Part shown: positions 1 through 64,000 of the stretch, one piece after another
Position numbering within the stretch: the stretch's first letter is position 1
Layout of the letters: each line of letters begins with the position of its first letter
Assembly: GCA_000004985.1 (NCBI GenBank)
Contig: GG738869.1
From: Naegleria gruberi
Lineage: Eukaryota
Direction: 5' to 3' (one strand)
Length of the DNA stretch: 64,000 bases
Translations under genes and position numbers: made by a program
The notes under the pieces: generated by a model
Told to the model about the DNA's origin: nothing
The model's input: only the letters and a program-made list of their open reading frames with translations
The model's database searches: none

Positions 1-808
1 AGAGCAACAAAAGGTATCAAAAAAGAATGCAAAGAAAGCTGTTGATGATGCTACTCAAATGACAGTGGAGAAGGCTTCATTTGTTAATTTGGTTATTTCA
101 AGAATTCCATTCACTCAATCTCATAATTATTACTATCAGAATGATTTAGTTTACTCTAGGAGACCTGCTAATGTTATTACTCTCGCCAATCAAATGGTAA
201 TGGTCAATTTGCACTTGAAAGCTTACAAAGAATGCCATCCTATCAGAAAGAAGCAATTGAAATGTATCTATTCACTATTTAGAATTCCAAGAGTTGATTT
301 CAAAATGCATGAAGAAAATAAGGAAAGTTCTCAAAGCTCAACAATTTTGGAGGACGAAAGCAGATTTACCTATCATTTTGGTATTGAGGAGTTAAATCCA
401 AAATCTTTGCTCTTTACTGAGAAGAAGGAATTTTCAGAAATTTATGAAAATGTAAAATATGTATTGATGTGTGGAGATTACAATCTTAATCATGATTTTG
501 AGGAACACATGATTTCTGATTATGATCTAGAGGATGTATATGCCAAACTATATCCAGAAAAGATTGGATCAGTCGAATCTCTTACTTTCGACCATCAAAA
601 CAATCCAATTGTGAACTTGTTTTCAGAAGACTCTCGAGGAAGATGCAGATATGACAGAATGATTGTTCACAGCCATAATATTGCCAACTCAAATCTAATT
701 CTTGAGCCAACCACATGCCAAGTTGTGGAAAACAAAGCGTTTGAGGATAATATCTTTGCAAGTGATCATTTTGGATTAGTAACAGAGTTTTCCATTTCGA
801 AACAATAA
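1..808 (+). CDS. Endonuclease/exonuclease/phosphatase (EEP) family protein, TDP2-like; 5' end truncated by the window edge
   Basis: ORF 59..808. The same frame stays open back to nt 2, so the gene probably starts upstream of the window. C-terminal 'SDHFGLVTEF' is the typical EEP catalytic His motif, and 'CGDYNLNHDFEE' is an Asp/Asn-rich Mg-binding region. Confidence 0.5.
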   Translation, partial: EQQKVSKKNAKKAVDDATQMTVEKASFVNLVISRIPFTQSHNYYYQNDLVYSRRPANVITLANQMVMVNLHLKAYKECHPIRKKQLKCIYSLFRIPRVDFKMHEENKESSQSSTILEDESRFTYHFGIEELNPKSLLFTEKKEFSEIYENVKYVLMCGDYNLNHDFEEHMISDYDLEDVYAKLYPEKIGSVESLTFDHQNNPIVNLFSEDSRGRCRYDRMIVHSHNIANSNLILEPTTCQVVENKAFEDNIFASDHFGLVTEFSISKQ

Positions 809-831
809 ATCAGCAAGGTATTTATTTACAA

Positions 832-2196
832 TTATTGGGTTGGTTCTCCAAAGAAAGTATCAGAAAGTTTGGTACGTTGGGCTTTTTCTTTCATATTCCA
901 AGTAAAGTCAGCAAATAAGGCATGTTGACCACCTCTCAAAATATTTCTAGAATCACCCTTGATTGTTTGATACATTTCATTTTCTTCAAAGCAATCAAAG
1001 TATCTATGGTCAATTTCACTCTCTAATTCTGGAACAAATGGAGGTTGAATATGTCTGATATTTTCCCAATTAATACCAGAAAAGAATGGATGGTTCTTAA
1101 TATCTTCTACACCATTAGTACCAATTCTATCTTCTGGATCACAGAGAAGTTTGAGAATGAGATCTTTTGCTTCATCTGACAAGACCACGTCGCTTGGGAA
1201 TTGAAGGTTTTCCTTCCACCTAATAATTCTGTGACATGTTTGAGCTGGAGGTTCATCATAAGAAAATGGTGGATAACCACACAACATTTCAAACATGATA
1301 ATACCAACAGACCACCAATCACATTCCAAACCATATCCCTTCTTTAACAAAACTTCTGGTGCAATATAACCAGTACTACCAACAGTAGAATATAACTTGA
1401 CACGACCTTTCTTTCTCCATTCATCTCTTTGTTTACCAGTTTCCACAATAGTAGAATTTAATTCACTGGCAGCTTCTTCTATTGATTTTCTTGCATCTTC
1501 AGATCCAGATTCCTCTTTATATGGTTTGGACAGGCCAAAATCACTCAATTTAATGTGACCCATTCCATCAAGTAAAATATTGTCCGGCTAATTTTTGAAT
1601 GAGAATCATTCCAAAATAATTCAACAACCTACCTTCAAGTCTCTATGTACATATCCTAAAGCATGAATTGATCCAACTGCCATCACTAATTCCGCAATAT
1701 AAAACCTTGTTTCTTCCTCAGTAAAATATTCCTTGTGAATTAACCAAGTCATCATATCACCACCTGGCAAAAATTCCATAACTAAATACAAGTATTCATC
1801 ATCTTGGAAAGAGCAATGCAATCCTACAATCCACTCGTTGAATTGACTGTTCTCGCCAGAATCGGCCATCAAATTTCTTTCAGTTCTTACGTGTTGGACC
1901 TGATTCTTTCTCATCATTTCAGTCTTTTTCAACATTTTCATAGCTGAAATTTTTCCTGTTTGTTTATCTTTAACAAGACGAACTTCACCAAAAGCACCTC
2001 TTCCGATAACAGCAATTTTATCAAAATCCTTTACAGATTTTGGTTTTGCCTTCTCGGACCAAGTTATTTTCTTTCTATTGGTGATCAATTTTTGTCCTTT
2101 ATACTTATCCTCAAGAAGTGACTTGGCAACAGCAACAGTATCTTGGGTTAATTGAGACAACTTTGGTTGTGTCGGATACGAAGTTGATGGATTCAT
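832..2196 (-). CDS. NDR/LATS-family AGC Ser/Thr kinase (Cbk1/STK38-like); join(832..1586,1632..2196), intron 1587..1631 (45 nt, GTAGGTTG...TTAG)
   Basis: GRGAFGEV glycine loop, VAIK-like 'SAMKMLKK', HRDLK|PDNILL reconstituted across the intron, DFGLSK. A long insert between DFG and APE and a hydrophobic-motif C-terminus are typical of NDR kinases. The frames of the two ORFs (1621..2196 and 832..1563) join exactly at GT/AG. Confidence 0.85.
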
Positions 2197-2351
2197 ATTT
2201 TCTCTCTATACAAATAAATATATATTCAAAATACAATTTCTTCTCTACAAGTCAATGAAATGATACTACTACAACTATAATATCCAATAATACTAATAAT
2301 ATAGCAATATAAAAATCTTCCTATACAACAATTACTACAATAATGATTCTC

Positions 2352-2465
2352 AAAAATGATGATCGCTCGCTCGGGTACAGCACGGTGATGGTTTTGGTAA
2401 TAAAAACTTGATGATGAGGAATTTACTCGCTTCGTGCGATTACAGCTTGAGCAATTTTTTTTTTT
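2352..2465 (+). ncRNA. Candidate small Pol III-type RNA (unknown class). A GC-rich ~110-nt element ends in T11
   Basis: A locally GC-rich stretch (GATCGCTCGCTCGGGTACAGCACGGTGATGG...CTCGCTTCGTGCGATTACAGCTTGAGC) in an AT-rich intergenic region ends with 11 consecutive T (2455..2465). It contains C-box-like TGATGA motifs. No match to U6 or 5S from memory. Confidence 0.15.
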
Positions 2466-2827
2466 AGAAATTTTTTGTGTTCATTGGCCATGAGAGGTGT
2501 TTTCCGTTGGTAGCGGACATTTGGAACGGCTTTCTAGGAGAGGTTCAGAGTTTGTCAGAATTTTGTAAAGTATTAAGAGTTTCTGAAATGGATTGAAGGA
2601 TGAACAGAGCAATCTGTTTGTGGTTGATATTAATCATGTCTTGTTGGAATTTCAATTCGGTTGACTGAGAAGATTGATGGTGTTATTAAAAAGGAAGTCA
2701 AGTGGTCAACTGGTTTACTATTAGAAAATTGAGTAGATCTTTAAAAAATGGTTTATTGTTTGAAAATTGTGTTTTATTTGATACAATGAACCACCATTTC
2801 TGAAATAGTTCAAAACTTCCTTGGATC

Positions 2828-5092
2828 TTATTTTCTTTTCCAGCGGGATTCAGGTACTGGTTTTTTGGATGTTAATTCCTCTCTTACTGTCAATTTAAAC
2901 TTCTTGATAAATAATAAAATTGTTGGAATATTGTTGGATTGCAAAACTGAAAGTAAAATTTCGAATGGAGAATCTCCATTATCATTCTTCTTGTTGATCA
3001 CTTCAGGAATTCTAGAAAGAACAGAGAGAAATAATGGTACTGATTCTGAATTGCTACAAAACATGGCAATAATGTGGAAAATTGTGTTTCCTTCAAAGTG
3101 TTGAGTTTCAAATAATGAATAATCTTCCATTTCCATTTGCAATAAAAATACATTCAATAGAGAGGGTACCACTTTCAATACTTGTATAAACAGTGGTAGG
3201 GATGTTTCAAAAGTGCTGTTTGATCTTTGTATTGTAAAGGGATATTGCTGAGAAAGTATTTGATAAAGTTGTTTAGGATTTTCCACAAGCATTTCAATAA
3301 CCTTGCTCGTCATCAATTCATGAGAAGTGTTGTTTAACGATTCATTGAGTAAGAATGAATAAAAGTCATCATTTGATAGAGAATGAGAAATTCTTGTGAA
3401 TACTTCTACTGAAACATTGGAAAAGAATGGAATTTCTTTCAATTGATTAGTAAAATCCCAGCCATATGAAATTGCATCATCTACAAGAAATTTGCATGGA
3501 ACGGATATTCTGAATAATCTTCCTTTTTGATACTTGTTTGAAAGGTAAACTAAATATTGAAAGCTTGTTGAATCAAAATTTGGATATTCTAATATCTCAA
3601 TAGGAAAATTACATTTGACGAAGAGATAATCAAAGAAATCTTTTCTCCAACTCTTTTCAAAATTTGGTAAAGAAGCAACATTTGCAGTTTCCCATAACAA
3701 CATTCCAAAACATGTTAAATGCTCATCAATCATTTTGCGAGCTTGTGAGAAATCAGTGTAAATATTGAGCTCATAACTTGAATCAATAACTGGTTTTCTA
3801 TTTGGTGCATTATAAATATCAAACTTATTTACACTAAAAGATTCTAAGATTCTGTTAATGCTACTATCACCAAAAACAATCAAGTGTTCTATGCTCAATT
3901 TGGCTCTATTCTTTGCATTTGTAGATGAGGGATAGATGTTCTGCTGTTCACCATGGCATAAAATCACTGTTTTCAATTGCTTACAAACTTTGACTATTTG
4001 GTATATAATTTCAGGGCAAAACACAATCTTCTTGATAGTTGAATTTTCTCCCACAAAGGCTGACAAAAATTCATTACTAAATGTTGTACGTTCCATACTA
4101 AAACGTCTCATTGTTTTGGACTTACAAGCAGCCAACCAAATATTATTTGTGGAATAAGGTGTGCTAGAATTGCTACCAGAAAAGGTGGCATTCTCAATGG
4201 AAAAATCTTGCTCTTCTGTTGATGATGTTTGAGCTCCACTACCTGAACTTGTACCAAAACTAAAACCACCTGAAGAGGTAATACTACTCCCACCAAAACT
4301 AAAACCACCTGAGGAGGTATCGTCTCTACCAATACTACTCCTTCTAACTCTAACTGGTCTAGCCTGTGGCGAGGTTGCTCCACTAGTTTCATTAAGTGAA
4401 GGTTTCACATTCGAGGTATCTATCTTTGAAAAGTTATTTTCAAATGTAAATTCATCTGTGTTTGAAGATTCACTTGCAACATATTTCACATCTTGATATA
4501 AATATAATGAATCAGAACTTTTGCCAGATAAGGAATATTTGGTTTGCTCTCTTAGTAAGGTGTAGATATATTTGAGATCTGTTGTATCTGAAATCAATAG
4601 ACTTTCGATAGTCAAAAGTTTCTTCATCATTCTACCGTTGAAATGCTTTGAGATAATTCTCATCTTGTGGAAAGTAACAAAACTTGAATCTATTCTAAAT
4701 GAATTTGTTCTTTCGATAGGATGTGGAAATTTAATGGATGCTAAACGATCCTCATCTTTTCTGATCGATTTATATTTGGAAAAAGTTGGAATGAATTCAA
4801 TAATTTCATAACAAATATTCATATCTAATAGTTGTAATAATTTTACATCAATTTCTTCATTATGATCGATTTGTGGATTTTCTATGGCTTTCTCCTGATC
4901 AGTACGAATCCACTCTTTTACAGTAGAACAGCATGCTACATATTGATCATTGATCAATTGATCAACAAGACTTTTATCCGAAACAAACTTTGGGGTTAAA
5001 GAAAAATCGTCAGAAATCCTGTTCAACTTGGTGCTAACAACATCTGCAACACTTGCTCGAGTGTTTTGTACTGGATTGCGAATAATTCTCAT
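2828..5092 (-). CDS. Hypothetical protein with central FG repeats (SGGFSFG x2) and C-terminal ankyrin repeats
   Basis: Long ORF 2828..5134. The track start at 5134 is TTG, and the first ATG is at 5092 (MRIIRN...). 'SSGGFSFGGSSITSSGGFSFGTSSGSG' is an FG-type repeat. 'GNTIFHIIA...NDNGDSPFEILL' is ankyrin-like. Confidence 0.55.
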   Translation of the reverse strand: MRIIRNPVQNTRASVADVVSTKLNRISDDFSLTPKFVSDKSLVDQLINDQYVACCSTVKEWIRTDQEKAIENPQIDHNEEIDVKLLQLLDMNICYEIIEFIPTFSKYKSIRKDEDRLASIKFPHPIERTNSFRIDSSFVTFHKMRIISKHFNGRMMKKLLTIESLLISDTTDLKYIYTLLREQTKYSLSGKSSDSLYLYQDVKYVASESSNTDEFTFENNFSKIDTSNVKPSLNETSGATSPQARPVRVRRSSIGRDDTSSGGFSFGGSSITSSGGFSFGTSSGSGAQTSSTEEQDFSIENATFSGSNSSTPYSTNNIWLAACKSKTMRRFSMERTTFSNEFLSAFVGENSTIKKIVFCPEIIYQIVKVCKQLKTVILCHGEQQNIYPSSTNAKNRAKLSIEHLIVFGDSSINRILESFSVNKFDIYNAPNRKPVIDSSYELNIYTDFSQARKMIDEHLTCFGMLLWETANVASLPNFEKSWRKDFFDYLFVKCNFPIEILEYPNFDSTSFQYLVYLSNKYQKGRLFRISVPCKFLVDDAISYGWDFTNQLKEIPFFSNVSVEVFTRISHSLSNDDFYSFLLNESLNNTSHELMTSKVIEMLVENPKQLYQILSQQYPFTIQRSNSTFETSLPLFIQVLKVVPSLLNVFLLQMEMEDYSLFETQHFEGNTIFHIIAMFCSNSESVPLFLSVLSRIPEVINKKNDNGDSPFEILLSVLQSNNIPTILLFIKKFKLTVREELTSKKPVPESRWKRK

Positions 5093-5183
5093 TATGCTGC
5101 ACTTTTTTTGATGATTTTTTCTTGTTCGTACCAACTTCGTTTCAACAGTTTACAATGAAAAACCAATGTGTTTATTGAATGAA

Positions 5184-6410
5184 CTAGTCCACTTCTGGTA
5201 CTTCCTCTTTTTCTTCTTGTTTCTGTGTGTCTGATTCAGTATCTTCATATTGCTCTTCGTTATTTTCATCCTTGTTGGTTTCTTCCTTTTTACTTTCTGG
5301 CGTTTCATGCTTACTGATTTGGATACCAGCCATAAGCTTACTAATATCACTCATCATAGGCATTTGCATAGCTGTTTGAGGTGGGATGTTCATTTGTGGT
5401 GGAGGTGTACCACTAGGTATCGTTGGTTGTCTGAACATTGCAAATGGATTTCCTTGCATTCCTTGTAAGAATGGTGAAGCAAATCTTCCAACTTCTCCCA
5501 TCATTCTATTCATCATTCTTTCTTCCCAATGTTTCATTCTTTCATCAACACATTCATTAATATAATTCTTCAAATCTTCCTTGGATTTAAATTCATTCAA
5601 GAGTATTGGATTTTCTGGAATATCGTTCAATGTTTCCATTTTAGGAGGTAAAGTTGGTTTAGGCATTTCTTGTTCAACCTTCCTCTCGGAAGCCACATTA
5701 TCAATGGTTTTTGTGATTGGCATTATTTGACCTACTATCATACTCATTTGCTTAGCTGTTGGATTATTCATTCCATTCATTAAATTCATTAACATTCTAG
5801 GATCGCTCATTAGTGCACTCATAGCTCCAGAAAATTGTTTCGATTCAGTTTCTCCTCCCATTGCTATCGACTGATTTTGATTCAATAATTTTTCTCCCCT
5901 TCTTTTACCATGAAAAATTATAGCAGAGACACAAATTTTTGTCTGTTTAGCAATTCTATCAGGATAATCCAATGATAAGAATTTCAAAGTAAAATTTGAA
6001 TGTCTCTGAATCTTCCTCTCACTCTGATTACTATCCAAACATACACAATTATACTGATAGGCATTATCCTCTCCAATCTTTTCAGTAAATCTACAAGTTT
6101 GTCCATATTCCTTTTCCTTAGAAGTATACAATTCCACAGTCCTAGCAGTACTAAAAATATCAATACTCGTCCATTCAATCATATAATCAAATTCTATCGT
6201 CAATTCAAAATACTTTTCATCATCAACTTTTTCAAAAACAACAAAGCCTCTCTTTTCTTGATTTTTTTCATAATCTTCAATATCATCGGTATGAATTAAT
6301 TTTCCAAATAATTCTGTAGGCTCGGAAGAAAATTGCCAATTTGCCTTCACATTCGGAAGAGAAGGAGGAGGGCAGACTAACGGTTCACCATCATTTGCAT
6401 TTTCTGTCAT
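5184..6410 (-). CDS. Hypothetical protein; N-terminal beta-rich domain, Met/Gln/Pro-rich middle, acidic C-terminus
   Basis: ORF with ATG at 6410. The Met-rich segment 'MLMNLMNGMNNPTAKQMSMIVGQIMP' and 'QGMQGNPFAMFRQP' resemble STI1/UBQLN-like or M-domain low-complexity regions. No confident family call. Confidence 0.55.
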   Translation of the reverse strand: MTENANDGEPLVCPPPSLPNVKANWQFSSEPTELFGKLIHTDDIEDYEKNQEKRGFVVFEKVDDEKYFELTIEFDYMIEWTSIDIFSTARTVELYTSKEKEYGQTCRFTEKIGEDNAYQYNCVCLDSNQSERKIQRHSNFTLKFLSLDYPDRIAKQTKICVSAIIFHGKRRGEKLLNQNQSIAMGGETESKQFSGAMSALMSDPRMLMNLMNGMNNPTAKQMSMIVGQIMPITKTIDNVASERKVEQEMPKPTLPPKMETLNDIPENPILLNEFKSKEDLKNYINECVDERMKHWEERMMNRMMGEVGRFASPFLQGMQGNPFAMFRQPTIPSGTPPPQMNIPPQTAMQMPMMSDISKLMAGIQISKHETPESKKEETNKDENNEEQYEDTESDTQKQEEKEEVPEVD

Positions 6411-6687
6411 TTTTTTTTAATAATAATAATATATTAATATTAATTCGATATATTTAATTAAGATTATTAATGGATACTGGGAGGTACATGTAAATTATAA
6501 TTATTATTACATCTTATTCTTTTTTAATTCAAATATAATGAGGTTACATCGACCAAAATCTCACAAATTCAATCAACGAATTTCCATAATGTTCCAGCGA
6601 CATTTGAAGTCTTGATTACAATTTCCATTCCGTTTATTGTCATCTTCCAAATTGAAACTCCAACGTTCTGCAGCATACTACAAAAAA

Positions 6688-8304
6688 ATGGGTCAAGGAC
6701 AAGGTCTATCCGCCTCTGATTCTGATGTTCTATTCGAAGAATCTGAATCACAAGAACAACAATATCAGAAAGTAATCTCTGCACAAGAGATGGCAAAATA
6801 TGTACGTACAATGTGTTATGTTCTATATCTCTCTAATTATAATTTATATTACGATATAGCAAAAAGTGATCAAGTCAAAATTGTCGGAATTAACTTGTTT
6901 CGGTAGCATTCCACCACTTGTTTTGAATGATTTGCTTTCGAATCTATTCCTGAAAGACTCTATAAAAAAGTATTACCTCTCATCTACACCTGAAGGTACC
7001 ATTGAATATGTAGGTTTTATTGTCATCATTTCCAAATATTTATTAATGTATATTACATGAAAATAACAAAATGATGATAATAATTGTGTGTTTTATTCCG
7101 ACTGATTATGATGATGCTCATTACGATGATTAAATGGAACTTGACTGGCGTACAATGATGTTCTTCAAAAATGACGTACGACACGCTATTTTGGATCATG
7201 ATTTGATGTGGAAATTTTTAATGCGGCTATTTGGAATCAAACTATTTGGCTATTATTCTAAACTACGTGAAATAATCAAATAGTTGGGAAGTTTGTTGAC
7301 AATTTACGAAACCAACGATAAAAATCAACACAATTTCTATCGTAATGTAAAATTGAATCAATATGTGACGGAAATGAATGAAAGGCAAAAGATTCCACAC
7401 GATAAAATTTTAAAAGTGAGATTAGTTTTGATTCAGACACCCAAAGACTATTCTACTTTGAATTTATTTGATTTACTTTCACCAGTTTTGGATAATTTTT
7501 CAGGGCTCTCTCCATCCCAAGCTTTTAATTTAGCCAATAATGAGGAAAATTTTGAAAATCAACCAATTACAGATGTTCAATTAACACCTGCAATTGCTAT
7601 TGGACCATTTTTGTTATATTATAATTCATTAGGTAAGTTTCAGTTGAATTCAAACTAATAGTTTGTTATTAATAGGTCTTGTAATTCCTAAAAGAGTTGT
7701 TGGCGAAGCATCATTTATTCTTTCAGAAATTGATCCATTTGCTTGTATATATTTAAATGATGAAACTCTCCATCGGTTGTCAACCATAGTTTTTGATTGG
7801 AATATCACTGCGAGATACTCTGTACAAACCAATAATTCACAACATTTTGTTGATTCACTGGCTACTCTATTCAAAATTTCATTGGTTGATAATCCAACAC
7901 TTGCTGAATATTTAAAATCTGTGAGATCGAACGGAATTGGTGATTGCACAATACCTTTCTCTGAAGCATTTAGGGAACAGTTCAAAGTTAAGAAAACTGA
8001 AAAAACATTCACAGATAGAAATGAGCTTTTGACTTTTACTTCCAAATTGGCTCAACGTAAATTTTCCAAAGAATCATTTCCAAACGAATGGAAATTATTC
8101 CACAATTTTGAAAGAATGTTTTGGAGTGAAATGATCCAGAGAGAGAAATACTATTTACTTGCTCATAAAGCAAAGGAAATCAAACGGAGCAGTGTGGACA
8201 ATCCAACAAGACACTCCATCTCAACCTCGACCATTGAAGAGAATATCTTTGGAGATGGAACCAAACTTTTTGCAAAATTACCAACTGTTCATGATTGGTT
8301 TTAA
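6688..8304 (+). CDS. Hypothetical N-myristoylated protein (MGQGQGLSAS...); join(6688..6801,6860..7009,7284..7632,7676..8304)
   Basis: Four ORF pieces join in frame through GT-AG introns: GTACGT 6802..6859, GTAGGT 7010..7283 (274 nt) and GTAAGT 7633..7675 (43 nt). An in-frame TAG immediately precedes 7284, so 7284 must be an internal exon (its track 'M' is TTG). It begins with MG..S, a myristoylation-type motif. Confidence 0.5.
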
Positions 8305-8478
8305 ATTATAATTTGCTTCATCATACATGTAATAAAAATTTAAGGATCTGTTTGTGATAATGAAATTCAATTCAATCGAGATCTTTAAAGATTCTCATAT
8401 TGAAAAACTTCAAGTTCATGACCTCTACCAAAATAAGAAAATTATTGTAAAATCAACAAGAAAACAAAATTAAAAAAA

Positions 8479-9072
8479 ATGTTCCTCTCTGATGATATTA
8501 TTATCAACATTTTTAAGCCACTCCTAGAATTCTGTCACTTTATTCAGCTCCGAGCTGTTAATTCTCATCTCTGTCGCTTAATTACCTCAAATTTAGAAGA
8601 AAATAATCAAATCATCAAGAAGGGAACACAACTGATCATTTTGAAAGGCAGTTTTAGAATTAGAGGTGATGTATTACTTCCCTTTACTGAAATTTTACGT
8701 AAACAGGAAATCAAATCTCAACACGTGATTGATGAATTCAACAGGAAGGATTATGGAAGATTATTTAAATTTTCTGATTTGGAATATGCTAGAACAAATA
8801 ATGCCTCTTTTAGAACTGAGTCTTTCCTACCACCAAACAATAGAAATTTAATTACTATCAAACATACTATCTCAGATCCTAATGATGATAGTGCTGTATG
8901 TTGTGCTAATTGTAAGATTGATTTGATTTTATCACCAACACAATCGAAAGCATGGAAAGAGGAAAATGGGTGTGTTGTTGGAATGGTTTCGAATGAATAT
9001 TTTGATTTGGTGTGGCATTATGATTTTCTTACTGGAATACGAGTTTATGTAAATATTTGTACAATCATGTAA
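8479..9072 (+). CDS. F-box-like domain protein (hypothetical)
   Basis: ATG at 8479. N-terminal 'DDIIINIFKPLLEFCHFIQLRAVNSHL' has the F-box signature. Confidence 0.45.
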   Translation: MFLSDDIIINIFKPLLEFCHFIQLRAVNSHLCRLITSNLEENNQIIKKGTQLIILKGSFRIRGDVLLPFTEILRKQEIKSQHVIDEFNRKDYGRLFKFSDLEYARTNNASFRTESFLPPNNRNLITIKHTISDPNDDSAVCCANCKIDLILSPTQSKAWKEENGCVVGMVSNEYFDLVWHYDFLTGIRVYVNICTIM

Positions 9073-9348
9073 AATAGGATTGAGTTTTGTGATGAAATGA
9101 AGTTCAAGATGGATTTGATAATTCAGCCAAAATGAATTGAGTAACCGAATGAATAGAACTGTTTTTGTATGGCTTTCCTCAATTAACTTGTTTAATTAAT
9201 AGTTTTTCAAATAAATATGAACGTTTATGAAGAAAAGTCTTCTTTCGAATAAGAAACATACTGAAACAGAAAATGGTCGTGTAGTGTACAACATTGGCAA
9301 ATCGTTTGCAATAGCCAAAACAAGCAACATCCACTCATTCCCAGCCAA

Positions 9349-12300
9349 ATGCAAAACGTCAATATTTATTCATCACAAAGAAAATACATGAATCGGCAAC
9401 TTTCCAATAACCAGATCTCTTCAATGAGTCAAGACAAAACCAACAATACATCCACAACAACAGTAGGAGAACCAGCACTTCTGGATTCTTCTCCTCACCA
9501 TCAACAACAACAACTCGAAGAAGAATTAATTCCCTCTTCATCATCGTCAACAACAAGCACAACCCCTCCACTATTACTCTCCAATCATAATCATCAAAAC
9601 AACAAGAAAGAAGAACAATCACTTGTTGCTACCAACTATAACACTCCTATCAATTCATCAACTCCTCTCGAAAATTCTTCTCCTTCCTCCTCTCCAAGCA
9701 CGACAGACGCAACAAAATCTTCTTCATCACCAAGTAATTCTCCCGCCAAACCGAAATTCAATTCAAAGGAAAAAACACCACAAGAAATCTACAGTGAATT
9801 GGCACTTGGTATTGCAGGCTCGAATTTTGGTTATCATCAACAGCAGCAACAACAGCAGGTGGGAAATAATGTGAGGCACTCGATAAGTATTCAACAGACG
9901 ACGAATAGGAGAGGAATAGCCTTTGAGTTGGGACGTGATGATGATGATTGTTCGGAAGGATTTAATAAGAAGGATTTGATGGATAAGGCTGATAAGAGAA
10001 AGAGTATTTCGATTGTTAGTAGTTTGGATATTCAACAGGTAAATCCAATTAGTCTTCATAAGAAGAAGAAGAAAAATTCACCAAGTTCAAAACAACCATC
10101 ATCAAATCATCCTAAAGGAGGATTATTCATGTTTTTCAATAATCCAAGAAATTCAATTACTAAAAGATTCAGAGCAAGTGTATCGGGAAAGGAAATGGAT
10201 GATGATTTAACTAAAATTCAACAGGAAATTAATGATCATGAGAGAAGGAGAACTCTTGGTACTACTTCAGACGAGGAAGTTGACGAAGAAACCAAATCCT
10301 TCTATAACATTATTCGAAATGGTGTTAGAAGAGGTAGTTCGAAACAATTGGAAACTCCTGTGAATTCTGGAAGTTTTATGGTTTTGGATGCCTCTCCTAG
10401 GATTCAGTCCAGTGATGTAACAAGAACTGGACCAATTCAAAATGTGGCCATGTCTTTGTGGACTAAGGTTGACAGTACTATTGCATTTAGATTGATGGAT
10501 TACTGCTCCTTGTTTGAGGTGAGCTCCCTTTCTAGGTTGAATCAAGAATGGCTTTCTTTTGTGAAGGGCTATTTTAGTAACCATTGCGATCCAGAAAATT
10601 TGAGAACTTGCATGTTGCTACTCTACTTTAAGTTGCAAGGTATCTTCTCAAATTTGAGAGCAGAGGTTTCTGCTGAGGACAGACATTTGAAATCAGTGTA
10701 TAGCGTTCTATTAAGTCACAAACATCTTTTGGAGCAATCTTTGACTAATACTTCAAAGAATAGAATTAGTATTACAACATCACGAGAACTTGGACTGGGA
10801 GATTTATTTTTGAACACATACCTGAATAATCTATTCAATATTATTCCAAGAGTTGCATACTATACAGCTAGAAAGAATGAAAGGAAGGTCATTAATTTTA
10901 ACGAAATTCAATATTCCTTAACTGTAGAAATATTTTTAAGAGACGAAACAGTTGTAAATACTCTAGATACGTACGATATTGAAAGATATGTACAAAACTA
11001 TTCAGGATCATTCGCTACTCAGTTAATTGCCACCTCAATGGCCTATTTTTCTGTTTACTATCTTAAAATAGAAAACTATACTCCTGCCACAGAACCTTTT
11101 GAGCTTACTGAATATACTGAAGCAGGCACTCCAGAGGCAAGAAGAGTAACTATTTCTGGTAACACACCAACTCCAAATTCGAAAGCAGGATCGTTTTCCT
11201 CACTCAAAAATCTCAAACTTGAAAGTAATTTTGAAGACACTATTGAAATGTTCAGAAGTCCCCGTACTCCTGCTACACCATCATCCAAAAACAATAGCTT
11301 CATAATGGACAAGGGAGAGTTCTTAATTGCCAAAGGTTCAGGTACAACCAAAAAGAGAAGAGAAAGTTTGGCTAGTGAGACTGGATCGGTCTCCTCCTCA
11401 ATCTCTACTCCTAATATTAATTTTAATTTCATTGAAATTATTCCGAAAGATAGTTCAGAGTTGGGCTATTTATTCCTTCTAGAATTCTTCAAGATTCTTT
11501 CAAAGTATATTAGGAGATTAACATTCAGCCGCAAACCTCATGCATCTGAAAGATTTAGAATGGACTATTTCTCTACAATGTCTCTATCACCTAATTGTGA
11601 GACCTTCTCAGCATTTATGACTAATGAAGAGGATGAATTTAAGAAAAATTCTAAAAAATTCAAAAGTGTTTGCAATGCTATTGCAACCTCAGAGGCACTA
11701 ACATGCTTAGTTATGGGTGGAAAGGAATGGAATCAAGAGGATGTCAACATTCTCTTCAATTCCCTTAGTAGGGCCGGTGATGAAATTAAACGAGATAACT
11801 ACAAAATAGATTTGATTCTTCCATGTTTGCTGGAAATTAGTGAAAGATGCACCAAGCCAAAACTGAGACCATCCATCTTCCTTCCTCCACCAACCAGTGA
11901 GAGTCTTGTCAGCGAAATTAATATTGCAGAAATTCATGAAAGTGTCACATCTCCTAGAATTCAAACAGACAGCATACAACCTTCCTTTGTTGTTTCCTCA
12001 TCTGGAGACTCACAAATTTCAAATGATTTTGATGAAGGTATTGTAAGATGGCCAAAACATTTAAAGCGTGTGTATTTGACAGATATCAATGAAAACTTGA
12101 TATTCCATGAAAGATGGTTGAATGGAAGTCCAGAAATGACTTCACTACATTTTAATTTTTCACTTTCTTCTCCTATTAATTTTGATGCTATTTGCCTTTG
12201 CTCAAATCTCAGATATTTACACATTTCAGATTGTGTATTGGGAAATAATAAGAATACAGCTCTGAATTTAATTAATGCAATCAAGAAATTAGACAAACTA

Positions 12301-12654
12301 GAAAGCCTGTCTTTAGAAAGAGTGATTATGGAAAATAATGCTTGGATACAACTCTTTGATGATGTCTTGACAACTTCTCCTACTCTTAGCTCAATAAGAA
12401 TTGTTGATTCAATTAATCAAACAACAATAGTTTCTTCCTTTGTTCATGCCTCAAAAATTAGAATTGGTCAATTGGATAAAATTGAACTCAAATTGAAAGG
12501 CTTCGGTGAAAAAGACAAGCTACTGATCAACTCACTGATTGAACAATTAATGTTACACGGTAATGCCAAGACTGTTATTGCTGATTGTAAATTCCTAAAT
12601 CCAAATCAATCAGGTGAAAAAGACAAATCCAAGAAATCTTGCATAGTCATGTAA
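9349..12654 (+). CDS. Large Ser/Gln-rich hypothetical protein with F-box-like segment and C-terminal LRR-like region
   Basis: 1101-aa ORF with ATG at 9349. It has poly-Q and poly-S low complexity. 'LWTKVDSTIAFRLMDYCSLFEV' is F-box-like. The C-terminal 'LRYLHISDCVLGNNKNTALNLINAIKKLDKLESLSLERV' is an LRR. Confidence 0.6.
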   Translation: MQNVNIYSSQRKYMNRQLSNNQISSMSQDKTNNTSTTTVGEPALLDSSPHHQQQQLEEELIPSSSSSTTSTTPPLLLSNHNHQNNKKEEQSLVATNYNTPINSSTPLENSSPSSSPSTTDATKSSSSPSNSPAKPKFNSKEKTPQEIYSELALGIAGSNFGYHQQQQQQQVGNNVRHSISIQQTTNRRGIAFELGRDDDDCSEGFNKKDLMDKADKRKSISIVSSLDIQQVNPISLHKKKKKNSPSSKQPSSNHPKGGLFMFFNNPRNSITKRFRASVSGKEMDDDLTKIQQEINDHERRRTLGTTSDEEVDEETKSFYNIIRNGVRRGSSKQLETPVNSGSFMVLDASPRIQSSDVTRTGPIQNVAMSLWTKVDSTIAFRLMDYCSLFEVSSLSRLNQEWLSFVKGYFSNHCDPENLRTCMLLLYFKLQGIFSNLRAEVSAEDRHLKSVYSVLLSHKHLLEQSLTNTSKNRISITTSRELGLGDLFLNTYLNNLFNIIPRVAYYTARKNERKVINFNEIQYSLTVEIFLRDETVVNTLDTYDIERYVQNYSGSFATQLIATSMAYFSVYYLKIENYTPATEPFELTEYTEAGTPEARRVTISGNTPTPNSKAGSFSSLKNLKLESNFEDTIEMFRSPRTPATPSSKNNSFIMDKGEFLIAKGSGTTKKRRESLASETGSVSSSISTPNINFNFIEIIPKDSSELGYLFLLEFFKILSKYIRRLTFSRKPHASERFRMDYFSTMSLSPNCETFSAFMTNEEDEFKKNSKKFKSVCNAIATSEALTCLVMGGKEWNQEDVNILFNSLSRAGDEIKRDNYKIDLILPCLLEISERCTKPKLRPSIFLPPPTSESLVSEINIAEIHESVTSPRIQTDSIQPSFVVSSSGDSQISNDFDEGIVRWPKHLKRVYLTDINENLIFHERWLNGSPEMTSLHFNFSLSSPINFDAICLCSNLRYLHISDCVLGNNKNTALNLINAIKKLDKLESLSLERVIMENNAWIQLFDDVLTTSPTLSSIRIVDSINQTTIVSSFVHASKIRIGQLDKIELKLKGFGEKDKLLINSLIEQLMLHGNAKTVIADCKFLNPNQSGEKDKSKKSCIVM

Positions 12655-12662
12655 AACATTAA

Positions 12663-13307
12663 TCATTTCATATCAATTCTATTACGCTCTTTTAAATAGT
12701 GATTTTCTGACTTAATTTCTCCACATACTGCAAAACAAGTTGCAAGAATAGCTGTTGAAATTGATCCAATTTCTAACATTGCCAACAAAACTTCATTAGG
12801 CAATTGCTCAGTCATCAAAGTATGAGGAAGTGTTTGAACAAATTCCAGTAAGCTTCTGGAATGATGAATTTGGATTTTAGTCTCATCAAAGAGTAATACA
12901 CCAGCGATTGCAATATTAACCACAACATCCAAACCATTTAAAACACTTGCAATGAAAAAAAGCTTACTTGCTTTTTTGGATTTTTCTGATTTGGATCTTT
13001 GATAATCAGCAAGACAACCTTGTAATGCTAAAATACCGCCAATCAAAGGCACTGATAGAATAATTCCTCGAGCAAATCTACTTGGAATTATCATACCCAT
13101 TCTCCACAATATTCTCAATCCAATAATTTCATACATTGATTCTTTCATTCGATGAAGAGGTTGCTTCTTATTATTTTGTTGATCATTTGTAAAATTAATA
13201 TTGGAAACTGAGAATTTTCTTTCTTTCGGAATCGTCCAGATAGTTAGTGCTGGATTTTTCTTTGAGATTAACCTATTAATAGGTATTAGGCATTTGAGTT
13301 TAATCAT
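12663..13307 (-). CDS. Small multi-pass membrane protein (hypothetical)
   Basis: ATG at 13307. Several hydrophobic helices (IILSVPLIGGILAL, LFFIASVLNGLDVVVNIAIAGVLLF, GSISTAILATCFAVCG). Confidence 0.5.
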   Translation of the reverse strand: MIKLKCLIPINRLISKKNPALTIWTIPKERKFSVSNINFTNDQQNNKKQPLHRMKESMYEIIGLRILWRMGMIIPSRFARGIILSVPLIGGILALQGCLADYQRSKSEKSKKASKLFFIASVLNGLDVVVNIAIAGVLLFDETKIQIHHSRSLLEFVQTLPHTLMTEQLPNEVLLAMLEIGSISTAILATCFAVCGEIKSENHYLKERNRIDMK

Positions 13308-13354
13308 TTTTTTAATCCAATTAATACACGTTATTACAAATTTACAATTTAAGT

Positions 13355-15019
13355 TTATTTCTTAGCAGGAGCACCAGCAGCTTTTGAAAGAGGAATATCT
13401 TGAGCTGCAGATCTCAATTTTTCTACAGTAAAATCAGTTGTCATTAACTTCCCTGTGTACTTATCTTGAATACCACTCTCTAACAACTCATGCAATTTCT
13501 TTTTTCTTATTAATTCGACTTTCTTTCTCTCGAGTTCCATCTTTCTCTTGAGTAATTCGCCTTCCTCAAGATATTCTCTTCTTTGTTTGTCTTTTTCTTC
13601 TTTAGTGTTATCCATTTGTTGCATCAGCTGTTGTTGAGTCTGAACTCGTCTCTTTTTCTCCTCTTCAGCCTTAAGCTTTTCCAATTCTTCGAGCTTCTTT
13701 TGGTGATCCACAATCCTCGAAAAATCTTCTCTGTCCTCTCTTGCAAGTTCAGCAATCTTATTTTCCTTTTCCATCTTTTGCTTTTGTCTTGTGCCATGAA
13801 GTTCTTGATTCATTTTAACTCTCTTTTCCTCTTCTTGCATTTTCTTTTTTCTGAATTCTCTTTCCAGAGCTTCTTGTGCTCGTTTAGCTCTCAGAGTATC
13901 CATTTCAGAAAGCTTGTCTTGTGCCTTTTCTTGGAGAGCTCTTAGACGAGCAACTTCTCTTTCCTTTTCTGCTCTTAATCGTTCTTGTTGATCCGTTATT
14001 TCTTGTTCTCTTCTTTCCTTTTCTGCAAGGTAGTCAGCAATTTGTCTATCTTCTTCAAGCTCAGCAAGTTTTAATCTTCTCTTCAGAGATATTTGTTCTG
14101 CATTCGCAAGAGCAATTTCTTCCATAAGTAACTTTTCTTGCTTCTTCTTTTCCTCTGCCTCCTTAATATCTTCGGATTTCATCTTTTGCATGTGATACAA
14201 CATTGCATCTTGTTCTTGTCTCTTTAACTCGAGTTCTCTCAGTCTTTCCTTTTCTCTTTCCTTCATTTGTTCTTTAATTACAAGTGATCCATTTCTTCTG
14301 TCTTCTTGTCTCTTTTTTTCTCTTTGTTCATACATTTTAATGGCCTTTAACCTTTCAAGTTCCATCAATTCATCAAGTCGTCTATCTTCCTCTTGTTTCT
14401 CATAGATAATTCTTTGTTTTTCCTCCAATTGCTTGTCTCTAATTGTGACACATTGAGAATACAAGGCCATACTATTCATCCTCTTGACTTCATCAATATT
14501 TTCATCCATTTGAGTGATAGCTTTTTCAAGGAGTTGTAATTGTTTTTCTTCATTTTCTACGTCAAGATCAGATTTTTTCATGTCTCCCTTAGATTTCTTT
14601 TCTCTATCAAGCTGTCTTATACGTTCCTTTCTTTCCATAGCTTCCAATGTTTCTTCCCTTTTTTTTCTTTCAGCTTCCCTTTGTTTTTCAAGAGGAGTTG
14701 CTTTTTCTTTCAGGGTCATAAATTCGGAAGCTGAAATAACGACAGCATCTGGCTGCTTTTTGACAGTTTGTAATGTCCTTTTATCCATTTTCATTGAGTT
14801 ATTTTGTTGTTGTTTTTGTTGTGGTTGGCCCCTTGCTGATGACTTGTTCGTACCAAACAAGTTTTCATCCACAGTAGCCGTATCAGCAACTTTTCTATAG
14901 GTTGATCTTGCGTGAGATCCTGCACTAGATATCGAAGCATTAGATGATGGCTAATATAATAATATCAATTAAAATCAAATATCAGGTTAGAATACTTTGA
15001 GGGTAAGGCAACGTACCAT
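13355..15019 (-). CDS. Coiled-coil protein with trichohyalin/plectin-homology-type E/K/R-rich repeats, CFAP45-like (flagellar); join(13355..14950,15017..15019)
   Basis: The 505-aa ORF has no in-frame ATG (track start is GTG). The in-frame upstream region stays open to 14950 and is preceded by ...AAAAAAATG|GTACGT...TTAG, so exon 1 is the ATG alone, followed by a 66-nt intron (14951..15016). The body is a continuous heptad-rich ERK repeat, as in CFAP45/CFAP53/TCHP. Confidence 0.55.
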
Positions 15020-15214
15020 TTTTTTTGTTGGTTAAAAAACGACAAACTTAACTACGAAAAATATTTGGCGGGAGAAATTGTTTGAATGCATCCACTGGCT
15101 TTTACAAGTATTGACAGCTGGAGCCAATCTTATCAAAGTTTATTATAAGAATAGATTATAACGAGAACATTAGAATAGGTGGATGAAATCAATAAAATTG
15201 CCTTATTAAATAAT

Positions 15215-16875
15215 TTATTGTTCCATTTCTTCATCCTCAGGATCTTCTGAAAGATTAGATGGTTTAAAGATTGAATAGCCGTCAAGACTTGTTGTAATAA
15301 GCACATTTTGGAATTTTGGATGCCAGTGCACTTCCTTAATGTCAACTTGACCCATGTGTTCGAATAACAATTGTGGTGGGATTTCATTTCCGATTTCTTT
15401 TTCAATTTCTTCTTGTTCGGCATCTCTTTCGAGTGAGAGATCCCAAATTGTCACCTTATCAGAATCAGAAGCAGCCAATAACGTTGATTCAATTGGATTC
15501 CATTCTATTGATGTAATAGAATTCTTGTGATAAATAAATTGGCCAACTGGTTTCATAGGACTGCTATCAGAACATTGTCTGACGTCCCAAATACGAATAA
15601 CACCATCATCGTCACCACTTGCAATAAAGTAACTTGTGAGAGGATTCCAAGAAATAACGTTAACATCTGCCTTTTCACTAGCTTCAAAACTGAGAGCATG
15701 CTTTCTATTCTTTTTTCTTGTATCCCAGAATTTAATAGTTCTATCGCATGAACATGATGCAAACACACTGTCTTCACTTGGTGAGAATTGAAGATCCTCA
15801 ACACTTCCTGTATGTCCAACAAATGGTTTATCATAAATTCTCTTCCAAGTATGAACTCCACTATTTGTTTGCATATCCATAACGTTAATTTCACCATTAC
15901 AATCACCAGTAGCAAGTCTACCTTCCACACACTTCGACCAGTCCATAGCAAAACCTTCAGTAGTATGGAAATCGAAAGTTTGAATTGCCTTCTTACTCTT
16001 TGTAATAGATTTTAAGGAACTGGCCATATTTTCTTGTCTTAAAACTTGTGACATTTGTGTCAAGTCATAAATGTGAACCTTAGAGTCCTCACACCAAAAA
16101 CCAACAATATTTCTATTTTGTGGCATTGCTCTTACTCTATTAACATTACCAGTGATTGGAATAGTTTGGTATTCAAGTGATGGTTCATCATCCAAATTTT
16201 CATTATCATCATCTTCATCTTCAACGTCACTTTCATCTGAATCGTAACGTGTTTTGTACATATCGTAAGCTTTAATCATGTAACAATTCTTTTGAGGAAC
16301 AGTTTCATCAGTTTGCACACCCACAACAAAATAACATGACAATGGATAATTCATAGTATCGAGTGGTTGTGAAACAATATCAAAACTCAAAGCAGGCCAT
16401 TCATTTCTGATTTTGTAATTAATTTCGTAGGCCTTATTTTGAAAAGTTAATTCGAATTCTCCATCATTGTAATTCTCTCCAGGACGATAAATATCGGCTT
16501 TGGAATTTATACCTTCTCTATACTTTTCGGCTTCTTCCTCCTCTTCAATATATTGTTTTTCACTGTTTTGTACTTTCAAATTTAATTCATCCATCTTTTG
16601 ACGAAGTTCGGTTTCATCTCCTTCAAATTCATATTCACCTTCATCTTCATCAACGTAGTCTTCCGAATTTTCATCGTATTCATCTTCATATGGATCGCCT
16701 CTACACAAAATTTAATCATCATCATCTATGAAACTAAAAAAACCTACGCTGCATATTCGGCTCTATCTTCATGGTCTGATTCTTCATCAGATGAGTCAAG
16801 ATGTCTGACCACTCTCGATTCATTCTTACTTCCAGAAAAAGTGGCTACTTTACTTCTCTTCTTTGCGCCTGGCAT
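15215..16875 (-). CDS. GRWD1: Glutamate-rich WD-repeat protein GRWD1/Rrb1 (ribosome assembly chaperone); join(15215..16700,16748..16875)
   Basis: Acidic N-terminus plus WD40 repeats ('GHTGSVEDLQFSPSEDSVFASCSCDRTIKFWD'). The track start is TTG. The real exon 1 (MPGAKKRSKVATFSG...EYAA) joins through a 47-nt GTAGGT...TGTGTAG intron (16701..16747). Total length is 1614 nt, in frame. Confidence 0.8.
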
Positions 16876-17004
16876 TTTTTATTGTCTTGTTGACTTCAAC
16901 AATTTTTTTCAAACTTTCATCAACAAGGCTTGTTGGAAAAGTGAAGTAAAATGTTGAACAAGAATAAAAATTTAAAAAAATTGAAAACACTTTAAATTCA
17001 AAAA
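16876..17004. promoter_or_regulatory. Shared ~130-bp divergent promoter of GRWD1 and BRX1
   Basis: The two ATGs (16875 on minus, 17005 on plus) face away from each other across 129 bp of A/T-rich DNA. Confidence 0.4.
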
Positions 17005-18012
17005 ATGGTGACTACCAATAACAACAAGGAAACATCGGTCGCTTCAACAGAGAAGAAGCCAGTTGCTGTGACTACCAACAAGATTAGACAAAAGTTAAAG
17101 CAAATGAACAAACAAACAAAATCAACGGTTACAAATAGTGATAGTACCAATTCTAAATTCCACAACAAACAAAGAACTTTGATTTTATCTTCACGAGGTA
17201 TTCATGCTAAACATAGACATTTATTGAAGGATCTTCGTACCTTGTTACCTCACACTAAAACCGAAAGTAAATTCTCTAAAGAAGGAATAGATGAAGGAGA
17301 TTTGGTTAAAAAACTTCACAGACTTCAAAAGATTGACCACATTGCTGCTGCTTTGAAATGTCCAAATATTTTGTACTTTGAAGTTGATAAGGAATCAGCA
17401 GATACAGAATTGTTTTTATGGATGTCAAAGACTTCAACTGGACCTTCTATGAGATTTAAAGTTGAAAATATCAGTACTATGAATGAATTGAATCTTATCG
17501 GAAATTGTTTGAAATATTCAAGACCATTATTACATTTCGACAAAACATTTGACAATATTGAAGGCGAAGATAAGCTTACTCATCTCCCATTGATTAAGGA
17601 ATTATTAACACAAACTTTCTCTACACCACTTAATCATCCAAAATCAAAACCATTCTTTGATCACATGTTTGCTTTCTATTATTTGGATGGAAGAGTTTGG
17701 TTCAGAAATTATCAAATTGTTACAAAACAATCAAGCCAAGGAGTTGCATTGACTGGTTCCCAAAAACATGAATATTCTCTTGTTGAAATTGGACCTAGAT
17801 TTGTTCTCAAGTTGACTAAGATTCTCAATGGTTCTTTCGATGGTAGAGTTATTTTCAATAGTGATTCACACTTTGTTTCAAAGGCTGAAGTTCAAAGATT
17901 GGAAAGCATTAAACTTGACCTCGACAAGCAAAAAAAGACTGAAAAACACAGAAAGTACTTAGAATTGAGAAAGCCAGCTGATGCTGATGAAGTGAGTTCT
18001 GTTTTCAATTAA
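17005..18012 (+). CDS. BRX1: Ribosome biogenesis protein BRX1 (Brix domain)
   Basis: 'RTLILSSRGIHAKHRHLLKDLRTLLPHTKTESKF...' is the Brix/IMP4 sigma-70-like fold signature. Length 335 aa is typical. Confidence 0.85.
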   Translation: MVTTNNNKETSVASTEKKPVAVTTNKIRQKLKQMNKQTKSTVTNSDSTNSKFHNKQRTLILSSRGIHAKHRHLLKDLRTLLPHTKTESKFSKEGIDEGDLVKKLHRLQKIDHIAAALKCPNILYFEVDKESADTELFLWMSKTSTGPSMRFKVENISTMNELNLIGNCLKYSRPLLHFDKTFDNIEGEDKLTHLPLIKELLTQTFSTPLNHPKSKPFFDHMFAFYYLDGRVWFRNYQIVTKQSSQGVALTGSQKHEYSLVEIGPRFVLKLTKILNGSFDGRVIFNSDSHFVSKAEVQRLESIKLDLDKQKKTEKHRKYLELRKPADADEVSSVFN

Positions 18013-19559
18013 AAGTTTTTTCAAAAAACTGCTGTACTGATTTTTTTCAATATTCCCTAAAGCTCCTCACCTAAAGCAATAATAAGGACTTTGTGAGCGG
18101 ATTTTGAATGATATTGGAGCAAAATTTGTCGTGCCCAACTCAATTTTCCATCACTACAAGATATTAATCACCGCGTTTCATTTTGCTTTTTGTAATAAAA
18201 GTTGTAAAGTTATGACGTTGGATAGCTTTATAGAAAAAAATACCATCACCAACTGACAAACCAAAAATTATTACCTCCCAACAATAATTAGTAACATCAC
18301 ATCCTACCTCGTCTCTTAGGTTGAGTTCTTTTATAAGAAAGTTCTTTTCATGTAGAGGTGTTTTATAATTATTCCAAAATTGAAGTAATTGTTTTACTAC
18401 GAGGTAAACTCACAACAAATTCTCAAGGAGATGATGTTGTGTTTTGGGATGTAATGTTTCTTATTATGTCAGAAAACATCTAGTAAGGAATGATTTATTT
18501 AGAAGAAGAACAACAACAATATTTAGAAGATATAAAACCATCACTGTGGGCTGATGATTTTCAGCAATAATTTAGAGAGACCAAACAAAAAATGATTTAA
18601 TATTGCAACATACAAACACACCACTTCAGCACCAACAGCAAGTAATCGTCTATGGAAAACTTCATCAAAGAGGGTCTCCTTTTTTTCATCACTAAATTCT
18701 ATTGATGAAGCATCATGACTATATCCGAGGATTGTGAAACAACAACCAACAGCAGGCTTTTACGATGATTCCGCACATTTGAATGAAGTATTAGTTTAGA
18801 TCAACTGGTACTGAAAAGGAGAAAAAGTATGCTGCTTGTTTGGCTCCTACCTCATCACTTGCTGTTGCTTTTTGTTATTTACTCCTGAATGCGTTGCTAT
18901 CTTATATATGATTGTGATGTGTTTAATTAATAAGTTGGAGTGGGAGCAGCAACAGGGTAATAAATGTAAGTACCTACGATTTATTTGAAATTTTACCTTA
19001 ATTCCATTTCATAATTGACACCATGGAACATTTAAGGTGAAATCTTCACCAAAATAATAATTTGAAATAGTCAGTTTTGGAAAATGATGTCAGAGAATTT
19101 GATATTTATGAGTGTAATCTTTTCACATTTCAATTTGGTTGGTGCTATACATTCCATCATCAAGACTTAAGGTCCTGCCATTAATTAGAAACTGTGATGC
19201 AAGAAATAGTAACTGTTGTTGATGGAACTGTTTTAGAAGATTTAGCAAGTATTAATGTTGTCTACACAACAGCAACTGTTGCCATCTAAATCCTTACAAC
19301 TCTGAAGGTGAATTCATTTTGAAATATGATCCTCCAAGGGAAACTATGTTCATTCTCACTGATTAAAAGCTGATTTTACCGTTTGATTTGAGTGTAGACA
19401 TTTACAATAGATGATTCTCTTACACATACAGAGGTGAAAGAGATGCACTGATGATGTTCTTTCAACTCTTCAGTTTTGACTCAAGTCAAATTGTCTATTC
19501 AGTGGAAGGTATGGATGAGTTATCTATATAGTAGACACTTATAACTTTAGAATTAGAAA

Positions 19560-20100
19560 GCTATCAATTACCAATAAGACTATCATATTTATTACTTATC
19601 GGTGGACAAGAAGAAGGAAAACTTTGGAAATGAATATTACTGATACTCTTGCTCAACCAACAGGACTTGCTTTTTTCAGAATTCTGAACATGCTTCAATT
19701 AACACCATTCCATATACATTGCCTACAAGTTTTACATCAAGATTGTCAATGATCTTACAATAATTGCAAGATCTAGTGCTCCACCAACTCCAGGTCTGAG
19801 TTAGCAGCTCCTGTTCCTACTCTCAATACAACTATTGCCCCAACAAGTATTGCAGTTGGTGAGGATGGAAAAGTAACACACCCTCAAAATGTTAACACCT
19901 GCTCCAACCTGAACAATTTTTGTCGTGGCTAATACTGGATAATATCGGTCCTATTGAGGATGATGGCTTGGCTATTAGTTCTTCATTTATTACTGTTTCC
20001 TCTGAGGAGATTATTCTTGCTGATTGTATGAACAATAGAATTAGAAAGATTTGTGGAGAGGGAGTCATTACTACCAGTGGCTAATGCCTATGACTAAGAG
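19560..20100 (+). pseudogene. Degenerate NHL-repeat gene relic, paralogous to the NHL/EGF/kinase receptor at 30615..34371
   Basis: Several frames carry NHL-like pieces interrupted by stops: 'PIEDDGLAISSSFITVSSEEIILADCMNNRIRKICGEGVITTSG*', 'ITDTLAQPTGLAFFRIL', 'TIAPTSIAVGEDGKVTHPQN'. Compare 'GNRIRKI...TVCGNG' in the intact gene. No long ORF. Confidence 0.3.
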
Positions 20101-21329
20101 AGATGTTTGAAAGTAATTGACCTAACCTTTCATTTTGCGTATTGTATGGAATGAAATGTCTCTAGTCAAAGAAGTGTTTTTGAGAATTGTGAATAGTGCT
20201 TCAGTGATCGTTTGGGCTCTTGTTGATGGTAAGGAAATGAGTAGAGATATCAAAAAGATTGCATATGATTTTGCCTTCTTTACTATTGATGTTTCACAAG
20301 TTTGCCAAGGAATTGTAGTCATTCAAGTTATGTTAATATTCGTAAAAAAATTGAGAAAATGACTCTTTGCCACCTTGCTGATTTTCGAAGTGGTTTCTCA
20401 GCACCAAACTTTCACATCATCATCTAAACATCAATTTAGTAGTAATATAGTAATTTTTATTGGAGTATTTTCTTCATTATTTTGGAATTTATCTTCATGA
20501 TGAAAAATCACAAGTTGATGAATCATCAGAACATTATTGTTGTTTTCCATCAATATAATAATTTTATTTGTGGAAATTAATATATAGTAATGAAATTACA
20601 CTAAAATCTTCATCACCGTTGGATTTAATGGAAAAGTTGGAAAACTATTAATGTGGCATTGTTGGAAATGGACAATAGTATGATATAAAACTTTGTTTGA
20701 TCACTTTTCATCAAGTATTGATAGAGATAGGTACATGTGAATTTTGAAAACTAACATGAACATTACTCCATGTGTACTTCAACCAACTTGAATACAATCT
20801 TATAGAACTACTAGTACTATTTAAATCACGAATAAACACCATATTCATCATCAAATATTCGTCATCTTGTCGATTACGGAATTTCATTCCACCAGTGTTG
20901 ATTCGGGCCCAACAACAAAATATTAACAATAAAACAATTACCAATACTATTGTTTACATGTTTTATGTTAAATGATCGTAACGATCATCAAGATCATCCT
21001 GTTTTTATTGCATTTCTCATGATAATCAGAAATGTCACAGAGAGTGCCACATATCCATTCTACTCTCAATAAATAATAGTTCCTTTTTACACATGTGCAA
21101 CTTTGCTTATAAACATGATGAATTCATATATTAAAGACTCCAAAGGCTAGTATAATCCTCAATGTGATGTCTAATAATACCATTACAACTTAAAGATAAT
21201 TATCTTATAATTTCATTGAATATGAATTGAATTTGTAAATTGACATAAAACAGTGGTTTATTGTAATTTGGTTTAAAAATAGCTTTCTAAAGCACCTTGT
21301 TGTATCTTGTTGTGACATTTACTAAAAAA

Positions 21330-22385
21330 ATGGCAAAAGCACCAGCACAAATTGTTATGGAGAACAAATTGCGGAAATCATTAACATTAAAACAATTCAT
21401 AGAATTATCCAAGTCTACAAGAAAAAGGAGATTAGATAATCTTCGTAAGAAATTCTTTAATTCAAATTTATTTAAATATTCTTGGAGTAAATGGCGAGAT
21501 GCTATTATCGGAACAAACAATTCAATCCAATATTTATTAAAACAAAGAAAAAACATAAAAAATAATTTATCAACATCTACAATTGATACAATAATTCAAC
21601 AATTAAAAGAGGAAAGGAACAAATCTACAAAAAAAGAATCCAAAAAAGATTTTGAAAAAAAAATTAATAATTTATTACAATCTAAAAATTTATTCAAAAT
21701 CAATGTTAATTTGATATTATGTAGTAATTTGGCTAATACTATTCAACTAATGTTTTTAAGAAATATACTTCCCGAAAATACCACTACTGAGGTAACCAAT
21801 ATATTGGATAAAATTAACCAAAGAAGATCAAAGGAAAATTATTATATAGGAAGTTGGGGAAAGAGTTCTTCTTTTCTATTTAAAACTAATGACACTATTT
21901 TTAATGAATTATCTTCTCAATTTATTAAAATTATTAATTTATTAAAAAATTATGTTTTGGAAATATTGAAATTTGGAAATAACAAGATGAGGAAATTCTT
22001 AGAAAAATACAATAGTAGTGATTTTTTATCAATTTATCCGACAGTGTGTTTTAATTTTTTGGATAAATCTGTAGATGAAAATAGAATTCTACATATTCAT
22101 CCGGATAAGGAAGACACTGGAACTAGTCTAATTTTTTACTTTGGAAAGTTTAAAGGTGGAGCAATCTCATTTCCTGAATTAAATTTTAAGCTTATGGTTC
22201 AATCAGCAGATGTTTTATTGTTTGATGGTAAGAATAATTTACATGCTGTTGAATCACTTCATGGTAAAGATGATGTTAGATATTCCGTTGTATTCTTTGC
22301 TCATAAAGCAGACTTGGGTAAAACTAGTTATCCCATGAATAGAGGAGAAGTTATGAAAGGTATTAAGAATAAAATCAATAATTAA
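21330..22385 (+). CDS. Tet/JBP-family 2-oxoglutarate/Fe(II) dioxygenase (Naegleria Tet-like 5-methylcytosine dioxygenase paralogue)
   Basis: The C-terminal half 'HIHPDKEDTGTSLIFYFGKFKGGAISFPELNFKLMVQSADVLLFDGKNNLHAVESLHGKDDVRYSVVFFAHKADLGKT' carries an HxD...H iron triad. It is near-collinear with the NgTet1 core as I recall it (HKDNLD..SLFYFGNF..GYLEL..VFVQPGDVLFFKGNEYKHVVANI..GLVYFAHKGSKT). The first ATG is at 21330 (MAKAPAQ); the track start at 21297 is non-ATG. The gene is strongly AT-rich. Confidence 0.65.
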   Translation: MAKAPAQIVMENKLRKSLTLKQFIELSKSTRKRRLDNLRKKFFNSNLFKYSWSKWRDAIIGTNNSIQYLLKQRKNIKNNLSTSTIDTIIQQLKEERNKSTKKESKKDFEKKINNLLQSKNLFKINVNLILCSNLANTIQLMFLRNILPENTTTEVTNILDKINQRRSKENYYIGSWGKSSSFLFKTNDTIFNELSSQFIKIINLLKNYVLEILKFGNNKMRKFLEKYNSSDFLSIYPTVCFNFLDKSVDENRILHIHPDKEDTGTSLIFYFGKFKGGAISFPELNFKLMVQSADVLLFDGKNNLHAVESLHGKDDVRYSVVFFAHKADLGKTSYPMNRGEVMKGIKNKINN

Positions 22386-24134
22386 ATTTTAAATAATTAT
22401 TTAAATAATTTTTATAAATAATTTAATTGTATTAAAAAAATGTCTCCACACTTTAACCTCGAATTTTATTCGAGAAGCACAACAGTAATAGATGAAAGCA
22501 CTCTCGGTGGGCTTGATTTGATAATAACACACTTATACATCCTCTTGTAGGAGTATAATTAGTGTTGTTGTTGTGAGTTGAGGACGTTATTTTAATTCCT
22601 TTTCCCTTCTTCCAAAGTTTCCTGTTCAAACTTTGTTGCTTCCGTAAATCATATTATCAACAGGAAAGATCATTTAACTGCGAGCATCGTTGTTGGATAC
22701 AAACTATGCATTGACAATTCTTTTAATTATCTTGAATGTTTGGTAATTGATGGCAATGTTCATATAATCAACTCTCACCAAAGAAGAATTCTAAAATATA
22801 TCTAATGATCAGGCTGTTGATTTTCAACAACATACAGGTATTCGGAGCTATTGTAAAATAATTGTTTTACTTTGATGATTCAAATGGTTTTCAACAACTA
22901 ACATAATTCTTATCCATCTTGCAAAAAAAGAGGATACCATGACAGCAATCAACTTATATCAATATTGAAAAATCATTAGGAAATTATTCAGAAGTAGCAT
23001 GCATTGTAATTGTTGCGTTCAAAACATTTCTCAACATTAAATTCTTTCTCCACAATCAAACCCTGCTCAGCAACAATCAGAAGAGGAGCCATCTTTTAAT
23101 CTAACTTGCCATCTATGTTGAAGGAATGTACATTTAGAAATCAGTGATGTTCACCCTGAATGTGATGGATCTTTTTCTGGCTACTTGTATTGGTTGCTCC
23201 AGTAATTGCACATATGGAGGCTCTTTTAATGTTTCCAATAACCAAACTATGCTGGTGATTCCACTCCCAACCAAAACCCTATCAAAAAGAATTCTTCTAT
23301 ACAACTAGTATGAGTCATAGAGCTGTTGTCTTTCGTCCACTTTTAATAATAATATATGGTATGCTTTTGTTCAGGCTGTAATGTTTCGAGTGCAATTCAA
23401 CACCAGTGTTTTCATTCCAACCATGATTGGATCATATCTCCAAAGAGGACACTGGGTATTATTACTATTTAAAGTTGGCTACTAATAGTGAAATCTACTT
23501 GTTCGATCCAATGTTGGATGCCAAGTTCACTAGTGCTGAGCTGGCTATTGATATTTCAGATATCCTTTTTGTTTGTTGTCACTACCACCCTATTATTCAA
23601 CTTCTAGGTTTACGTTTCAAGAATCATGGGTTTATTTGGTTTAAGATGTTATGTTTCAGTATTCACGTAAATATGATGCAAGGAGGACACTTATTGCTGC
23701 TGTGGTGGTAATAGTAGCATTACCTTAGGTGTTGTAGTGTATACTACTTCATCATCTATTAATACTTATTCTCCAATTACTCAAACAAAGACAATTTCAA
23801 TCAACATTCACTATGTCAGTGCTTAATTATTCCAAGTTGTACTAAAACAACATCACTAACAAGGTGCTAAACAACTATGCTTTCCATTTCAACGCAGAGG
23901 CATATGTCTTGCGTTTGGGGCAGAGATTTAGTGCTTGAATAGTGGTTAAACAACAATGGATGGGCATTTTGGCAACTGGTTTTCAGTAGCTTCACATTCA
24001 TGTTGTTTGACTTAACAAACACTTTGGCTGCAATCTATTCACTCTTTATCCATCATTTATTCATCATTTACACCAATACTGTATTGTTTACATTTTGTAT
24101 GCTAGCTGGTTATTATTATTAATCATTAAAAAAA

Positions 24135-26864
24135 ATGGGAGTAGCGACACTTTTTACCAAAGCTGACGTTTTAAATTCCCACAACATCAAAAAGCAAAAA
24201 GAAACCAAACGTCCTGCCTTTGAAGGTGATAATGATAGATCGATTGTGGCGGCAATTAAAAAAACAAAACAACAAGCATCCAACGACTTTGAGTATTACA
24301 AGACATACAAAGAAACAGATTTCACTAATGAACAGAATTTTAGTTCAATAATTTATCAGATAATGCTAGTTCTATTGCCCTATTTTGTTTTTAAAATAAC
24401 CTCAGGATTATTAGATTTTGAATCAATATTATTATACTTTCTAGTCTCCACAAAAAAAGGCAAAGATTTATTAGCACAAGCCAATCTATATAGTACTGAG
24501 GGTGTTTCTTGGTGTGAAGCAATAGTATTTAAAGCAATTTGTAATGCAGATATAAGTATAGGGAGTTATGGTAGATTTATTGGTTGTTTAGAAGAATCTA
24601 GTAAATCAGACACATCCAGAAATAAGAAAAAGGCAAGACATTTTTTACCATCACTCTCTACAATAACAAAATATTCAAGTAGTTTACATCAAGTATTAGA
24701 TATCAATCATGCTGCAGATAGCGAAGGACTTTATTGGAGAATATTTTGTTCATCCATAGAACTTAATGACAGGACATTCAGATATGCAACGCTTCAAAAT
24801 GCAGAATTGTTTTTATTCTCATTTATTCGCTACCATGAAATGATCATAGGAGAATATATCTTCTTTGTAAAGATAAGATGTACTGTTGATGGTTCACCTT
24901 TAGAGGGAGCCTGTACTGCGTATGATATTGTATTAATTCATCCCAAGATAGATCCATTTTGTGCTCGTAATTATATTTCTGTTATTATTGCCGAGCCTAA
25001 AGAGGAAATAGCGTTCAAATTAAACATCTGGGATTTCTCTCGCCAGTTAATGCGTATCACACAGTTGAAATACTCTGTACCTAATGAAGAAACAAGAATT
25101 ATTCCTGTAAAATTTATTACCAACCCTGATAAGGGCGCCTTTAACAAAATTATAGATGTGGAAAAGGTAACGCCAATTTGTGATCCTATTTTTAATTTGG
25201 TAAATCTTTATTGCCTATTATCAATGATTTTCAATACAGATAATTCCTTAATACTACCTCTAATTCCAACAATAAGAGGAGATTGTAATAATGATAGCAA
25301 CAAAGCAAAAGGACAAGCAAATCTAGCAAAGGTTATGGAAATTAAAAAGATTATGCCTGAAACGTTACCTTATTACCACAACATTCCAACAAAATCCCAA
25401 ATATTTACTGATTTTCAATTAGATGAAGATTCTATTTTTTTAATTGAAAAATTTATCATTAAGAAACCTCAAACAGATTATTTATGTTGTATGTTTTGTT
25501 ATTTAACTAAACAAACAAAAAGAATAGCATTGAAGTATCCTGATTTGTGTACATGGAAATGGTACAGATCAAACGAAAGCTCAAGTAATGCTTTAGGCTG
25601 GCCTTTTAAAAGTTTTTCATGGTGTCTTTCGCATGATATAAGAGCCTGTGGTCAGAATCTTATTGAAGAAGAGGTGGGACAAATTGAAGAAGATAGACAA
25701 TATTTTGCCAAATTATTCAGTTCTGAATCTCCAATTGCCTCTTTGAAATGTGGTTCTAAAAAGCTAATTAATGAACAACTAGATGCCAACCTTGTTTCTG
25801 AATTTGAGTTTTGTCAATGGAGTGTATTTGAATTAAAGGTGAAAGAAGAAAAAAAGAAAAACAAAACAGGAACAGAGCTACGAACTAGTTCAGTTAAACT
25901 AATCTATGATCAGATTTTGTTTAAACAAATAGACAAAATTATAATGACAATAGATGTTTGGTATCCTCATTGGCTCACATATCGAGAAAACAAACAATTA
26001 CAGGTTTGTCAATCCCTTAACAATAATCAATCATTTGAAGATTGTACAAATGAAGAACACTCCAAGCGAGGAACATACAAACCAAAAAACTATGAACATA
26101 TATGGAAAGCTCTTCAAAAAACATACATTACTCTTCGCCAACCAAAATCTAAATGGTTAGAATGGAAGAAAACTGGATATCAAGAGCCATTGCTAATATT
26201 TAAGAATTTAAATAAGGTTTGGATAAAAGATATTTTAGGAAGAATATCAGAATATTTACACATTCATCAACATGCAGATATTGTGTTCGATGAAGTAGAA
26301 GAATCATTCGTAACAACATCAAACATTGGATCTGAATCTAAAAATTCTTTAAGAAGGAAGCGTCATGTTTCATTTGGAGTTAATGGTGGTTTAAGACATC
26401 CTTGTGATGATTCTTTATATTATGACAGCAAAAGAATTCTTAATGAATTGAAGATCCTTGCTGAGACTCCTAATATTATTGCAAGACAAGATGAGATCAA
26501 AAGAAAACAAGTTTCCGAAAAAGAAAAACTCACACAACCAAAAAAGAAAAGAAAATCTGAAACTACTACACAACCCAATCCAATAAGCTCAACCAATTCC
26601 TCAATTAATTATATCAATCCTTCCCTATTACAACCTCTACTTCCAGATAATTTTAATTCAATTACATTACACAATCAACACTCCTTCTCACCTCCTATAT
26701 ATATTCATCCTCTTCAACTCCAACCTCCACTAACTAACAATTTAACATTTTCTCAATTCAATCCTTCTCAAAATTCCAATAACCAACCAACATCTCCTTA
26801 CCAACCATCATCTCCATTTTCATTCTTTTCATCCTCCAATCCATCACCAAACTCCTTTTTATAA
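24135..26864 (+). CDS. Orphan 909-aa protein, N/K/I-rich, with a Cys-cluster ('YLCCMFCYL...CTWKW...WCLSHDIRAC') and a Pro/Ser/Gln-rich tail
   Basis: Uninterrupted ORF with ATG at 24135. No recognisable family by eye. Its composition matches the adjacent Tet gene and differs from flanking housekeeping genes. Confidence 0.55.
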   Translation: MGVATLFTKADVLNSHNIKKQKETKRPAFEGDNDRSIVAAIKKTKQQASNDFEYYKTYKETDFTNEQNFSSIIYQIMLVLLPYFVFKITSGLLDFESILLYFLVSTKKGKDLLAQANLYSTEGVSWCEAIVFKAICNADISIGSYGRFIGCLEESSKSDTSRNKKKARHFLPSLSTITKYSSSLHQVLDINHAADSEGLYWRIFCSSIELNDRTFRYATLQNAELFLFSFIRYHEMIIGEYIFFVKIRCTVDGSPLEGACTAYDIVLIHPKIDPFCARNYISVIIAEPKEEIAFKLNIWDFSRQLMRITQLKYSVPNEETRIIPVKFITNPDKGAFNKIIDVEKVTPICDPIFNLVNLYCLLSMIFNTDNSLILPLIPTIRGDCNNDSNKAKGQANLAKVMEIKKIMPETLPYYHNIPTKSQIFTDFQLDEDSIFLIEKFIIKKPQTDYLCCMFCYLTKQTKRIALKYPDLCTWKWYRSNESSSNALGWPFKSFSWCLSHDIRACGQNLIEEEVGQIEEDRQYFAKLFSSESPIASLKCGSKKLINEQLDANLVSEFEFCQWSVFELKVKEEKKKNKTGTELRTSSVKLIYDQILFKQIDKIIMTIDVWYPHWLTYRENKQLQVCQSLNNNQSFEDCTNEEHSKRGTYKPKNYEHIWKALQKTYITLRQPKSKWLEWKKTGYQEPLLIFKNLNKVWIKDILGRISEYLHIHQHADIVFDEVEESFVTTSNIGSESKNSLRRKRHVSFGVNGGLRHPCDDSLYYDSKRILNELKILAETPNIIARQDEIKRKQVSEKEKLTQPKKKRKSETTTQPNPISSTNSSINYINPSLLQPLLPDNFNSITLHNQHSFSPPIYIHPLQLQPPLTNNLTFSQFNPSQNSNNQPTSPYQPSSPFSFFSSSNPSPNSFL

Positions 26865-26897
26865 AATAAAAGGAATAATTTAAATTATAATAATTGT

Positions 26898-27659
26898 TTA
26901 ATATTTATTCCATTTAACAGATTCATCAAGCATAGAGCAGAAATAATCAAATTCAATTCTAATCATCTTCTCTTCAGGTTTGTAAATTAATTTAAATTGA
27001 TTAATTCCAAATTTCCATAAAATACCATCATGCTCCCATTTAAATGCATACCACTTATCACTAAACAAAGGAGGAAGGCTATAATTTCCAGCAAACAACC
27101 AATGATATGTTATCTTTGGAACTATTCTTCCTTCCCTTGCAATGCCACCCTCAATCAACATCTCTTCTTTTAAAATGCTATATGGTTTTGCCTTTTGTAT
27201 TTGATAATCAAAGAATAGCTTTGCTTCGTGATCATCTGTTACAGAAACATAATGTTGATGATGCCACTTGACATTATGGGTTGTATCTGGCTGAGCATTT
27301 CTAATAACTACCTCCTCAATAGTTCTCGGAAGTACCTTTAGGTATCTTGTTGCATAATATTCATCAGAATATTTTTCATCCATTATCTCACGCAGTGTTA
27401 TTGTTGGTAGGGAAGTATCAAAAAAGTATTCAAGTTGTTGTCTTTTCTCTAATGGTATGTTCACTTTCTTACTCTCTTCACTGCCTTCAAGAATGTTTGT
27501 TACTTGGCGTTTAGCTGTTTTCAAATCATCAACCTTCTCTACAACAAAACGTATTTTGTTTGTATTGTTATTCTTCTCCAACGATTTATTCATAGCTACC
27601 CTCTTACTTTTGCTCAACCTGTATACTTCAAACGTTACTTCTGTTTTGTTGGTGACCAT
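26898..27659 (-). CDS. Hypothetical protein (253 aa)
   Basis: ATG at 27659. Its stop is only 34 bp from the stop of the convergent 909-aa gene. No family assignment. Confidence 0.5.
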   Translation of the reverse strand: MVTNKTEVTFEVYRLSKSKRVAMNKSLEKNNNTNKIRFVVEKVDDLKTAKRQVTNILEGSEESKKVNIPLEKRQQLEYFFDTSLPTITLREIMDEKYSDEYYATRYLKVLPRTIEEVVIRNAQPDTTHNVKWHHQHYVSVTDDHEAKLFFDYQIQKAKPYSILKEEMLIEGGIAREGRIVPKITYHWLFAGNYSLPPLFSDKWYAFKWEHDGILWKFGINQFKLIYKPEEKMIRIEFDYFCSMLDESVKWNKY

Positions 27660-28045
27660 AGAAAATACTTGTTTGTTTTGTTTTGATTTTGTTGTTGCTC
27701 ATGTTGTTGTTGATATGTGGTGTTGTTGATGTTATTGTATTTTTTTTTACGTGAGTTTACAAATTGAAAAACAAGCAAGAATGAAACGCGGTGAAATTAC
27801 GATCAGGATTTGAAAAAATATCAAAAAAGACGTTACATAACAAACAAACCTCGTAACCGATCATCAACACTTGTACAACTTGACTCTTAACAAGTATTGT
27901 TGTTGTGGGAAGATTTTAATCTTCGTAACAAACTTCATCATCATCCGACTTTTTTAAAAACTCTCTTATCATCATCAACAAGAAGTGATTTTGTACTAGT
28001 ATTGTATTTTGGTAGTTTAATTATAATACAAGAAGATTAACCATC

Positions 28046-30412
28046 ATGGGAGGAGAAACTGAACCATCTAACGAAGCTCTAATATCACCAATTACACCTT
28101 TTTCAACCATTATTCCAAATACCTATTCTCAACAACAAGCTAATTTTGATTCAAGTACAATATCCGAAGAGAGGAATGATGGTGATAGTATCAATAGAGT
28201 TACCTCTCTTCCACCATTACCATCATTAGACTCTCCCAAGAAAAAACCTCTTCCATCCATTAACACTCTTTCTCCACCAAGAAAGACTTCAAAACCACTC
28301 CCACCAAGACCAACACAAACCTCTACGGAAATTAATAATTTAGTATTTTCTCATCCCTCTGCTATGAATACAACTTATTCTTCCGATAATTTTACCACCA
28401 ACAATCCATCCTATCCATCCACACCTCCAAAAGTTTTGTTCCGAGATTATACTGAGAATAATTTAGAGCCAGCTTCCAGTATTAATACATATAATTACGA
28501 GTTTGCAAATATAAACCCTGAACCAATATCACATATATTTACAAATGTAGATGGTAGTATGCACCGTAGTTCCTCCTTTGCGGGTACTTTGGTCAACAGA
28601 CGTTCAATTCCTTCGAATGTTGGTTTAAACTCTATACAGGAGGAAGCTATGATTCGTACTCAAAGTTATGACAAATTTAAATTGGACGAATTAAAGAAAC
28701 AAGGATCGACTGCTGCTGGCAATAATAACGGAAATAATAATAATAAGAGACATAAGAAAATATTTTATAATACTGAATTTTTGGAGAAATGCGGATTTAG
28801 TAATAATTCTATTGAACAGCAACAAATCAAACAACTGAAACAGGATGAACTTCAAGAGGAACAGATTCGTAGAATGCATTCTGAACAAGAACAAAAAATG
28901 AAGCAAATGGAATTAGAAGAGTTGGCTCTCGTCAACCGAACTTTACAACAAGAGTTCAGTTTTTCAGAATTTTTAACTTCTCAACCAAAATACTCATGGA
29001 GTGACTTTTTTGCCCATAACAAGAATGCATTTAGTTTAATCAGAGCTATGGCATCTCAATGGTCATGGGGAGAAATGACCTTGGGACTCGAATATTTTGC
29101 AAGAAGTAAGGGCAAGATGAAACGTGATTTTACTCAATTCAAATTAGAGTCAGATTTAGAGAGACTGCCAGCTTCAAACGTTGAGGTTTGGAGACATTAT
29201 GCACGTTTAACCTATCAAGTTTTTAGAGACTCGATAGAGGACATACCAAGGAACACCCGTTTGGAACTTCACAAAATTATTGCCTACGATAGAACTCAAC
29301 AAGCCATGAGACCTGGATATTTTCTGTGTGTGGACGACTATACAAAATCGGTTCTGGTTATTTTTAGAGGAACAAAATCATTTAGTGATATTCTGACTGA
29401 TTTGCACTGCTCCTCTATTCGTTACAAACATGGATATTGTCACAAAGGAATTTTGACAGCTGCTCAATATTTTGATTCGAACAAATTCATCAAGGAAGTG
29501 GTTAAAAGAACTCTTGAGCATCATCCAGGATACAAATTAAGGTTGCTGGGTCATAGCTTGGGTGGTGGTACTGCAGCTATATTGTCCACTATGTGGAAGA
29601 AAGACTTTCCTGATATTCACTGTTATGCATTTGCATGTCCACCAGTTTTATCACAAATTTTAGCTGACGAATGTGCTGACTATGTTACAAGTTTTGTAAA
29701 TGGTGATGATTTTGTAACAAGATTATCAATGACAGCTGTTCACGAATTGAGAAAGGAAGTACAGAACTATCCTTGGAAGGAGGAAATGATGAAAGATATT
29801 CAAAACTCAACACTTGGAAAGTTTGCAGCTGGAGTTAAAAATTATGCATCTGGTTTATTTAGTGGATTATTTGGAGGTAGTAAGAAGGCAGATGTAGTAG
29901 AGCCAATCATAGAAGTTAAAAAGGATGTAATCAAGACAGAACCTATCACCACAAACATTACAACAATAAGTACAGGAGAAGATGCCAAAAGAATTGAGTA
30001 CGATCAATCTAATTCATCGATGGAGGATCAAGATATTTCCAGTTCAAGTAATGCTGATGATGTGCAGAGTACAGATGAGCCTCTTTCCTCAATCTCACAA
30101 AGCACTAATGATGATGTTTTCCCTTCTTCAGGCTCAACTGTTAAAAGAAAAGTTTCCAAAAAACCAAAGAGGAACCCAGATTCTCCACTGATTATTAATG
30201 ATTATGAAAATCTTGTTGTGACTCTCTTCCCAGCTGGTTGTGTCTATCAAATTAGAAATATTGATGACACTGTGTACATAAAAAAGGCCAATAAGGAAGA
30301 CATTACTTCCATAATTTTGAGTGACAGCTACAAGGAAGATCACAGAATGATCAACTATTTATGTAATCTTGATGCTTACAATCCAATAACAACCGAGAGT
30401 AGTGTAATATAA
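28046..30412 (+). CDS. Class-3 (fungal-type) lipase domain protein, sn-1 diacylglycerol-lipase-like
   Basis: 'RLLGHSLGGGTAAILS' is a GHSLG nucleophile elbow in lipase_3 context ('YFLCVDDYTKSVLVIFRGT', 'FVNGDDFVTRL'). There is a long low-complexity N-terminus. Confidence 0.8.
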   Translation: MGGETEPSNEALISPITPFSTIIPNTYSQQQANFDSSTISEERNDGDSINRVTSLPPLPSLDSPKKKPLPSINTLSPPRKTSKPLPPRPTQTSTEINNLVFSHPSAMNTTYSSDNFTTNNPSYPSTPPKVLFRDYTENNLEPASSINTYNYEFANINPEPISHIFTNVDGSMHRSSSFAGTLVNRRSIPSNVGLNSIQEEAMIRTQSYDKFKLDELKKQGSTAAGNNNGNNNNKRHKKIFYNTEFLEKCGFSNNSIEQQQIKQLKQDELQEEQIRRMHSEQEQKMKQMELEELALVNRTLQQEFSFSEFLTSQPKYSWSDFFAHNKNAFSLIRAMASQWSWGEMTLGLEYFARSKGKMKRDFTQFKLESDLERLPASNVEVWRHYARLTYQVFRDSIEDIPRNTRLELHKIIAYDRTQQAMRPGYFLCVDDYTKSVLVIFRGTKSFSDILTDLHCSSIRYKHGYCHKGILTAAQYFDSNKFIKEVVKRTLEHHPGYKLRLLGHSLGGGTAAILSTMWKKDFPDIHCYAFACPPVLSQILADECADYVTSFVNGDDFVTRLSMTAVHELRKEVQNYPWKEEMMKDIQNSTLGKFAAGVKNYASGLFSGLFGGSKKADVVEPIIEVKKDVIKTEPITTNITTISTGEDAKRIEYDQSNSSMEDQDISSSSNADDVQSTDEPLSSISQSTNDDVFPSSGSTVKRKVSKKPKRNPDSPLIINDYENLVVTLFPAGCVYQIRNIDDTVYIKKANKEDITSIILSDSYKEDHRMINYLCNLDAYNPITTESSVI

Positions 30413-30614
30413 TGTAAATAAAATCTCGATTTTTGACCATTAAGGAATTTAATCATTTCACAACAAACAATTAGAAAGCACAATTTTCTTTTTTTGTATT
30501 GGAAAGGGAGCAAGCAATTAATTGAACTCAATTCGGAAATATTGAGCTATAATTTTAGAATGGATGTTGTATTGGTTGTGGTTGTATGGTTGCTAAAATA
30601 ATCAATCCTACAAA

Positions 30615-33600
30615 ATGTCACAACATCAAACAACACTACAACTACTCATTTCCCTGTTTTTATTTTTGATTGTTGTTCAATGCACAGCATCAACAATGGA
30701 ATACAATACTAGTCTATCATTTGGTATTGATACACTGGTTGGCTATGATCCGAATAATGGAAATAATCTTCCTTCAATATATGCCAATTTGAATCCCAAT
30801 AATTTGACATTTGGCACGAATACAAAGATAATGTTCATGTATGATGGTGTTAGGAATGCCATCATGAAACTTGATCTGAAAACAAATCTGATTTCGAAAT
30901 TAATTGATTTAGAATATAGAGCGCTCTCAATATTAGAAACTAGAAATGGAATTTTATTTACAGATGCTCAAGGAAGGAATATTAAAATGTTGGCCAATGA
31001 TTCAATTTCTATTGTGGCAGGAACATTAACAACAGGATATTCAGGTTTGTTGATCTTGGGATGATTTTATTTTAAACTAATATTTGATATTAAAAGGGGA
31101 TGGAATTGCAAACGAAACGAAACTAAACTCTCCAAAGGGATTAATTGAGGATGGTAATGGAAATATTTATTTCATCGATTACTATAATTATAGATTGAGG
31201 AAATTATCAGGTAATATGATTTCAACAATAGCTGGTGATGGAAAGAATGAAAATAATGGAGATGGAGGATCAGCTCTAAAGGCCAACTTGAAAAATCCTT
31301 CCAATCTGGCACTAATTGACCACAACTTATACATTTTATGTGATACAGCAATAAGGAGAATTGATTTAATCACAAGTAAGATTTACAGTTTCTCAGTTGA
31401 AAGTCCATTCAAATTTACTGGAATTTTCCAAGCCAATGGAACAATTTTTGTTCACTCTGCTACTGCAATTGGTAAAATTCAATCCAATCAGAAGATTTCT
31501 ATCATTTCCGGATCAGCATCTGTATCGGGTCCTTCTGTAAATAATATTCCAGCAATTGATGCCTTATTCAAACAAATAAGTTCAATTGGGGTACTTTCGT
31601 CTGAGTTAGGGGATGTTATTTATGTTTATGATTCTTCAAATAATGATATTAGGGTTATTAATGAGACTCGTTTTATTAATCTGTTGGCTGGTGTTAAATC
31701 TTTGAAAGCAAATGTGGATTTATCGGCTCCTTATTTTATTTCTAATGATCCAATTGGACTTGCTGAGCTGATTAATGGTGATTTAGCCTTTTCGCATTCA
31801 GGTGGAATTGCCAAATATTCCAATGGATTGATAACAAACATAGTCGAATCTTCTAGCCCAATATTAGGAATTGCTTTCTATGAGAAAGAGGATGAGCTCT
31901 ATTATGTGGATTCGAACTCAAAAATTAAAAAGCTCAAAGATGGAGAAACGATACACGTAGCAGGAGCATCGAATGGACAAAATGCAGACAACATTCCAGC
32001 ATCAAAAGCATTACTTTCCTCTCCGTATGGAATTTCAATAGATCAAAGCAATGGAGACATTTATTTCACTGAACAATCAGGAAATAGAATACGAAAGATT
32101 TCTCAAGGAATTTTAACAACAGTTTGTGGAAATGGTCAAGCAGGAGATTCTGGAGATAAAGGGGAGTCCATTAAGGCACTAGTGAATAATCCAAGTGGAA
32201 TTCAGTTTACACAAAATGGAGAGATTTATTTCGCTGATTCAGGTAATAATCGTATTCGAAAGATTGTGAACGGTACCATTAACACAGTTGCTGGGGCAAA
32301 TGTTTGTAATGCTAAGGAAGGATCAAAAATGGCCACTGAAACGGTGTTGAGAAATCCAACTTTCGTTTATGTCTATCCGAATGGTGATTTTCTCATAACA
32401 GAAACAAACTCTCATTTGGTGAGAAGAGTTTCAAAAGGATTTATTTACACTATTGCAGGTACTGGACTATCTGGAGAGGGACCTGATTCAGTTCTGGCTC
32501 TTCAATCAGCTTTAACAAGTCCCAAGTCAATCATTCATTCATTTTCAATGAAACGAGTTGTACTAGTTGATAAGACCAATAGAGTGAGAATCTTAACTCC
32601 TTATTGTGAAGAGGGATATGTATTAGATGTTTATGGAGCATTCTGCATTCCTTTCTGTTTTGGAATTCTTGCAAATGATACAAATACTTGCTCTGGAAAG
32701 GGAGAATGTTCTTCATTCAACAGATGTAATTGTGCAGCATCCTATGGAGGAGAACAGTGTAATATTTCTAAATGTTTTGGAGTATTGGCAACTGACTCAA
32801 AGACATGCAGTGGAAGAGGAAAATGTTTGGATGGAATTTGTGATTGTGGAGGTAAATTCATTGGAACTAATTGTGAAATTCCCATTTGCTATGGAAAAGC
32901 TTCAAACGAGAGTGAAGTTTGTGGCGCTCATGGAAAATGTTCTAATTGGAATACGTGCGAATGTTTGGATAAGTATTCAGGCAGTTCGTGTCAATATCCT
33001 ATTTGTTTCGGCATTGCTTCAACCAGCCCTACTGTTTGCAGTGGAAGAGGAGTATGTACAGGACCAGATTCTTGTAATTGTCAATCTGGATCTTCTGGTA
33101 CTATTTGTGAAGTATCGAGAGAAGAAATTGACAAACAGAATCGAGAGAGAATAATCATAATAATTAGCTCAGTTTCAGGCTCCTTATTCTTATTATTCTG
33201 CTGTATTATTTGGACAATATCGGTATTCATATTCACCAATAGAAAGCTCAACCAACGACACAATGCAGAGCTAGATATGGAAAAGAAACTTCTTGAATTT
33301 GAGTTCAATGATTCACAATCTTCAGTCAGGGAATCAGTCTACCTCTTTTCACAACACCAGAAACCATACTTGATACCAATAGAAGATATTACATTTGTTA
33401 AAAAGATTGGAATTGGAGGATTTTCAAATGTTTATTTGGGAAAGTGGAACCAGTCGTTTGTGGCTGTCAAATCTGTTGAAAATCAAGACGATAGAGCTGA
33501 TGATGTATTTGAAAAAGAAGCACAAACTTTGTGTGCCCTCAAACATCCAAATATTATCACTTTTTATGGAATTTCATTTTCAGAGAGCAGAAAATTGCTG

Positions 33601-34371
33601 ATTGTGGAATATTTTGAAAAGGGAAGTTTAGATAAGTACATTGAAGCACTCACTACAAGGAAGATTAATTGCTCTCTAGAGAAAAAGATCAATTACTTGT
33701 TGCATATTGCTAATGGAATGGCCTATCTTCACTCGTACAAACCTAATCCTATTGTTCACAGAGATTTGAAACCAGCCAATGTTTTAATGTCAGAGAATGG
33801 AATTCTCAAGATATGTGATTTTGGATTGAGTAGAAGTTTGAATTACGAAACCAAGTCAGCCATGACATCCAATATTGGAAGTTTCTATTATTTGTCTCCA
33901 GGTAAGTTGTTTTTGGGTAGTTTATAATAATTTGATCTAAATCTGAAAGAAATGTTAAATGGAAGCAATCAAAAGAAATATGCAACTGCTTTGGATGTGT
34001 TCAGTTTTTCAATCATTGCTTGGGAATTACTTTTTGAAGAGGGAAATCCATACGATTATTCCAACAGAACAAAAGTATTTTATACAATGAATGAGGAAAA
34101 ACAGCTTCGATATGAAAAACTCAGTCCATTTAATGTTCCAACTCTTGTTTCTCAAGGCCTGAGACCACCAATTCCATTCGATTCGTCCGAAAGTTGTAAA
34201 GATTGGTGTAGCTTATTCGCAACCTCTGAAAAAGAACATTATCTCATTATTTTACAATTAACTGATTTGATTAAGCGTTGTTGGGATGAAAGACCCGAAC
34301 AGAGACCTTCATTTATAGAGATTGTGAACATATTATCTCAATTCGAAACTTATTTCTCACATGATTTGTAA
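30615..34371 (+). CDS. Receptor-type protein kinase: signal peptide, NHL repeats, tenascin-type EGF repeats, TM helix and a TKL/Ser-Thr kinase domain; join(30615..31044,31097..33901,33950..34371)
   Basis: Signal peptide 'LLISLFLFLIVVQCTAS'. NHL repeats recur ('GNRIRKISQG', 'NNRIRKIVNG', 'YNYRLRKLSG'). EGF units 'CSGKGECSSFNRCNC', 'CSGRGKCLDGICDC'. TM helix 'IIIIISSVSGSLFLLFCCIIWTISVFIF'. Kinase 'HRDLKPANVL', 'DFGLSR', 'SPE|MLNG' split by intron 2. Introns are 31045..31096 (52 nt) and 33902..33949 (48 nt, GTAAGT). Total length is 3657 nt, in frame. Confidence 0.8.
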
Positions 34372-34670
34372 GATAATGGAAGAGTTTCGTTGGAAATAGA
34401 GTCAGGACTTGTATGTTGTGCTGGCCCTTTCACTGGAGTAATATCTCTAGTAGAAAGTTCCTAATAAAAATTGGTCTATTTAGTCTTTCTGTTGACAGTT
34501 GTGTTTTCTTCCCATCTCAAAAATTCTAAAAGAGGGCAGTTATCTTCTGTAAAAATTCAAGAATCATTAAGCTAGCGGATGTGGTTCGTTTGACATTTGG
34601 AATATTTAACCTAAATTTGACAGAATATTAAAAACAAGAAAATTCAATAAATAAATTCTAAAAAAGTTAT

Positions 34671-36719
34671 TTAATCAGATAAATCTTCAAAGCATCTGCC
34701 TTCCTTTCTCATCAAATCAATGTGTGAATCAGCAACTCTGTCATCAACACCCTCAATATTCTTAATGATATCCTTGATGACATTGTAAGCTCTTGTTCCA
34801 AAACCTGAAACACCTCCACACAAATATAAATTTCCTTTTGATCTACTGAGCATTTGATAAACCTTTTCCTTGTTTTCATAAATGGCATCAGCAATCATCT
34901 TTCTGTCAGTTCCAGAGTAAGCAAAATGAGATTCAGAAATGAGACCATCCTTAACAGCTTGTTCAATTTCCTTCTTGTAAATAACTTCTTCAGGTCCTCT
35001 AACACCATAGAACAAAATTGAAGGACCGAATTTGATGTTTGGATTTCTCATTTGTTGAACTCTTCTTTCATCAATAAATCCTCTGAATGGAGCAATACCT
35101 GTACCACCAGCAATACAAACGATTGGTGTTTCAGGATTTTCTGGAAGTCTGAATGAAGAAGTTCTGATAACAACAGGACATGCAATAGATGGTTTGCACT
35201 CTGACAAGTAGTTGGAACACAATCCAAAGAATGTCTTGGTATTATCAATTGGCTGTACAAGTGGACCGTAGGTAATTCTCAAAATTTTTCCTTCTCCTCT
35301 CTTCTTTCTTTCTTCATTTTCTAATCTAGATGAAGAAATTGAATAGTATCTTGGTTGATTCTTTGGTAAGATACCAATGAGATCTTGCCATGTCACCTTA
35401 ATGGATGGGAATTTCTCTAACATATCTACAATATTTAACATTTTGTTCTTGACTTCAGTCAAGTATTTTTCACTCTTCCAAGATTCCAATGTAGCTTTTT
35501 CTTCGGCATTGGTTGCCTTGTCTGCCAAGAAACCTAATAAAGAAGGAGAAACGACACCATTCAAATCAAAGAATTGAGACATGGCCTGATATAAAGTAAT
35601 TGGGCTATCTCTAGTGGCAATAAATGGTGGCAATTCAATACTACATGTTGGTGTTTCAAGAGTAAAGATAATTTCCTCCATAGGCAAATCCAATTTCAAG
35701 AAACTTTCCAATCTTTTAACAAGAGATGATGGATTGGTTGGGAAAATGCAAATATGGTCACCAGTCTCATAATCTATTGGAGTTCCTTCAATATCAAACT
35801 CAATCTCAAGACGTAATCTATTGGATTCTGGACATAAATTCTTTACGGATTGAATCTTCAATGGGAATGGGTTCTTTGGTGAAACTGGTGAGCTGGCATC
35901 ATAGGAACGAACAAATTGTCTTAACTTGTCTCTATATTTGGCTTTATCTAGAAGACGAAAAAAATGCTTGCCATTTGTTGTCACACCTTCTCCCATTTGA
36001 CTTGTTTCACTTTGAGATGGTACTTGGCATGAAGATGCAGTAGATGAATTGGATGTTTCATTTTCCTTTTGTTTCAAGAATTCAATAAATTCATTCTTCC
36101 AATTTTCAAAATCAGTTTCAATACCTTCTTCACCACCATCGTCTCCTTCACCTCTCTTGAATTGTAAATCACTTCCCAAATCCTTTAAACGTTGTTCCAT
36201 TCTTTTACCAACAGCTTGATATCTTTCAGGGAAGTTGGCAGAATTTCCCAAACCAAAAATTGCATAATTTGGTGCATTGTTTTTGAAATCCAAACTCTTA
36301 GTATTGTCACTCATAAAAAATTCATAAAATGGTTTAGCATTGTCAGTTGGTTGACCTTCACCGTAGTTTGACATGATAAATAATACAATATTATACAAAT
36401 CATTTTTTTGTAAGCCAAATGACAAGGCCCTTTCTGGTTCAATATCACTCAAATCAACAACTTTAACACTTGACAAGAATGATGGATTTTTCTCCATCAA
36501 TTCGCTCTTCAAACCTTCAGCAAACATTTGTGCAGTTCCCGTTTGTGACCCATAACAAATTAACAAGTTTGTCTTGGACATGTCGACAAGACTTGCATGG
36601 AACTGTCTCATACATGCTGCTTTAAAAACACTTGTATTGGTATTCATTCTATGTTGACCAGAGCATGCATTGCGAAGTAATACACTGCAAGCATTCATTT
36701 TCAGTTTATTCATCATCAT
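34671..36719 (-). CDS. NADPH-dependent diflavin oxidoreductase (CPR/sulfite-reductase-alpha-like: flavodoxin-FAD-NADP) with N-terminal presequence
   Basis: FMN 'LICYGSQTGTAQ', 'YAIFGLGNS'. FAD 'RYYSISSS'. NADPH 'CIAGGTGIAPFRGF', 'LYLCGG'. The first ATG is at 36719 (the track start at 36725 is GTG). The N-terminal ~45 residues 'MMMNKLKMNACSVLLRNACSGQHRMNTNTSVFKAACMRQFHASL' are basic, hydroxylated and free of acidic residues. Confidence 0.85.
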   Translation of the reverse strand: MMMNKLKMNACSVLLRNACSGQHRMNTNTSVFKAACMRQFHASLVDMSKTNLLICYGSQTGTAQMFAEGLKSELMEKNPSFLSSVKVVDLSDIEPERALSFGLQKNDLYNIVLFIMSNYGEGQPTDNAKPFYEFFMSDNTKSLDFKNNAPNYAIFGLGNSANFPERYQAVGKRMEQRLKDLGSDLQFKRGEGDDGGEEGIETDFENWKNEFIEFLKQKENETSNSSTASSCQVPSQSETSQMGEGVTTNGKHFFRLLDKAKYRDKLRQFVRSYDASSPVSPKNPFPLKIQSVKNLCPESNRLRLEIEFDIEGTPIDYETGDHICIFPTNPSSLVKRLESFLKLDLPMEEIIFTLETPTCSIELPPFIATRDSPITLYQAMSQFFDLNGVVSPSLLGFLADKATNAEEKATLESWKSEKYLTEVKNKMLNIVDMLEKFPSIKVTWQDLIGILPKNQPRYYSISSSRLENEERKKRGEGKILRITYGPLVQPIDNTKTFFGLCSNYLSECKPSIACPVVIRTSSFRLPENPETPIVCIAGGTGIAPFRGFIDERRVQQMRNPNIKFGPSILFYGVRGPEEVIYKKEIEQAVKDGLISESHFAYSGTDRKMIADAIYENKEKVYQMLSRSKGNLYLCGGVSGFGTRAYNVIKDIIKNIEGVDDRVADSHIDLMRKEGRCFEDLSD

Positions 36720-36725
36720 CTTCAC

Positions 36726-37359
36726 TTAGTGGATGTAGTAACAGATGTGTGTGTGGATGTATTTTTTTTGAATCTTTAATTGTTCCTTCATCAATTATTG
36801 ATTCTTTTCATATAATATTATCATCGGGATGATGATTCATTCCTTTTGAGCAATTATGAGAATATTCAAATGCATGTATGTGTTTTATCTGAACGCACTA
36901 ATGGATTCTGAACTCTATTAATTTCTTTAATTGGCACTCGTAAAATCTTTAAATCTGTAGAGGGAGATGAAGAAAAAACAAGTCCCGTTACCCCTCATCT
37001 TCAATTTATTACCATCTCTTGTGTGAGTCATAGGCTGTCATCCGTTCAAGCAATTCTAATGAACAATGTTGTAGAAACAAGCAAAAATGAAGACCATTAA
37101 AGGAAACTAGTAATTTTTGGCGGGAGGTGTATGAAAGCTCTATTGGTACGCACAAATGGGTTTACCACCAATTCTGAACAAAAAAACATTGAAAAATAAT
37201 AAAACTCACAAATGGTGAATCTATTTCAATTAGACAATAAAGTAGCTGTCGTTAGCTGGATGTGTCGTAAGAGAATCTTTTGTTGGCTTTAAATATTCAC
37301 ATTTCTTCTTGTCACTTTGATCAACTAATAACAAAAAAACAACAACACACAACAACAAG
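36726..37359. promoter_or_regulatory. Shared divergent intergenic/promoter region between the diflavin reductase and hybrid cluster protein genes
   Basis: 634 bp lie between the two divergent start codons, with no ORF. Confidence 0.3.
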
Positions 37360-39297
37360 ATGATCAGACAATCTGCTTCTAAGCTTTTCTCTAGAGTTGC
37401 TTCCAAATCCATGCAAGTTAATGCTGGAAAGAATTTGGCTGCCTGTTCCATGATCAAGATGAATCATCAAACAACCACTCAAGCTAGAATGAATTTCTCA
37501 CAACAATACAATATGAATAGATCTGATAAGATGTTCTGTTTCCAATGTGAACAAACACAAAATGGTACTGGTTGCACAACTGTTGGTGTTTGCGGTAAGA
37601 CACCATCAGTTGCTGCATTGCAAGATTTAACCATTTATCAAACTCGTCAATTGTGTGCTTTGGCTACTTTGGCCAAGAGACAAGGATCTGTTGTTCCTTC
37701 ATTGATGGAAAAGGTTGATGACTTTGTTTTGAGAGCCATGTATAGTACTTTGACTAATGTCAATTTTGATGAACTCAGATTTGTCGAATTTTTGAAGGAA
37801 GGTTCTGAATTGACTCAACAAGTCAAGAAGGAAATGTTAGGTGGAAAGATTCCACAAGAATTCTCTGAATTGCTCACTGTCACTGAAACTGATGCTCAAT
37901 TCGATGCCATCTTGAGTCAAGCTACTTCTGCCACAGATGAAGCTACTGGAAAATTGATTGATATGGGTAAATCTGTTGGTGTTCAACCACATCACAAACA
38001 TTATGGAGCTGATACTAATGCTCTCCGTGAATTGCTCCAATATGGTCTCAAGGGTTTGTGTGCTTATACTAAGGAAGCTTCTCTCTTGGGTAAGAATGAT
38101 GCTGCTGTTGTCAATGAATTCATTAGAACTGCCATGTGTACTTTGGCTGGTGTTTCACCTGATGGTAAGGTTGACCCATACAATGCTAATGATATCATTG
38201 GTATGGCATTGAAGTGTGGTGAAGTCAACGTTAGAACTATGCAATTGATGGACGAAGGTGCTTTTGAACGTTTTGGTCAAATGGCTCCAAACAATGTTAG
38301 AACTACTCCACTCCCAGGTAAATCAATCTTGGTTTCTGGTCACGATATGGGTGATTTGTTGGCCATTTTGAAGCAAACTGAAGGAAAGGGTATCAATGTT
38401 TACACTCACGGTGAATTGTTGCCAGCTCATGGTTATCCTGAGCTCAGAAAGTTCAAACACTTAGTTGGTAACTATGGTGGTGCTTGGCAACAACAAAAGA
38501 TTGAATTCTCCAACTTTAAGGGTGCTATTGTCATGACTACTAACTGTATCATTGAACCAAGAAAGCAATATAAGGATAGAATCTTCACTACCTCAGTTGT
38601 TGGTTGGCCAGGTGTCACTCACATTAAGAATAGAGATTTCTCTGCTGTTATTGAAAAGGCTTTGGCTACAGAAGGTTTCCCAGAATCATTTGCCAATGAA
38701 AAGGTTGAACATGTCACAACTGGTTTCGGTCATCGTACAGTTTTGAGTCTTGCTGATGTTATTGTTAATGCTGTTAAGAGAGGTGATATTAAGAGATTCC
38801 ATCTTATTGGTGGTTGTGATGGTACTGAAGGTGAAAGATCATACTATAAGAATATTGCTACATCCCTTCCAAAGGATAACGTTATCCTCACTTTAGGTTG
38901 TGCCAAGTACAGATTCAACAAGATTGACTTTGGTACTATTACTACTCAAGATCCAAAGACTAATTCTGATGTTGCCTTGCCAAGATTGTTGGATGTTGGT
39001 CAATGTAACGATGCTTATGGAGCTGTAGTTATTGCTAGTGCTTTGGCTGAAGCTTTCGGTACTAAGGATCTCAACCAATTGCCACTCAACTTTGTTATTT
39101 CTTGGTTCGAACAAAAGGCTGTTGTTATTTTCTTGACAATGCTCCACCTTGGTTTGAAGAATGTCAGAATTGGTCCAAACTTGCCTGCCTTTATTCCTCC
39201 ATCCACTCTCCAATTCCTCGTTGAAACCTTCAAGTTACATCCAATCAATGCTAAGGATCCTGTTGCTGATATGGAAATGATGCAAAAGGGACTTTAA
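37360..39297 (+). CDS. hcp: Hybrid cluster protein (prismane/hydroxylamine reductase, Hcp) with N-terminal organellar-type presequence
   Basis: N-terminal Cys motif 'CFQCEQTQNGTGCTTVGVCGKTP'. HCP core motifs follow ('GHDMGDL', 'NYGGAWQQQ', 'IGGCDG', 'LDVGQCNDAYGA'). A ~50-aa basic extension 'MIRQSASKLFSRVASKSMQVNAGKNLAACSMIKMNHQTTTQARMNF' precedes the conserved start. Single exon. Confidence 0.9.
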   Translation: MIRQSASKLFSRVASKSMQVNAGKNLAACSMIKMNHQTTTQARMNFSQQYNMNRSDKMFCFQCEQTQNGTGCTTVGVCGKTPSVAALQDLTIYQTRQLCALATLAKRQGSVVPSLMEKVDDFVLRAMYSTLTNVNFDELRFVEFLKEGSELTQQVKKEMLGGKIPQEFSELLTVTETDAQFDAILSQATSATDEATGKLIDMGKSVGVQPHHKHYGADTNALRELLQYGLKGLCAYTKEASLLGKNDAAVVNEFIRTAMCTLAGVSPDGKVDPYNANDIIGMALKCGEVNVRTMQLMDEGAFERFGQMAPNNVRTTPLPGKSILVSGHDMGDLLAILKQTEGKGINVYTHGELLPAHGYPELRKFKHLVGNYGGAWQQQKIEFSNFKGAIVMTTNCIIEPRKQYKDRIFTTSVVGWPGVTHIKNRDFSAVIEKALATEGFPESFANEKVEHVTTGFGHRTVLSLADVIVNAVKRGDIKRFHLIGGCDGTEGERSYYKNIATSLPKDNVILTLGCAKYRFNKIDFGTITTQDPKTNSDVALPRLLDVGQCNDAYGAVVIASALAEAFGTKDLNQLPLNFVISWFEQKAVVIFLTMLHLGLKNVRIGPNLPAFIPPSTLQFLVETFKLHPINAKDPVADMEMMQKGL

Positions 39298-39468
39298 ATT
39301 GCGCCTATTTCTCTATTTCTGTAAAATATAAAAATAAAACATTAAAAAAAATTAAAAATCACCAAGTTTATTCTTTTGCTCTTTAACTCATTTCTAAACT
39401 AAATCAGAGAATTATGTAGCAAAAACAATGAGGAATATTTGAATTTTTTTTTGCAAAGGTTAAAAGGT

Positions 39469-39542
39469 TACAGCGAGCGGGGCTTGAACCCGCGACCTTA
39501 AGCGTGTTAGGCTTACGATCTAACCAACTGATCTATCGCTGC
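39469..39542 (-). tRNA. tRNA-Val (anticodon AAC)
   Basis: The minus-strand sequence GCAGCGATAGATCAGTTGGTTAGATCGTAAGCCTAACACGCTTAAGGTCGCGGGTTCAAGCCCCGCTCGCTGTA folds as a cloverleaf. It has a 7-bp acceptor stem with one G-U pair, a D-arm GATC/GATC, an anticodon loop CUAACAC and a T-arm GCGGG/CCCGC. It is followed by a T-tract. Confidence 0.8.
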
Positions 39543-39712
39543 TTACATTCATTATGAAATGTTTCTTAATATCGATTTACTAAAATACTCAACAGGTCTA
39601 TGGAGGTGCTTTATTTCTAAATTGAAATTTAGTTGCTCAAACGCTGAACCTAAACTAAATGGTTGTTTGATTTTTGTAAGAGACATTAATATTGATATTG
39701 AAACTCTAAAAA

Positions 39713-42700
39713 ATGGCGAAACGATCGTTCACTGATTTGCTAATTGTTACCTTGACTTCCGATGATCATTTCGAAGATATCACCATACCAGAGCACGATT
39801 GTGATTTATTGGCATTAAAACATTTTCAAAAAGTTGCAGCAGAACGTATCGAAAGAAATGAACAAATTTATTCTCATGTTTCCCATCTAAAATCAAGAAA
39901 TCACTCAAATAATTATGAAAAAATTACTAAAAATCCATTTCCGGACAATGATTGTAAATTAGCTTTTTTCAAGGTTTTAAAGTATGATGGCTTGTTGTTG
40001 CAGTTTGCATCGAATGAATTGAGAAATGATCGTGATGTTGTTTTGAGAGCTGTTAAAGAAAATGCAGGTTCTATCGAGGTGGTGAGTGAGGAATTGAGAA
40101 GTGATAGGGAATTTGTGGAGAAGGTTGTTATGATTGCTAAAGATAGAACGAGTTTGTCCACAAAAAGTTTTTTCAAATTTCTTGACAAGTTTCATGATGA
40201 TGAGTTGATTGTTAGAAAGGTGGTGGAGAAACATGTAAATTCTCTCGAGTTTGTATCACCAAGATTGAGAAATGATAGGTAGGTTGTTTAAATATCATTA
40301 CCAAAAGCAAATTCATACACAGAGAGATTGTTTGGAATGCTGTTAAAAGAAATGGATCATCTCTTCAATTCGTTCCAGAACATTTGAAAGATAGAGAATT
40401 GGTTATGCTTGCTGTGAAAACTGATTCCCAGGCACTTCTATTTGCACCAATAGAGTTTTTGAAAGATAAAGAAATTATTTCAAGAGCTGCTAAATTATCA
40501 GGACTTGCTATTAAATATGCCCACACAGAACTTAAAAACGACAGAGAGTTTGCTTTAGAGATGGTAAAGTTGAGAGCACTTGGTTATAATTATCTTTCGG
40601 AAGATCTAAGAGGAGATCGGTAAGTTGTTTGTGAAACTGTTGCAACAGTAATGAACGGAAAATTAGGGAAATTGCATTGGCAGCTATGAAGTCAATGCCA
40701 ACTTGTCTAAGAATGGCACCTAATCACATCAAAGATGATTTTGAAATTGTTTCCATTGCGGTTACGAAAAATTTATCAGCTCTTGTGTTTTCCTCACAGA
40801 GATTCAAAGATGATACAGACTTTATCTATAACTGTGCTTCAACTGCAAGTCAAATTATTTATTTTCTGAATAATCATGAATCTCTATTAGTAACTAATCG
40901 AGATTTCTGTTTACGGCTCATAGAAAAGAGTTGTGGATATGATTGTTTTAGAAATGCTCGAGATTTTGTGAAATTGGATAAGGAACTATGTCTGAAATTC
41001 ATACAAATACATCCAGATTGTTTGGAAGATGTTAAATGTGAAGATATTCTAAATGACAAACAACTCTTAATGGATTTATTGCCACACAGTGAAAAAATTC
41101 TTCTTCAAATTCCAAATGAGCTTTGTAATGATAGAGAACTCATGATGTGGGCATCGAAAATTCATGACAATGCTCTAAAATTTGCCTCTGAAGAGCTTTG
41201 TGCTGATAGAGAGTTTGTAAATGAGGCATTGCTTTGTGATTTTGGTAATTTTGAGTATTTATCAGAGGAGTTGAGAAGTGATAGAGAGTTAGTGGAAAAT
41301 ATTGTAAAAATTGATGGTTTCAATGTTCAATTTGTACCAGAATTATTTAGAAACAATAGAGAACTAATCATTACTTCAATCAGAAATGCATTCTCAGATA
41401 TTTCTCCATACTTAGGATATCAGTTGAAGGAAGATAGAGATATTATTTTGGAATCTGTGAAAAGATCTGGCATTATAGAAAATCTTCTACACGAGTTTAG
41501 AGATGATAGAGAAATTGTAATGATGGGAATTCAACAATTTGGACCAGAATTTCGATATGCTTCCAAGTTTTTACGTAGCGATAGAGAATTGGCATTAATT
41601 GCCATTAGAAACTTGTGCACTTTAGAGCATATTCCCAAGGAAATATTAGATAGAAAACTTGCCTATGAAGCTTGTAAACGTTCGGCCTTTAATTTAAAAT
41701 TTGCCTCTGAGTATAGAGAGGATGAACTAATTGTTCTTTCTGCATTAAGCAATGAAAATGGGGGTTTATATACCAAATATGTCGGTGAGCGGTTGAAGAA
41801 TGACAGAGATTTTATATTGAAAGCTTCCAAACTTCAACCTAGTATTATTGCTCATATTTCGACTGAGCTTCTCCAAGATAGAGAAATAATCATAAATGCA
41901 CTTTCGCATGATGGAAATGTACTTGCTCATCTACCAGAGGAATTCAAGAGTTGTAGAGAATATGTGGAAATAGCTGCTAACTCAAACCCACATTCACTTA
42001 AATACGCATCAGAAGATTTGAAGCAGGATCCAGAGTTGTTATATAAGGCAATTGCAACAGGGATTGCCAACTCTTTAGTTTCTGAACAATTTTTGGAGGA
42101 TGCTGATGAGTCAACTATACAAAAATGTATTGAAAATGGAGTTTCACTTCGTAGTTTTCCTAAGTCTTTAACCAGTAATAGAAACTTAGTTATTAAGGCT
42201 GTAAATATTAATATGGAGAATCTTAGATATGCATCCAAGGATCTAATTAACAAGGAACTGATTATGGAAATTTCACCAAAAAATTTTGATATATTACTAC
42301 TTCCAATCAAATGGAGAAGTGACAAAGATATTGCTTTAAAGGCTTTGGAAATGAATGGAAAATCAATAATATATATTTCTGATGAGTTGAAAAATGAATT
42401 TAAGCACAACAAGGAAATCCTATTGAAAGCAATGAAAACAGATAGCATTCCATTCCTTTATGCGAGCGATGATTTACAAAACGATCGTGATTTTATTTTG
42501 GAATCTGTTTCAACAAATGGCTTGGTATTGAGATATGTTGCATCCCATTACAAAGAAGATAGGGAAGTAGTTTTAAAGGCAGTTAAAAATCATGGAAATT
42601 CAATTCGTTACGGAGCCAGACATTTCATGAATGATAGAGAAATCATGTGGAATGCAGTTCAAAACTTGGGAGCCAAAATTCTTCCGTGCAATCCATTAAT

Positions 42701-43019
42701 TTATGGCTCCTTTGAAATACGAAGTGACCGTGAGCTAGTTCTAGAAGCCGTTCGCCATGATTATCACTCCCTTGAATATGTTGTCATTGAATTATTAAGC
42801 GACGAAGAATTCATGACGAAATGCGTGGAAATTAATATTAATTCTCTAATTTATGCTCACTACCAATTAAGATACAATGTAGATTTTCTGAAACGATTGA
42901 ACAAGACAGATATGATCAGAGAAGACACTGATTTACACAACAAAATAGATATTGAAGGACTATTAGGATACAATCCAAAACTTAAAGATTTGAATATTAT
43001 TGATAGAGCTGAAATTTAA
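39713..43019 (+). CDS. DUF4116-type tandem-repeat protein (~28 copies of a ~35-aa 'L(K/R)NDREFVLxAVKxNGxAL(K/Q)YASEEL' repeat); join(39713..40278,40323..40619,40667..43019)
   Basis: The repeat signature recurs throughout (RNDRDVVLRAVKENAGSIEVVSEELRSDREFVEKVV..., LKNDREFALEMV..., LQNDRDFILESVSTNGLVLRYVASHYKEDREVVLKAVKNHGNSIRYGA...). There are two introns: 40279..40322 (44 nt, GTAGGTTG) and 40620..40666 (47 nt, GTAAGTTG). Both join in frame; total length is 3216 nt. Confidence 0.8.
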
Positions 43020-43134
43020 CACAAACTATCACGTGATACCAGCTGGTAATGAGTTTACTAACAATGTTCCCATTTTCCAAGTTGAGTTTGGAATGTTGTC
43101 TTAACAATGAAACAGAAAAATATGTAAAAATTAT

Positions 43135-45111
43135 TTACTCTCTACTCTGTATCATGTTATTTACAATACGTTTGTAATTTGCTCTTGATAGAGAGACCAA
43201 ATCATCCAAACCAAATGAATAACTTGAATTATTATCGAGACAATATTCCATCATGCTAATGAGTTCCAAAATCTGTTCTCTAAACATTGGTATACTCACA
43301 ACAGTATCCTTCTTTGTTGTTGCATGTAAGGAGAATCTGGAAACGAGTGTAGAACGACATATTATAGTAATAGGAATTGTGGTTGACTTGATGAGTTTGT
43401 TTAGCTCTTTTAACACTCTCTTACAATCCATTGATGTTGGAAATAAGAACATGGCCCAATATAACTGAAAGTGTATACTCTCCTTTAACAATCTAGATTT
43501 GGATGTCAGATCTTGAATTGCTTGTTTTGTAACTTGGTGATAATCTAATGTATTGTCTTTCAGTACATTCATCCATCCAATTAACAACTTAGTGGCAAAC
43601 AGAATTGGAGAATTCCCAAAATTGAGCATTAAGAAATTCAAATCATTTCGAGCCAAATGAAATTCTGCTTGTTGGGCTAGAAAGATTGATCTGTTTAGAT
43701 AGGCATTGAATCTATCTCTAGCATGAGTTGCATTTGTACATGCCATATCAAAATATTGTCTAGCCCTTACATAATTTCCATTCAGTTCCATAACAAAAGC
43801 AACATTGACCATTGCACTAATGTACCTAGAATCTATTCGAATGGCATTTAGAGAATTATCCTTAGACTGTTTCCTCAGATTTAGAATTTCAGTTGCTTGC
43901 TCCAAATTAGACCTTGCCTCAAGTTGACGAGAAAGAGCCAACTGTACAAGTGCCTTATTATTGAGAGCTCGTGTATCATTGGGATTTAAACTATCTAATA
44001 CATACTGAAATTTAGAAGCAGCCTCATGAAAGTTTTCTGAAAACAGTAAATAATAGCCATGAAATTTGTATGAAAAGCTGCGAACATCATCCCAAATTCC
44101 TTTGACGATTGATTGACACATACGAACCAAGGAGAATTCAACTTGGTTATATCGAATTTGACCAACCTTTGTAACTTGAGAAAATTTGTTTTCACTCTTT
44201 GCTAATTGTCCAACAAAGTCAACAAGGTCTGGATTCGGATTGTTGGTGGGGTTTGTTTCAGCTCGATCTTGGAACATGTAGAGCCGAATAATAATTTCTT
44301 CCATAGTTTCGTATTGAGGAATTCTAGTTTCTTGACTTTGAAAACAACTCCATAACAATGGTACAAGATTACTCTCCTCCAATCTGTGTCTAGCTTCTTC
44401 AGAATCATTTTCGTATAGAATTGCCGCAATTTCATCATTCTCCAAGGTTGAAAATGTTTGATTTAGATTTCCTGTAATTAATTGAAATAAAATTGACCCC
44501 AAGGCAAAGACATCATAGGTTTCACTACTTCCTTCACTTGGATAGTTGTTTCCACAACTGTTTGAAAACTCATCATCATCATCAAGAACATCTCCAACAT
44601 GTTGCATCTTTTCAAAATCTGCAAGGACTATTCTAATCACATCGTTTTCATAGCTTTCAACAAGAATATTCTTCAATGTTATATCTCTGTGCACAATGTT
44701 GTTATGATTCCTCAATTCGACAAGAGCACTCGCTAGTTGATAACCTATTTGATATATGATTGGAAATGGAAGTAATCTCATTTGTTTAGTTGTCTCATCA
44801 AACAACATTGAATACAGATCACACTTATAGAATGGCATTTCAATTACCAGTGCATTGTTTTCAAAGTAAGATCGGTAAATTTTCACAATGTTTGGATGGT
44901 CCACCTTTTCTATCATTTCTGCAATTTCCTTTTGTTTTTGTAAATGTTCATCAAGTTTCTCACATTTCATATTATTTTCTTCCCTCTCAATTCTATAAAC
45001 CTTATTTGTGGATATTTCACGAATGACGTGGATTAGAATAGGGGAACGACGACTAGTGTGCAGTAATTGATAGTTGACTTTGTCTTTTTTCCATTTTTCA
45101 GTAATAGACAT
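43135..45111 (-). CDS. Kinase-like (probable pseudokinase) N-terminal domain fused to a TPR-like C-terminal helical region
   Basis: 'IVHRDITLKNILV' (HRD retained), 'LADFEK' (DFG replaced by DFE) and no GxGxxG loop. The C-terminal half has TPR-like helical repeats. ATG at 45111. Confidence 0.65.
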   Translation of the reverse strand: MSITEKWKKDKVNYQLLHTSRRSPILIHVIREISTNKVYRIEREENNMKCEKLDEHLQKQKEIAEMIEKVDHPNIVKIYRSYFENNALVIEMPFYKCDLYSMLFDETTKQMRLLPFPIIYQIGYQLASALVELRNHNNIVHRDITLKNILVESYENDVIRIVLADFEKMQHVGDVLDDDDEFSNSCGNNYPSEGSSETYDVFALGSILFQLITGNLNQTFSTLENDEIAAILYENDSEEARHRLEESNLVPLLWSCFQSQETRIPQYETMEEIIIRLYMFQDRAETNPTNNPNPDLVDFVGQLAKSENKFSQVTKVGQIRYNQVEFSLVRMCQSIVKGIWDDVRSFSYKFHGYYLLFSENFHEAASKFQYVLDSLNPNDTRALNNKALVQLALSRQLEARSNLEQATEILNLRKQSKDNSLNAIRIDSRYISAMVNVAFVMELNGNYVRARQYFDMACTNATHARDRFNAYLNRSIFLAQQAEFHLARNDLNFLMLNFGNSPILFATKLLIGWMNVLKDNTLDYHQVTKQAIQDLTSKSRLLKESIHFQLYWAMFLFPTSMDCKRVLKELNKLIKSTTIPITIICRSTLVSRFSLHATTKKDTVVSIPMFREQILELISMMEYCLDNNSSYSFGLDDLVSLSRANYKRIVNNMIQSRE

Positions 45112-45236
45112 GATGATTTTTGTTTAGTGTGTAAGTTTTGCATGATGGTTGTTTACAAGGAAAAGACCAGATCAAAATCCAAAATGGAATTATTCCAAAA
45201 TAATAATTTTAAAATTTCATATCCAAGTTAACTCGT

Positions 45237-46739
45237 TTATAATACAATTTGTACAAATTCATTGATCAAGTGACTGTCATGCATTTTGTATCTTGTCATG
45301 GTATCATTTCCAATTCTTTCCAATTCAACTAAGCAATCATCTAAATCCTTCTTTGTGTGAGCACTAGAAATGCAGAATCTTACTCTGGCCAAAGCAGTTG
45401 GACAAGCAGGAGCACCAACAATAACAATGGCAATTCCTCTCTCGAGGCAAATTCTAGAAAATGCAATCAATTTTGTCAAGTGATAAATCATCATGACGAT
45501 AACAGGTGAATCTCTATCTGAAATAATTTCAAATCCAAGTTTTTTCAAAGAATCCCCAAAGTAATTGGTATTGAAACTCAATTGGTCTAATTTTTCCTTT
45601 CCAATACTTGTGTTATCTTCACCCATAATGCAAGTGAGAGCTGACAATGCCTGTTGGGCACAAGGAATTGATATTGAAGTACCATAAATCAATCCAAAGC
45701 AAGATTTTTTCAAATAATCAATGACCTCAGCATCTCCAGAAATGTATCCTCCCACAGAATTAAAACTCTTTGTAAAGGTTCCCATCAAGATGTCAATATC
45801 CTTTGGGTCAACATTTTGCTGTTCACAAACACCTCTTCCAGTTTTACCCAAAGCTCCACACGAATGAGCCTCATCCACATAGAGATGGAACTTGTATTGC
45901 TTCTTCAATTCAACTACTCTTTTCAAATTGACAATTTCACCTTCCATACTGTAAATTCCCTCAACAATGACAATAATCTTCTTCCATGGTTTTCTATTTC
46001 CTGGTCCTGGTTGACCATCAATAATGTTCTTTCTCAATAATTTCTCCAAATGATCCATATCATTGTGTCTGAAACGAAGAACTGTTGGAGTACCTTCTGA
46101 AGCTCTAGTTCCATTCACAATACTTGAATGGTTCAAAGAATCGGACAAGATGAGACAATCTCTAGTTGGAGCCAATAATGGAATAACTGTAGAATTGGTT
46201 GCAAATCCCATGGACACAACCATTGCACTTTCCTTTCCAATAAATCTAGCAACTCTCTTTTCCAATTCTCTATGAATTGGAGTATAACCATATTCAGAAT
46301 ATGCAGAACCAGAAGCAACACCATATTTATCAAAACTCTCCAAAACCTGATCAACTACATGTGAAGGACTTTCAGAAAATCCTAGATAATTATAACTAGC
46401 CATATTTAAACAACTTTTCAATTTACCATTCGTGTCAATATTTGCAACTCTTTCAGTGTTTGGATTTCTCATCATGACTTGAATATGTGAAGATGGTCTG
46501 CTTGCAATCGGTCTGTGGAAACAATCAGAACATTTCCCATAGATTCTTCTCACAAAGAAATCATCATCTACGAGGGGTTTCTTACTAGCTTCATCAGGAA
46601 ACCTTTCATAATTTGTTTTATCGATCGGACCAATGAAGAGAATATGAAACAAATCGCTGATCTTTCCCAATATAAATACAATTAGTAGATTTGTATGGGT
46701 TAGAAATAAAGTCAACGGGGAAGGATCACAATGCGTCAT
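45237..46739 (-). CDS. LCB2: Serine palmitoyltransferase long-chain-base subunit 2 (LCB2/SPTLC2), alpha-oxoamine synthase family
   Basis: PLP-lysine motif 'GTFTKSFNSVGGYISG'. 'NMASYNYLGF', 'DEAHSCGALGKTGRG' and 'RRIYGKCSDCFHRP' are hallmarks of SPT subunit 2. Confidence 0.85.
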   Translation of the reverse strand: MTHCDPSPLTLFLTHTNLLIVFILGKISDLFHILFIGPIDKTNYERFPDEASKKPLVDDDFFVRRIYGKCSDCFHRPIASRPSSHIQVMMRNPNTERVANIDTNGKLKSCLNMASYNYLGFSESPSHVVDQVLESFDKYGVASGSAYSEYGYTPIHRELEKRVARFIGKESAMVVSMGFATNSTVIPLLAPTRDCLILSDSLNHSSIVNGTRASEGTPTVLRFRHNDMDHLEKLLRKNIIDGQPGPGNRKPWKKIIVIVEGIYSMEGEIVNLKRVVELKKQYKFHLYVDEAHSCGALGKTGRGVCEQQNVDPKDIDILMGTFTKSFNSVGGYISGDAEVIDYLKKSCFGLIYGTSISIPCAQQALSALTCIMGEDNTSIGKEKLDQLSFNTNYFGDSLKKLGFEIISDRDSPVIVMMIYHLTKLIAFSRICLERGIAIVIVGAPACPTALARVRFCISSAHTKKDLDDCLVELERIGNDTMTRYKMHDSHLINEFVQIVL

Positions 46740-47170
46740 TGAAAAACTGTACTGTTAGTAATATATATTTGTTATTATTGTTAAAAACTGTTGAAGAATA
46801 TTTTGAGTGGTTGTTTTTGTGGCTGTTTTGTGTGTGGCTATGAGGAAATGCACGGTGAGTGTGTTGACCTTTTTTTTGAGTAATACTTGAATAAGATTCG
46901 ATGAGCGAATTGAAATATTTTTGAGAATCGAATCTTTCTCATTATCCTTCAAGAAGAAGAGGAGTTGCTGCTTGTCGCCGTTTGTTCGTTTATTGCTGTT
47001 GGTGTTTGGGCAATTGGAAGATAGAACGAACTTCGGGTGTACACCATGTCGTTGAATGGTTGTGTTTTCCTTTTAGATGGAATTTGATCATGCAATTTCC
47101 TGAACACTCCCTGACCAAAGGTAAGTTTTAGAAGAGTTGTTACGTTTGATTTTTTTGAAATGGATGTGAA

Positions 47171-47251
47171 GCAGGGGTTCCCGAGTGGTCAAAGGGGGTA
47201 GACTCAAGTTCTACTGCGCAAGCTTCGTGGGTTCAAATCCCACCTTCTGCA
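47171..47251 (+). tRNA. tRNA-Leu (anticodon CAA), type II with long variable arm
   Basis: GCAGGGGTTCCCGAGTGGTCAAAGGGGGTAGACTCAAGTTCTACTGCGCAAGCTTCGTGGGTTCAAATCCCACCTTCTGCA. D-loop GAGTGGTCAAAG, anticodon loop CUCAAGU, T-arm GUGGG/CCCAC and discriminator A. It is followed immediately by GCTTTTTTT. Confidence 0.85.
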
Positions 47252-47252
47252 G

Positions 47253-47260
47253 CTTTTTTA
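47253..47260 (+). terminator. Pol III oligo-T terminator of tRNA-Leu
   Basis: A T7 tract begins 2 nt after the tRNA 3' end. Confidence 0.5.
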
Positions 47261-47438
47261 CAAAATCAACTTATAAGATGTATAAACTTTTTTTATATCT
47301 GCATGTTGTATTTGATGTCTACCATCATATCTGAAAGAATCTATTTTTTATTTACTATTTTAGTTCGAAGAATAGCCTCAGATCAAAAACGTTGATATTT
47401 CACTTGAAAAAATCTCATCACTTTACAATTTTAAAAAA

Positions 47439-49445
47439 ATGTCTCAACAACCTTCAAGCTGCCTTTTATTGTCTCTACCCGACGAATGTCTATCACTGGT
47501 TTTTTCCAACCTCTCCATACAAGAACTATTCTTCCGAGCCAGATCTACCTGTAGAAATTTTCATGAAATTATTGTGGGTATCGCTTCACCATTTCAACAA
47601 AAGGAAAACAAGAATTGCTTGATAAGAAATCAAAAGTTGAAAATTTTGTGTTTAAATAATAATCCAATCAGATTAAAATCACTGTGGGAGTGTATTAGAA
47701 AGGGTTATTTTGAAGAATCAGTAACTAAATTCAGTATTACTGCTAGAAGAACTGAATTGTTGGAAACTTTGCTTGACAAGAATGATTTCTTTGTAAAATA
47801 CTTTTCAAATTTGGAATGTTTAAAATTTGGATCAAAGAATTTGTGCAGTGAACATATTTCTGAATTGTTTAATCCTGATAATTCCAAACATTTAAGAAAG
47901 TTAACAATATTGAAGTTGGCAAATAATAATTTGGATATCAAAACAGCAAGGAGCATAGCCAAGTGTGAAAACTTAACTAATTTGACATCACTAGATTTGA
48001 GCACTAATGTTATGGAAGGTGACTGTATAGAATTACTAACGAGTCCATATTTAGAAAAGTTAACAAATCTCAATTTGAGTGGTAATTATATTACAACAAT
48101 ATTATGGAAAGAAAAATTCAAATTCAAAAACTTGGAAAAGATATCAATTGAAAATCCATTTGAGTTCGTTTTCAATAATCAATCTGAAACATATTTATTT
48201 AGCAAGCTCACATATCTAGATGCTTCTGACTCAATTGAGGAGGAAAAAAGATTCTCTGCTATGAAAAAGTTTGATTCCATACCAACAATCACATATTTGA
48301 ATTTAAATTATGTAGAATTAACACAAGAATCCATACTATCCCTTATTGCAGATAGTAGATGCCTTTCCAAGTTGGAAAATTTAGAATTAATCGGTTGCTC
48401 ACTTACTGGAACTGGATTTGCAATCTTGACTAGAAGCAGATATTTATCAAATTTGAAAAATCTGGTTGCTGAAAGTAATGACATTGATTTTGAAGGTTTT
48501 GTACACTTTGGAACAGATTCGTTTACTTTGAAGAATCTAATTACTCTAGATTTAATTTCAAATGACTTTAGCGTGAAATCTTATGAATATTTATTAAGAG
48601 AACCCTCTTTAACAAAATTGGAGAAACTTTATTGTGATAATGTTGATGAGGTTGAGGCAAAATACATTGCAGAACACCAAGAAAATATTACAGGAATAAC
48701 TGATTTGGTATTTACTGGCTATTCTGAAATGGAAGATGACAGTATGAAATATTTGGCCATGTTAAAATTACTCAAACTCAAGAAATTGAAATGCACTGGC
48801 ACAGGAGGCACCTTTTCAGGATTGATTTACTTTTTAGAAAATTGCACTTGTGAAAATTTGGAAACATTAGAATTTGGTAGGGTAAAATTTACAAATATTG
48901 ACGAGCAAATGAAGGCCATCTCATCACTACTCTCCAATAAGCACTTCTCCAAGTTGGAAACCCTAACTTTGGATGGACTTGCTGATGAACCTTTGAGAAT
49001 GTTATTGGATAATATGGACGACGATAAGTTATTGAGCAAACTTTCAACTTTATCAATTTCAGAAATTAATGACGATGCATTCAGAGTTCTAACAAGTCAT
49101 CCAAATAGTTCCAAATTGAAAATGCTTGCTCTTATGGAAGGAGAGCTTTCAGATGAGTCAATTGAACATTTTGTTAATAGTCCACACTTTCATGAGCTTA
49201 ATTATTTGGATTTGATTGGAACTGAAATATCACGTGAATCGAGTAAGCGTATTGCTCACAGTACCAACATTCCAAATCTCGAATATTTATTTGGTTCTTT
49301 TATTTTGGCTGATTTCGAACAGGAAACTAATTTACCGAAACTTTCTCATCTCTATTTAACAGAAAATGGTTTGGAAACCCCAAAAGATGATGATGATGAT
49401 GGATTGTATGAAGCAACAGAAGTGGAAGATCAACTTTCAAATTAA
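47439..49445 (+). CDS. F-box / leucine-rich-repeat (RNI-like) protein
   Basis: N-terminal F-box 'LPDECLSLVFSNLSIQELFFRARSTCRNFHEII'. About 15 LRR-RI type repeats follow (LTNLTSLDLSTN..., LSKLENLELIGCSLTGTG...). Confidence 0.75.
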   Translation: MSQQPSSCLLLSLPDECLSLVFSNLSIQELFFRARSTCRNFHEIIVGIASPFQQKENKNCLIRNQKLKILCLNNNPIRLKSLWECIRKGYFEESVTKFSITARRTELLETLLDKNDFFVKYFSNLECLKFGSKNLCSEHISELFNPDNSKHLRKLTILKLANNNLDIKTARSIAKCENLTNLTSLDLSTNVMEGDCIELLTSPYLEKLTNLNLSGNYITTILWKEKFKFKNLEKISIENPFEFVFNNQSETYLFSKLTYLDASDSIEEEKRFSAMKKFDSIPTITYLNLNYVELTQESILSLIADSRCLSKLENLELIGCSLTGTGFAILTRSRYLSNLKNLVAESNDIDFEGFVHFGTDSFTLKNLITLDLISNDFSVKSYEYLLREPSLTKLEKLYCDNVDEVEAKYIAEHQENITGITDLVFTGYSEMEDDSMKYLAMLKLLKLKKLKCTGTGGTFSGLIYFLENCTCENLETLEFGRVKFTNIDEQMKAISSLLSNKHFSKLETLTLDGLADEPLRMLLDNMDDDKLLSKLSTLSISEINDDAFRVLTSHPNSSKLKMLALMEGELSDESIEHFVNSPHFHELNYLDLIGTEISRESSKRIAHSTNIPNLEYLFGSFILADFEQETNLPKLSHLYLTENGLETPKDDDDDGLYEATEVEDQLSN

Positions 49446-49516
49446 ATAAATTTCTGTTCGAATCAAAACTAATTCTAATTTGGTAATTCTCATAGTTTTA
49501 CAAAGTCGAAAAAAAA

Positions 49517-49718
49517 ATGTCCTACTTACTATCAGTGCTTCTGCCAGATGTCATCCTTTCAATCGTGCTCATTCTTTTCTTTATTGTCGTTTCTAGACAA
49601 TTGACACTCTTTAATAATTACAAACAAAGAATATTGAGAGAGAAGGTTAAAACTTCAAGAGAATACAATCGGAAGAAAATTATGGCAGATACAGAAGAGG
49701 GAAATGGTCAGGAGGAAC
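49517..49718 (+). CDS. Possible 5' exon / TM0 helix of the downstream OSCA-TMEM63 gene (or a short upstream ORF)
   Basis: 'MSYLLSVLLPDVILSIVLILFFIVVSRQLTLFNNYKQR' resembles the OSCA N-terminal TM0 followed by a basic loop. A clean in-frame GT-AG join to the main ORF could not be found. The only in-frame option is a 26-nt GTAATT...TCAG intron, which is too short to accept. Confidence 0.25.
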
Positions 49719-49800
49719 GTAATTCGAATACAGACGAAACTCAGACAAATCAAGAAGAAGTCGGGACGAATTGCTTGTGGATCCACAAATTGTTTCTACC

Positions 49801-52035
49801 ATGTCTTATTGGGAGAAATCAATGAGAGAGGGTGTTGCGTCATCATTTGTGTTTTTCATGGAATTAATTAGAAATTTATATGTTTCAATAATTAGTTTAG
49901 TTTCGTATGGATATAGAAGAAGGAATTTATACAAAATTTATAGAAAGTTCGGAAGAGAAAAGGCTATTTACTTGAGTTTCCAGCTTCATTTATTGTGGAT
50001 TAGTCTATTATGCTCAATTATTGTCTGTGCTGTCTTGTTACCTTTACATTTGACAGGTAGAGAAATTGACAACTCGGAATATGCATATAATATCGTTGCT
50101 CTTACCTCTGCTCTCAGAGCAGCAACTTCACCAGTCAAGATGTTTGCTCACGTAGCCATTCTAATTGTGTTTATAATTATTACATTAGTTTTCATGGTTT
50201 CTTTCAATAGAAATAGGTTTAGTTCTTCACTTCTTTTGGTAGGTGAAGATTCTAATAGCACAGAACAGGATTCTACCCTTTCCAATGACGAAACTGTTAT
50301 CATTTCTCCATTTACAATAGTTTTAGATGGAATTCCAAAAGAATCATCTCAGAAAAGTGTCGAACAATTCATTGAAGAAAATTTTAATGGTGGATTGAGT
50401 GCGAATGATGAAAATAGTAAGATTGTAAAGATATTTCATGTGCCAAATCTTGTGGATCGGTTAAATCTCAAAGAATTGGAAGAACATTTGGAAAGAGAAT
50501 TGGAACATTTCATGCATTTAAAAGGAAAATCAAATTATGATGTTGCCAAACGTCACATAGTTCATGAAATGAGACCATTGTACTCGGATGATTTGAGATT
50601 CAAATTGTGTGGATGTACTACATATAGTACCAATTTGAAAACTATGACTACTGATGAGGCAGTAGAATATTTAAGATTGGAATATTCAGATTGTAAAAGA
50701 ATGGTGGAACAATGGGATGGAGAATATACTTCAATGTTTCTTACAGATGAAAGACAATCACAAGATGAGGAATATTTATCTCAAATCAAACAAGTGAAAT
50801 CATCTGGAAAGTGCTTTATAGTTTTTAAAAAGGTTGAACATGTTGATGAAGCAATTGAAAAGAATCGAATAATGTTCAATGATTCTTCAGTTTCCTTGAT
50901 GAAACTATTAATTGAACCGCAAGATATCAATTGGCACTTTATTGGCGGTACCTCCAAATACTTTTCCTTGAGAAACTTTTGCATGATTAGTTTAATATTC
51001 TTTGTATTGTTGGTATTTTCTGGACCACCATCCATTTTACAATCACTTCAAGCATTGGGATCTCCTATTCTTAAAGCTGTCAAACTTGGTGACTTGTCTG
51101 ATTTACTATTTCACTACTGTCCTTCTCTGTTGATTTTCATTTTCAGCAAATTGTTTCCAATATTTTTCAAAAAGATTACTCAAACAGAGAAGCACCTTTC
51201 CAAATCATTTTACAGTAGGATATTATTAGTGAGATTGTTTACATTTTCCATTTTGAATATTCTCATTTTACCAGGATTGTGGATTATCTCAGCTTTCCTC
51301 TTTTTAGTTTTCGCAAATGATGGCAAACATTTGGATATCATGTTCTTGCCAAAAACAATTGAAACAATGATTTCTACATTGCTACAATTCATGGTTATGG
51401 AGAATGTTTACGAATTGGTCAGATTTGGCAAAACACTTTATTATATTTGGAAGACAACATTTAATTGTTACAGAAAAGCAAGAACTCCCACTCAAATTTT
51501 AAAACTAATTAAGGAAACTAAGGAATTCGATATGGAAGAGAATGTTTCAAACATGTTGGGTATATTATGTATGTCGATGGTCTATTCATTCTGTTGTCCA
51601 CTTGTAATGCCATTGGCATTCCTTTGCATCTTTATCAAGCACTGGTTTGATAGATGTGTTATTGAAGAGGAATTCACTCATCACTCCAATATCAATGAGA
51701 AGGATGACAAACTCGATTTTACCAGTAGTTTGAGATTATCCAAGCTATTGATCGTTCTTGTTCTTACAACATTGAGCATTGTTGGAATGATTGTAATTTT
51801 AGGATTTTCTTACTTGTTTTTTACTAGTCTAATGTATATTATACATTTGGGAGTTTGTGGAGCTTGCTTAGCTATTCTTCTATTAATTACCTTGGCGTTG
51901 ATTTTCAAACAAAACTCAAGTGTCAGATCAAATAAGAAAGATATTGCAGAACAGCAAGAACGAATGCTTGATCCAAATTCATTCTCACAACAAGTTCAAG
52001 ATATTCTCAATGTGGAAAATATTCTCAAGTTTTGA
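49801..52035 (+). CDS. OSCA/TMEM63/CSC1-family mechanosensitive (hyperosmolality-gated) cation channel (DUF221, 7TM)
   Basis: The architecture matches OSCA: TM1-2, then a cytosolic RRM-like domain ('TIVLDGIPKESSQKSVEQFIEENF', compare TVLVRNVP..VEHFF). 'FIVFKKVEHVDEA' precedes a 7-TM block ('CCPLVMPLAFLCIFIKHWFDRC'). The first ATG in frame is at 49801 (the track start at 49771 is TTG). Confidence 0.75.
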   Translation: MSYWEKSMREGVASSFVFFMELIRNLYVSIISLVSYGYRRRNLYKIYRKFGREKAIYLSFQLHLLWISLLCSIIVCAVLLPLHLTGREIDNSEYAYNIVALTSALRAATSPVKMFAHVAILIVFIIITLVFMVSFNRNRFSSSLLLVGEDSNSTEQDSTLSNDETVIISPFTIVLDGIPKESSQKSVEQFIEENFNGGLSANDENSKIVKIFHVPNLVDRLNLKELEEHLERELEHFMHLKGKSNYDVAKRHIVHEMRPLYSDDLRFKLCGCTTYSTNLKTMTTDEAVEYLRLEYSDCKRMVEQWDGEYTSMFLTDERQSQDEEYLSQIKQVKSSGKCFIVFKKVEHVDEAIEKNRIMFNDSSVSLMKLLIEPQDINWHFIGGTSKYFSLRNFCMISLIFFVLLVFSGPPSILQSLQALGSPILKAVKLGDLSDLLFHYCPSLLIFIFSKLFPIFFKKITQTEKHLSKSFYSRILLVRLFTFSILNILILPGLWIISAFLFLVFANDGKHLDIMFLPKTIETMISTLLQFMVMENVYELVRFGKTLYYIWKTTFNCYRKARTPTQILKLIKETKEFDMEENVSNMLGILCMSMVYSFCCPLVMPLAFLCIFIKHWFDRCVIEEEFTHHSNINEKDDKLDFTSSLRLSKLLIVLVLTTLSIVGMIVILGFSYLFFTSLMYIIHLGVCGACLAILLLITLALIFKQNSSVRSNKKDIAEQQERMLDPNSFSQQVQDILNVENILKF

Positions 52036-52082
52036 TTTTTGTTTGACAATCAACACTCAATTCTGTAACTCTTAAGGCAATC

Positions 52083-53189
52083 TCAATAAAAAATGGAAAT
52101 ATCAGAAAATGTTAAATTATTCAATTGACCTTTCAGATGTGTAAAGAATATTATTTCTTCTGAAGATTTAGTTTCAAAAAATGTTCTTTGATAAATAAAT
52201 CCATGAAAACGTCCAAAAACAATTGTTTCCTTTTCATTCTCAATTGCTATTTGAAGGGGTTCCTCTTTAAGCAGATGAAAATGTGTGGCAGATCTTACGG
52301 CAGTTGACATACTGGAGCAGCAGACATCACTGAATGATCCCTCAATTTTAATAGGTTGAAATTCTTTGACTATTCTTGGCGAAACTAATCCAGTACATTG
52401 CTTTGAATTGTTTAGTCCTGCACAATAAATTTTACCATCCTCTAATAGTAAAGCTAGATGAGAAAATCCACCAACCATCTTTTTAATTCCACAATTGATT
52501 GATAATTTCAATTCATTCAACTCTCCACTAACATTGCCAAATCCAATTCCATTCTTTCTAATAAATAGACGATTGTTTTCCAATAAGATGAATTGTGCAT
52601 TATTGGTGGAACAACATGCAAATTGTTTCACTCTATATTCCGGAAATGGAAAATGAATATTTTCAACCATTTCCTCTTTTTCATAAATAGTTCCATCAAT
52701 TGTCTGAACTAACCAACAAGTTGACATGATTCCACTTCCAACACAATTAAGTAATGAAGTGTGTGAGATGAAGAATTTGTGCATTTTCAATGTTTGAGTA
52801 TCAAATTCAAACAAAGATCCATCCATCATTTCGAATAAAATAAATCTTGAATTATTCGAAACAACTCTCTTCATAGATTGCCCTCTTTTTGAATTGCTCA
52901 ACTCAGACAGCAATGAACTAAACTTTTTTTTCTCTCCTTGAAATACGAAATATTCACTCTCACTCCCTTCGAACAGAAACATTGAATAGGAACCATCACT
53001 ATTCCCACCACAACAAATATACGAAACATGTATTGTTGCATTTTCTTGAATCTCGGAGGGTGAAAAATTATTTTCTTCAGCTTTAGGAAAATTTGAAGGT
53101 TTAATTTCCATCTTGTGCCAACGAGCAGGAAAATCCAAACCTAAATTCTTAAATTTGGTGTGAAAGATTTCACCATAAACTTTGAGCAT
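52083..53189 (-). CDS. RCC1-like repeat protein (beta-propeller); start uncertain
   Basis: 'GGFSHLALLLEDGKIYCAGLNNSKQCTG' and 'CCGGNSDGSYS' are RCC1-type blades. The track start at 53252 is GTG and is preceded by an in-frame TAG coinciding with a possible acceptor. The first in-frame ATG is at 53189. Confidence 0.5.
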   Translation of the reverse strand: MLKVYGEIFHTKFKNLGLDFPARWHKMEIKPSNFPKAEENNFSPSEIQENATIHVSYICCGGNSDGSYSMFLFEGSESEYFVFQGEKKKFSSLLSELSNSKRGQSMKRVVSNNSRFILFEMMDGSLFEFDTQTLKMHKFFISHTSLLNCVGSGIMSTCWLVQTIDGTIYEKEEMVENIHFPFPEYRVKQFACCSTNNAQFILLENNRLFIRKNGIGFGNVSGELNELKLSINCGIKKMVGGFSHLALLLEDGKIYCAGLNNSKQCTGLVSPRIVKEFQPIKIEGSFSDVCCSSMSTAVRSATHFHLLKEEPLQIAIENEKETIVFGRFHGFIYQRTFFETKSSEEIIFFTHLKGQLNNLTFSDISIFY

Positions 53190-53495
53190 TTTTTTTGTAA
53201 ACTTTTTCTGAGAGAAACGATAGACTTTGAGAATGTGGAAAATTTTCTCCACTTTTATTGGATACTATTGCAAACTCTCAAATTACAGTAACTCCTCCAA
53301 ATGAATAATTTACTTTCCAATAATTATAGATTATTAGAATTGATAACAAGATGGAATTATAGAACTATAGCAGGTGAAACAAATTTCAAATCAACACATC
53401 CTTTGCCTCCCAACTACTGATTTTCAATATTGTAAATAAACTTTTAGAAACTTTTCTCAAATTAAATAATTTTAGTTTTTAGTAAACAAAAAAAA

Positions 53496-54431
53496 ATGTC
53501 TCGAGTTGTTGTGGAACTTGTTGATTTAAATGTCGTTGAAAATTCATCATCAGATCATATTATTTATTTAATTAATTTATTGAAGAGATCATTTACAAAA
53601 AAACAACATCAATTTTCGTTGAATTTTAACATGATTGGTCAATTTGATCAACTTTCTCCACAAGATCCTGTCTTTGATATTGCCATTTCCAAAAAGTATG
53701 ACACTATACTCATTCCACAGAAGGTTGGTATATCAATTTATAATAGACCAAGTAGTAGGGAAACTTTCCATCTCGAGCAATTATTCAAAGTAGAGAAACC
53801 CAATACTGAGCTTCGTTGTATGAAATTGGTTGATGAGCAAGGAGAGGAATTTATCTATGCAACAGATTACTCAAACGCTGTTGTTAAATTTAGTGTTTCG
53901 GATATTATGATACGAAAAGTTTTTTCAATTATTTGGCAATCTGAACCATTTTCTAATTTGTGGGGATTGGATGTTTTGAATGGAAAAGTTTATGCAGTTG
54001 ACAATATGACATCAGTTAAAATTTTGGATTGCAAAAGTGGTGCAACTATTTCAGAAAATGCTCCAAACGTAGCAGAAGGATACGGTATTCATTTCTTGTC
54101 AGAGAAACAAGCAGTTATAAGCAACTCAAAGAAAGTGGAAATATTCGAAAGGGACAAATTTGGTAATTGGAATTCCATCAAACAAACTCAATTTCCAATG
54201 GAAGCTGCCTATGCAATTTTCTGTGAAGAATCATCCGGATTAATCTATGTTTGTGAGGATTCTCAATTACATGGATTGAATATTCATGTGGTAAGACAGA
54301 ATGATTTGACATTGGTGAAATCATTTCCAATTCCTTCCTTGCATTTTGGTGTTATGGTGGACGATAAAAGTGGATTGCTATATGTGTGCCATTATGAAAG
54401 TTCGAAAATGAAGGTTAATGTTTATGAATAA
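53496..54431 (+). CDS. Hypothetical protein (311 aa), possibly beta-propeller
   Basis: ATG at 53496, uninterrupted ORF. No family call. Confidence 0.5.
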   Translation: MSRVVVELVDLNVVENSSSDHIIYLINLLKRSFTKKQHQFSLNFNMIGQFDQLSPQDPVFDIAISKKYDTILIPQKVGISIYNRPSSRETFHLEQLFKVEKPNTELRCMKLVDEQGEEFIYATDYSNAVVKFSVSDIMIRKVFSIIWQSEPFSNLWGLDVLNGKVYAVDNMTSVKILDCKSGATISENAPNVAEGYGIHFLSEKQAVISNSKKVEIFERDKFGNWNSIKQTQFPMEAAYAIFCEESSGLIYVCEDSQLHGLNIHVVRQNDLTLVKSFPIPSLHFGVMVDDKSGLLYVCHYESSKMKVNVYE

Positions 54432-55046
54432 TTATTGAAATAAGTGGATTTTAATTGACATTCAAATATTTGAAATATGAATAATCACGTTTTAGATAAA
54501 AAAACAGTCAAGAGCTAGTTCTTCACTTTCTGATAAGCAAAAATCGTGACTAGTTACATTTCCGTAATGGTAGGTCCATATTTCACTGGAATACTTGTGA
54601 ATTTTATTCTTAACTTTACGAATACCGGTCAAATTGCTGAGTGGAACAGAAAATCCTTGATTGGTCTTAATGATCTAAGGAATAACGCATTGTCCAACTT
54701 TGCACTTCCTTTATCCCTCACCAGTTGAGACTCTGTATGCATTTGATATATCTAAATTCAATCATGAATGAAGAGAGGAAGAAATATCAATGATGGTTAA
54801 ATCAAGGTTGCCATCAGCACTAGGAAATTTACCAACTTGTGAAATTTCACATTTCTCTTAATGTAGGGATCTCGGCACTCCTCTAACTTTGCGCTTTTTT
54901 AAATTGTTGTCGCGATATTTCCATATAAGAAAAGAATGATAATTTCAGCCTTATTACAATTTGAATCTAGTACACGTTGCAGTACAACACTTCATTAAAT
55001 TAGAATCAATACCATTCACATTTAATTTAATAATTAAAATAAATAA

Positions 55047-56533
55047 TTATTGAGATTGTTTTACAGCTCTTACAGTTTGAGCTAATCTTTTCATCTCACT
55101 TAATTGATTAGAACATGATTTGATAATACTATTCTGTCTATCAAAAATTCCTCTCAAAGTCATATCACGAGCTGGTGGCAATGGTTGTGAATATTCGGTA
55201 ACAATTGTTGGTTGAGGCTCAAATGTATTGAAATGTTGAGAAAAGTAGGATGGTTCAGTGGTGATGGTTGGTTTATCATCCAATTCAATATCATTTGATT
55301 GTGGAATTGATTGTGACTCAAATGAAATTAAATCAACATTTGATTGGGCTTCACTTGGAGCTTGTGAAATGGCATCATCATTATCAATGACATCAAATTC
55401 TTCATCTTCAAAATTTACATCACCTTCCAATTTTCTCTTACTCAACATTAATTCATATTCACCCAAAAGTTTACTGTAAATTCCACCAATAACCATGGAA
55501 GGCAAAGCAACAATCACAATACCAGACAAGATGGTCATGATAGCAATAATTCTTCCCAAAACTAAGAGTTTGGTTCTTAATAAATGTTAAATTAATGAAT
55601 TAACATACCTGTAACTGGAGCCATGTCACCATAACCAACTGTAGCAATGGTAACAACGCTGTACCACATACAAATTAAAATATTTGAAAATGGTGAAGGT
55701 GTACCATCTGGTCTTAACCATTGTCCAGATTTGAGATCATATTTTCCACGTTCAGCATAATAAACAAGAGTACTACAAATAAGAGCACCCATAAATATTA
55801 AAACAGAGATTGATAAGAGCATATCCATAGATCTTCTCAATGAAACAATAAGCAATTGAAATTTAGCAGAATATCTTGTCAATTTGATAAGTTTTAAAAG
55901 TTTTAAAACTCTGAAAATTGTCAAAACTTGAAGATTGACATTTAACCAAGTACTGGCATCTGCCATATAAATTATTAAATCAAAGTAAAATGGAACGAAA
56001 CTAGCAATATCAATTAAATTGGCAGGAGCTTTAACAAAATGTCTAAAATCACCCCAAGTATTTACATAAGCAGCCATTCTTGCAAAATATTCAAGCATGA
56101 AACAAACTGATAAAAATCCAGTAATAAGCAGCCACATGATTTCGAATGGGAAAAAGAATGGAAAAGATCTCAAAATTAAACATAGGGTTTGAATAACAGT
56201 CATGAGTGACGTTATCACTGTAATGATCATGGCTACATATGATGATCTAGGATGTTCCAATAATAAATATAATTTTTGTTTCCATGTTCTTTCCTTATTA
56301 CTTTGTGGAATACTCTTGATAATATTAATAGTTCTTCTACTTCGGAATAGTCTTGAATTTTCAATTACTTCCAATGTTTTCTTTTTTTCCTTTTCCTCTA
56401 ACTTGAGTTTTGCTTTGATTTCTTTTAAAGTGGTTGGTGGTTGTTGTTCGATAGCTTCCTTTTCATGCTGTGATGATGAGGAAGGCGATGCGGGTGTTGC
56501 TGTTGTTGTAGGTGTTGGCGTTGTTGTACTCAT
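55047..56533 (-). CDS. Voltage-gated K+ channel alpha subunit (6-TM, Shaker-like); join(55047..55561,55609..56533)
   Basis: S4 voltage sensor 'RVLKLLKLIKLTRYSAKFQ' has basic residues at every third position. Selectivity filter 'TVGYGD'. S6 'GRIIAIMTILSGIVIVALP'. A 47-nt GTATGT...CTTAG intron (55562..55608) splits 'APVT|VLGRII'. Total length is 1440 nt, in frame. Confidence 0.85.
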
Positions 56534-56783
56534 TTTTTTAATATTTTAATCATTTGTAAAAATTATTAGATAATAAATATTAATTTGTTTTCATAAACAT
56601 TTCTGTTACTGCTTCCAAATCGAGATTATCCATGGAAATAGATGGAAGAAAGTCTTTGAGTGACCAATTCTTGCAGATCCAATAAACATGTCCTTCTTCA
56701 AACGATGGTGAAATCTTTAGGTTAAAAAAGATGACAATAATTTATGAATTAATTTTTTTTTATATTTTAAAAAGGAGAATAGC

Positions 56784-57487
56784 TTATTTCTTGGACTTCT
56801 TTTGTTGGATTCTCTTCAAGTAGAAAGCCAATTCAGCACCTTCCAAGACAATACCGTCAGCACGACCAACTTGACCTGGTCTAGATCTAATTCTAGCCAA
56901 CAATCTACCAGTGGACAATTGTTCCTTGAGGAGAGGATCAACTTCTGGAGCCTTCTTTCTATTTTCCAAAACCTTAGCCTTGGTCTTTTCGTCCATCTTT
57001 TCCAAGAGGTCTTCCTTCTTCTTACCCAAGGAGATACCGTAGGTCTTTTCGTAGAATTGCTTGAATGGAGAAGCATCAACCAAAACAACAGCACCCTTGA
57101 CGATAGCCTTAGTTCTGACCAATTCGTTGTTAGTGGCGTTGTAAACAACGTCCATGATTCTGGTTGGAGTAGACATAGCTTCAGAACCCCAAGCGAAGTT
57201 ACCGCTGTTCAATCTGAGGGCTCTAACCTTGTAGTTACCACCTCTAACTCTGACCATGGAGATCTTAGTCTTACCCATCTTGGTGTTAGCAGCAGCTCTA
57301 CCCAATTCGAACTTTCTCTTCTTTCTGTGGATCTTTCTCTTACCACCGGTAACACGCTTCTTATGGAGATCGCTCTTGGTAATACCTGGTTATTGATAAA
57401 TAGTAATGCGATGTTAAAATTGTTTATATGTTGTTGCCAGCAACAGTTGTTATTAATATTAGTAGCGAACCTCATCTACGTACCCAT
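56784..57487 (-). CDS. RPS8: 40S ribosomal protein S8 (eS8); join(56784..57385,57484..57487)
   Basis: 'MGITKSDLHKKRVTGGKRK...ISMVRVRGGNYKVRALRLNSGNFAWGSE...VRTKAIVKGAVVLVD' matches eS8 throughout. Exon 1 is only ATGG. A 98-nt GTACGT...CCAG intron (57386..57483) follows. Yeast-like codon bias (AAG/GGT/AGA). Confidence 0.85.
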
Positions 57488-57764
57488 TTTGACTTTGATG
57501 TATTTTTTTTCAACAAATTTTTGGTTAACTAGCAAAGAAGTTTTTTACAACCAAAACCTTCAATAAAAATTTCTCAGCTGTTCGAAAAAAGACAAGTCTG
57601 CTTCAACAAAACACTTCCCAACACCATCAGTGCATGTCTTTGAGCAAACTATCAACAGATCACATGCATCAATATTGTACTACTGGATTGACATAGTATT
57701 CACCTTCGTCTATGCAATGAAAGTATCTTCTCTTTAAAAAAGTCTTTAAATTACAACAAAAAAT

Positions 57765-58458
57765 ATGAGCAGCACCATCTTCTCCGAATCATCACCATAT
57801 TTTAAATCACTCTTCCATTCATTTAAATTCCCATTTGCACCAATTAATGGTGTTTTTATCGGAAAGAGAAAGGATGATAAAACTGTGGAAATTACCGATT
57901 GTGTTCCTCTCTGTCACTCTACTTCATCAATATGTACCACTCCTTTGGTGGAAATGGCTCTTATTCAAATTGATAGAATTATTGGAGATGATTTAACAAT
58001 TGTTGGATATTATTTTGGTACTGATTATGCTGAATTGTCATCAGATTTTACCGTACCATCAATTCATACTTCAATCTTTACTAAAATTTCTGAAAATTTC
58101 CCTGGAGCTTTACTTTGGATGGTATGTGTGTTTTATAATTTTCAAAATTCAAATTATTGGATTTAATATTATTATGTCTTTTGGATTTGACAATTTACAT
58201 CAATGACATTATAATGATGACAAATAGCTTGAAGATAAGAAACTCAATCAACTTTCTAAATCTATGGTATTCAAGACTTATCAATTAAAATCAAGCAAAT
58301 TAGTACCATGTGATTGTGATATTAAGGGTTTACAAGAATCAGATTTCCAAACACTTGCTGATCACTTAGAAAAGTCAACCTTTGATTCTCTTGTCGATTT
58401 TGAAATACACACAGACAATCCTTCACTTGACTATTTCAATAAATCCTTAAAATTGTAA
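57765..58458 (+). CDS. ER membrane protein complex subunit 8/9 (EMC8/EMC9, UPF0172); join(57765..58121,58228..58458)
   Basis: 'SSPYFKSLFHSFKFPFAPINGVFIGK' matches the EMC8/9 N-terminal signature (AY.K..LH..KYP...VNG.L.G). Intron GTATGT...AATAG is 58122..58227 (106 nt). The C-terminal 'LADHLEKSTFDSLVDFEIHTDNP' is like the EMC8 tail. Confidence 0.65.
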
Positions 58459-58587
58459 ATTTATATTAAAATAATACCAATTTAATACTTTTTATTGACA
58501 AAGACCAAATAATGTGGTGAGAGAAAATGTGATGTGATAAAATTCGCAAAGTTGTGTTGATAAATATTACTAAATCAATTAAAGAAA

Positions 58588-58992
58588 TTAATGTTTTCTA
58601 ATATATCTAACTCCGCAATATTTGCAACGTTCAGGGGTAGTGTGGTTAATTCTAATGTATTCTGTTGGGTGACCCATTCCGTTTGAGTGGAATCCATTAC
58701 AAACAGCTGTTTCACCATCAATTTCGATTGGTGGAAGAGAGTCCAAATCCAAACCTTCAATAGATTCAGCAAAGTGTTCATCAATCATTTTCCAATGTTG
58801 TTCAGAAGCAGCATCTAATTTATAAGATTCTTCTTCAGCAGTATTGTGAATATATGCAGAGTTACCATGACCACCACTTCTGCTCACGGAAGATGAAGAA
58901 AATGAGCGAATCAATGGTACAGAAGGAAATAAGTTATTGTTGTTTTTGACGATGGAAGATACAATACGGGAGGTTCTTTGAAGAGAAAACAT
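58588..58992 (-). CDS. NDUFS6: NADH dehydrogenase [ubiquinone] Fe-S protein 6 (NDUFS6, complex I 13 kDa-A zinc-finger subunit) with mitochondrial presequence
   Basis: The C-terminus 'PPIEIDGETAVCNGFHSNGMGHPTEYIRINHTTPERCKYCGVRYIRKH' matches the NDUFS6 zf-CHCC module (compare '[20 protein letters not shown]...CGYCGLQF'). The first ATG is at 58992 (MFSLQRTSRIVSS...), giving an Arg/Ser-rich presequence. The track start at 59046 is TTG. Confidence 0.75.
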   Translation of the reverse strand: MFSLQRTSRIVSSIVKNNNNLFPSVPLIRSFSSSSVSRSGGHGNSAYIHNTAEEESYKLDAASEQHWKMIDEHFAESIEGLDLDSLPPIEIDGETAVCNGFHSNGMGHPTEYIRINHTTPERCKYCGVRYIRKH

Positions 58993-59446
58993 TTTTTTGT
59001 TTTTTAATATTTTTAAAAAATTTAAAATGATGGTTTTCTTGGCCAAAGCTTGCTTTCGATAAATATTGAAAACTCAGCAAAGATTGAATGATGACAATAA
59101 GCAAAGATATTATTCAAACTTAACGAATAGAATGAAGTTTTATTTAAGAAGTAGTATTATTTTTGAAATGGCGAAAATCCAATCCGCTTCGGATGAGTTC
59201 TATGTCATTTCGTGCCATTTCGTTCCATTAATATGATGAAATCTTAATACACAAAAACTGTAAAGAGAATAGTGGATAACTATCCAATAAACAAATCGCT
59301 ACTTTTTAAAACCCAATCACTATAATTGTAAATGACAAGGATCCCTCCAACGTTCTATTAGCTTGGAATAAATTTTGCATACGTCCTCTTCTTTCTATCA
59401 ATTTGCTTTGTAGAAACAAAATTCTAAATTTATAACAGTCAAAAAA

Positions 59447-60152
59447 ATGCAATCATCTCTCCGTGCCTTTAAGTCCCTCTCGAGAAGCAGAAGCTCCTCC
59501 ACCCTCTCATCATCCAGTAAGTTTAAAGTTTTATGGAGCGGATTTTAATCCTTGTATATTGTTTTGTTTTGTATAATTTTCTCTCCACTCTAAAATTTAA
59601 TCATGAATTTTCTCTTTAGTAAAACACAATAGAAATGCCAGTATTTTGGACCAGTCCATTAACCAAGTACGAAATAGACAAAAACTTCTCATCATTGAAC
59701 ATCCGAACCAAGAAAGAGTATTTTTCATTCCTACTTGCAGTAACGGAAATACAATTTCAATGAATTTGCTCATGTCTGATATCCAAGAGTCATTGCTGGA
59801 TCATGATCTTTTCAGACATCCTCATACCACTAGTGGTGGATTTTCAGAAAAGGTTCACCTCATGTATCCAAAAGAACATCACAAACGTGTTGTTAATATC
59901 CTTTCTCAAAGATCATTCAAAGATGAATCTAAGGACCCACTTGACGCCTTGTATCATCAAGCAGACTCCAATGTTAACCCAGTAACAAAAAACAAACAAC
60001 TCATCAAGATGGAATACATAATACCACGTAAAGAAGTGTCTCCAAAGAAATCAACTCAATCAAAATCATCCTCCCTCAAGTCAAGCTCTCCATCTAAAGT
60101 TTCATTGAATAGACAAACTACAAGTGAACCTTCAGGTGAAGAAAATCAATAA
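59447..60152 (+). CDS. Hypothetical protein with Arg/Ser-rich N-terminal presequence-like exon; join(59447..59517,59633..60152)
   Basis: Exon 1 'MQSSLRAFKSLSRSRSSSTLSSS' ends at a GTAAGT donor. The 115-nt intron ends CACAATAG and joins in frame to the ORF whose track start (59646) is TTG. Total length is 591 nt, in frame. Confidence 0.5.
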
Positions 60153-60345
60153 TTTCTAACTTTTGACACATTGTGTCTGTATCTTGTAAATTTTCAATTA
60201 TGTGTGGGTTTGTACAGTTTGCTCACATGAACAATCCGCGGTATCTTGTACAAAAATTGAACGTTAAGTTAAATAAAGTTTTTATTCTCTTCCAATATTA
60301 CAAATGTTACAACCCTAAATAATATTATTCAAAGGGCAATTCTAT

Positions 60346-60915
60346 TTACTTTTTGAAAACAACCTTTCCATCGACAATCTTCCATTCCATTTCCTTCAAA
60401 TAGTCTACTTCAGTAACTTGATCGAAACTCAACTTCTTTCTAAGAGGAGTATCCAACCAGAATGGCGACAAGGTTTCTCTAACAGAATTCCATTGAGAGA
60501 AAACTGCCTTCATATCAACTGGAGTAGCACTAGTATCAGCCAACAATGGTGAAGCAGATGTATCTTTAGCGTGATTGAACTATAAAAATCCAAACAATAA
60601 TAATAACAACAATAAATTCAACAATGTTCCAATTCATCCATAATAAATAAACAAGAATAAATTATATCAATATCATATTATCACAAAGTTCCGCAAACAA
60701 GTTTTAATTATCATCACACCATCATAAATCCATCATCAAAAAATTTTAATCATCACACAATTTCCAAATATTTAAATATTTTACTACTTATCCAATATAC
60801 GTACCAAGTAAGCAATACCAAAAACTGGAACGAAAATCAACACTAACTTGTTTACCTTGGCAAGGATTTGATTGGCAGTAAAAGGACCGAGAGAGGCAGA
60901 AGGGCGGATTGGCAT
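60346..60915 (-). CDS. Small hypothetical protein (~97 aa); tentative join(60346..60579,60856..60915)
   Basis: Exon 1 'MPIRPSASLGPFTANQILAK' ends with a GTAAAC donor, phase 0. A 276-nt intron ends TTTTATAG. Exon 2 'FNHAKDTSASPLLADTSATPVDMKAVFSQW...KIVDGKVVFKK' has a TTG track start. An alternative with an internal micro-exon cannot be excluded. Confidence 0.35.
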
Positions 60916-61037
60916 TTTTTTTAAACTTGAAGTTTTATTTTTTTAAATGCATTCGGCTTATTCAAAATCTGAGAGAATTGAGGCGAATCGATTGTTATTG
61001 GAATTGAAACAGTTTGATTGGGAAATTGTTTGGAAAT

Positions 61038-62228
61038 TTATTTAAAAACAAGAACAGTTTCATAGGAAATATCTGGAATTCTATTGGTAAGAAGTAATTG
61101 TCCAGTAGTTGAGTTGATTGTGAGGTCCATGTATGTTCCTTGGAATTTGTGTTGATTTTTGGCCTTTCCAAGATTTGGAATAGTGTTACCATTAAACATT
61201 GTTTCTGATCCATCTGGATGTACAATAACAATTGCATTACTTTCACAAGTGTTCATATTTCTATAACCTGCATAGATACAATTACTATTCTTGTCAAACT
61301 TCAATGATTCAATAGCACCAAGCTTTGGCAATTGTTGAGTACCAACAACTTTTCCATTTGGCTTCAAGATGGTCAACTCACTTGTGTATGAATTGGAAAG
61401 GCAAATATTACCATCCTTATTCAAACAGATGCAACTAACTTTCTGAGCTACACAATAGCCACTCATATCTTGACCAACATTGGCAAGAACTTTACCATTT
61501 GAACTATCAACTACACATACAGAAGGTTGTTGAATTCCAGAATAGAGAGAATCTCTTGCACAGTAAATTTTACCATTCTCATCAATGGTGCAATCTTTCA
61601 TATCTGAATCCAATGTTACTGCCCATTTTCTTTGTCTTCCATCGATGGATATCTTGTGAAGCTTGGTTTTCTGAAGAACAATAATACCATCACCTTTTGG
61701 ATCGACTTCCAAAGCATCGATTGCAAAGTCCAATTCTTTCAATTCGAAATTGTAAAGGAAATCCAAGGTTGTGGCATTGAACACAAAAATTCTAATAATG
61801 TGTCTATTCTCAGCTACAAAGATGAGGTTATTTTGTCTGTCGTAGGCAATTTTCTGTGGTTGTTGCATGGTAAGATTGAAATCTTCACGATCACCCAAAC
61901 ATTCAACAAAATCAAAATCTCCAGAGAAGTCAATTGGGTCTTTTGAGAGATGTTCAGTAGTTTTAACAAACTTTCTCTTGGTCATGGTTGAAGAGCTACT
62001 TGAGGTTGAAGTGCTTGATTGACTGGTCTCGTAGTCATCTTTATAAGATGGTTTTTCATCTCTTCCACGATTGTTACTTCTGACATTTGGAAGCAAATTC
62101 TTGATACGGCTTGCAGAACGAAGAATATTCTCAACATTGTTTAGAATTGAAGACATTTTGTTTTTTAGTGTTTTGATTATCATAGTTTGACCATTTTCTC
62201 TTTTTAAAATGTTTGATCTTAATGTCAT
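61038..62228 (-). CDS. NHL-repeat beta-propeller protein with Ser-rich N-terminus
   Basis: NHL-type blades ('NGKIYCARDSLYSGIQQPSVCVVDSSNGKVLANVG', 'DGNICLSNSYTSELTILKPNGKVVG'). ATG at 62228. Confidence 0.6.
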   Translation of the reverse strand: MTLRSNILKRENGQTMIIKTLKNKMSSILNNVENILRSASRIKNLLPNVRSNNRGRDEKPSYKDDYETSQSSTSTSSSSSTMTKRKFVKTTEHLSKDPIDFSGDFDFVECLGDREDFNLTMQQPQKIAYDRQNNLIFVAENRHIIRIFVFNATTLDFLYNFELKELDFAIDALEVDPKGDGIIVLQKTKLHKISIDGRQRKWAVTLDSDMKDCTIDENGKIYCARDSLYSGIQQPSVCVVDSSNGKVLANVGQDMSGYCVAQKVSCICLNKDGNICLSNSYTSELTILKPNGKVVGTQQLPKLGAIESLKFDKNSNCIYAGYRNMNTCESNAIVIVHPDGSETMFNGNTIPNLGKAKNQHKFQGTYMDLTINSTTGQLLLTNRIPDISYETVLVFK

Positions 62229-62419
62229 CCATCAAGATAATTAAGAAATTCAAGGAACAGTTAGGAACTGAGTCATACATTAATAAATCTATTAGATCTG
62301 TATCAACCCCCTGGTCAAGAAACAATAGATCAACATGAAACGTTCAAAAGGAGTTAATCAAAGTTCTTTTGCTTTCATTCATTTGTCATTATTTGGATTT
62401 TCTTTATCAAGTTGTTTAT

Positions 62420-63835
62420 TTACACAAATGAAATATCAGAAAACTTGTTGTTCAAGCTGGAATACAACTTGTTGATGAATTTTTCATCTTTTCTCTTCAA
62501 ATTATTAGAAATGAAAGGTTGGGAGTTATTGGAAACAATTCTTTGCATGCACGATTGTACTTCTTCTTCATTGGTCGTATTACACACGTGATAATCAAAC
62601 TTGGAGTCTTTACAATATTGTTGGAATAGGTTTTCATACTCGTTAATGGTTGAATTGAGTACACTTCTTTCCAAATTAAGATTGGACATGGATTTCAATT
62701 CTTCTTTCATAGAATCACAAACTTGTCTTTGATAACGAGCTTCTACTGAGAGTTTTTCTTGGAGAATATCTGGTTTTGAAAAGATTACAACCTTTCTGCT
62801 ATTCTTCAATTGTTTCTTGGTCAATAATTCTTTAAAGGTCTTTAAGCTTTCGTCCATTCTATTGGTTTTGGAATCTTCTATGGATTGCTGATTGAATTCA
62901 GAGAGGGAAACAAAGAGTAACAAGACATTGGTTCCTTCCAAATCGAGTGAATTCCATCTTCTTCTTTCCATCTTCTTTCCTCCAGCTGTAACCAAATTCA
63001 ATTCATGACTAGTGGAAAATCTTCTAATGGTTTCTCTTTGTGTCGAATTCGTGCTATTATATAATTGATATTTACATTTTTGAAGGCAGAGTTTACCATT
63101 CTTGAATACTTGATTCATATTTTCTGTGAAATGCTTTGCATCCTTATTCTTTTCATAGTAAGATTTCAGGCAAGTTGACCAAATTCTTTCAAAATCTGTG
63201 ATAATTATTTGAATTTCATCATCTTTCGGGGAGCTAACATCTTCTGTTGATTCCTCCCCACCAAAGAGAATCTTATTTGTCATCTCTGAACATTCTGGCC
63301 ATCTCTCATGTCCATCTTGTCTGTAACTCTTTGCTATCTGACTCATATGTCTACACAAACACTCAAAGTGTTCAGAAGTCGACACAGCCTTTGAATTGCT
63401 CTGATATTGCTCTGTCAATGTATTTACAAACGTACTCTTTCCACTATCTGAACCCCCCAAACACAACACATTCATTCTCTTGTTATTCATCTGCTGTTCA
63501 GTAATAGCACTGGCAGCAGCAGTAGTAGCATCAACACTCTCAATATTTACACAGTTCAAATTATCTTCATCATAACCATCACGTTCCTTTTTCTTGTTAA
63601 CATCGGATTCAACATTCACTTCATTAAGAATGCAACAATCACAATCAGAATCCTTATCTTCTTTAGCGGTGATTGCTGTTGAGAGGGACTGAGAAACACA
63701 CTCTATTAAACTCATTTGTTTTGTTTTATATATTGAATTGTATCTCGAGTTCCTAAAGTATTTAAATGAATTGCAGAATTGGTCTCTTGCTTTTTTGTTG
63801 TCCACCTTATTTGGAATTTTTAAAAAGATGCGCAT
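62420..63835 (-). CDS. Heterotrimeric G-protein alpha-subunit-like protein (divergent; catalytic Gln replaced)
   Basis: P-loop 'NVLCLGGSDSGKSTFVNTL'. Switch I-II 'RRFSTSHELNLVTAGGKKMERRRWNSLDLEGTNVLLLFVSLSEFNQ' aligns to TTGI...DVGGQRSERKKW...FCVALSDYD. NKxD is replaced by 'VVIFSKPDIL'. G5-like 'VCNTTNEEEV'. ATG at 63835; an alternative start is at 63715 (MSLIEC). Confidence 0.7.
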   Translation of the reverse strand: MRIFLKIPNKVDNKKARDQFCNSFKYFRNSRYNSIYKTKQMSLIECVSQSLSTAITAKEDKDSDCDCCILNEVNVESDVNKKKERDGYDEDNLNCVNIESVDATTAAASAITEQQMNNKRMNVLCLGGSDSGKSTFVNTLTEQYQSNSKAVSTSEHFECLCRHMSQIAKSYRQDGHERWPECSEMTNKILFGGEESTEDVSSPKDDEIQIIITDFERIWSTCLKSYYEKNKDAKHFTENMNQVFKNGKLCLQKCKYQLYNSTNSTQRETIRRFSTSHELNLVTAGGKKMERRRWNSLDLEGTNVLLLFVSLSEFNQQSIEDSKTNRMDESLKTFKELLTKKQLKNSRKVVIFSKPDILQEKLSVEARYQRQVCDSMKEELKSMSNLNLERSVLNSTINEYENLFQQYCKDSKFDYHVCNTTNEEEVQSCMQRIVSNNSQPFISNNLKRKDEKFINKLYSSLNNKFSDISFV

Positions 63836-64000
63836 TGAATAAGTTGATTAGAGAGGAGATGATTGAATATATTCTCGTAGAGGAATGGAGAATGACCTAT
63901 TGTGTAAAAAACTATTCATGAAAGTCAATATCTCTTGGCATAAAAATTAGTTCAATAGTTGAGATTGAAGCATGTTTTGAAGATCGAACAAAAATGGAGC

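Follow-up and report, generated by a model that had tools for sequence, protein, structure and literature searches.

The hybrid cluster protein (HCP) gene in the analysed window, a stretch of 64,000 nucleotides from Naegleria gruberi (contig GG738869.1), raises the question of where translation of its product begins, and whether the residues ahead of the conserved cysteine motif are a mitochondrial presequence. It is very likely that the nuclear HCP gene of N. gruberi NEG-M starts at ATG 37360 and not at Met52, and that it encodes a 645-aa precursor with a matrix-targeting presequence of ~46-57 residues (Table 1).

Table 1. Features of the HCP locus and of its divergent neighbour, in window coordinates.
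Feature	Position	Strand	Description	Basis
HCP gene	37360..39297	+	645-aa precursor plus stop codon, intronless	ORF listing, Pfam PF03063
N-terminal extension	37360..37530	+	57 codons; putative cleavable mitochondrial presequence	composition, codon usage, dN/dS, AF2
Residues 4-18 (QSASKLFSRVASKSM)	37369..37413	+	predicted amphipathic basic helix; putative TOM-receptor binding element	hydrophobic moment, AF2
R43-M-N-F46-S47	37486..37500	+	candidate MPP site	[RK]-x-(x)-[FY]-S resemblance
Met52 codon	37513..37515	+	start in XP_002676958.1, EFC44214.1 and CAI11382.1 (594 aa)	exact-sequence look-up
Met58 codon	37531..37533	+	equivalent of bacterial Met1	invariant in 36/36 aligned homologues
HCP core with all seven hybrid-cluster ligands	37531..39294	+		alignment to D. 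vulgaris 1e2u
Cubane [4Fe-4S] motif C60-x2-C63-x8-C72-x5-C78	37537..37593	+	class-I spacing	
Divergent intergenic region	36720..37359	.	640 bp, common to reductase and HCP; presumed promoters and 5' UTRs	
P450-reductase-like diflavin reductase	34671..36719	-	Flavodoxin_1 + FAD_binding_1 + NAD_binding_1; from first ATG	Pfam
Reductase N-terminal extension	36582..36719	-	46 codons, basic; possible presequence, weaker evidence	

By profile match and ligand alignment, the product of ORF 37360..39297 is a class-I hybrid cluster protein. The Prismane/HCP profile matches residues 58-628 (E 2e-144, 482 bits vs a cut-off of 27), and residues 1-549 of the Desulfovibrio vulgaris protein (1e2u) align to the Naegleria HCP at E 3e-131. 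With class I defined by a cubane spacing of Cx2Cx7-8Cx5C and class II by Cx2Cx11Cx6C, the Naegleria spacing of Cx2Cx8Cx5C is that of class I, and the longer spacing of the class-II HCP of E. coli is visible in the alignment of the two proteins. The ligands of the hybrid [4Fe-2S-2O] cluster of D. vulgaris, H244, E268, C312, C406, C434, C459 and E494, align with Naegleria H328, E352, C396, C486, C514, C549 and E584, and these seven positions are invariant across 36 homologues (alignment A2). The core is confidently modelled by AF2 (pTM 0.86). The likeness to D. vulgaris 1E2U and Methanothermococcus 8CNR comprises the full-length three-domain fold, the cubane spacing and the seven ligands, whereas bacterial and archaeal class-I HCPs lack an N-terminal extension, and a 10-residue insertion of the Naegleria lineage (TQDPKTNSDV, residues 530-539) is absent from solved HCP structures.

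Residue 1 of the solved bacterial HCPs (7de4, 1e2u) aligns with Naegleria Met58, the first residue of 'MFCFQCEQ', so that the extension is 57 aa long; the first cysteine of the protein is C60. An extension of ~50 residues had been proposed in the initial annotation and is real, but its end had been placed at 37520, which lies inside codon 54, and the sequence quoted for it, while correct in its 46 aa, skipped 13 residues (SQQYNMNRSDKMF). That HCP cores normally start a few residues ahead of the cysteine motif is borne out by 82 of 121 sequences, that is, the query and its 120 best hits. Two minus-strand ORFs (37230..37457 and 37321..37482) overlap the extension and were dismissed as being without support.

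The public records of this gene start at Met52. One of them, CAI11382.1 (Andersson 2006), is cDNA-derived, and the JGI/RefSeq model likewise begins at Met52; an exact-sequence look-up of the 645-aa (Met1) and 588-aa (Met58) forms in public records gave no match, and a search of paper texts for the N. gruberi accession numbers likewise found none that mentions them. The molecular weight calculated from Met52, 65.211 kDa, is the same as the value in the table of the organelle proteome published for N. gruberi (Horváthová 2021, Suppl. Data 2), in which XP_002676958.1 is assigned to the mitochondrial cluster (Sheet 1) with 59 peptides and 79% coverage, its intensity rising toward the densest, most mitochondria-rich fraction. 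According to these published data, HCP co-fractionates with N. gruberi mitochondria in a LOPIT-like analysis, whose 946 assigned proteins may include contaminants. The proteome is uninformative on the N-terminus of HCP because the extension was absent from the search database, and the protein was predicted to be non-mitochondrial by PSORT II, MultiLoc2 and TargetP (Horváthová 2021) because the public model used there starts at Met52.

If the cDNA behind CAI11382.1 were full length, there would be a transcript without most of the extension, which would count against a start at Met1. One way to accommodate such a transcript is dual localization, with a long transcript giving a mitochondrial precursor, and an inner transcription start or initiation at Met52 or Met58 giving a cytosolic isoform; this appears improbable. 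The cDNA clone apparently starts between 37490 and 37513, but 5' truncation is common in oligo-dT cDNA clones of a 2-kb mRNA. Met58 is invariant even among extension-bearing eukaryotic HCPs, although structural reasons may explain its retention. A part of the anaerobic metabolism of N. gruberi is cytosolic, HydA being reported to reside in the cytosol despite a predicted presequence (as cited in PMC13632651); a cytosolic pool of HCP, however, is a supposition, and the abundance profile of HCP tracks mitochondrial markers. It should be noted that the HydA precedent would also count against a mitochondrial HCP as such, in that a predicted presequence in N. gruberi seems to have misled before.

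Whether the extension is translated at all can be judged from its coding properties. Upstream, the frame is closed by a stop codon 13 codons ahead of ATG 37360. The codon adaptation of the extension is 0.72 in frame and 0.27 and 0.40 in the other two frames, compared with 0.68-0.84 in windows of the HCP body and 0.35-0.41 in upstream intergenic DNA. A closely related environmental Naegleria (L004) served as the reference for the substitution test: the 57 codons contain no indels, eight synonymous and seven non-synonymous differences (pS 0.24, pN 0.05, dN/dS ~0.18, Fisher p 0.002). L004 and the N. gruberi gene are 91% identical across the extension and 90% across the core; over the 45 nt upstream the figure falls to 44%, similarity collapsing directly upstream of ATG 37360, where indels occur. 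Codon usage and substitution pattern show the extension to be a real coding segment under purifying selection. An unspliced intron or a UTR artefact, which the initial annotation had considered as a way in which its reading could fail, is excluded by the frame-specific codon usage and dN/dS. The other such way was a downstream start; public records do indeed use one, Met52, yet such a start is at odds with the evidence for selection and with where the protein is found.

Still more improbable than dual localization is a 5' UTR with a fortuitous open frame, with translation starting at Met52 or Met58 and HCP being cytosolic. Both cDNA-derived and genome-derived records would be in line with such a start, as would the invariance of Met58 and its equivalence to the bacterial start, and ~1% of 57-codon stretches at matching base composition would be free of stops by chance. 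Nevertheless, the gene-like codon usage of one frame and the low dN/dS without indels, next to a true upstream region that has diverged with indels, argue against a UTR, as do the presence of HCP in the mitochondrial proteome and the retention of an open, basic extension in all four heterolobosean orthologues. In addition, six in-frame AUGs precede Met58 and would capture scanning ribosomes, so that a scanning ribosome normally would not reach Met58.

The orthologues of N. lovaniensis, another Naegleria sp. and Willaertia (identities of 76%, 71% and 66%; lengths of 649-655 aa) carry extensions of 62-70 aa, which differ in sequence and have the basic, acid-poor character in common. Extensions of this character are found in 35 of the 121 sequences surveyed. 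In an NJ tree, the heterolobosean HCP clade has 100% support and its union with three other extension-bearing sequences 90%; the extension-bearing HCPs are not united by one split, since a few short models, possibly truncated gene calls, fall among them.

In composition and predicted structure, the extension has presequence character. It contains 9 K/R, 11 S/T and a single acidic residue, D56, whereas none of the 531 57-aa windows of the HCP core has one acidic residue or fewer; the earlier description of the segment as amphipathic, basic and free of D/E is accurate apart from that one acid. The hydrophobic moment is highest at residues 4-14, reaching 0.66, within the range of 0.34-0.75 of N. 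gruberi mitochondrial proteins, and residues 4-18 resemble the N-terminus of N. gruberi MGM101 ('MIRQAASSLLSKS'). According to AF2, residues 1-71 have a pLDDT below 50 and lie apart from the fold, with a short helix at residues 8-16. The candidate MPP motif, R43-M-N-F46↓S47, has R at -4 and is inexact compared with the R-2/R-3 motif; orthologues have TRMY↓S (P0003, canonical), KANF↓S and SRFY↓S (P0006) at the equivalent place, and [RK]-x-(x)-[FY]-S is also found in N. gruberi NDUFS6 (RSF↓S) and HslU (RLF↓S). In its features the extension agrees with N. gruberi mitochondrial proteins that score 66-90 in TargetP and with NDUFS6, which is encoded in the same window, while the Met52 gene model lacks the presequence features that are seen in the full-length HCP. 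The mitochondrial transit peptide that had been suspected from the sequence is thus supported, because the extension is coding and under selection, its features match those of mitochondrial proteins, and published proteomics places HCP in the mitochondrial cluster. That the extension is translated but serves as a disordered regulatory tail or as a signal to another compartment (ER, peroxisome) is extremely improbable: the MPP motif is inexact and peroxisomes partly co-purified with mitochondria (Horváthová 2021), but the hydrophobic core of a signal peptide or anchor is absent (maximum Kyte-Doolittle 12-residue mean 0.5), HCP is listed in the mitochondrial and not the peroxisomal cluster, and between genera composition is kept and sequence poorly so, a signature of presequences and unlike that of functional domains.

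For a precursor starting at ATG 37360, we infer the following import route, cleavage site and enzymatic role. Recognition of the amphipathic basic helix at residues ~4-18 by TOM receptors would lead to import of the precursor via TOM/TIM23. The presequence would be removed, probably near R43-M-N-F46↓S47, so that the mature class-I HCP would start ~11 residues ahead of the bacterial-type 'MFCFQC' N-terminus. Once in the matrix, the protein would acquire its [4Fe-4S] and hybrid [4Fe-2S-2O] clusters and reduce NO or hydroxylamine, most plausibly in hypoxia or nitrosative stress.

An HCP in an aerobic, complex-I-containing mitochondrion had been considered unusual in the initial annotation, a view that has been overtaken. 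The HCP of Acanthamoeba castellanii (AcMitoCarta; PMC13632651, Cell 2026), likewise a free-living facultatively anaerobic amoeba, is mitochondrial by tagging, microscopy and proteomics and is induced by anoxia, in an organelle with full aerobic OXPHOS including complex I; moreover, HCPs are predicted to be mitochondrial in diverse eukaryotes (PMC13632651). In the proteome table, N. gruberi HCP has the hydroxylamine reductase of Acanthamoeba as its best annotated BLAST match. The two cases differ in that epitope tagging and microscopy were used for Acanthamoeba, whereas gradient co-fractionation and sequence evidence are available for Naegleria, and in that they represent different supergroups. 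With a start at ATG 37360, Naegleria (Discoba) would join Acanthamoeba (Amoebozoa) among the aerobic complex-I-bearing protists with a mitochondrial HCP, in keeping with a recent proposal by which anaerobic enzymes of this kind have long been part of mitochondria, since ancient times. In Trichomonas vaginalis, HCPs were also found by organelle proteomics in an organelle of mitochondrial ancestry, the hydrogenosome (PMC3174187). Unlike the Naegleria mitochondrion, the hydrogenosome is anaerobic and without a genome or respiratory chain. Targeting signals of trichomonads also tend to be much shorter. HCP1-4 of Chlamydomonas reinhardtii also have N-terminal organellar targeting extensions and are tied to anaerobiosis (PMC4773151; cited in PMC13632651); Chlamydomonas, however, is a plastid-bearing alga, and its HCP localizations are said to await rigorous validation (PMC13632651).

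The biology was therefore already known, and the outcome is a start-codon correction for a gene that figures in work on the anaerobic metabolism of eukaryotes. Once the start is corrected, the sequence is in agreement with the proteomics, and it would be explained why HCP had already been found in N. gruberi mitochondria. The public N. gruberi records of HCP and of the neighbouring reductase all lack a presequence (a possible one in the case of the reductase), and this is why predictors called both proteins non-mitochondrial. More generally, trimming gene models by homology systematically conceals the presequences of laterally acquired or bacterial-like enzymes.

The neighbouring reductase may be the electron donor of HCP, which is speculative. 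Counted from its first ATG, the reductase precursor has 682 aa; its public model, XP_002677035.1, starts 46 codons downstream of that ATG, at 36581. The additional residues include six basic and one acidic residue and no hydrophobic anchor, and basic extensions are also present in the orthologues P0121 and P0122 and in the more distant P0124; however, codon usage of the extension is 0.54 in frame and 0.61 in another frame, compared with a minimum of 0.65 in the body. The reductase is listed in the same mitochondrial proteome as HCP (Horváthová 2021). A canonical microsomal NADPH-cytochrome P450 reductase was rejected: all three domains are present, but identity to canonical P450 reductases is only ~30%, the N-terminus is basic without a hydrophobic anchor, and the protein is in the mitochondrial proteome. 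The arrangement is reminiscent of E. coli Hcp-Hcr, in which an HCP gene also lies beside that of a flavin-dependent pyridine-nucleotide oxidoreductase as a possible electron source. Nevertheless, a system of this type was rejected as well, since the E. coli HCP is class II and Hcr an FAD/[2Fe-2S] protein, whereas the Naegleria HCP is class I and its neighbour, an FMN+FAD diflavin enzyme of the P450-reductase family, lacks a ferredoxin domain, is divergently transcribed and forms no operon, any functional link being putative.

A mitochondrial two-gene module of Naegleria could be envisaged, in which a class-I HCP would be paired with a presequence-bearing, P450-reductase-like diflavin enzyme specific to heteroloboseans; the two genes would share a divergent promoter region, and electrons would pass from NADPH via the reductase to HCP for the detoxification of NO or hydroxylamine in hypoxia. 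Such a module is rather unlikely; if true, it would identify the electron donor for an HCP of mitochondria and represent a eukaryotic non-homologous stand-in for the bacterial Hcr. Alignment of region 36720..37359 across three Naegleria species revealed no conserved promoter blocks. Adjacency carries little weight alone as a sign of functional linkage: the two genes are neighbours in three Naegleria genomes and apart in Willaertia, and synteny with N. lovaniensis extends over the entire block Brix-lipase-reductase-HCP-...-ion channel-S8e-UPF0172-NDUFS6.

Residue 1 of the solved bacterial and archaeal HCPs aligns with Met58 ('MFCFQCEQT') of the Naegleria gruberi protein; therefore, the N-terminal extension, put at about 50 residues in the initial annotation, is indeed present and comprises 57. 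The Pfam Prismane/HCP match likewise spans residues 58-628 (E 2e-144). The sequence quoted earlier gave 46 of these residues correctly but left out 'SQQYNMNRSDKMF' before the Cys motif, and its end coordinate, 37520, lands within codon 54. The window is AT-rich eukaryotic DNA (GC content 33%).

Features of the HCP region and of the adjacent insert
Feature	Coordinates	Strand	Description
Diflavin reductase	34671..36719	-	Flavodoxin_1, FAD_binding_1 and NAD_binding_1 (Pfam)
Reductase N-terminal extension	36582..36719	-	46 codons between first ATG and public start (XP_002677035.1)
HCP ORF	37360..39297	+	645 codons, uninterrupted
HCP N-terminal extension	37360..37530	+	57 residues before Met58
Met52 codon	37513..37515	+	start in all public N. 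gruberi HCP records
Met58 codon	37531..37533	+	bacterial start Met
tRNA-Val(AAC)	39469..39542	-	in ~16-kb insert
Two DUF4116-repeat genes	39713..40282 and 40686..43019		in ~16-kb insert
Kinase-TPR gene	43135..45111	-	in ~16-kb insert
tRNA-Leu(CAA)	47171..47251		in ~16-kb insert
F-box/LRR gene	47439..49445		in ~16-kb insert
NDUFS6-like zf-CHCC gene	58588..58992	-	134 aa

The public records XP_002676958.1, EFC44214.1 (NAEGRDRAFT_55285) and CAI11382.1 (Q2PCB1, 'Hybrid-cluster protein') are identical to the ORF from Met52 onward and thus begin 51 codons downstream of its first ATG, at a residue that is neither Met1 nor the bacterial-equivalent Met58. The neighboring reductase, read from 36581, is identical to XP_002677035.1, and the two identities therefore identify the window as N. 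gruberi NEG-M. CAI11382.1 is a cDNA-derived entry (Andersson et al. 2006, PMC1484493) and also begins at Met52, which, in the simplest reading, suggests that the cDNA clone was 5'-truncated, that its first ATG was adopted as start codon, and that the genome model copied this choice. It is less likely that a second, internal transcription start yields a cytosolic HCP isoform; with six in-frame AUGs ahead of Met58, leaky scanning on the long mRNA is improbable. Met58 is invariant in 36/36 aligned homologues, including 23 with long extensions in which it is no longer the start codon; it may be required structurally or may have been kept as an alternative start.

Chance expectation, codon usage, selection and orthologues independently indicate, as four lines of evidence, that the extension is translated from the first ATG, which is preceded, 13 codons upstream, by an in-frame stop with no start codon in between. 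At this base composition, only about 1% of 57-codon stretches would be stop-free by chance. With the codon table of the gene body as reference, the score of the extension is 0.72 in frame, inside the range of the body windows (0.68-0.84), as compared with 0.27 and 0.40 for its other two frames and 0.35-0.41 for the 171 nt further upstream. All 57 codons align without gaps to an environmental contig from a close Naegleria relative (L004, protein P0009); 8 differences are synonymous and 7 are non-synonymous (pS 0.24, pN 0.05; dN/dS 0.18; Fisher p 0.002). Nucleotide identity to this contig is 91% across the extension and 90% across the core behind it, but 44% over the 45 nt directly upstream of the ATG, where the alignment requires indels; the conservation boundary therefore lies exactly at 37360. 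Counted from a first ATG, extensions 62-70 residues long are also present in the orthologues of N. lovaniensis (653 aa), of Willaertia magna (649 aa) and of a third Naegleria (655 aa); similarity is lost upstream of Met58, and composition is kept. An unspliced intron or UTR artefact, envisaged in the initial annotation, is incompatible with the codon usage and selection data.

The extension is basic, as had been claimed (9 K/R, with 11 S/T), but not free of D/E, given the single acidic residue D56; no 57-residue window in the HCP core is as acid-poor. Its strongest amphipathic segment spans residues 4-14 (moment 0.66), and AlphaFold places a short helix at residues 8-16, with residues 1-71 otherwise of low confidence and detached from the fold. 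No hydrophobic core usable as a signal peptide or anchor was found in the extension. NDUFS6 and N. gruberi mitochondrial proteins scoring 66-90 in TargetP span a range that includes these values; all of these features are missing from the Met52 model. The extension begins with 'MIRQSASKLFSRVASKS', which is very similar to 'MIRQAASSLLSKS' at the N-terminus of an N. gruberi MGM101 homologue. A candidate processing site, R43-M-N-F46/S47 (slash, cut), matches in position [RK]-x-(x)-[FY]/S of the orthologues, and comparable sites occur in N. gruberi NDUFS6 (RSF/S) and HslU (RLF/S); the site is taken as a candidate because its Arg is offset by one position, away from the cut, relative to the textbook R-3 motif. 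The NDUFS6-like protein, correctly reported as encoded in this window, has a textbook presequence ending in RSF/SSS; its gene lies in conserved synteny with N. lovaniensis, and the protein was used as the comparator from within this window.

In the study of Horváthová et al. 2021 (PMC8134430), N. gruberi organelles were separated on OptiPrep gradients, 4198 proteins were quantified, and a mitochondrial cluster of 946 proteins was defined with 376 markers. XP_002676958.1 is in the mitochondrial list (Sheet 1 of Supplementary Data 2), which reflects co-fractionation and is not proof of matrix location, with 59 unique peptides, 79% coverage and an Acanthamoeba hydroxylamine reductase as best match; the main text does not discuss HCP. 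Its log2 intensities in the three fractions, in table order (29.7, 31.6, 33.7), rise as do those of mitochondrial proteins in the same table, and the densest fraction was the one most enriched in mitochondria (PMC8134430). Nevertheless, PSORT II, MultiLoc2 and TargetP called the protein non-mitochondrial (C56, C91, O89), because the predictions used the truncated model: the tabulated 65.211 kDa is the exact molecular weight of the Met52 form. Translation evidence, sequence features and the proteome listing thus support the transit-peptide reading, and the extension is very probably a mitochondrial presequence. The corrected start codon reconciles the sequence with the existing proteome and adds one more lineage with a mitochondrial HCP. 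It should be noted that an earlier prediction placed N. gruberi HydA in mitochondria and that the protein is reported to be cytosolic, as cited in PMC13632651.

An HCP in an aerobic, complex I-containing mitochondrion, initially regarded as unusual, is less so given the Acanthamoeba precedent: a 2026 Cell paper (PMC13632651) located that HCP to mitochondria with complete complexes I-V by proteomics and epitope-tag microscopy, and found it induced under hypoxia and anoxia. According to companion work cited in the same paper, a diverse set of eukaryotes is predicted to have mitochondrial HCPs; HCPs are also part of the hydrogenosome proteome of T. vaginalis and are reported for Nyctotherus and Chlamydomonas. 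Among 121 sequences surveyed (the query and its 120 best matches), 35 have an extension (25-137 residues) that is basic and acid-poor, mostly on eukaryotic transcript-sized contigs or EukProt entries, and in the others the start lies no more than 15 residues from the first Cys. On metagenome contigs, prokaryote-style gene callers spuriously called upstream ORFs or gave short HCP models (L003, 7591..8004; homologues P0008/P0010), and these miscalled sequences cluster with extension-bearing eukaryotic HCPs; database counts of eukaryotic HCPs 'without extension' are therefore probably inflated.

Judged from its residues, the enzyme is an intact HCP of class I. Its cubane motif, C60-x2-C63-x8-C72-x5-C78, has the same spacing in 118/118 homologues where it was found, whereas the class II HCP of E. 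coli has a longer spacing in the alignment. The seven hybrid-cluster ligands of D. vulgaris HCP, H244, E268, C312, C406, C434, C459 and E494, align with H328, E352, C396, C486, C514, C549 and E584, and all eleven positions are invariant across the 36-sequence alignment. The AlphaFold2 model of the core has a pTM of 0.86. A 10-residue insertion, TQDPKTNSDV (residues 530-539, ~38947..38976), lies between C514 and C549; an insertion at this site is common to Naegleria, Willaertia and the related homologues P0005 and P0006, in contrast to all solved bacterial and archaeal HCPs.

The HCP and diflavin reductase genes are divergently transcribed, with a spacer of 640 bp. This head-to-head arrangement and the wider gene order are common to three Naegleria genomes, and the two genes are apart in Willaertia. 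Whereas microsomal P450 reductases have a membrane anchor, the N-terminal segment of this reductase is basic and not hydrophobic (6 K/R, 1 D/E); basic N-termini also occur on the homologues P0121, P0122 and the more distant P0124, and codon usage on the reductase extension gives an ambiguous signal. Orthologues (53-62% identity) were found only in Naegleria and Willaertia, with no close one outside heteroloboseans, and identity to canonical P450 reductases is about 30%. The reductase occupies the row right after HCP in the mitochondrial list, with 41 peptides, and was predicted to be non-mitochondrial on a truncated model (PMC8134430). That it may be a mitochondrial NADPH-dependent electron donor of HCP is appealing but, on this thin evidence, rather unlikely. 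The pairing is the sole lead with some novelty.

Relative to the N. lovaniensis locus (L001), about 16 kb (~39300..55000) are inserted between HCP and an ion-channel gene, with flanks otherwise conserved in the order Brix, lipase, reductase, HCP ... ion channel, S8e, UPF0172, NDUFS6.

Follow-up and report, generated by a model that had tools for sequence, protein, structure and literature searches.

The xKPD clade of Gα-like proteins and its atypical, probably GTPase-dead member NAEGRDRAFT_49275 from Naegleria gruberi

Introduction

What can a Gα protein still do when the residues on which its nucleotide cycle depends have been replaced? The question is raised by an open reading frame on the minus strand of Naegleria gruberi contig GG738869.1 (GenBank assembly GCA_000004985.1), which lies in the 64,000-nucleotide stretch of DNA analyzed here (the window). 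The primary source on atypical Naegleria Gα proteins is reportedly Anantharaman et al. 2011 (Gene 475:63). The N. gruberi Gα repertoire, with ~44 members, is among the largest known (PMC8584482), and the same review interprets the deviating catalytic motifs of some of these proteins as a sign that nucleotide-dependent activity is reduced or lost (PMC8584482). G-protein signaling is explored as a drug target in the related N. fowleri, a lethal pathogen (PMC9283941). An earlier note on this DNA had described the product as G-alpha-like, GTPase-dead or nucleotide-altered, and had treated it as a singular mutant.

Results

An intact single-exon gene

The frame at 62420..63835 (minus strand) is intact and encodes 471 residues counted from its first ATG. 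Its product is 100% identical to NAEGRDRAFT_49275 (XP_002677043, 431 residues), which is labeled merely "predicted protein" of Naegleria gruberi and whose deposited start corresponds to Met41 of the longer frame. At the local base composition, 471 stop-free codons are expected by chance with P ~3e-16. The gene comprises the following features:

62423..63715, minus strand: coding sequence of NAEGRDRAFT_49275, single exon, 431 residues (matches the deposited protein at 100% identity; Pfam G-alpha score 145.3 bits, E 3.2e-42)
62420-62422, minus strand: stop codon TAA, overlapped by AATAAA
63716..63835, minus strand: 40 in-frame codons, running from the first ATG of the longest frame up to the annotated start (list of open reading frames)

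The upstream codons are rich in Lys, Asn and Phe and are probably 5' untranslated. Searches of all six-frame open reading frames with clade and general profile HMMs identified this gene as the sole G-alpha in the window, with no tandem paralogues. Viewed by eye, the C-terminal tail of the clade described below (...L-T/S/C-D-I/V-x-I/L) resembles the first strand of a BTB domain, which led us to suspect a missed downstream exon. Both ideas were rejected, as six tails yielded no Pfam BTB match at E values up to 10 and the 190 bp between the stop codon and the next gene carry stops in all frames, with AATAAA at the stop itself.

A two-domain Gα fold

The G-alpha-like assignment is borne out by the Pfam score and by an AlphaFold model whose two domains both match solved structures of G-alpha. 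The PF00503 (G-alpha) match scores 145.3 bits against a cut-off of 48.8 bits and extends over residues 109-434 of the 471-residue frame, corresponding to profile positions 9-330 of 333; every one of the best PDB sequence matches is a G-alpha. The AF2 model has a pLDDT of 79.6 and a pTM of 0.76, with the Ras-like core above 90, and all 50 of the 50 Foldseek PDB matches listed are G-alpha structures (among them Gαq, Gαi and Gα13), with ~340 aligned columns and target TM scores of 0.61-0.75. Both the AF2 secondary structure and Foldseek reveal a Ras-like GTPase domain interrupted by an all-helical insertion between P-loop/α1 and switch I:

63065..63400, minus strand: all-helical domain insertion, approximately residues 106-217 (divergent sequence; six helices predicted; full-length Foldseek G-alpha matches)

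The helical-domain insertion had been reported as retained and is indeed present, as helices spanning residues 113-217 that Foldseek aligns to G-alpha (DSSP helices of the model: 113-133, 140-154, 165-189, 191-203 and 211-217). NAEGRDRAFT_49275 is a genuine G-alpha homologue encoded by an intact gene.

Catalytic and guanine-binding motifs

The nucleotide-contacting motifs map as follows:

63431..63457, minus strand: P-loop, G87-G-S-D-S-G-K-S-T95 (alignments; codons read directly)
63035..63061, minus strand: switch I, residues 219-227, Y-N-S-T-N-S-T-Q-R (two alignment registers)
62954..62992, minus strand: switch II, residues 242-254, VTAGGKKMERRRW (ungapped alignment)
62768..62779, minus strand: G4 guanine motif, S313-K-P-D316, replacing NKxD (alignments)
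62573..62590, minus strand: G5 region, H376-V-C-N-T-T381, replacing H-x-T-C-A-T (alignments; clade consensus H-I-V-N-x-T)

The P-loop GGSDSGKST fits the Walker A consensus GxxxxGK[ST], in agreement with its earlier description as kept. The same description overlooked Ser89, which our alignments place at the glycine of Gαi1 G42 and Ras G12; this position is Gly in 85 of 94 sequences outside the clade described below, and GGSDSGKST thereby departs from the GxGESGKST loop of competent Gα proteins.

Switch I can be aligned in two registers. In register A, obtained from four alignments (phmmer to 4fid, two MAFFT alignments and a clade-versus-canonical hhalign), S221, S224 and Q226 occupy the positions of R178, T181 and G183; in register B, given by two other alignments, these positions are held by Y219, T222 and S224. 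The RxxTxGI motif with its cis Arg finger, found in competent Gα proteins, is absent. The earlier note had both the Arg and the Thr of switch I retained: the Thr persists as a hydroxyl residue (S224 or T222), but the Arg is replaced in either register, by Ser221 or Tyr219. The G183 position is likewise non-Gly in both (Gln226 or Ser224). R227 in 'TQRET' sits at the start of strand β2, 6 or 8 residues past the Arg-finger position.

Switch II reads V242-T-A-G-G-K247-K-M-E-R-R-R-W254, compared with D-V-G-G-Q-R-S-E-R-K-K-W in canonical proteins, as first described. Its register is fixed by the lack of indels and by the conserved β3 hydrophobic residues and ERRxW core with Trp254. Thr243 and Lys247 stand at the positions of Gαi1 D200 and Q204, and G203 is kept as Gly246; the DxGGQ motif of competent Gα proteins, with its catalytic Gln, is represented by TAGGK. 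Replacement of the DxxG Asp by Thr probably weakens Mg2+ coordination. The segment following Trp254, NSLDLEG, departs from the IHC-FE of canonical proteins and of clade members alike, so that Gβγ or effector contacts may differ.

The replacement of NKxD by SKPD, reported previously, holds, the register being set by the Lys, the Asp and the downstream EKL. A second change in the guanine pocket had gone unnoticed: TCAT is replaced by V-C-N-T (residues 377-380). The protein thus carries SKPD and VCNT where competent Gα proteins have NKxD and TCAT, with the Lys and Asp of G4 kept; these are the two NKxD residues that stack on and specify guanine.

The earlier note had itself raised the possibility of a mis-registered alignment, with canonical motifs present a few residues away. 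This is ruled out, since conserved ungapped flanks fix switch II and G4 and no canonical DxxGQ, NKxD, [NT]KxD or RxxTxG occurs elsewhere in the whole protein; six independent alignments agree on both motifs. The changes at G4 and G5 tend to go together: Asn is found at G5 in 24 of 31 sequences with a non-Asn G4 (Thr or Ser for the NKxD Asn), versus 9 of 104 with Asn at G4. This pairing is seen also in G-alphas that keep both the Gln and the Arg, and the guanine pocket therefore looks rewired, not lost.

A Naegleria/Willaertia clade with xKPD at G4

The xKPD clade is delimited by this analysis and is not a curated family. Our screen covered 155 sequences (the query, 5 word-search matches and 149 exhaustive-search matches), 23 of which carry at least one clade signature (xKPD, H-[IV]-[IVC]-N or a [FY]ISPCL tail). 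Among the sources with a name, N. gruberi contributes 8, N. lovaniensis 2 and Willaertia magna 1, and the clade is also represented in metagenomes. A profile search with the clade alignment gave at least 14 matches.

The NKxD Asn is found in 0/20 clade members versus 112/124 non-clade sequences; its position is taken by Thr in 17, Val in 2 and Ser in 1 (n = 20), followed by Lys in 19/20, Pro in 17/20 and Asp in 20/20, and Asn is present at G5 in 17/19. Gln occupies the Q204 position in a single clade member of 20 versus 115/124 outside the clade, and this position is highly variable (R, S, K, T, V, P, Y, M, D and the one Q). The switch I Arg is usually missing as well, and the members share a C-terminal extension of ~25-30 residues. 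The DxxG Asp is kept in 15/20, its loss, as in the query, being rare. Mean column identity within the clade is 18-28%; of all columns D316 alone is invariant, and conservation at K314 and G246 reaches at least 90%. The earlier description of the protein as nucleotide-altered finds no support here, as the Lys and Asp that specify guanine are kept in the query and, at 19/20 and 20/20, throughout a clade that is only ~25% identical.

NAEGRDRAFT_49275 carries the clade signature: SKPD at G4, HVCN at G5 and Lys247 in place of the switch II Gln. Its score is 229 bits with a leave-one-out clade HMM, compared with 148 bits for an HMM of 125 non-clade sequences. In a neighbor-joining tree, all 18 clade members fall into one group, but with weak bootstrap values (65% for 17 members, 22% for 18). 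Of the 43 columns conserved across the clade, 34 (79%) are kept in the query, which places it in the middle of the clade range of 55-93%; our expectation that it would be more degenerate than its relatives was dropped. Rather than the singular mutant it had been taken for, it is representative of a subfamily specific to its lineage, a lineage-typical atypical G-alpha of a kind already noted in the literature. TAGGK itself recurs in a metagenomic relative, P0012, at ~31% identity, and the neighbor-joining tree does not resolve the two TAGGK proteins as sisters.

The termini of the protein are as follows:

62423..62527, minus strand: C-terminal residues 397-431 (aligned to the leave-one-out clade HMM through '...kltDiei'; AF2 confidence low)
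63545..63715, minus strand: N-terminal residues 1-57, predicted disordered, acidic, with the Cys cluster DSDCDCC (pLDDT <50)

Within the C-terminal tail, PFISNNLK aligns with the receptor-contacting tail of canonical proteins. It is followed by ~25 residues, comprising a predicted helix (411-424) and then FSDISFV, which are absent in canonical G-alpha and conserved in the clade. The whole corresponds to the clade-type extension (P)FISxxL ... L-[TSC]-D-[IV]-x-[IL], as PFISNNL...KFSDISFV aligned end-to-end on the leave-one-out clade HMM. At the other end, the protein starts with MSLIEC, without Gly2 or an MGxxxS myristoylation signal, and the Cys cluster lies at residues 25-28. Many clade paralogues have myristoylation-type starts (MGTKPS, MGSKSS, MGQKRS and similar).

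These data bear on whether the gene might be a nonfunctional remnant of the Naegleria Gα expansion, a paralogue in decay that is annotated only because its frame is still open. No orthologue above ~30% identity was found among 5.8 billion clusters (word-indexed) or 1.84 billion representative proteins (exhaustive HMMER), the same searches returning none from N. lovaniensis, N. fowleri, Willaertia or the metagenome matches. Together with the bare annotation 'predicted protein', the lack of any mention of the gene's identifiers in the literature searched and a start without the MG myristoylation signal of many paralogues, this fits decay. We nevertheless consider decay highly improbable: 431 codons have stayed free of stops in an AT-rich genome (P ~3e-16) despite 25-30% identity to every relative, 79% of the clade-conserved columns are kept, including the clade-specific C-terminal tail, and the core of the fold is predicted with confidence by AF2.

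Discussion

Proposed function

We propose, with a probability of roughly 0.55, that NAEGRDRAFT_49275, a Gα-fold member of this heterolobosean clade, would bind guanine nucleotide without canonical GTP hydrolysis and would act as a locked or nucleotide-independent adaptor or competitor. Sequence comparison shows that the clade has rewired its guanine pocket (NKxD to [T/S/V]KPD and TCAT to [IV][VC]N-x-T), lost both residues that catalyze in cis (the Arg finger in switch I and the Gln in switch II), usually changed the P-loop Gly equivalent to G42 and gained a conserved extension of ~25-30 residues past the normal receptor-contacting C-terminus. The protein might be constitutively GTP-loaded or effectively independent of nucleotide state within the very large G-protein network of Naegleria, and would not serve as a receptor-timed switch.

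Guanine nucleotide binding most likely persists, since the Walker A GKST, the switch I hydroxyl, the γ-phosphate-sensing Gly246, Lys314 and Asp316 are kept. Conversely, the residues at the positions of G42 (Ser), R178 (Ser or Tyr) and Q204 (Lys) suggest that GTP cannot be hydrolyzed by the canonical Gα mechanism; each of these three positions is a classical GTPase-killing site of Gαi1 or Gαs (G42V, R178C and Q204L). The earlier prediction of a GTPase-dead protein is strengthened accordingly in its premises, as the Arg finger and the G42-equivalent Gly are replaced in addition to the change of Gln to Lys. The non-Gly residue at G183 would be expected to confer insensitivity to RGS proteins.

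Thr243, Ser89 and the altered G5 could, instead of locking GTP, abolish nucleotide or Mg2+ binding. Taken further, the substitutions G42 to Ser, D200 to Thr, G183 to Gln, N269 to Ser and A326 to Thr would leave a nucleotide-free pseudo-GTPase scaffold, a purely Gα-shaped binding platform of the type proposed for plant XLG2, which we hold to be unlikely. Five nucleotide-contacting motifs are altered, among them the DxxG Asp that 15 of 20 clade members keep, and XLGs with strongly reduced nucleotide binding still function and bind Gβγ and RGS proteins (PMC8584482). Yet the elements that the protein retains, Walker A GKST, Lys314, Asp316 and Gly246, are exactly those that the clade conserves, which is hard to explain without a bound nucleotide, and T/S-KxD with Asn at G5 occurs also in Gα proteins that keep the Gln and the Arg. 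Moreover, the working G4 motif of dynamin is TKLD, and specific binding of guanine tolerates Thr or Ser where NKxD has its Asn. Dynamin and the clade have nothing else in common beyond this likeness (TKLD as against TKPD, with SKPD in the query), as dynamins are unrelated, large and activated by dimerization.

The protein might also be a working GTPase with non-canonical catalysis, in which Lys247 would serve as a charge-neutralizing finger in cis or a partner GAP would supply the missing residue in trans. Rnd1-3, RhoH and Rap, Ras-superfamily members without the catalytic Gln, are either GTP-locked or reliant on GAP catalysis in trans; Rap has Thr at position 61 and is supplied with a catalytic Asn thumb by RapGAP. 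Basic residues are enriched where the clade has lost the Gln (7 of 20 members; R 4, K 3), TAGGK recurs in the ~31%-identical P0012, and the repertoire of the related N. fowleri exceeds 100 RGS-domain proteins (28 of the seven-transmembrane type and 79 others; PMC9283941). We judge such catalysis distinctly unlikely, as the variability of the Gln position within the clade is not what a conserved catalytic role predicts and, in the clade table, the members that have lost the Arg finger are not cleanly those that have gained Lys or Arg at the Gln site. In addition, G183S in Gα is an established loss of RGS binding, and the non-Gly residue at this position predicts the same here.

A further reading would have the xKPD clade consist of re-engineered Gα switches, not dead enzymes. 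The Asn that contacts guanine would have been relocated to G5 from its place in G4. The Gln site would hold a basic residue (Lys247, in the recurrent TAGGK) with a part in phosphate handling or Mg-independent nucleotide binding, and the new C-terminal module would provide coupling to a partner that is not a classical GPCR. We consider this reading very unlikely.

Under the favored reading of a GTPase-dead adaptor or competitor, a sizeable and conserved Gα subset without hydrolytic machinery but with the guanine-binding Lys and Asp would change how the Naegleria network is modeled: xKPD members would be locked or nucleotide-independent parts that could sequester Gβγ, RGS proteins or effectors. 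For NAEGRDRAFT_49275 itself, the main gain is that the label 'predicted protein' can give way to that of an atypical Gα-like protein in the xKPD clade, probably GTPase-dead.

Comparison with other GTPases

The xKPD clade may be viewed as a protist parallel to the plant XLGs. Like NAEGRDRAFT_49275, Arabidopsis XLG1-3 combine a Gα fold with deviated catalytic motifs; they are thought to be independent of nucleotide exchange and hydrolysis, and plant XLGs act independently of nucleotide while retaining Gβγ and RGS binding (PMC8584482). XLGs are, however, of plant origin and have a long N-terminal extension with nuclear localization and export signals, whereas the N-terminus of the Naegleria protein is just ~75 residues long and mostly disordered, its extension is C-terminal and it stems from an independent heterolobosean radiation. 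The likeness is one of functional analogy only.

Rnd1-3 and RhoH are small pseudo-GTPases that are constitutively GTP-bound. They and Rap, being small GTPases of another family without a helical domain, provide an analogy of mechanism only.

The GTPase-deficient Gαi1 mutants Q204L, R178C and G42V affect the same three positions that are naturally substituted here (K247, S221 or Y219, and S89), and 1as0 (Gαi1 G42V) is among the listed Foldseek structural matches. Those mutants each carry a single engineered or oncogenic change, whereas NAEGRDRAFT_49275 combines all three with rewired G4 and G5 motifs.

Compared with canonical Gα proteins (Gαi1, Gαq, Gα13, Entamoeba EhGα1 in 4fid and N. fowleri Gα7 in 6ne6), NAEGRDRAFT_49275 is without R178, Q204, D200, G42, G183, N269 and the Ala of TCAT, and it differs further in lacking an MG lipidation start, in its shorter αN helix and in a tail that runs past the receptor-inserting C-terminus. 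It shares with them the two-domain Ras-like and helical fold, the Walker A GKST, the switch II pattern GG-x3-ERxxW with its reporter Trp and a highly similar β4-α3 segment (SLSEFNQ..ED..TNRMDESL).

An atypical Gα encoded by a single exon

The Gα relative under study (hereafter the query) is encoded by an uninterrupted reading frame, and a stop-free run of its length has P ~3e-16 at the base composition of the AT-rich window (G+C ~33%).

62420..63835, minus strand: uninterrupted ORF, 471 aa from its first ATG (ORF list)
62423..63715, minus strand: CDS from Met41, 431 aa, 100% identical to a deposited "predicted protein" of Naegleria gruberi

The deposited protein is XP_002677043.1 (EFC44299.1, D2VG73, NAEGRDRAFT_49275), from a 747 kb scaffold, and the exact match identifies the window as N. 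gruberi nuclear DNA and the gene as a single exon. The TAA stop codon overlaps an AATAAA, and the next 190 bp are closed in all frames.

The query is a Gα by homology and by fold. It matches the Pfam G-alpha profile at 145 bits (cut-off 48.8) over nearly the entire profile, and its significant PDB sequence matches are all Gα subunits, the top one being Entamoeba EhGα1 (4fid). An AlphaFold2 model built from a 145-sequence alignment (mean pLDDT 79.6, pTM 0.76, Ras-like core >90) predicts a short αN helix, β1, the P-loop, α1, six helices (residues 113-217) and β2-β6 with helices, in this order, with residues 1-57 disordered. All 50 of the 50 Foldseek PDB matches listed are Gα structures (Gαq, Gαi, Gα13, Gαs, Gαt), aligned over ~340 columns with target-normalised TM scores of 0.61-0.75. 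These matches and the six predicted helices bear out the proposal, made in an earlier note from the sequence, that the helical-domain insertion is retained. The query starts with MSLIEC and has an acidic, disordered N-terminus with a CDCC cluster; many paralogues start with MGxxxS instead.

Substitutions at the catalytic positions

In the numbering of the 431-aa protein, switch II of the query reads V242-T-A-G-G-K-K-M-E-R-R-R-W254 where the canonical sequence is (V/I)-D-V-G-G-Q-R-S-E-R-(K/R)-K-W. The alignment is gap-free and its register is fixed by hydrophobic residues of β3 on one side and by the ERxxW segment on the other, so that, in Gαi1 numbering, D200 corresponds to Thr243, G203 is retained as Gly246 and Lys247 takes the place of the catalytic Q204. 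The ungapped alignments confirm the VTAGGK reading of the earlier note, with Gln replaced by Lys and the first Asp lost. Its reading of the G4 guanine motif NKxD as SKPD is equally supported by alignment of that region (I-F-S313-K-P-D316-I-L-Q-E-K-L versus F-L-N-K-x-D-L-F-x-E-K-I), in which Ser stands in for Asn and both Lys and Asp are unchanged. Scanning the whole query protein with regular expressions returned zero matches to NKxD, [NT]KxD, DxxGQ or RxxTxG; the objection that mis-registration conceals a nearby canonical motif is thereby answered, and the core observation holds. Thr at the Asp position of DxxG should weaken water-mediated Mg2+ coordination.

Switch I can be aligned in two registers. 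In the first, obtained with phmmer against 4fid, a 6-sequence MAFFT alignment, a clade MAFFT alignment and hhalign between clade and canonical profiles that were built independently, S221, S224, T225 and Q226 correspond to R178, T181, T182 and G183, respectively. In the second, obtained with a 145-sequence MAFFT alignment and a non-clade HMM, the equivalents lie two residues earlier (Y219, T222, S224). In both registers the Thr position that coordinates Mg carries a hydroxyl residue, and neither register places Arg at the finger position or Gly at G183; R227 of 'TQRET', at the start of strand β2, lies 6 or 8 residues downstream of the finger position. The retention of the switch I Arg and Thr proposed earlier is thus not supported, the Arg being the one observation in that note to fall.

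Two further departures are absent from the earlier note. The P-loop is G-G-S89-D-S-G-K-S-T, with Ser at the equivalent of Gαi1 G42 (Ras G12), a position occupied by Gly in 85 of 94 non-clade sequences, and the G5 motif is H-V-C-N-T-T where the canonical one is H-x-T-C-A-T. Mutations of G42, R178 or Q204 classically abolish GTPase activity in Gαi1 and Gαs, and mutation at the G183 position blocks RGS binding. With Ser89, a non-Arg finger and Lys247, all three classical GTPase-killing positions are substituted in the query, as is the G183 position, and the earlier description of the protein as 'GTPase-dead' is likely to be right.

The segment after Trp254 (N-S-L-D-L-E-G) differs even from clade relatives, which share I-H-C-F-E with canonical members, so Gβγ or effector contacts may be altered.

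A clade of Gα-like proteins with an xKPD motif

Searched exhaustively with HMMER, 1.84 billion representative proteins gave 1,899 matches at E <=1e-3; below 1e-30 the query stood alone, the next match being 30% identical, and a word-indexed search of 5.8 billion clusters yielded no close orthologue. The query is not a one-off: a distinct set of relatives is seen among the best matches. This clade, as delimited here, replaces NKxD with [T/V/S]-K-P-D and TCAT with Y-H-I-V-N-x-T, has a residue other than Gln in switch II and carries a C-terminal extension past the canonical end, consisting of (P)FISPCL and then ~25 residues ending in L-[T/S/C]-D-[I/V]-x-[I/L]. Its named members come from N. gruberi (8, one of them on the query's scaffold), N. 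lovaniensis (2) and Willaertia magna (1), the rest from metagenome contigs.

Residue states in non-clade and clade Gα sequences
Position: non-clade; clade
Gln at Q204: 115/124; 1/20 (otherwise R4, S4, K3, T3 and others)
Asn of NKxD: 112/124; 0/20 (T17, V2, S1)
Pro of KPD: uncommon (commonest K, R, V, T); 17/20
Arg finger: 103/~115; 4/19

Against a clade HMM from which it was left out, the query scores 229 bits, in an alignment that extends to the last tail residues; against an HMM of 125 non-clade sequences it scores 148 bits. All 18 sampled members group together in a neighbour-joining tree, with weak bootstrap values (65% for 17 members, 22% for 18). A decaying gene is very unlikely: of 43 columns with 75% conservation or more among the other members, the query keeps 34, which is mid-range for the clade (55-93%) and marks it as a typical member rather than an unusually decayed one.

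The member on the same 747,259-bp N. gruberi scaffold, outside the window, is P0059 (XP_002676985, NAEGRDRAFT_67917, 559 aa), with TKPD, HIVN and Arg at the Gln site; a long low-complexity insert directly before its switch I recalls one that has been described in N. fowleri Gα6. By eye, the clade tail (in the query 62423-62460, minus strand) resembles a BTB first strand, a likeness rejected when Pfam found no BTB in six tails (E up to 10). The window holds no downstream exon of the gene.

A probably rewired guanine pocket without conserved catalytic residues

The G4 Asp (D316) is the only invariant column in the clade, whose mean column identity is 18-28%; conservation is 90% or higher for the G4 Lys and for Gly246, which senses the γ-phosphate, and most members have a Walker A GK[ST]. 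This pattern appears to be the signature of proteins that still bind guanine nucleotide, and beside it we consider it unlikely that the query is a nucleotide-free scaffold.

The NKxD Asn is lost in step with the gain of an Asn in G5, where it takes the second position (Cys in TCAT). In the 135 sequences that have a residue at each of the two positions, G5-Asn occurs in 24/31 with a non-Asn G4 versus 9/104 with an Asn-G4 (Fisher P 2e-13, a value that common descent inflates). Several non-clade Gα homologues that keep both the Gln and the Arg finger, P0108, P0127 and P0050 among them, show this pairing too. TKLD is the working G4 of dynamins. Taken with the pairing in Gln- and Arg-keeping Gα proteins, this leads us to read SKPD as a rewired rather than disabled pocket, making the 'nucleotide-altered' alternative of the earlier note unlikely. 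In alignment A4, the non-clade homologues P0050, P0066, P0105, P0108, P0127 and P0150 keep the Gln, some also the Arg finger, and combine [T/S]KxD with the second-position G5 Asn, which suggests that moving the Asn out of G4 into G5 gives Gα proteins a viable alternative guanine pocket and is a recurrent change.

The catalytic positions vary across the clade and no new conserved residue takes their place, as predicted by loss of catalysis in cis. GTP hydrolysis by non-canonical or GAP-supplied catalysis would fit the Lys or Arg at the Gln site in 7/20 clade members and the recurrence of TAGGK in P0012, a metagenomic Gα-like protein (408 aa; locus L001, ENA contig ERZ929261 k127_235142, gene 338-1564). 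Its VTAGGK switch II is identical to the query's despite ~31% overall identity, and the two do not group together in the neighbour-joining tree. We find this alternative more doubtful still than a nucleotide-free scaffold.

A putative adaptor or competitor in the G-protein network

From the homology, fold, motif states, clade membership and conservation pattern we infer that the query binds GTP or GDP and that the canonical route of GTP hydrolysis, through Arg and Gln, would be closed to it. The protein would probably be RGS-insensitive, and its receptor-inserting C-terminus would be buried under the extra segment. Together these properties would make it an adaptor or competitor within the G-protein network of Naegleria that is either constitutively loaded or independent of nucleotide state, rather than a receptor-timed switch, a reading to which we assign a probability of roughly 0.55.

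A 2021 review gives N. gruberi ~44 Gα subunits, notes, with reference to a 2011 study, that catalytic motifs deviate in some Naegleria Gα proteins, which it reads as reduced or lost nucleotide-dependent activity, and describes the plant XLGs as atypical Gα proteins that act independently of nucleotide, yet keep Gβγ and RGS binding (PMC8584482); by analogy, the XLG family would be the best functional counterpart of the query. A study of N. fowleri identified 13 putative Gα, six of which it characterised in recombinant form; neither the catalytic Gln of switch II nor a TKPD-type motif comes up in its main text, and its supplements contain no such motif text (PMC9283941). The literature searched makes no mention of the query's identifiers. 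The gene is an uncharacterised member of a recognised kind, the naturally GTPase-deficient Gα-like proteins, and delimiting the clade by xKPD, HIVN and C-terminal tail may add detail to published knowledge.

Neighbouring genes

43135-45111, minus strand: protein kinase with TPR repeats
45237-46739, minus strand: class I/II aminotransferase
47439-49445, plus strand: F-box and LRR protein
49771-52035, plus strand: RSN1_7TM (OSCA/TMEM63-like calcium-dependent channel) ORF
52083-53252, minus strand: RCC1-repeat protein
55592-56533, minus strand: Ion_trans (voltage-gated-type cation channel) ORF
61038-62228, minus strand: unrelated NHL-repeat gene, 396-aa ORF (NHL-repeat match 26.8 bits)

On the same strand, 190 bp separate the Gα stop from the NHL-repeat ORF downstream, and stops in all three frames between the two mark them as separate genes, not exons of one. 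The kinase, aminotransferase, F-box/LRR and RCC1 genes are ordinary eukaryotic neighbours with no evident link to the Gα gene. The two membrane-channel genes, RSN1_7TM and Ion_trans, lie near each other; the Ion_trans ORF probably represents a single exon, or a fragment, of some larger gene.
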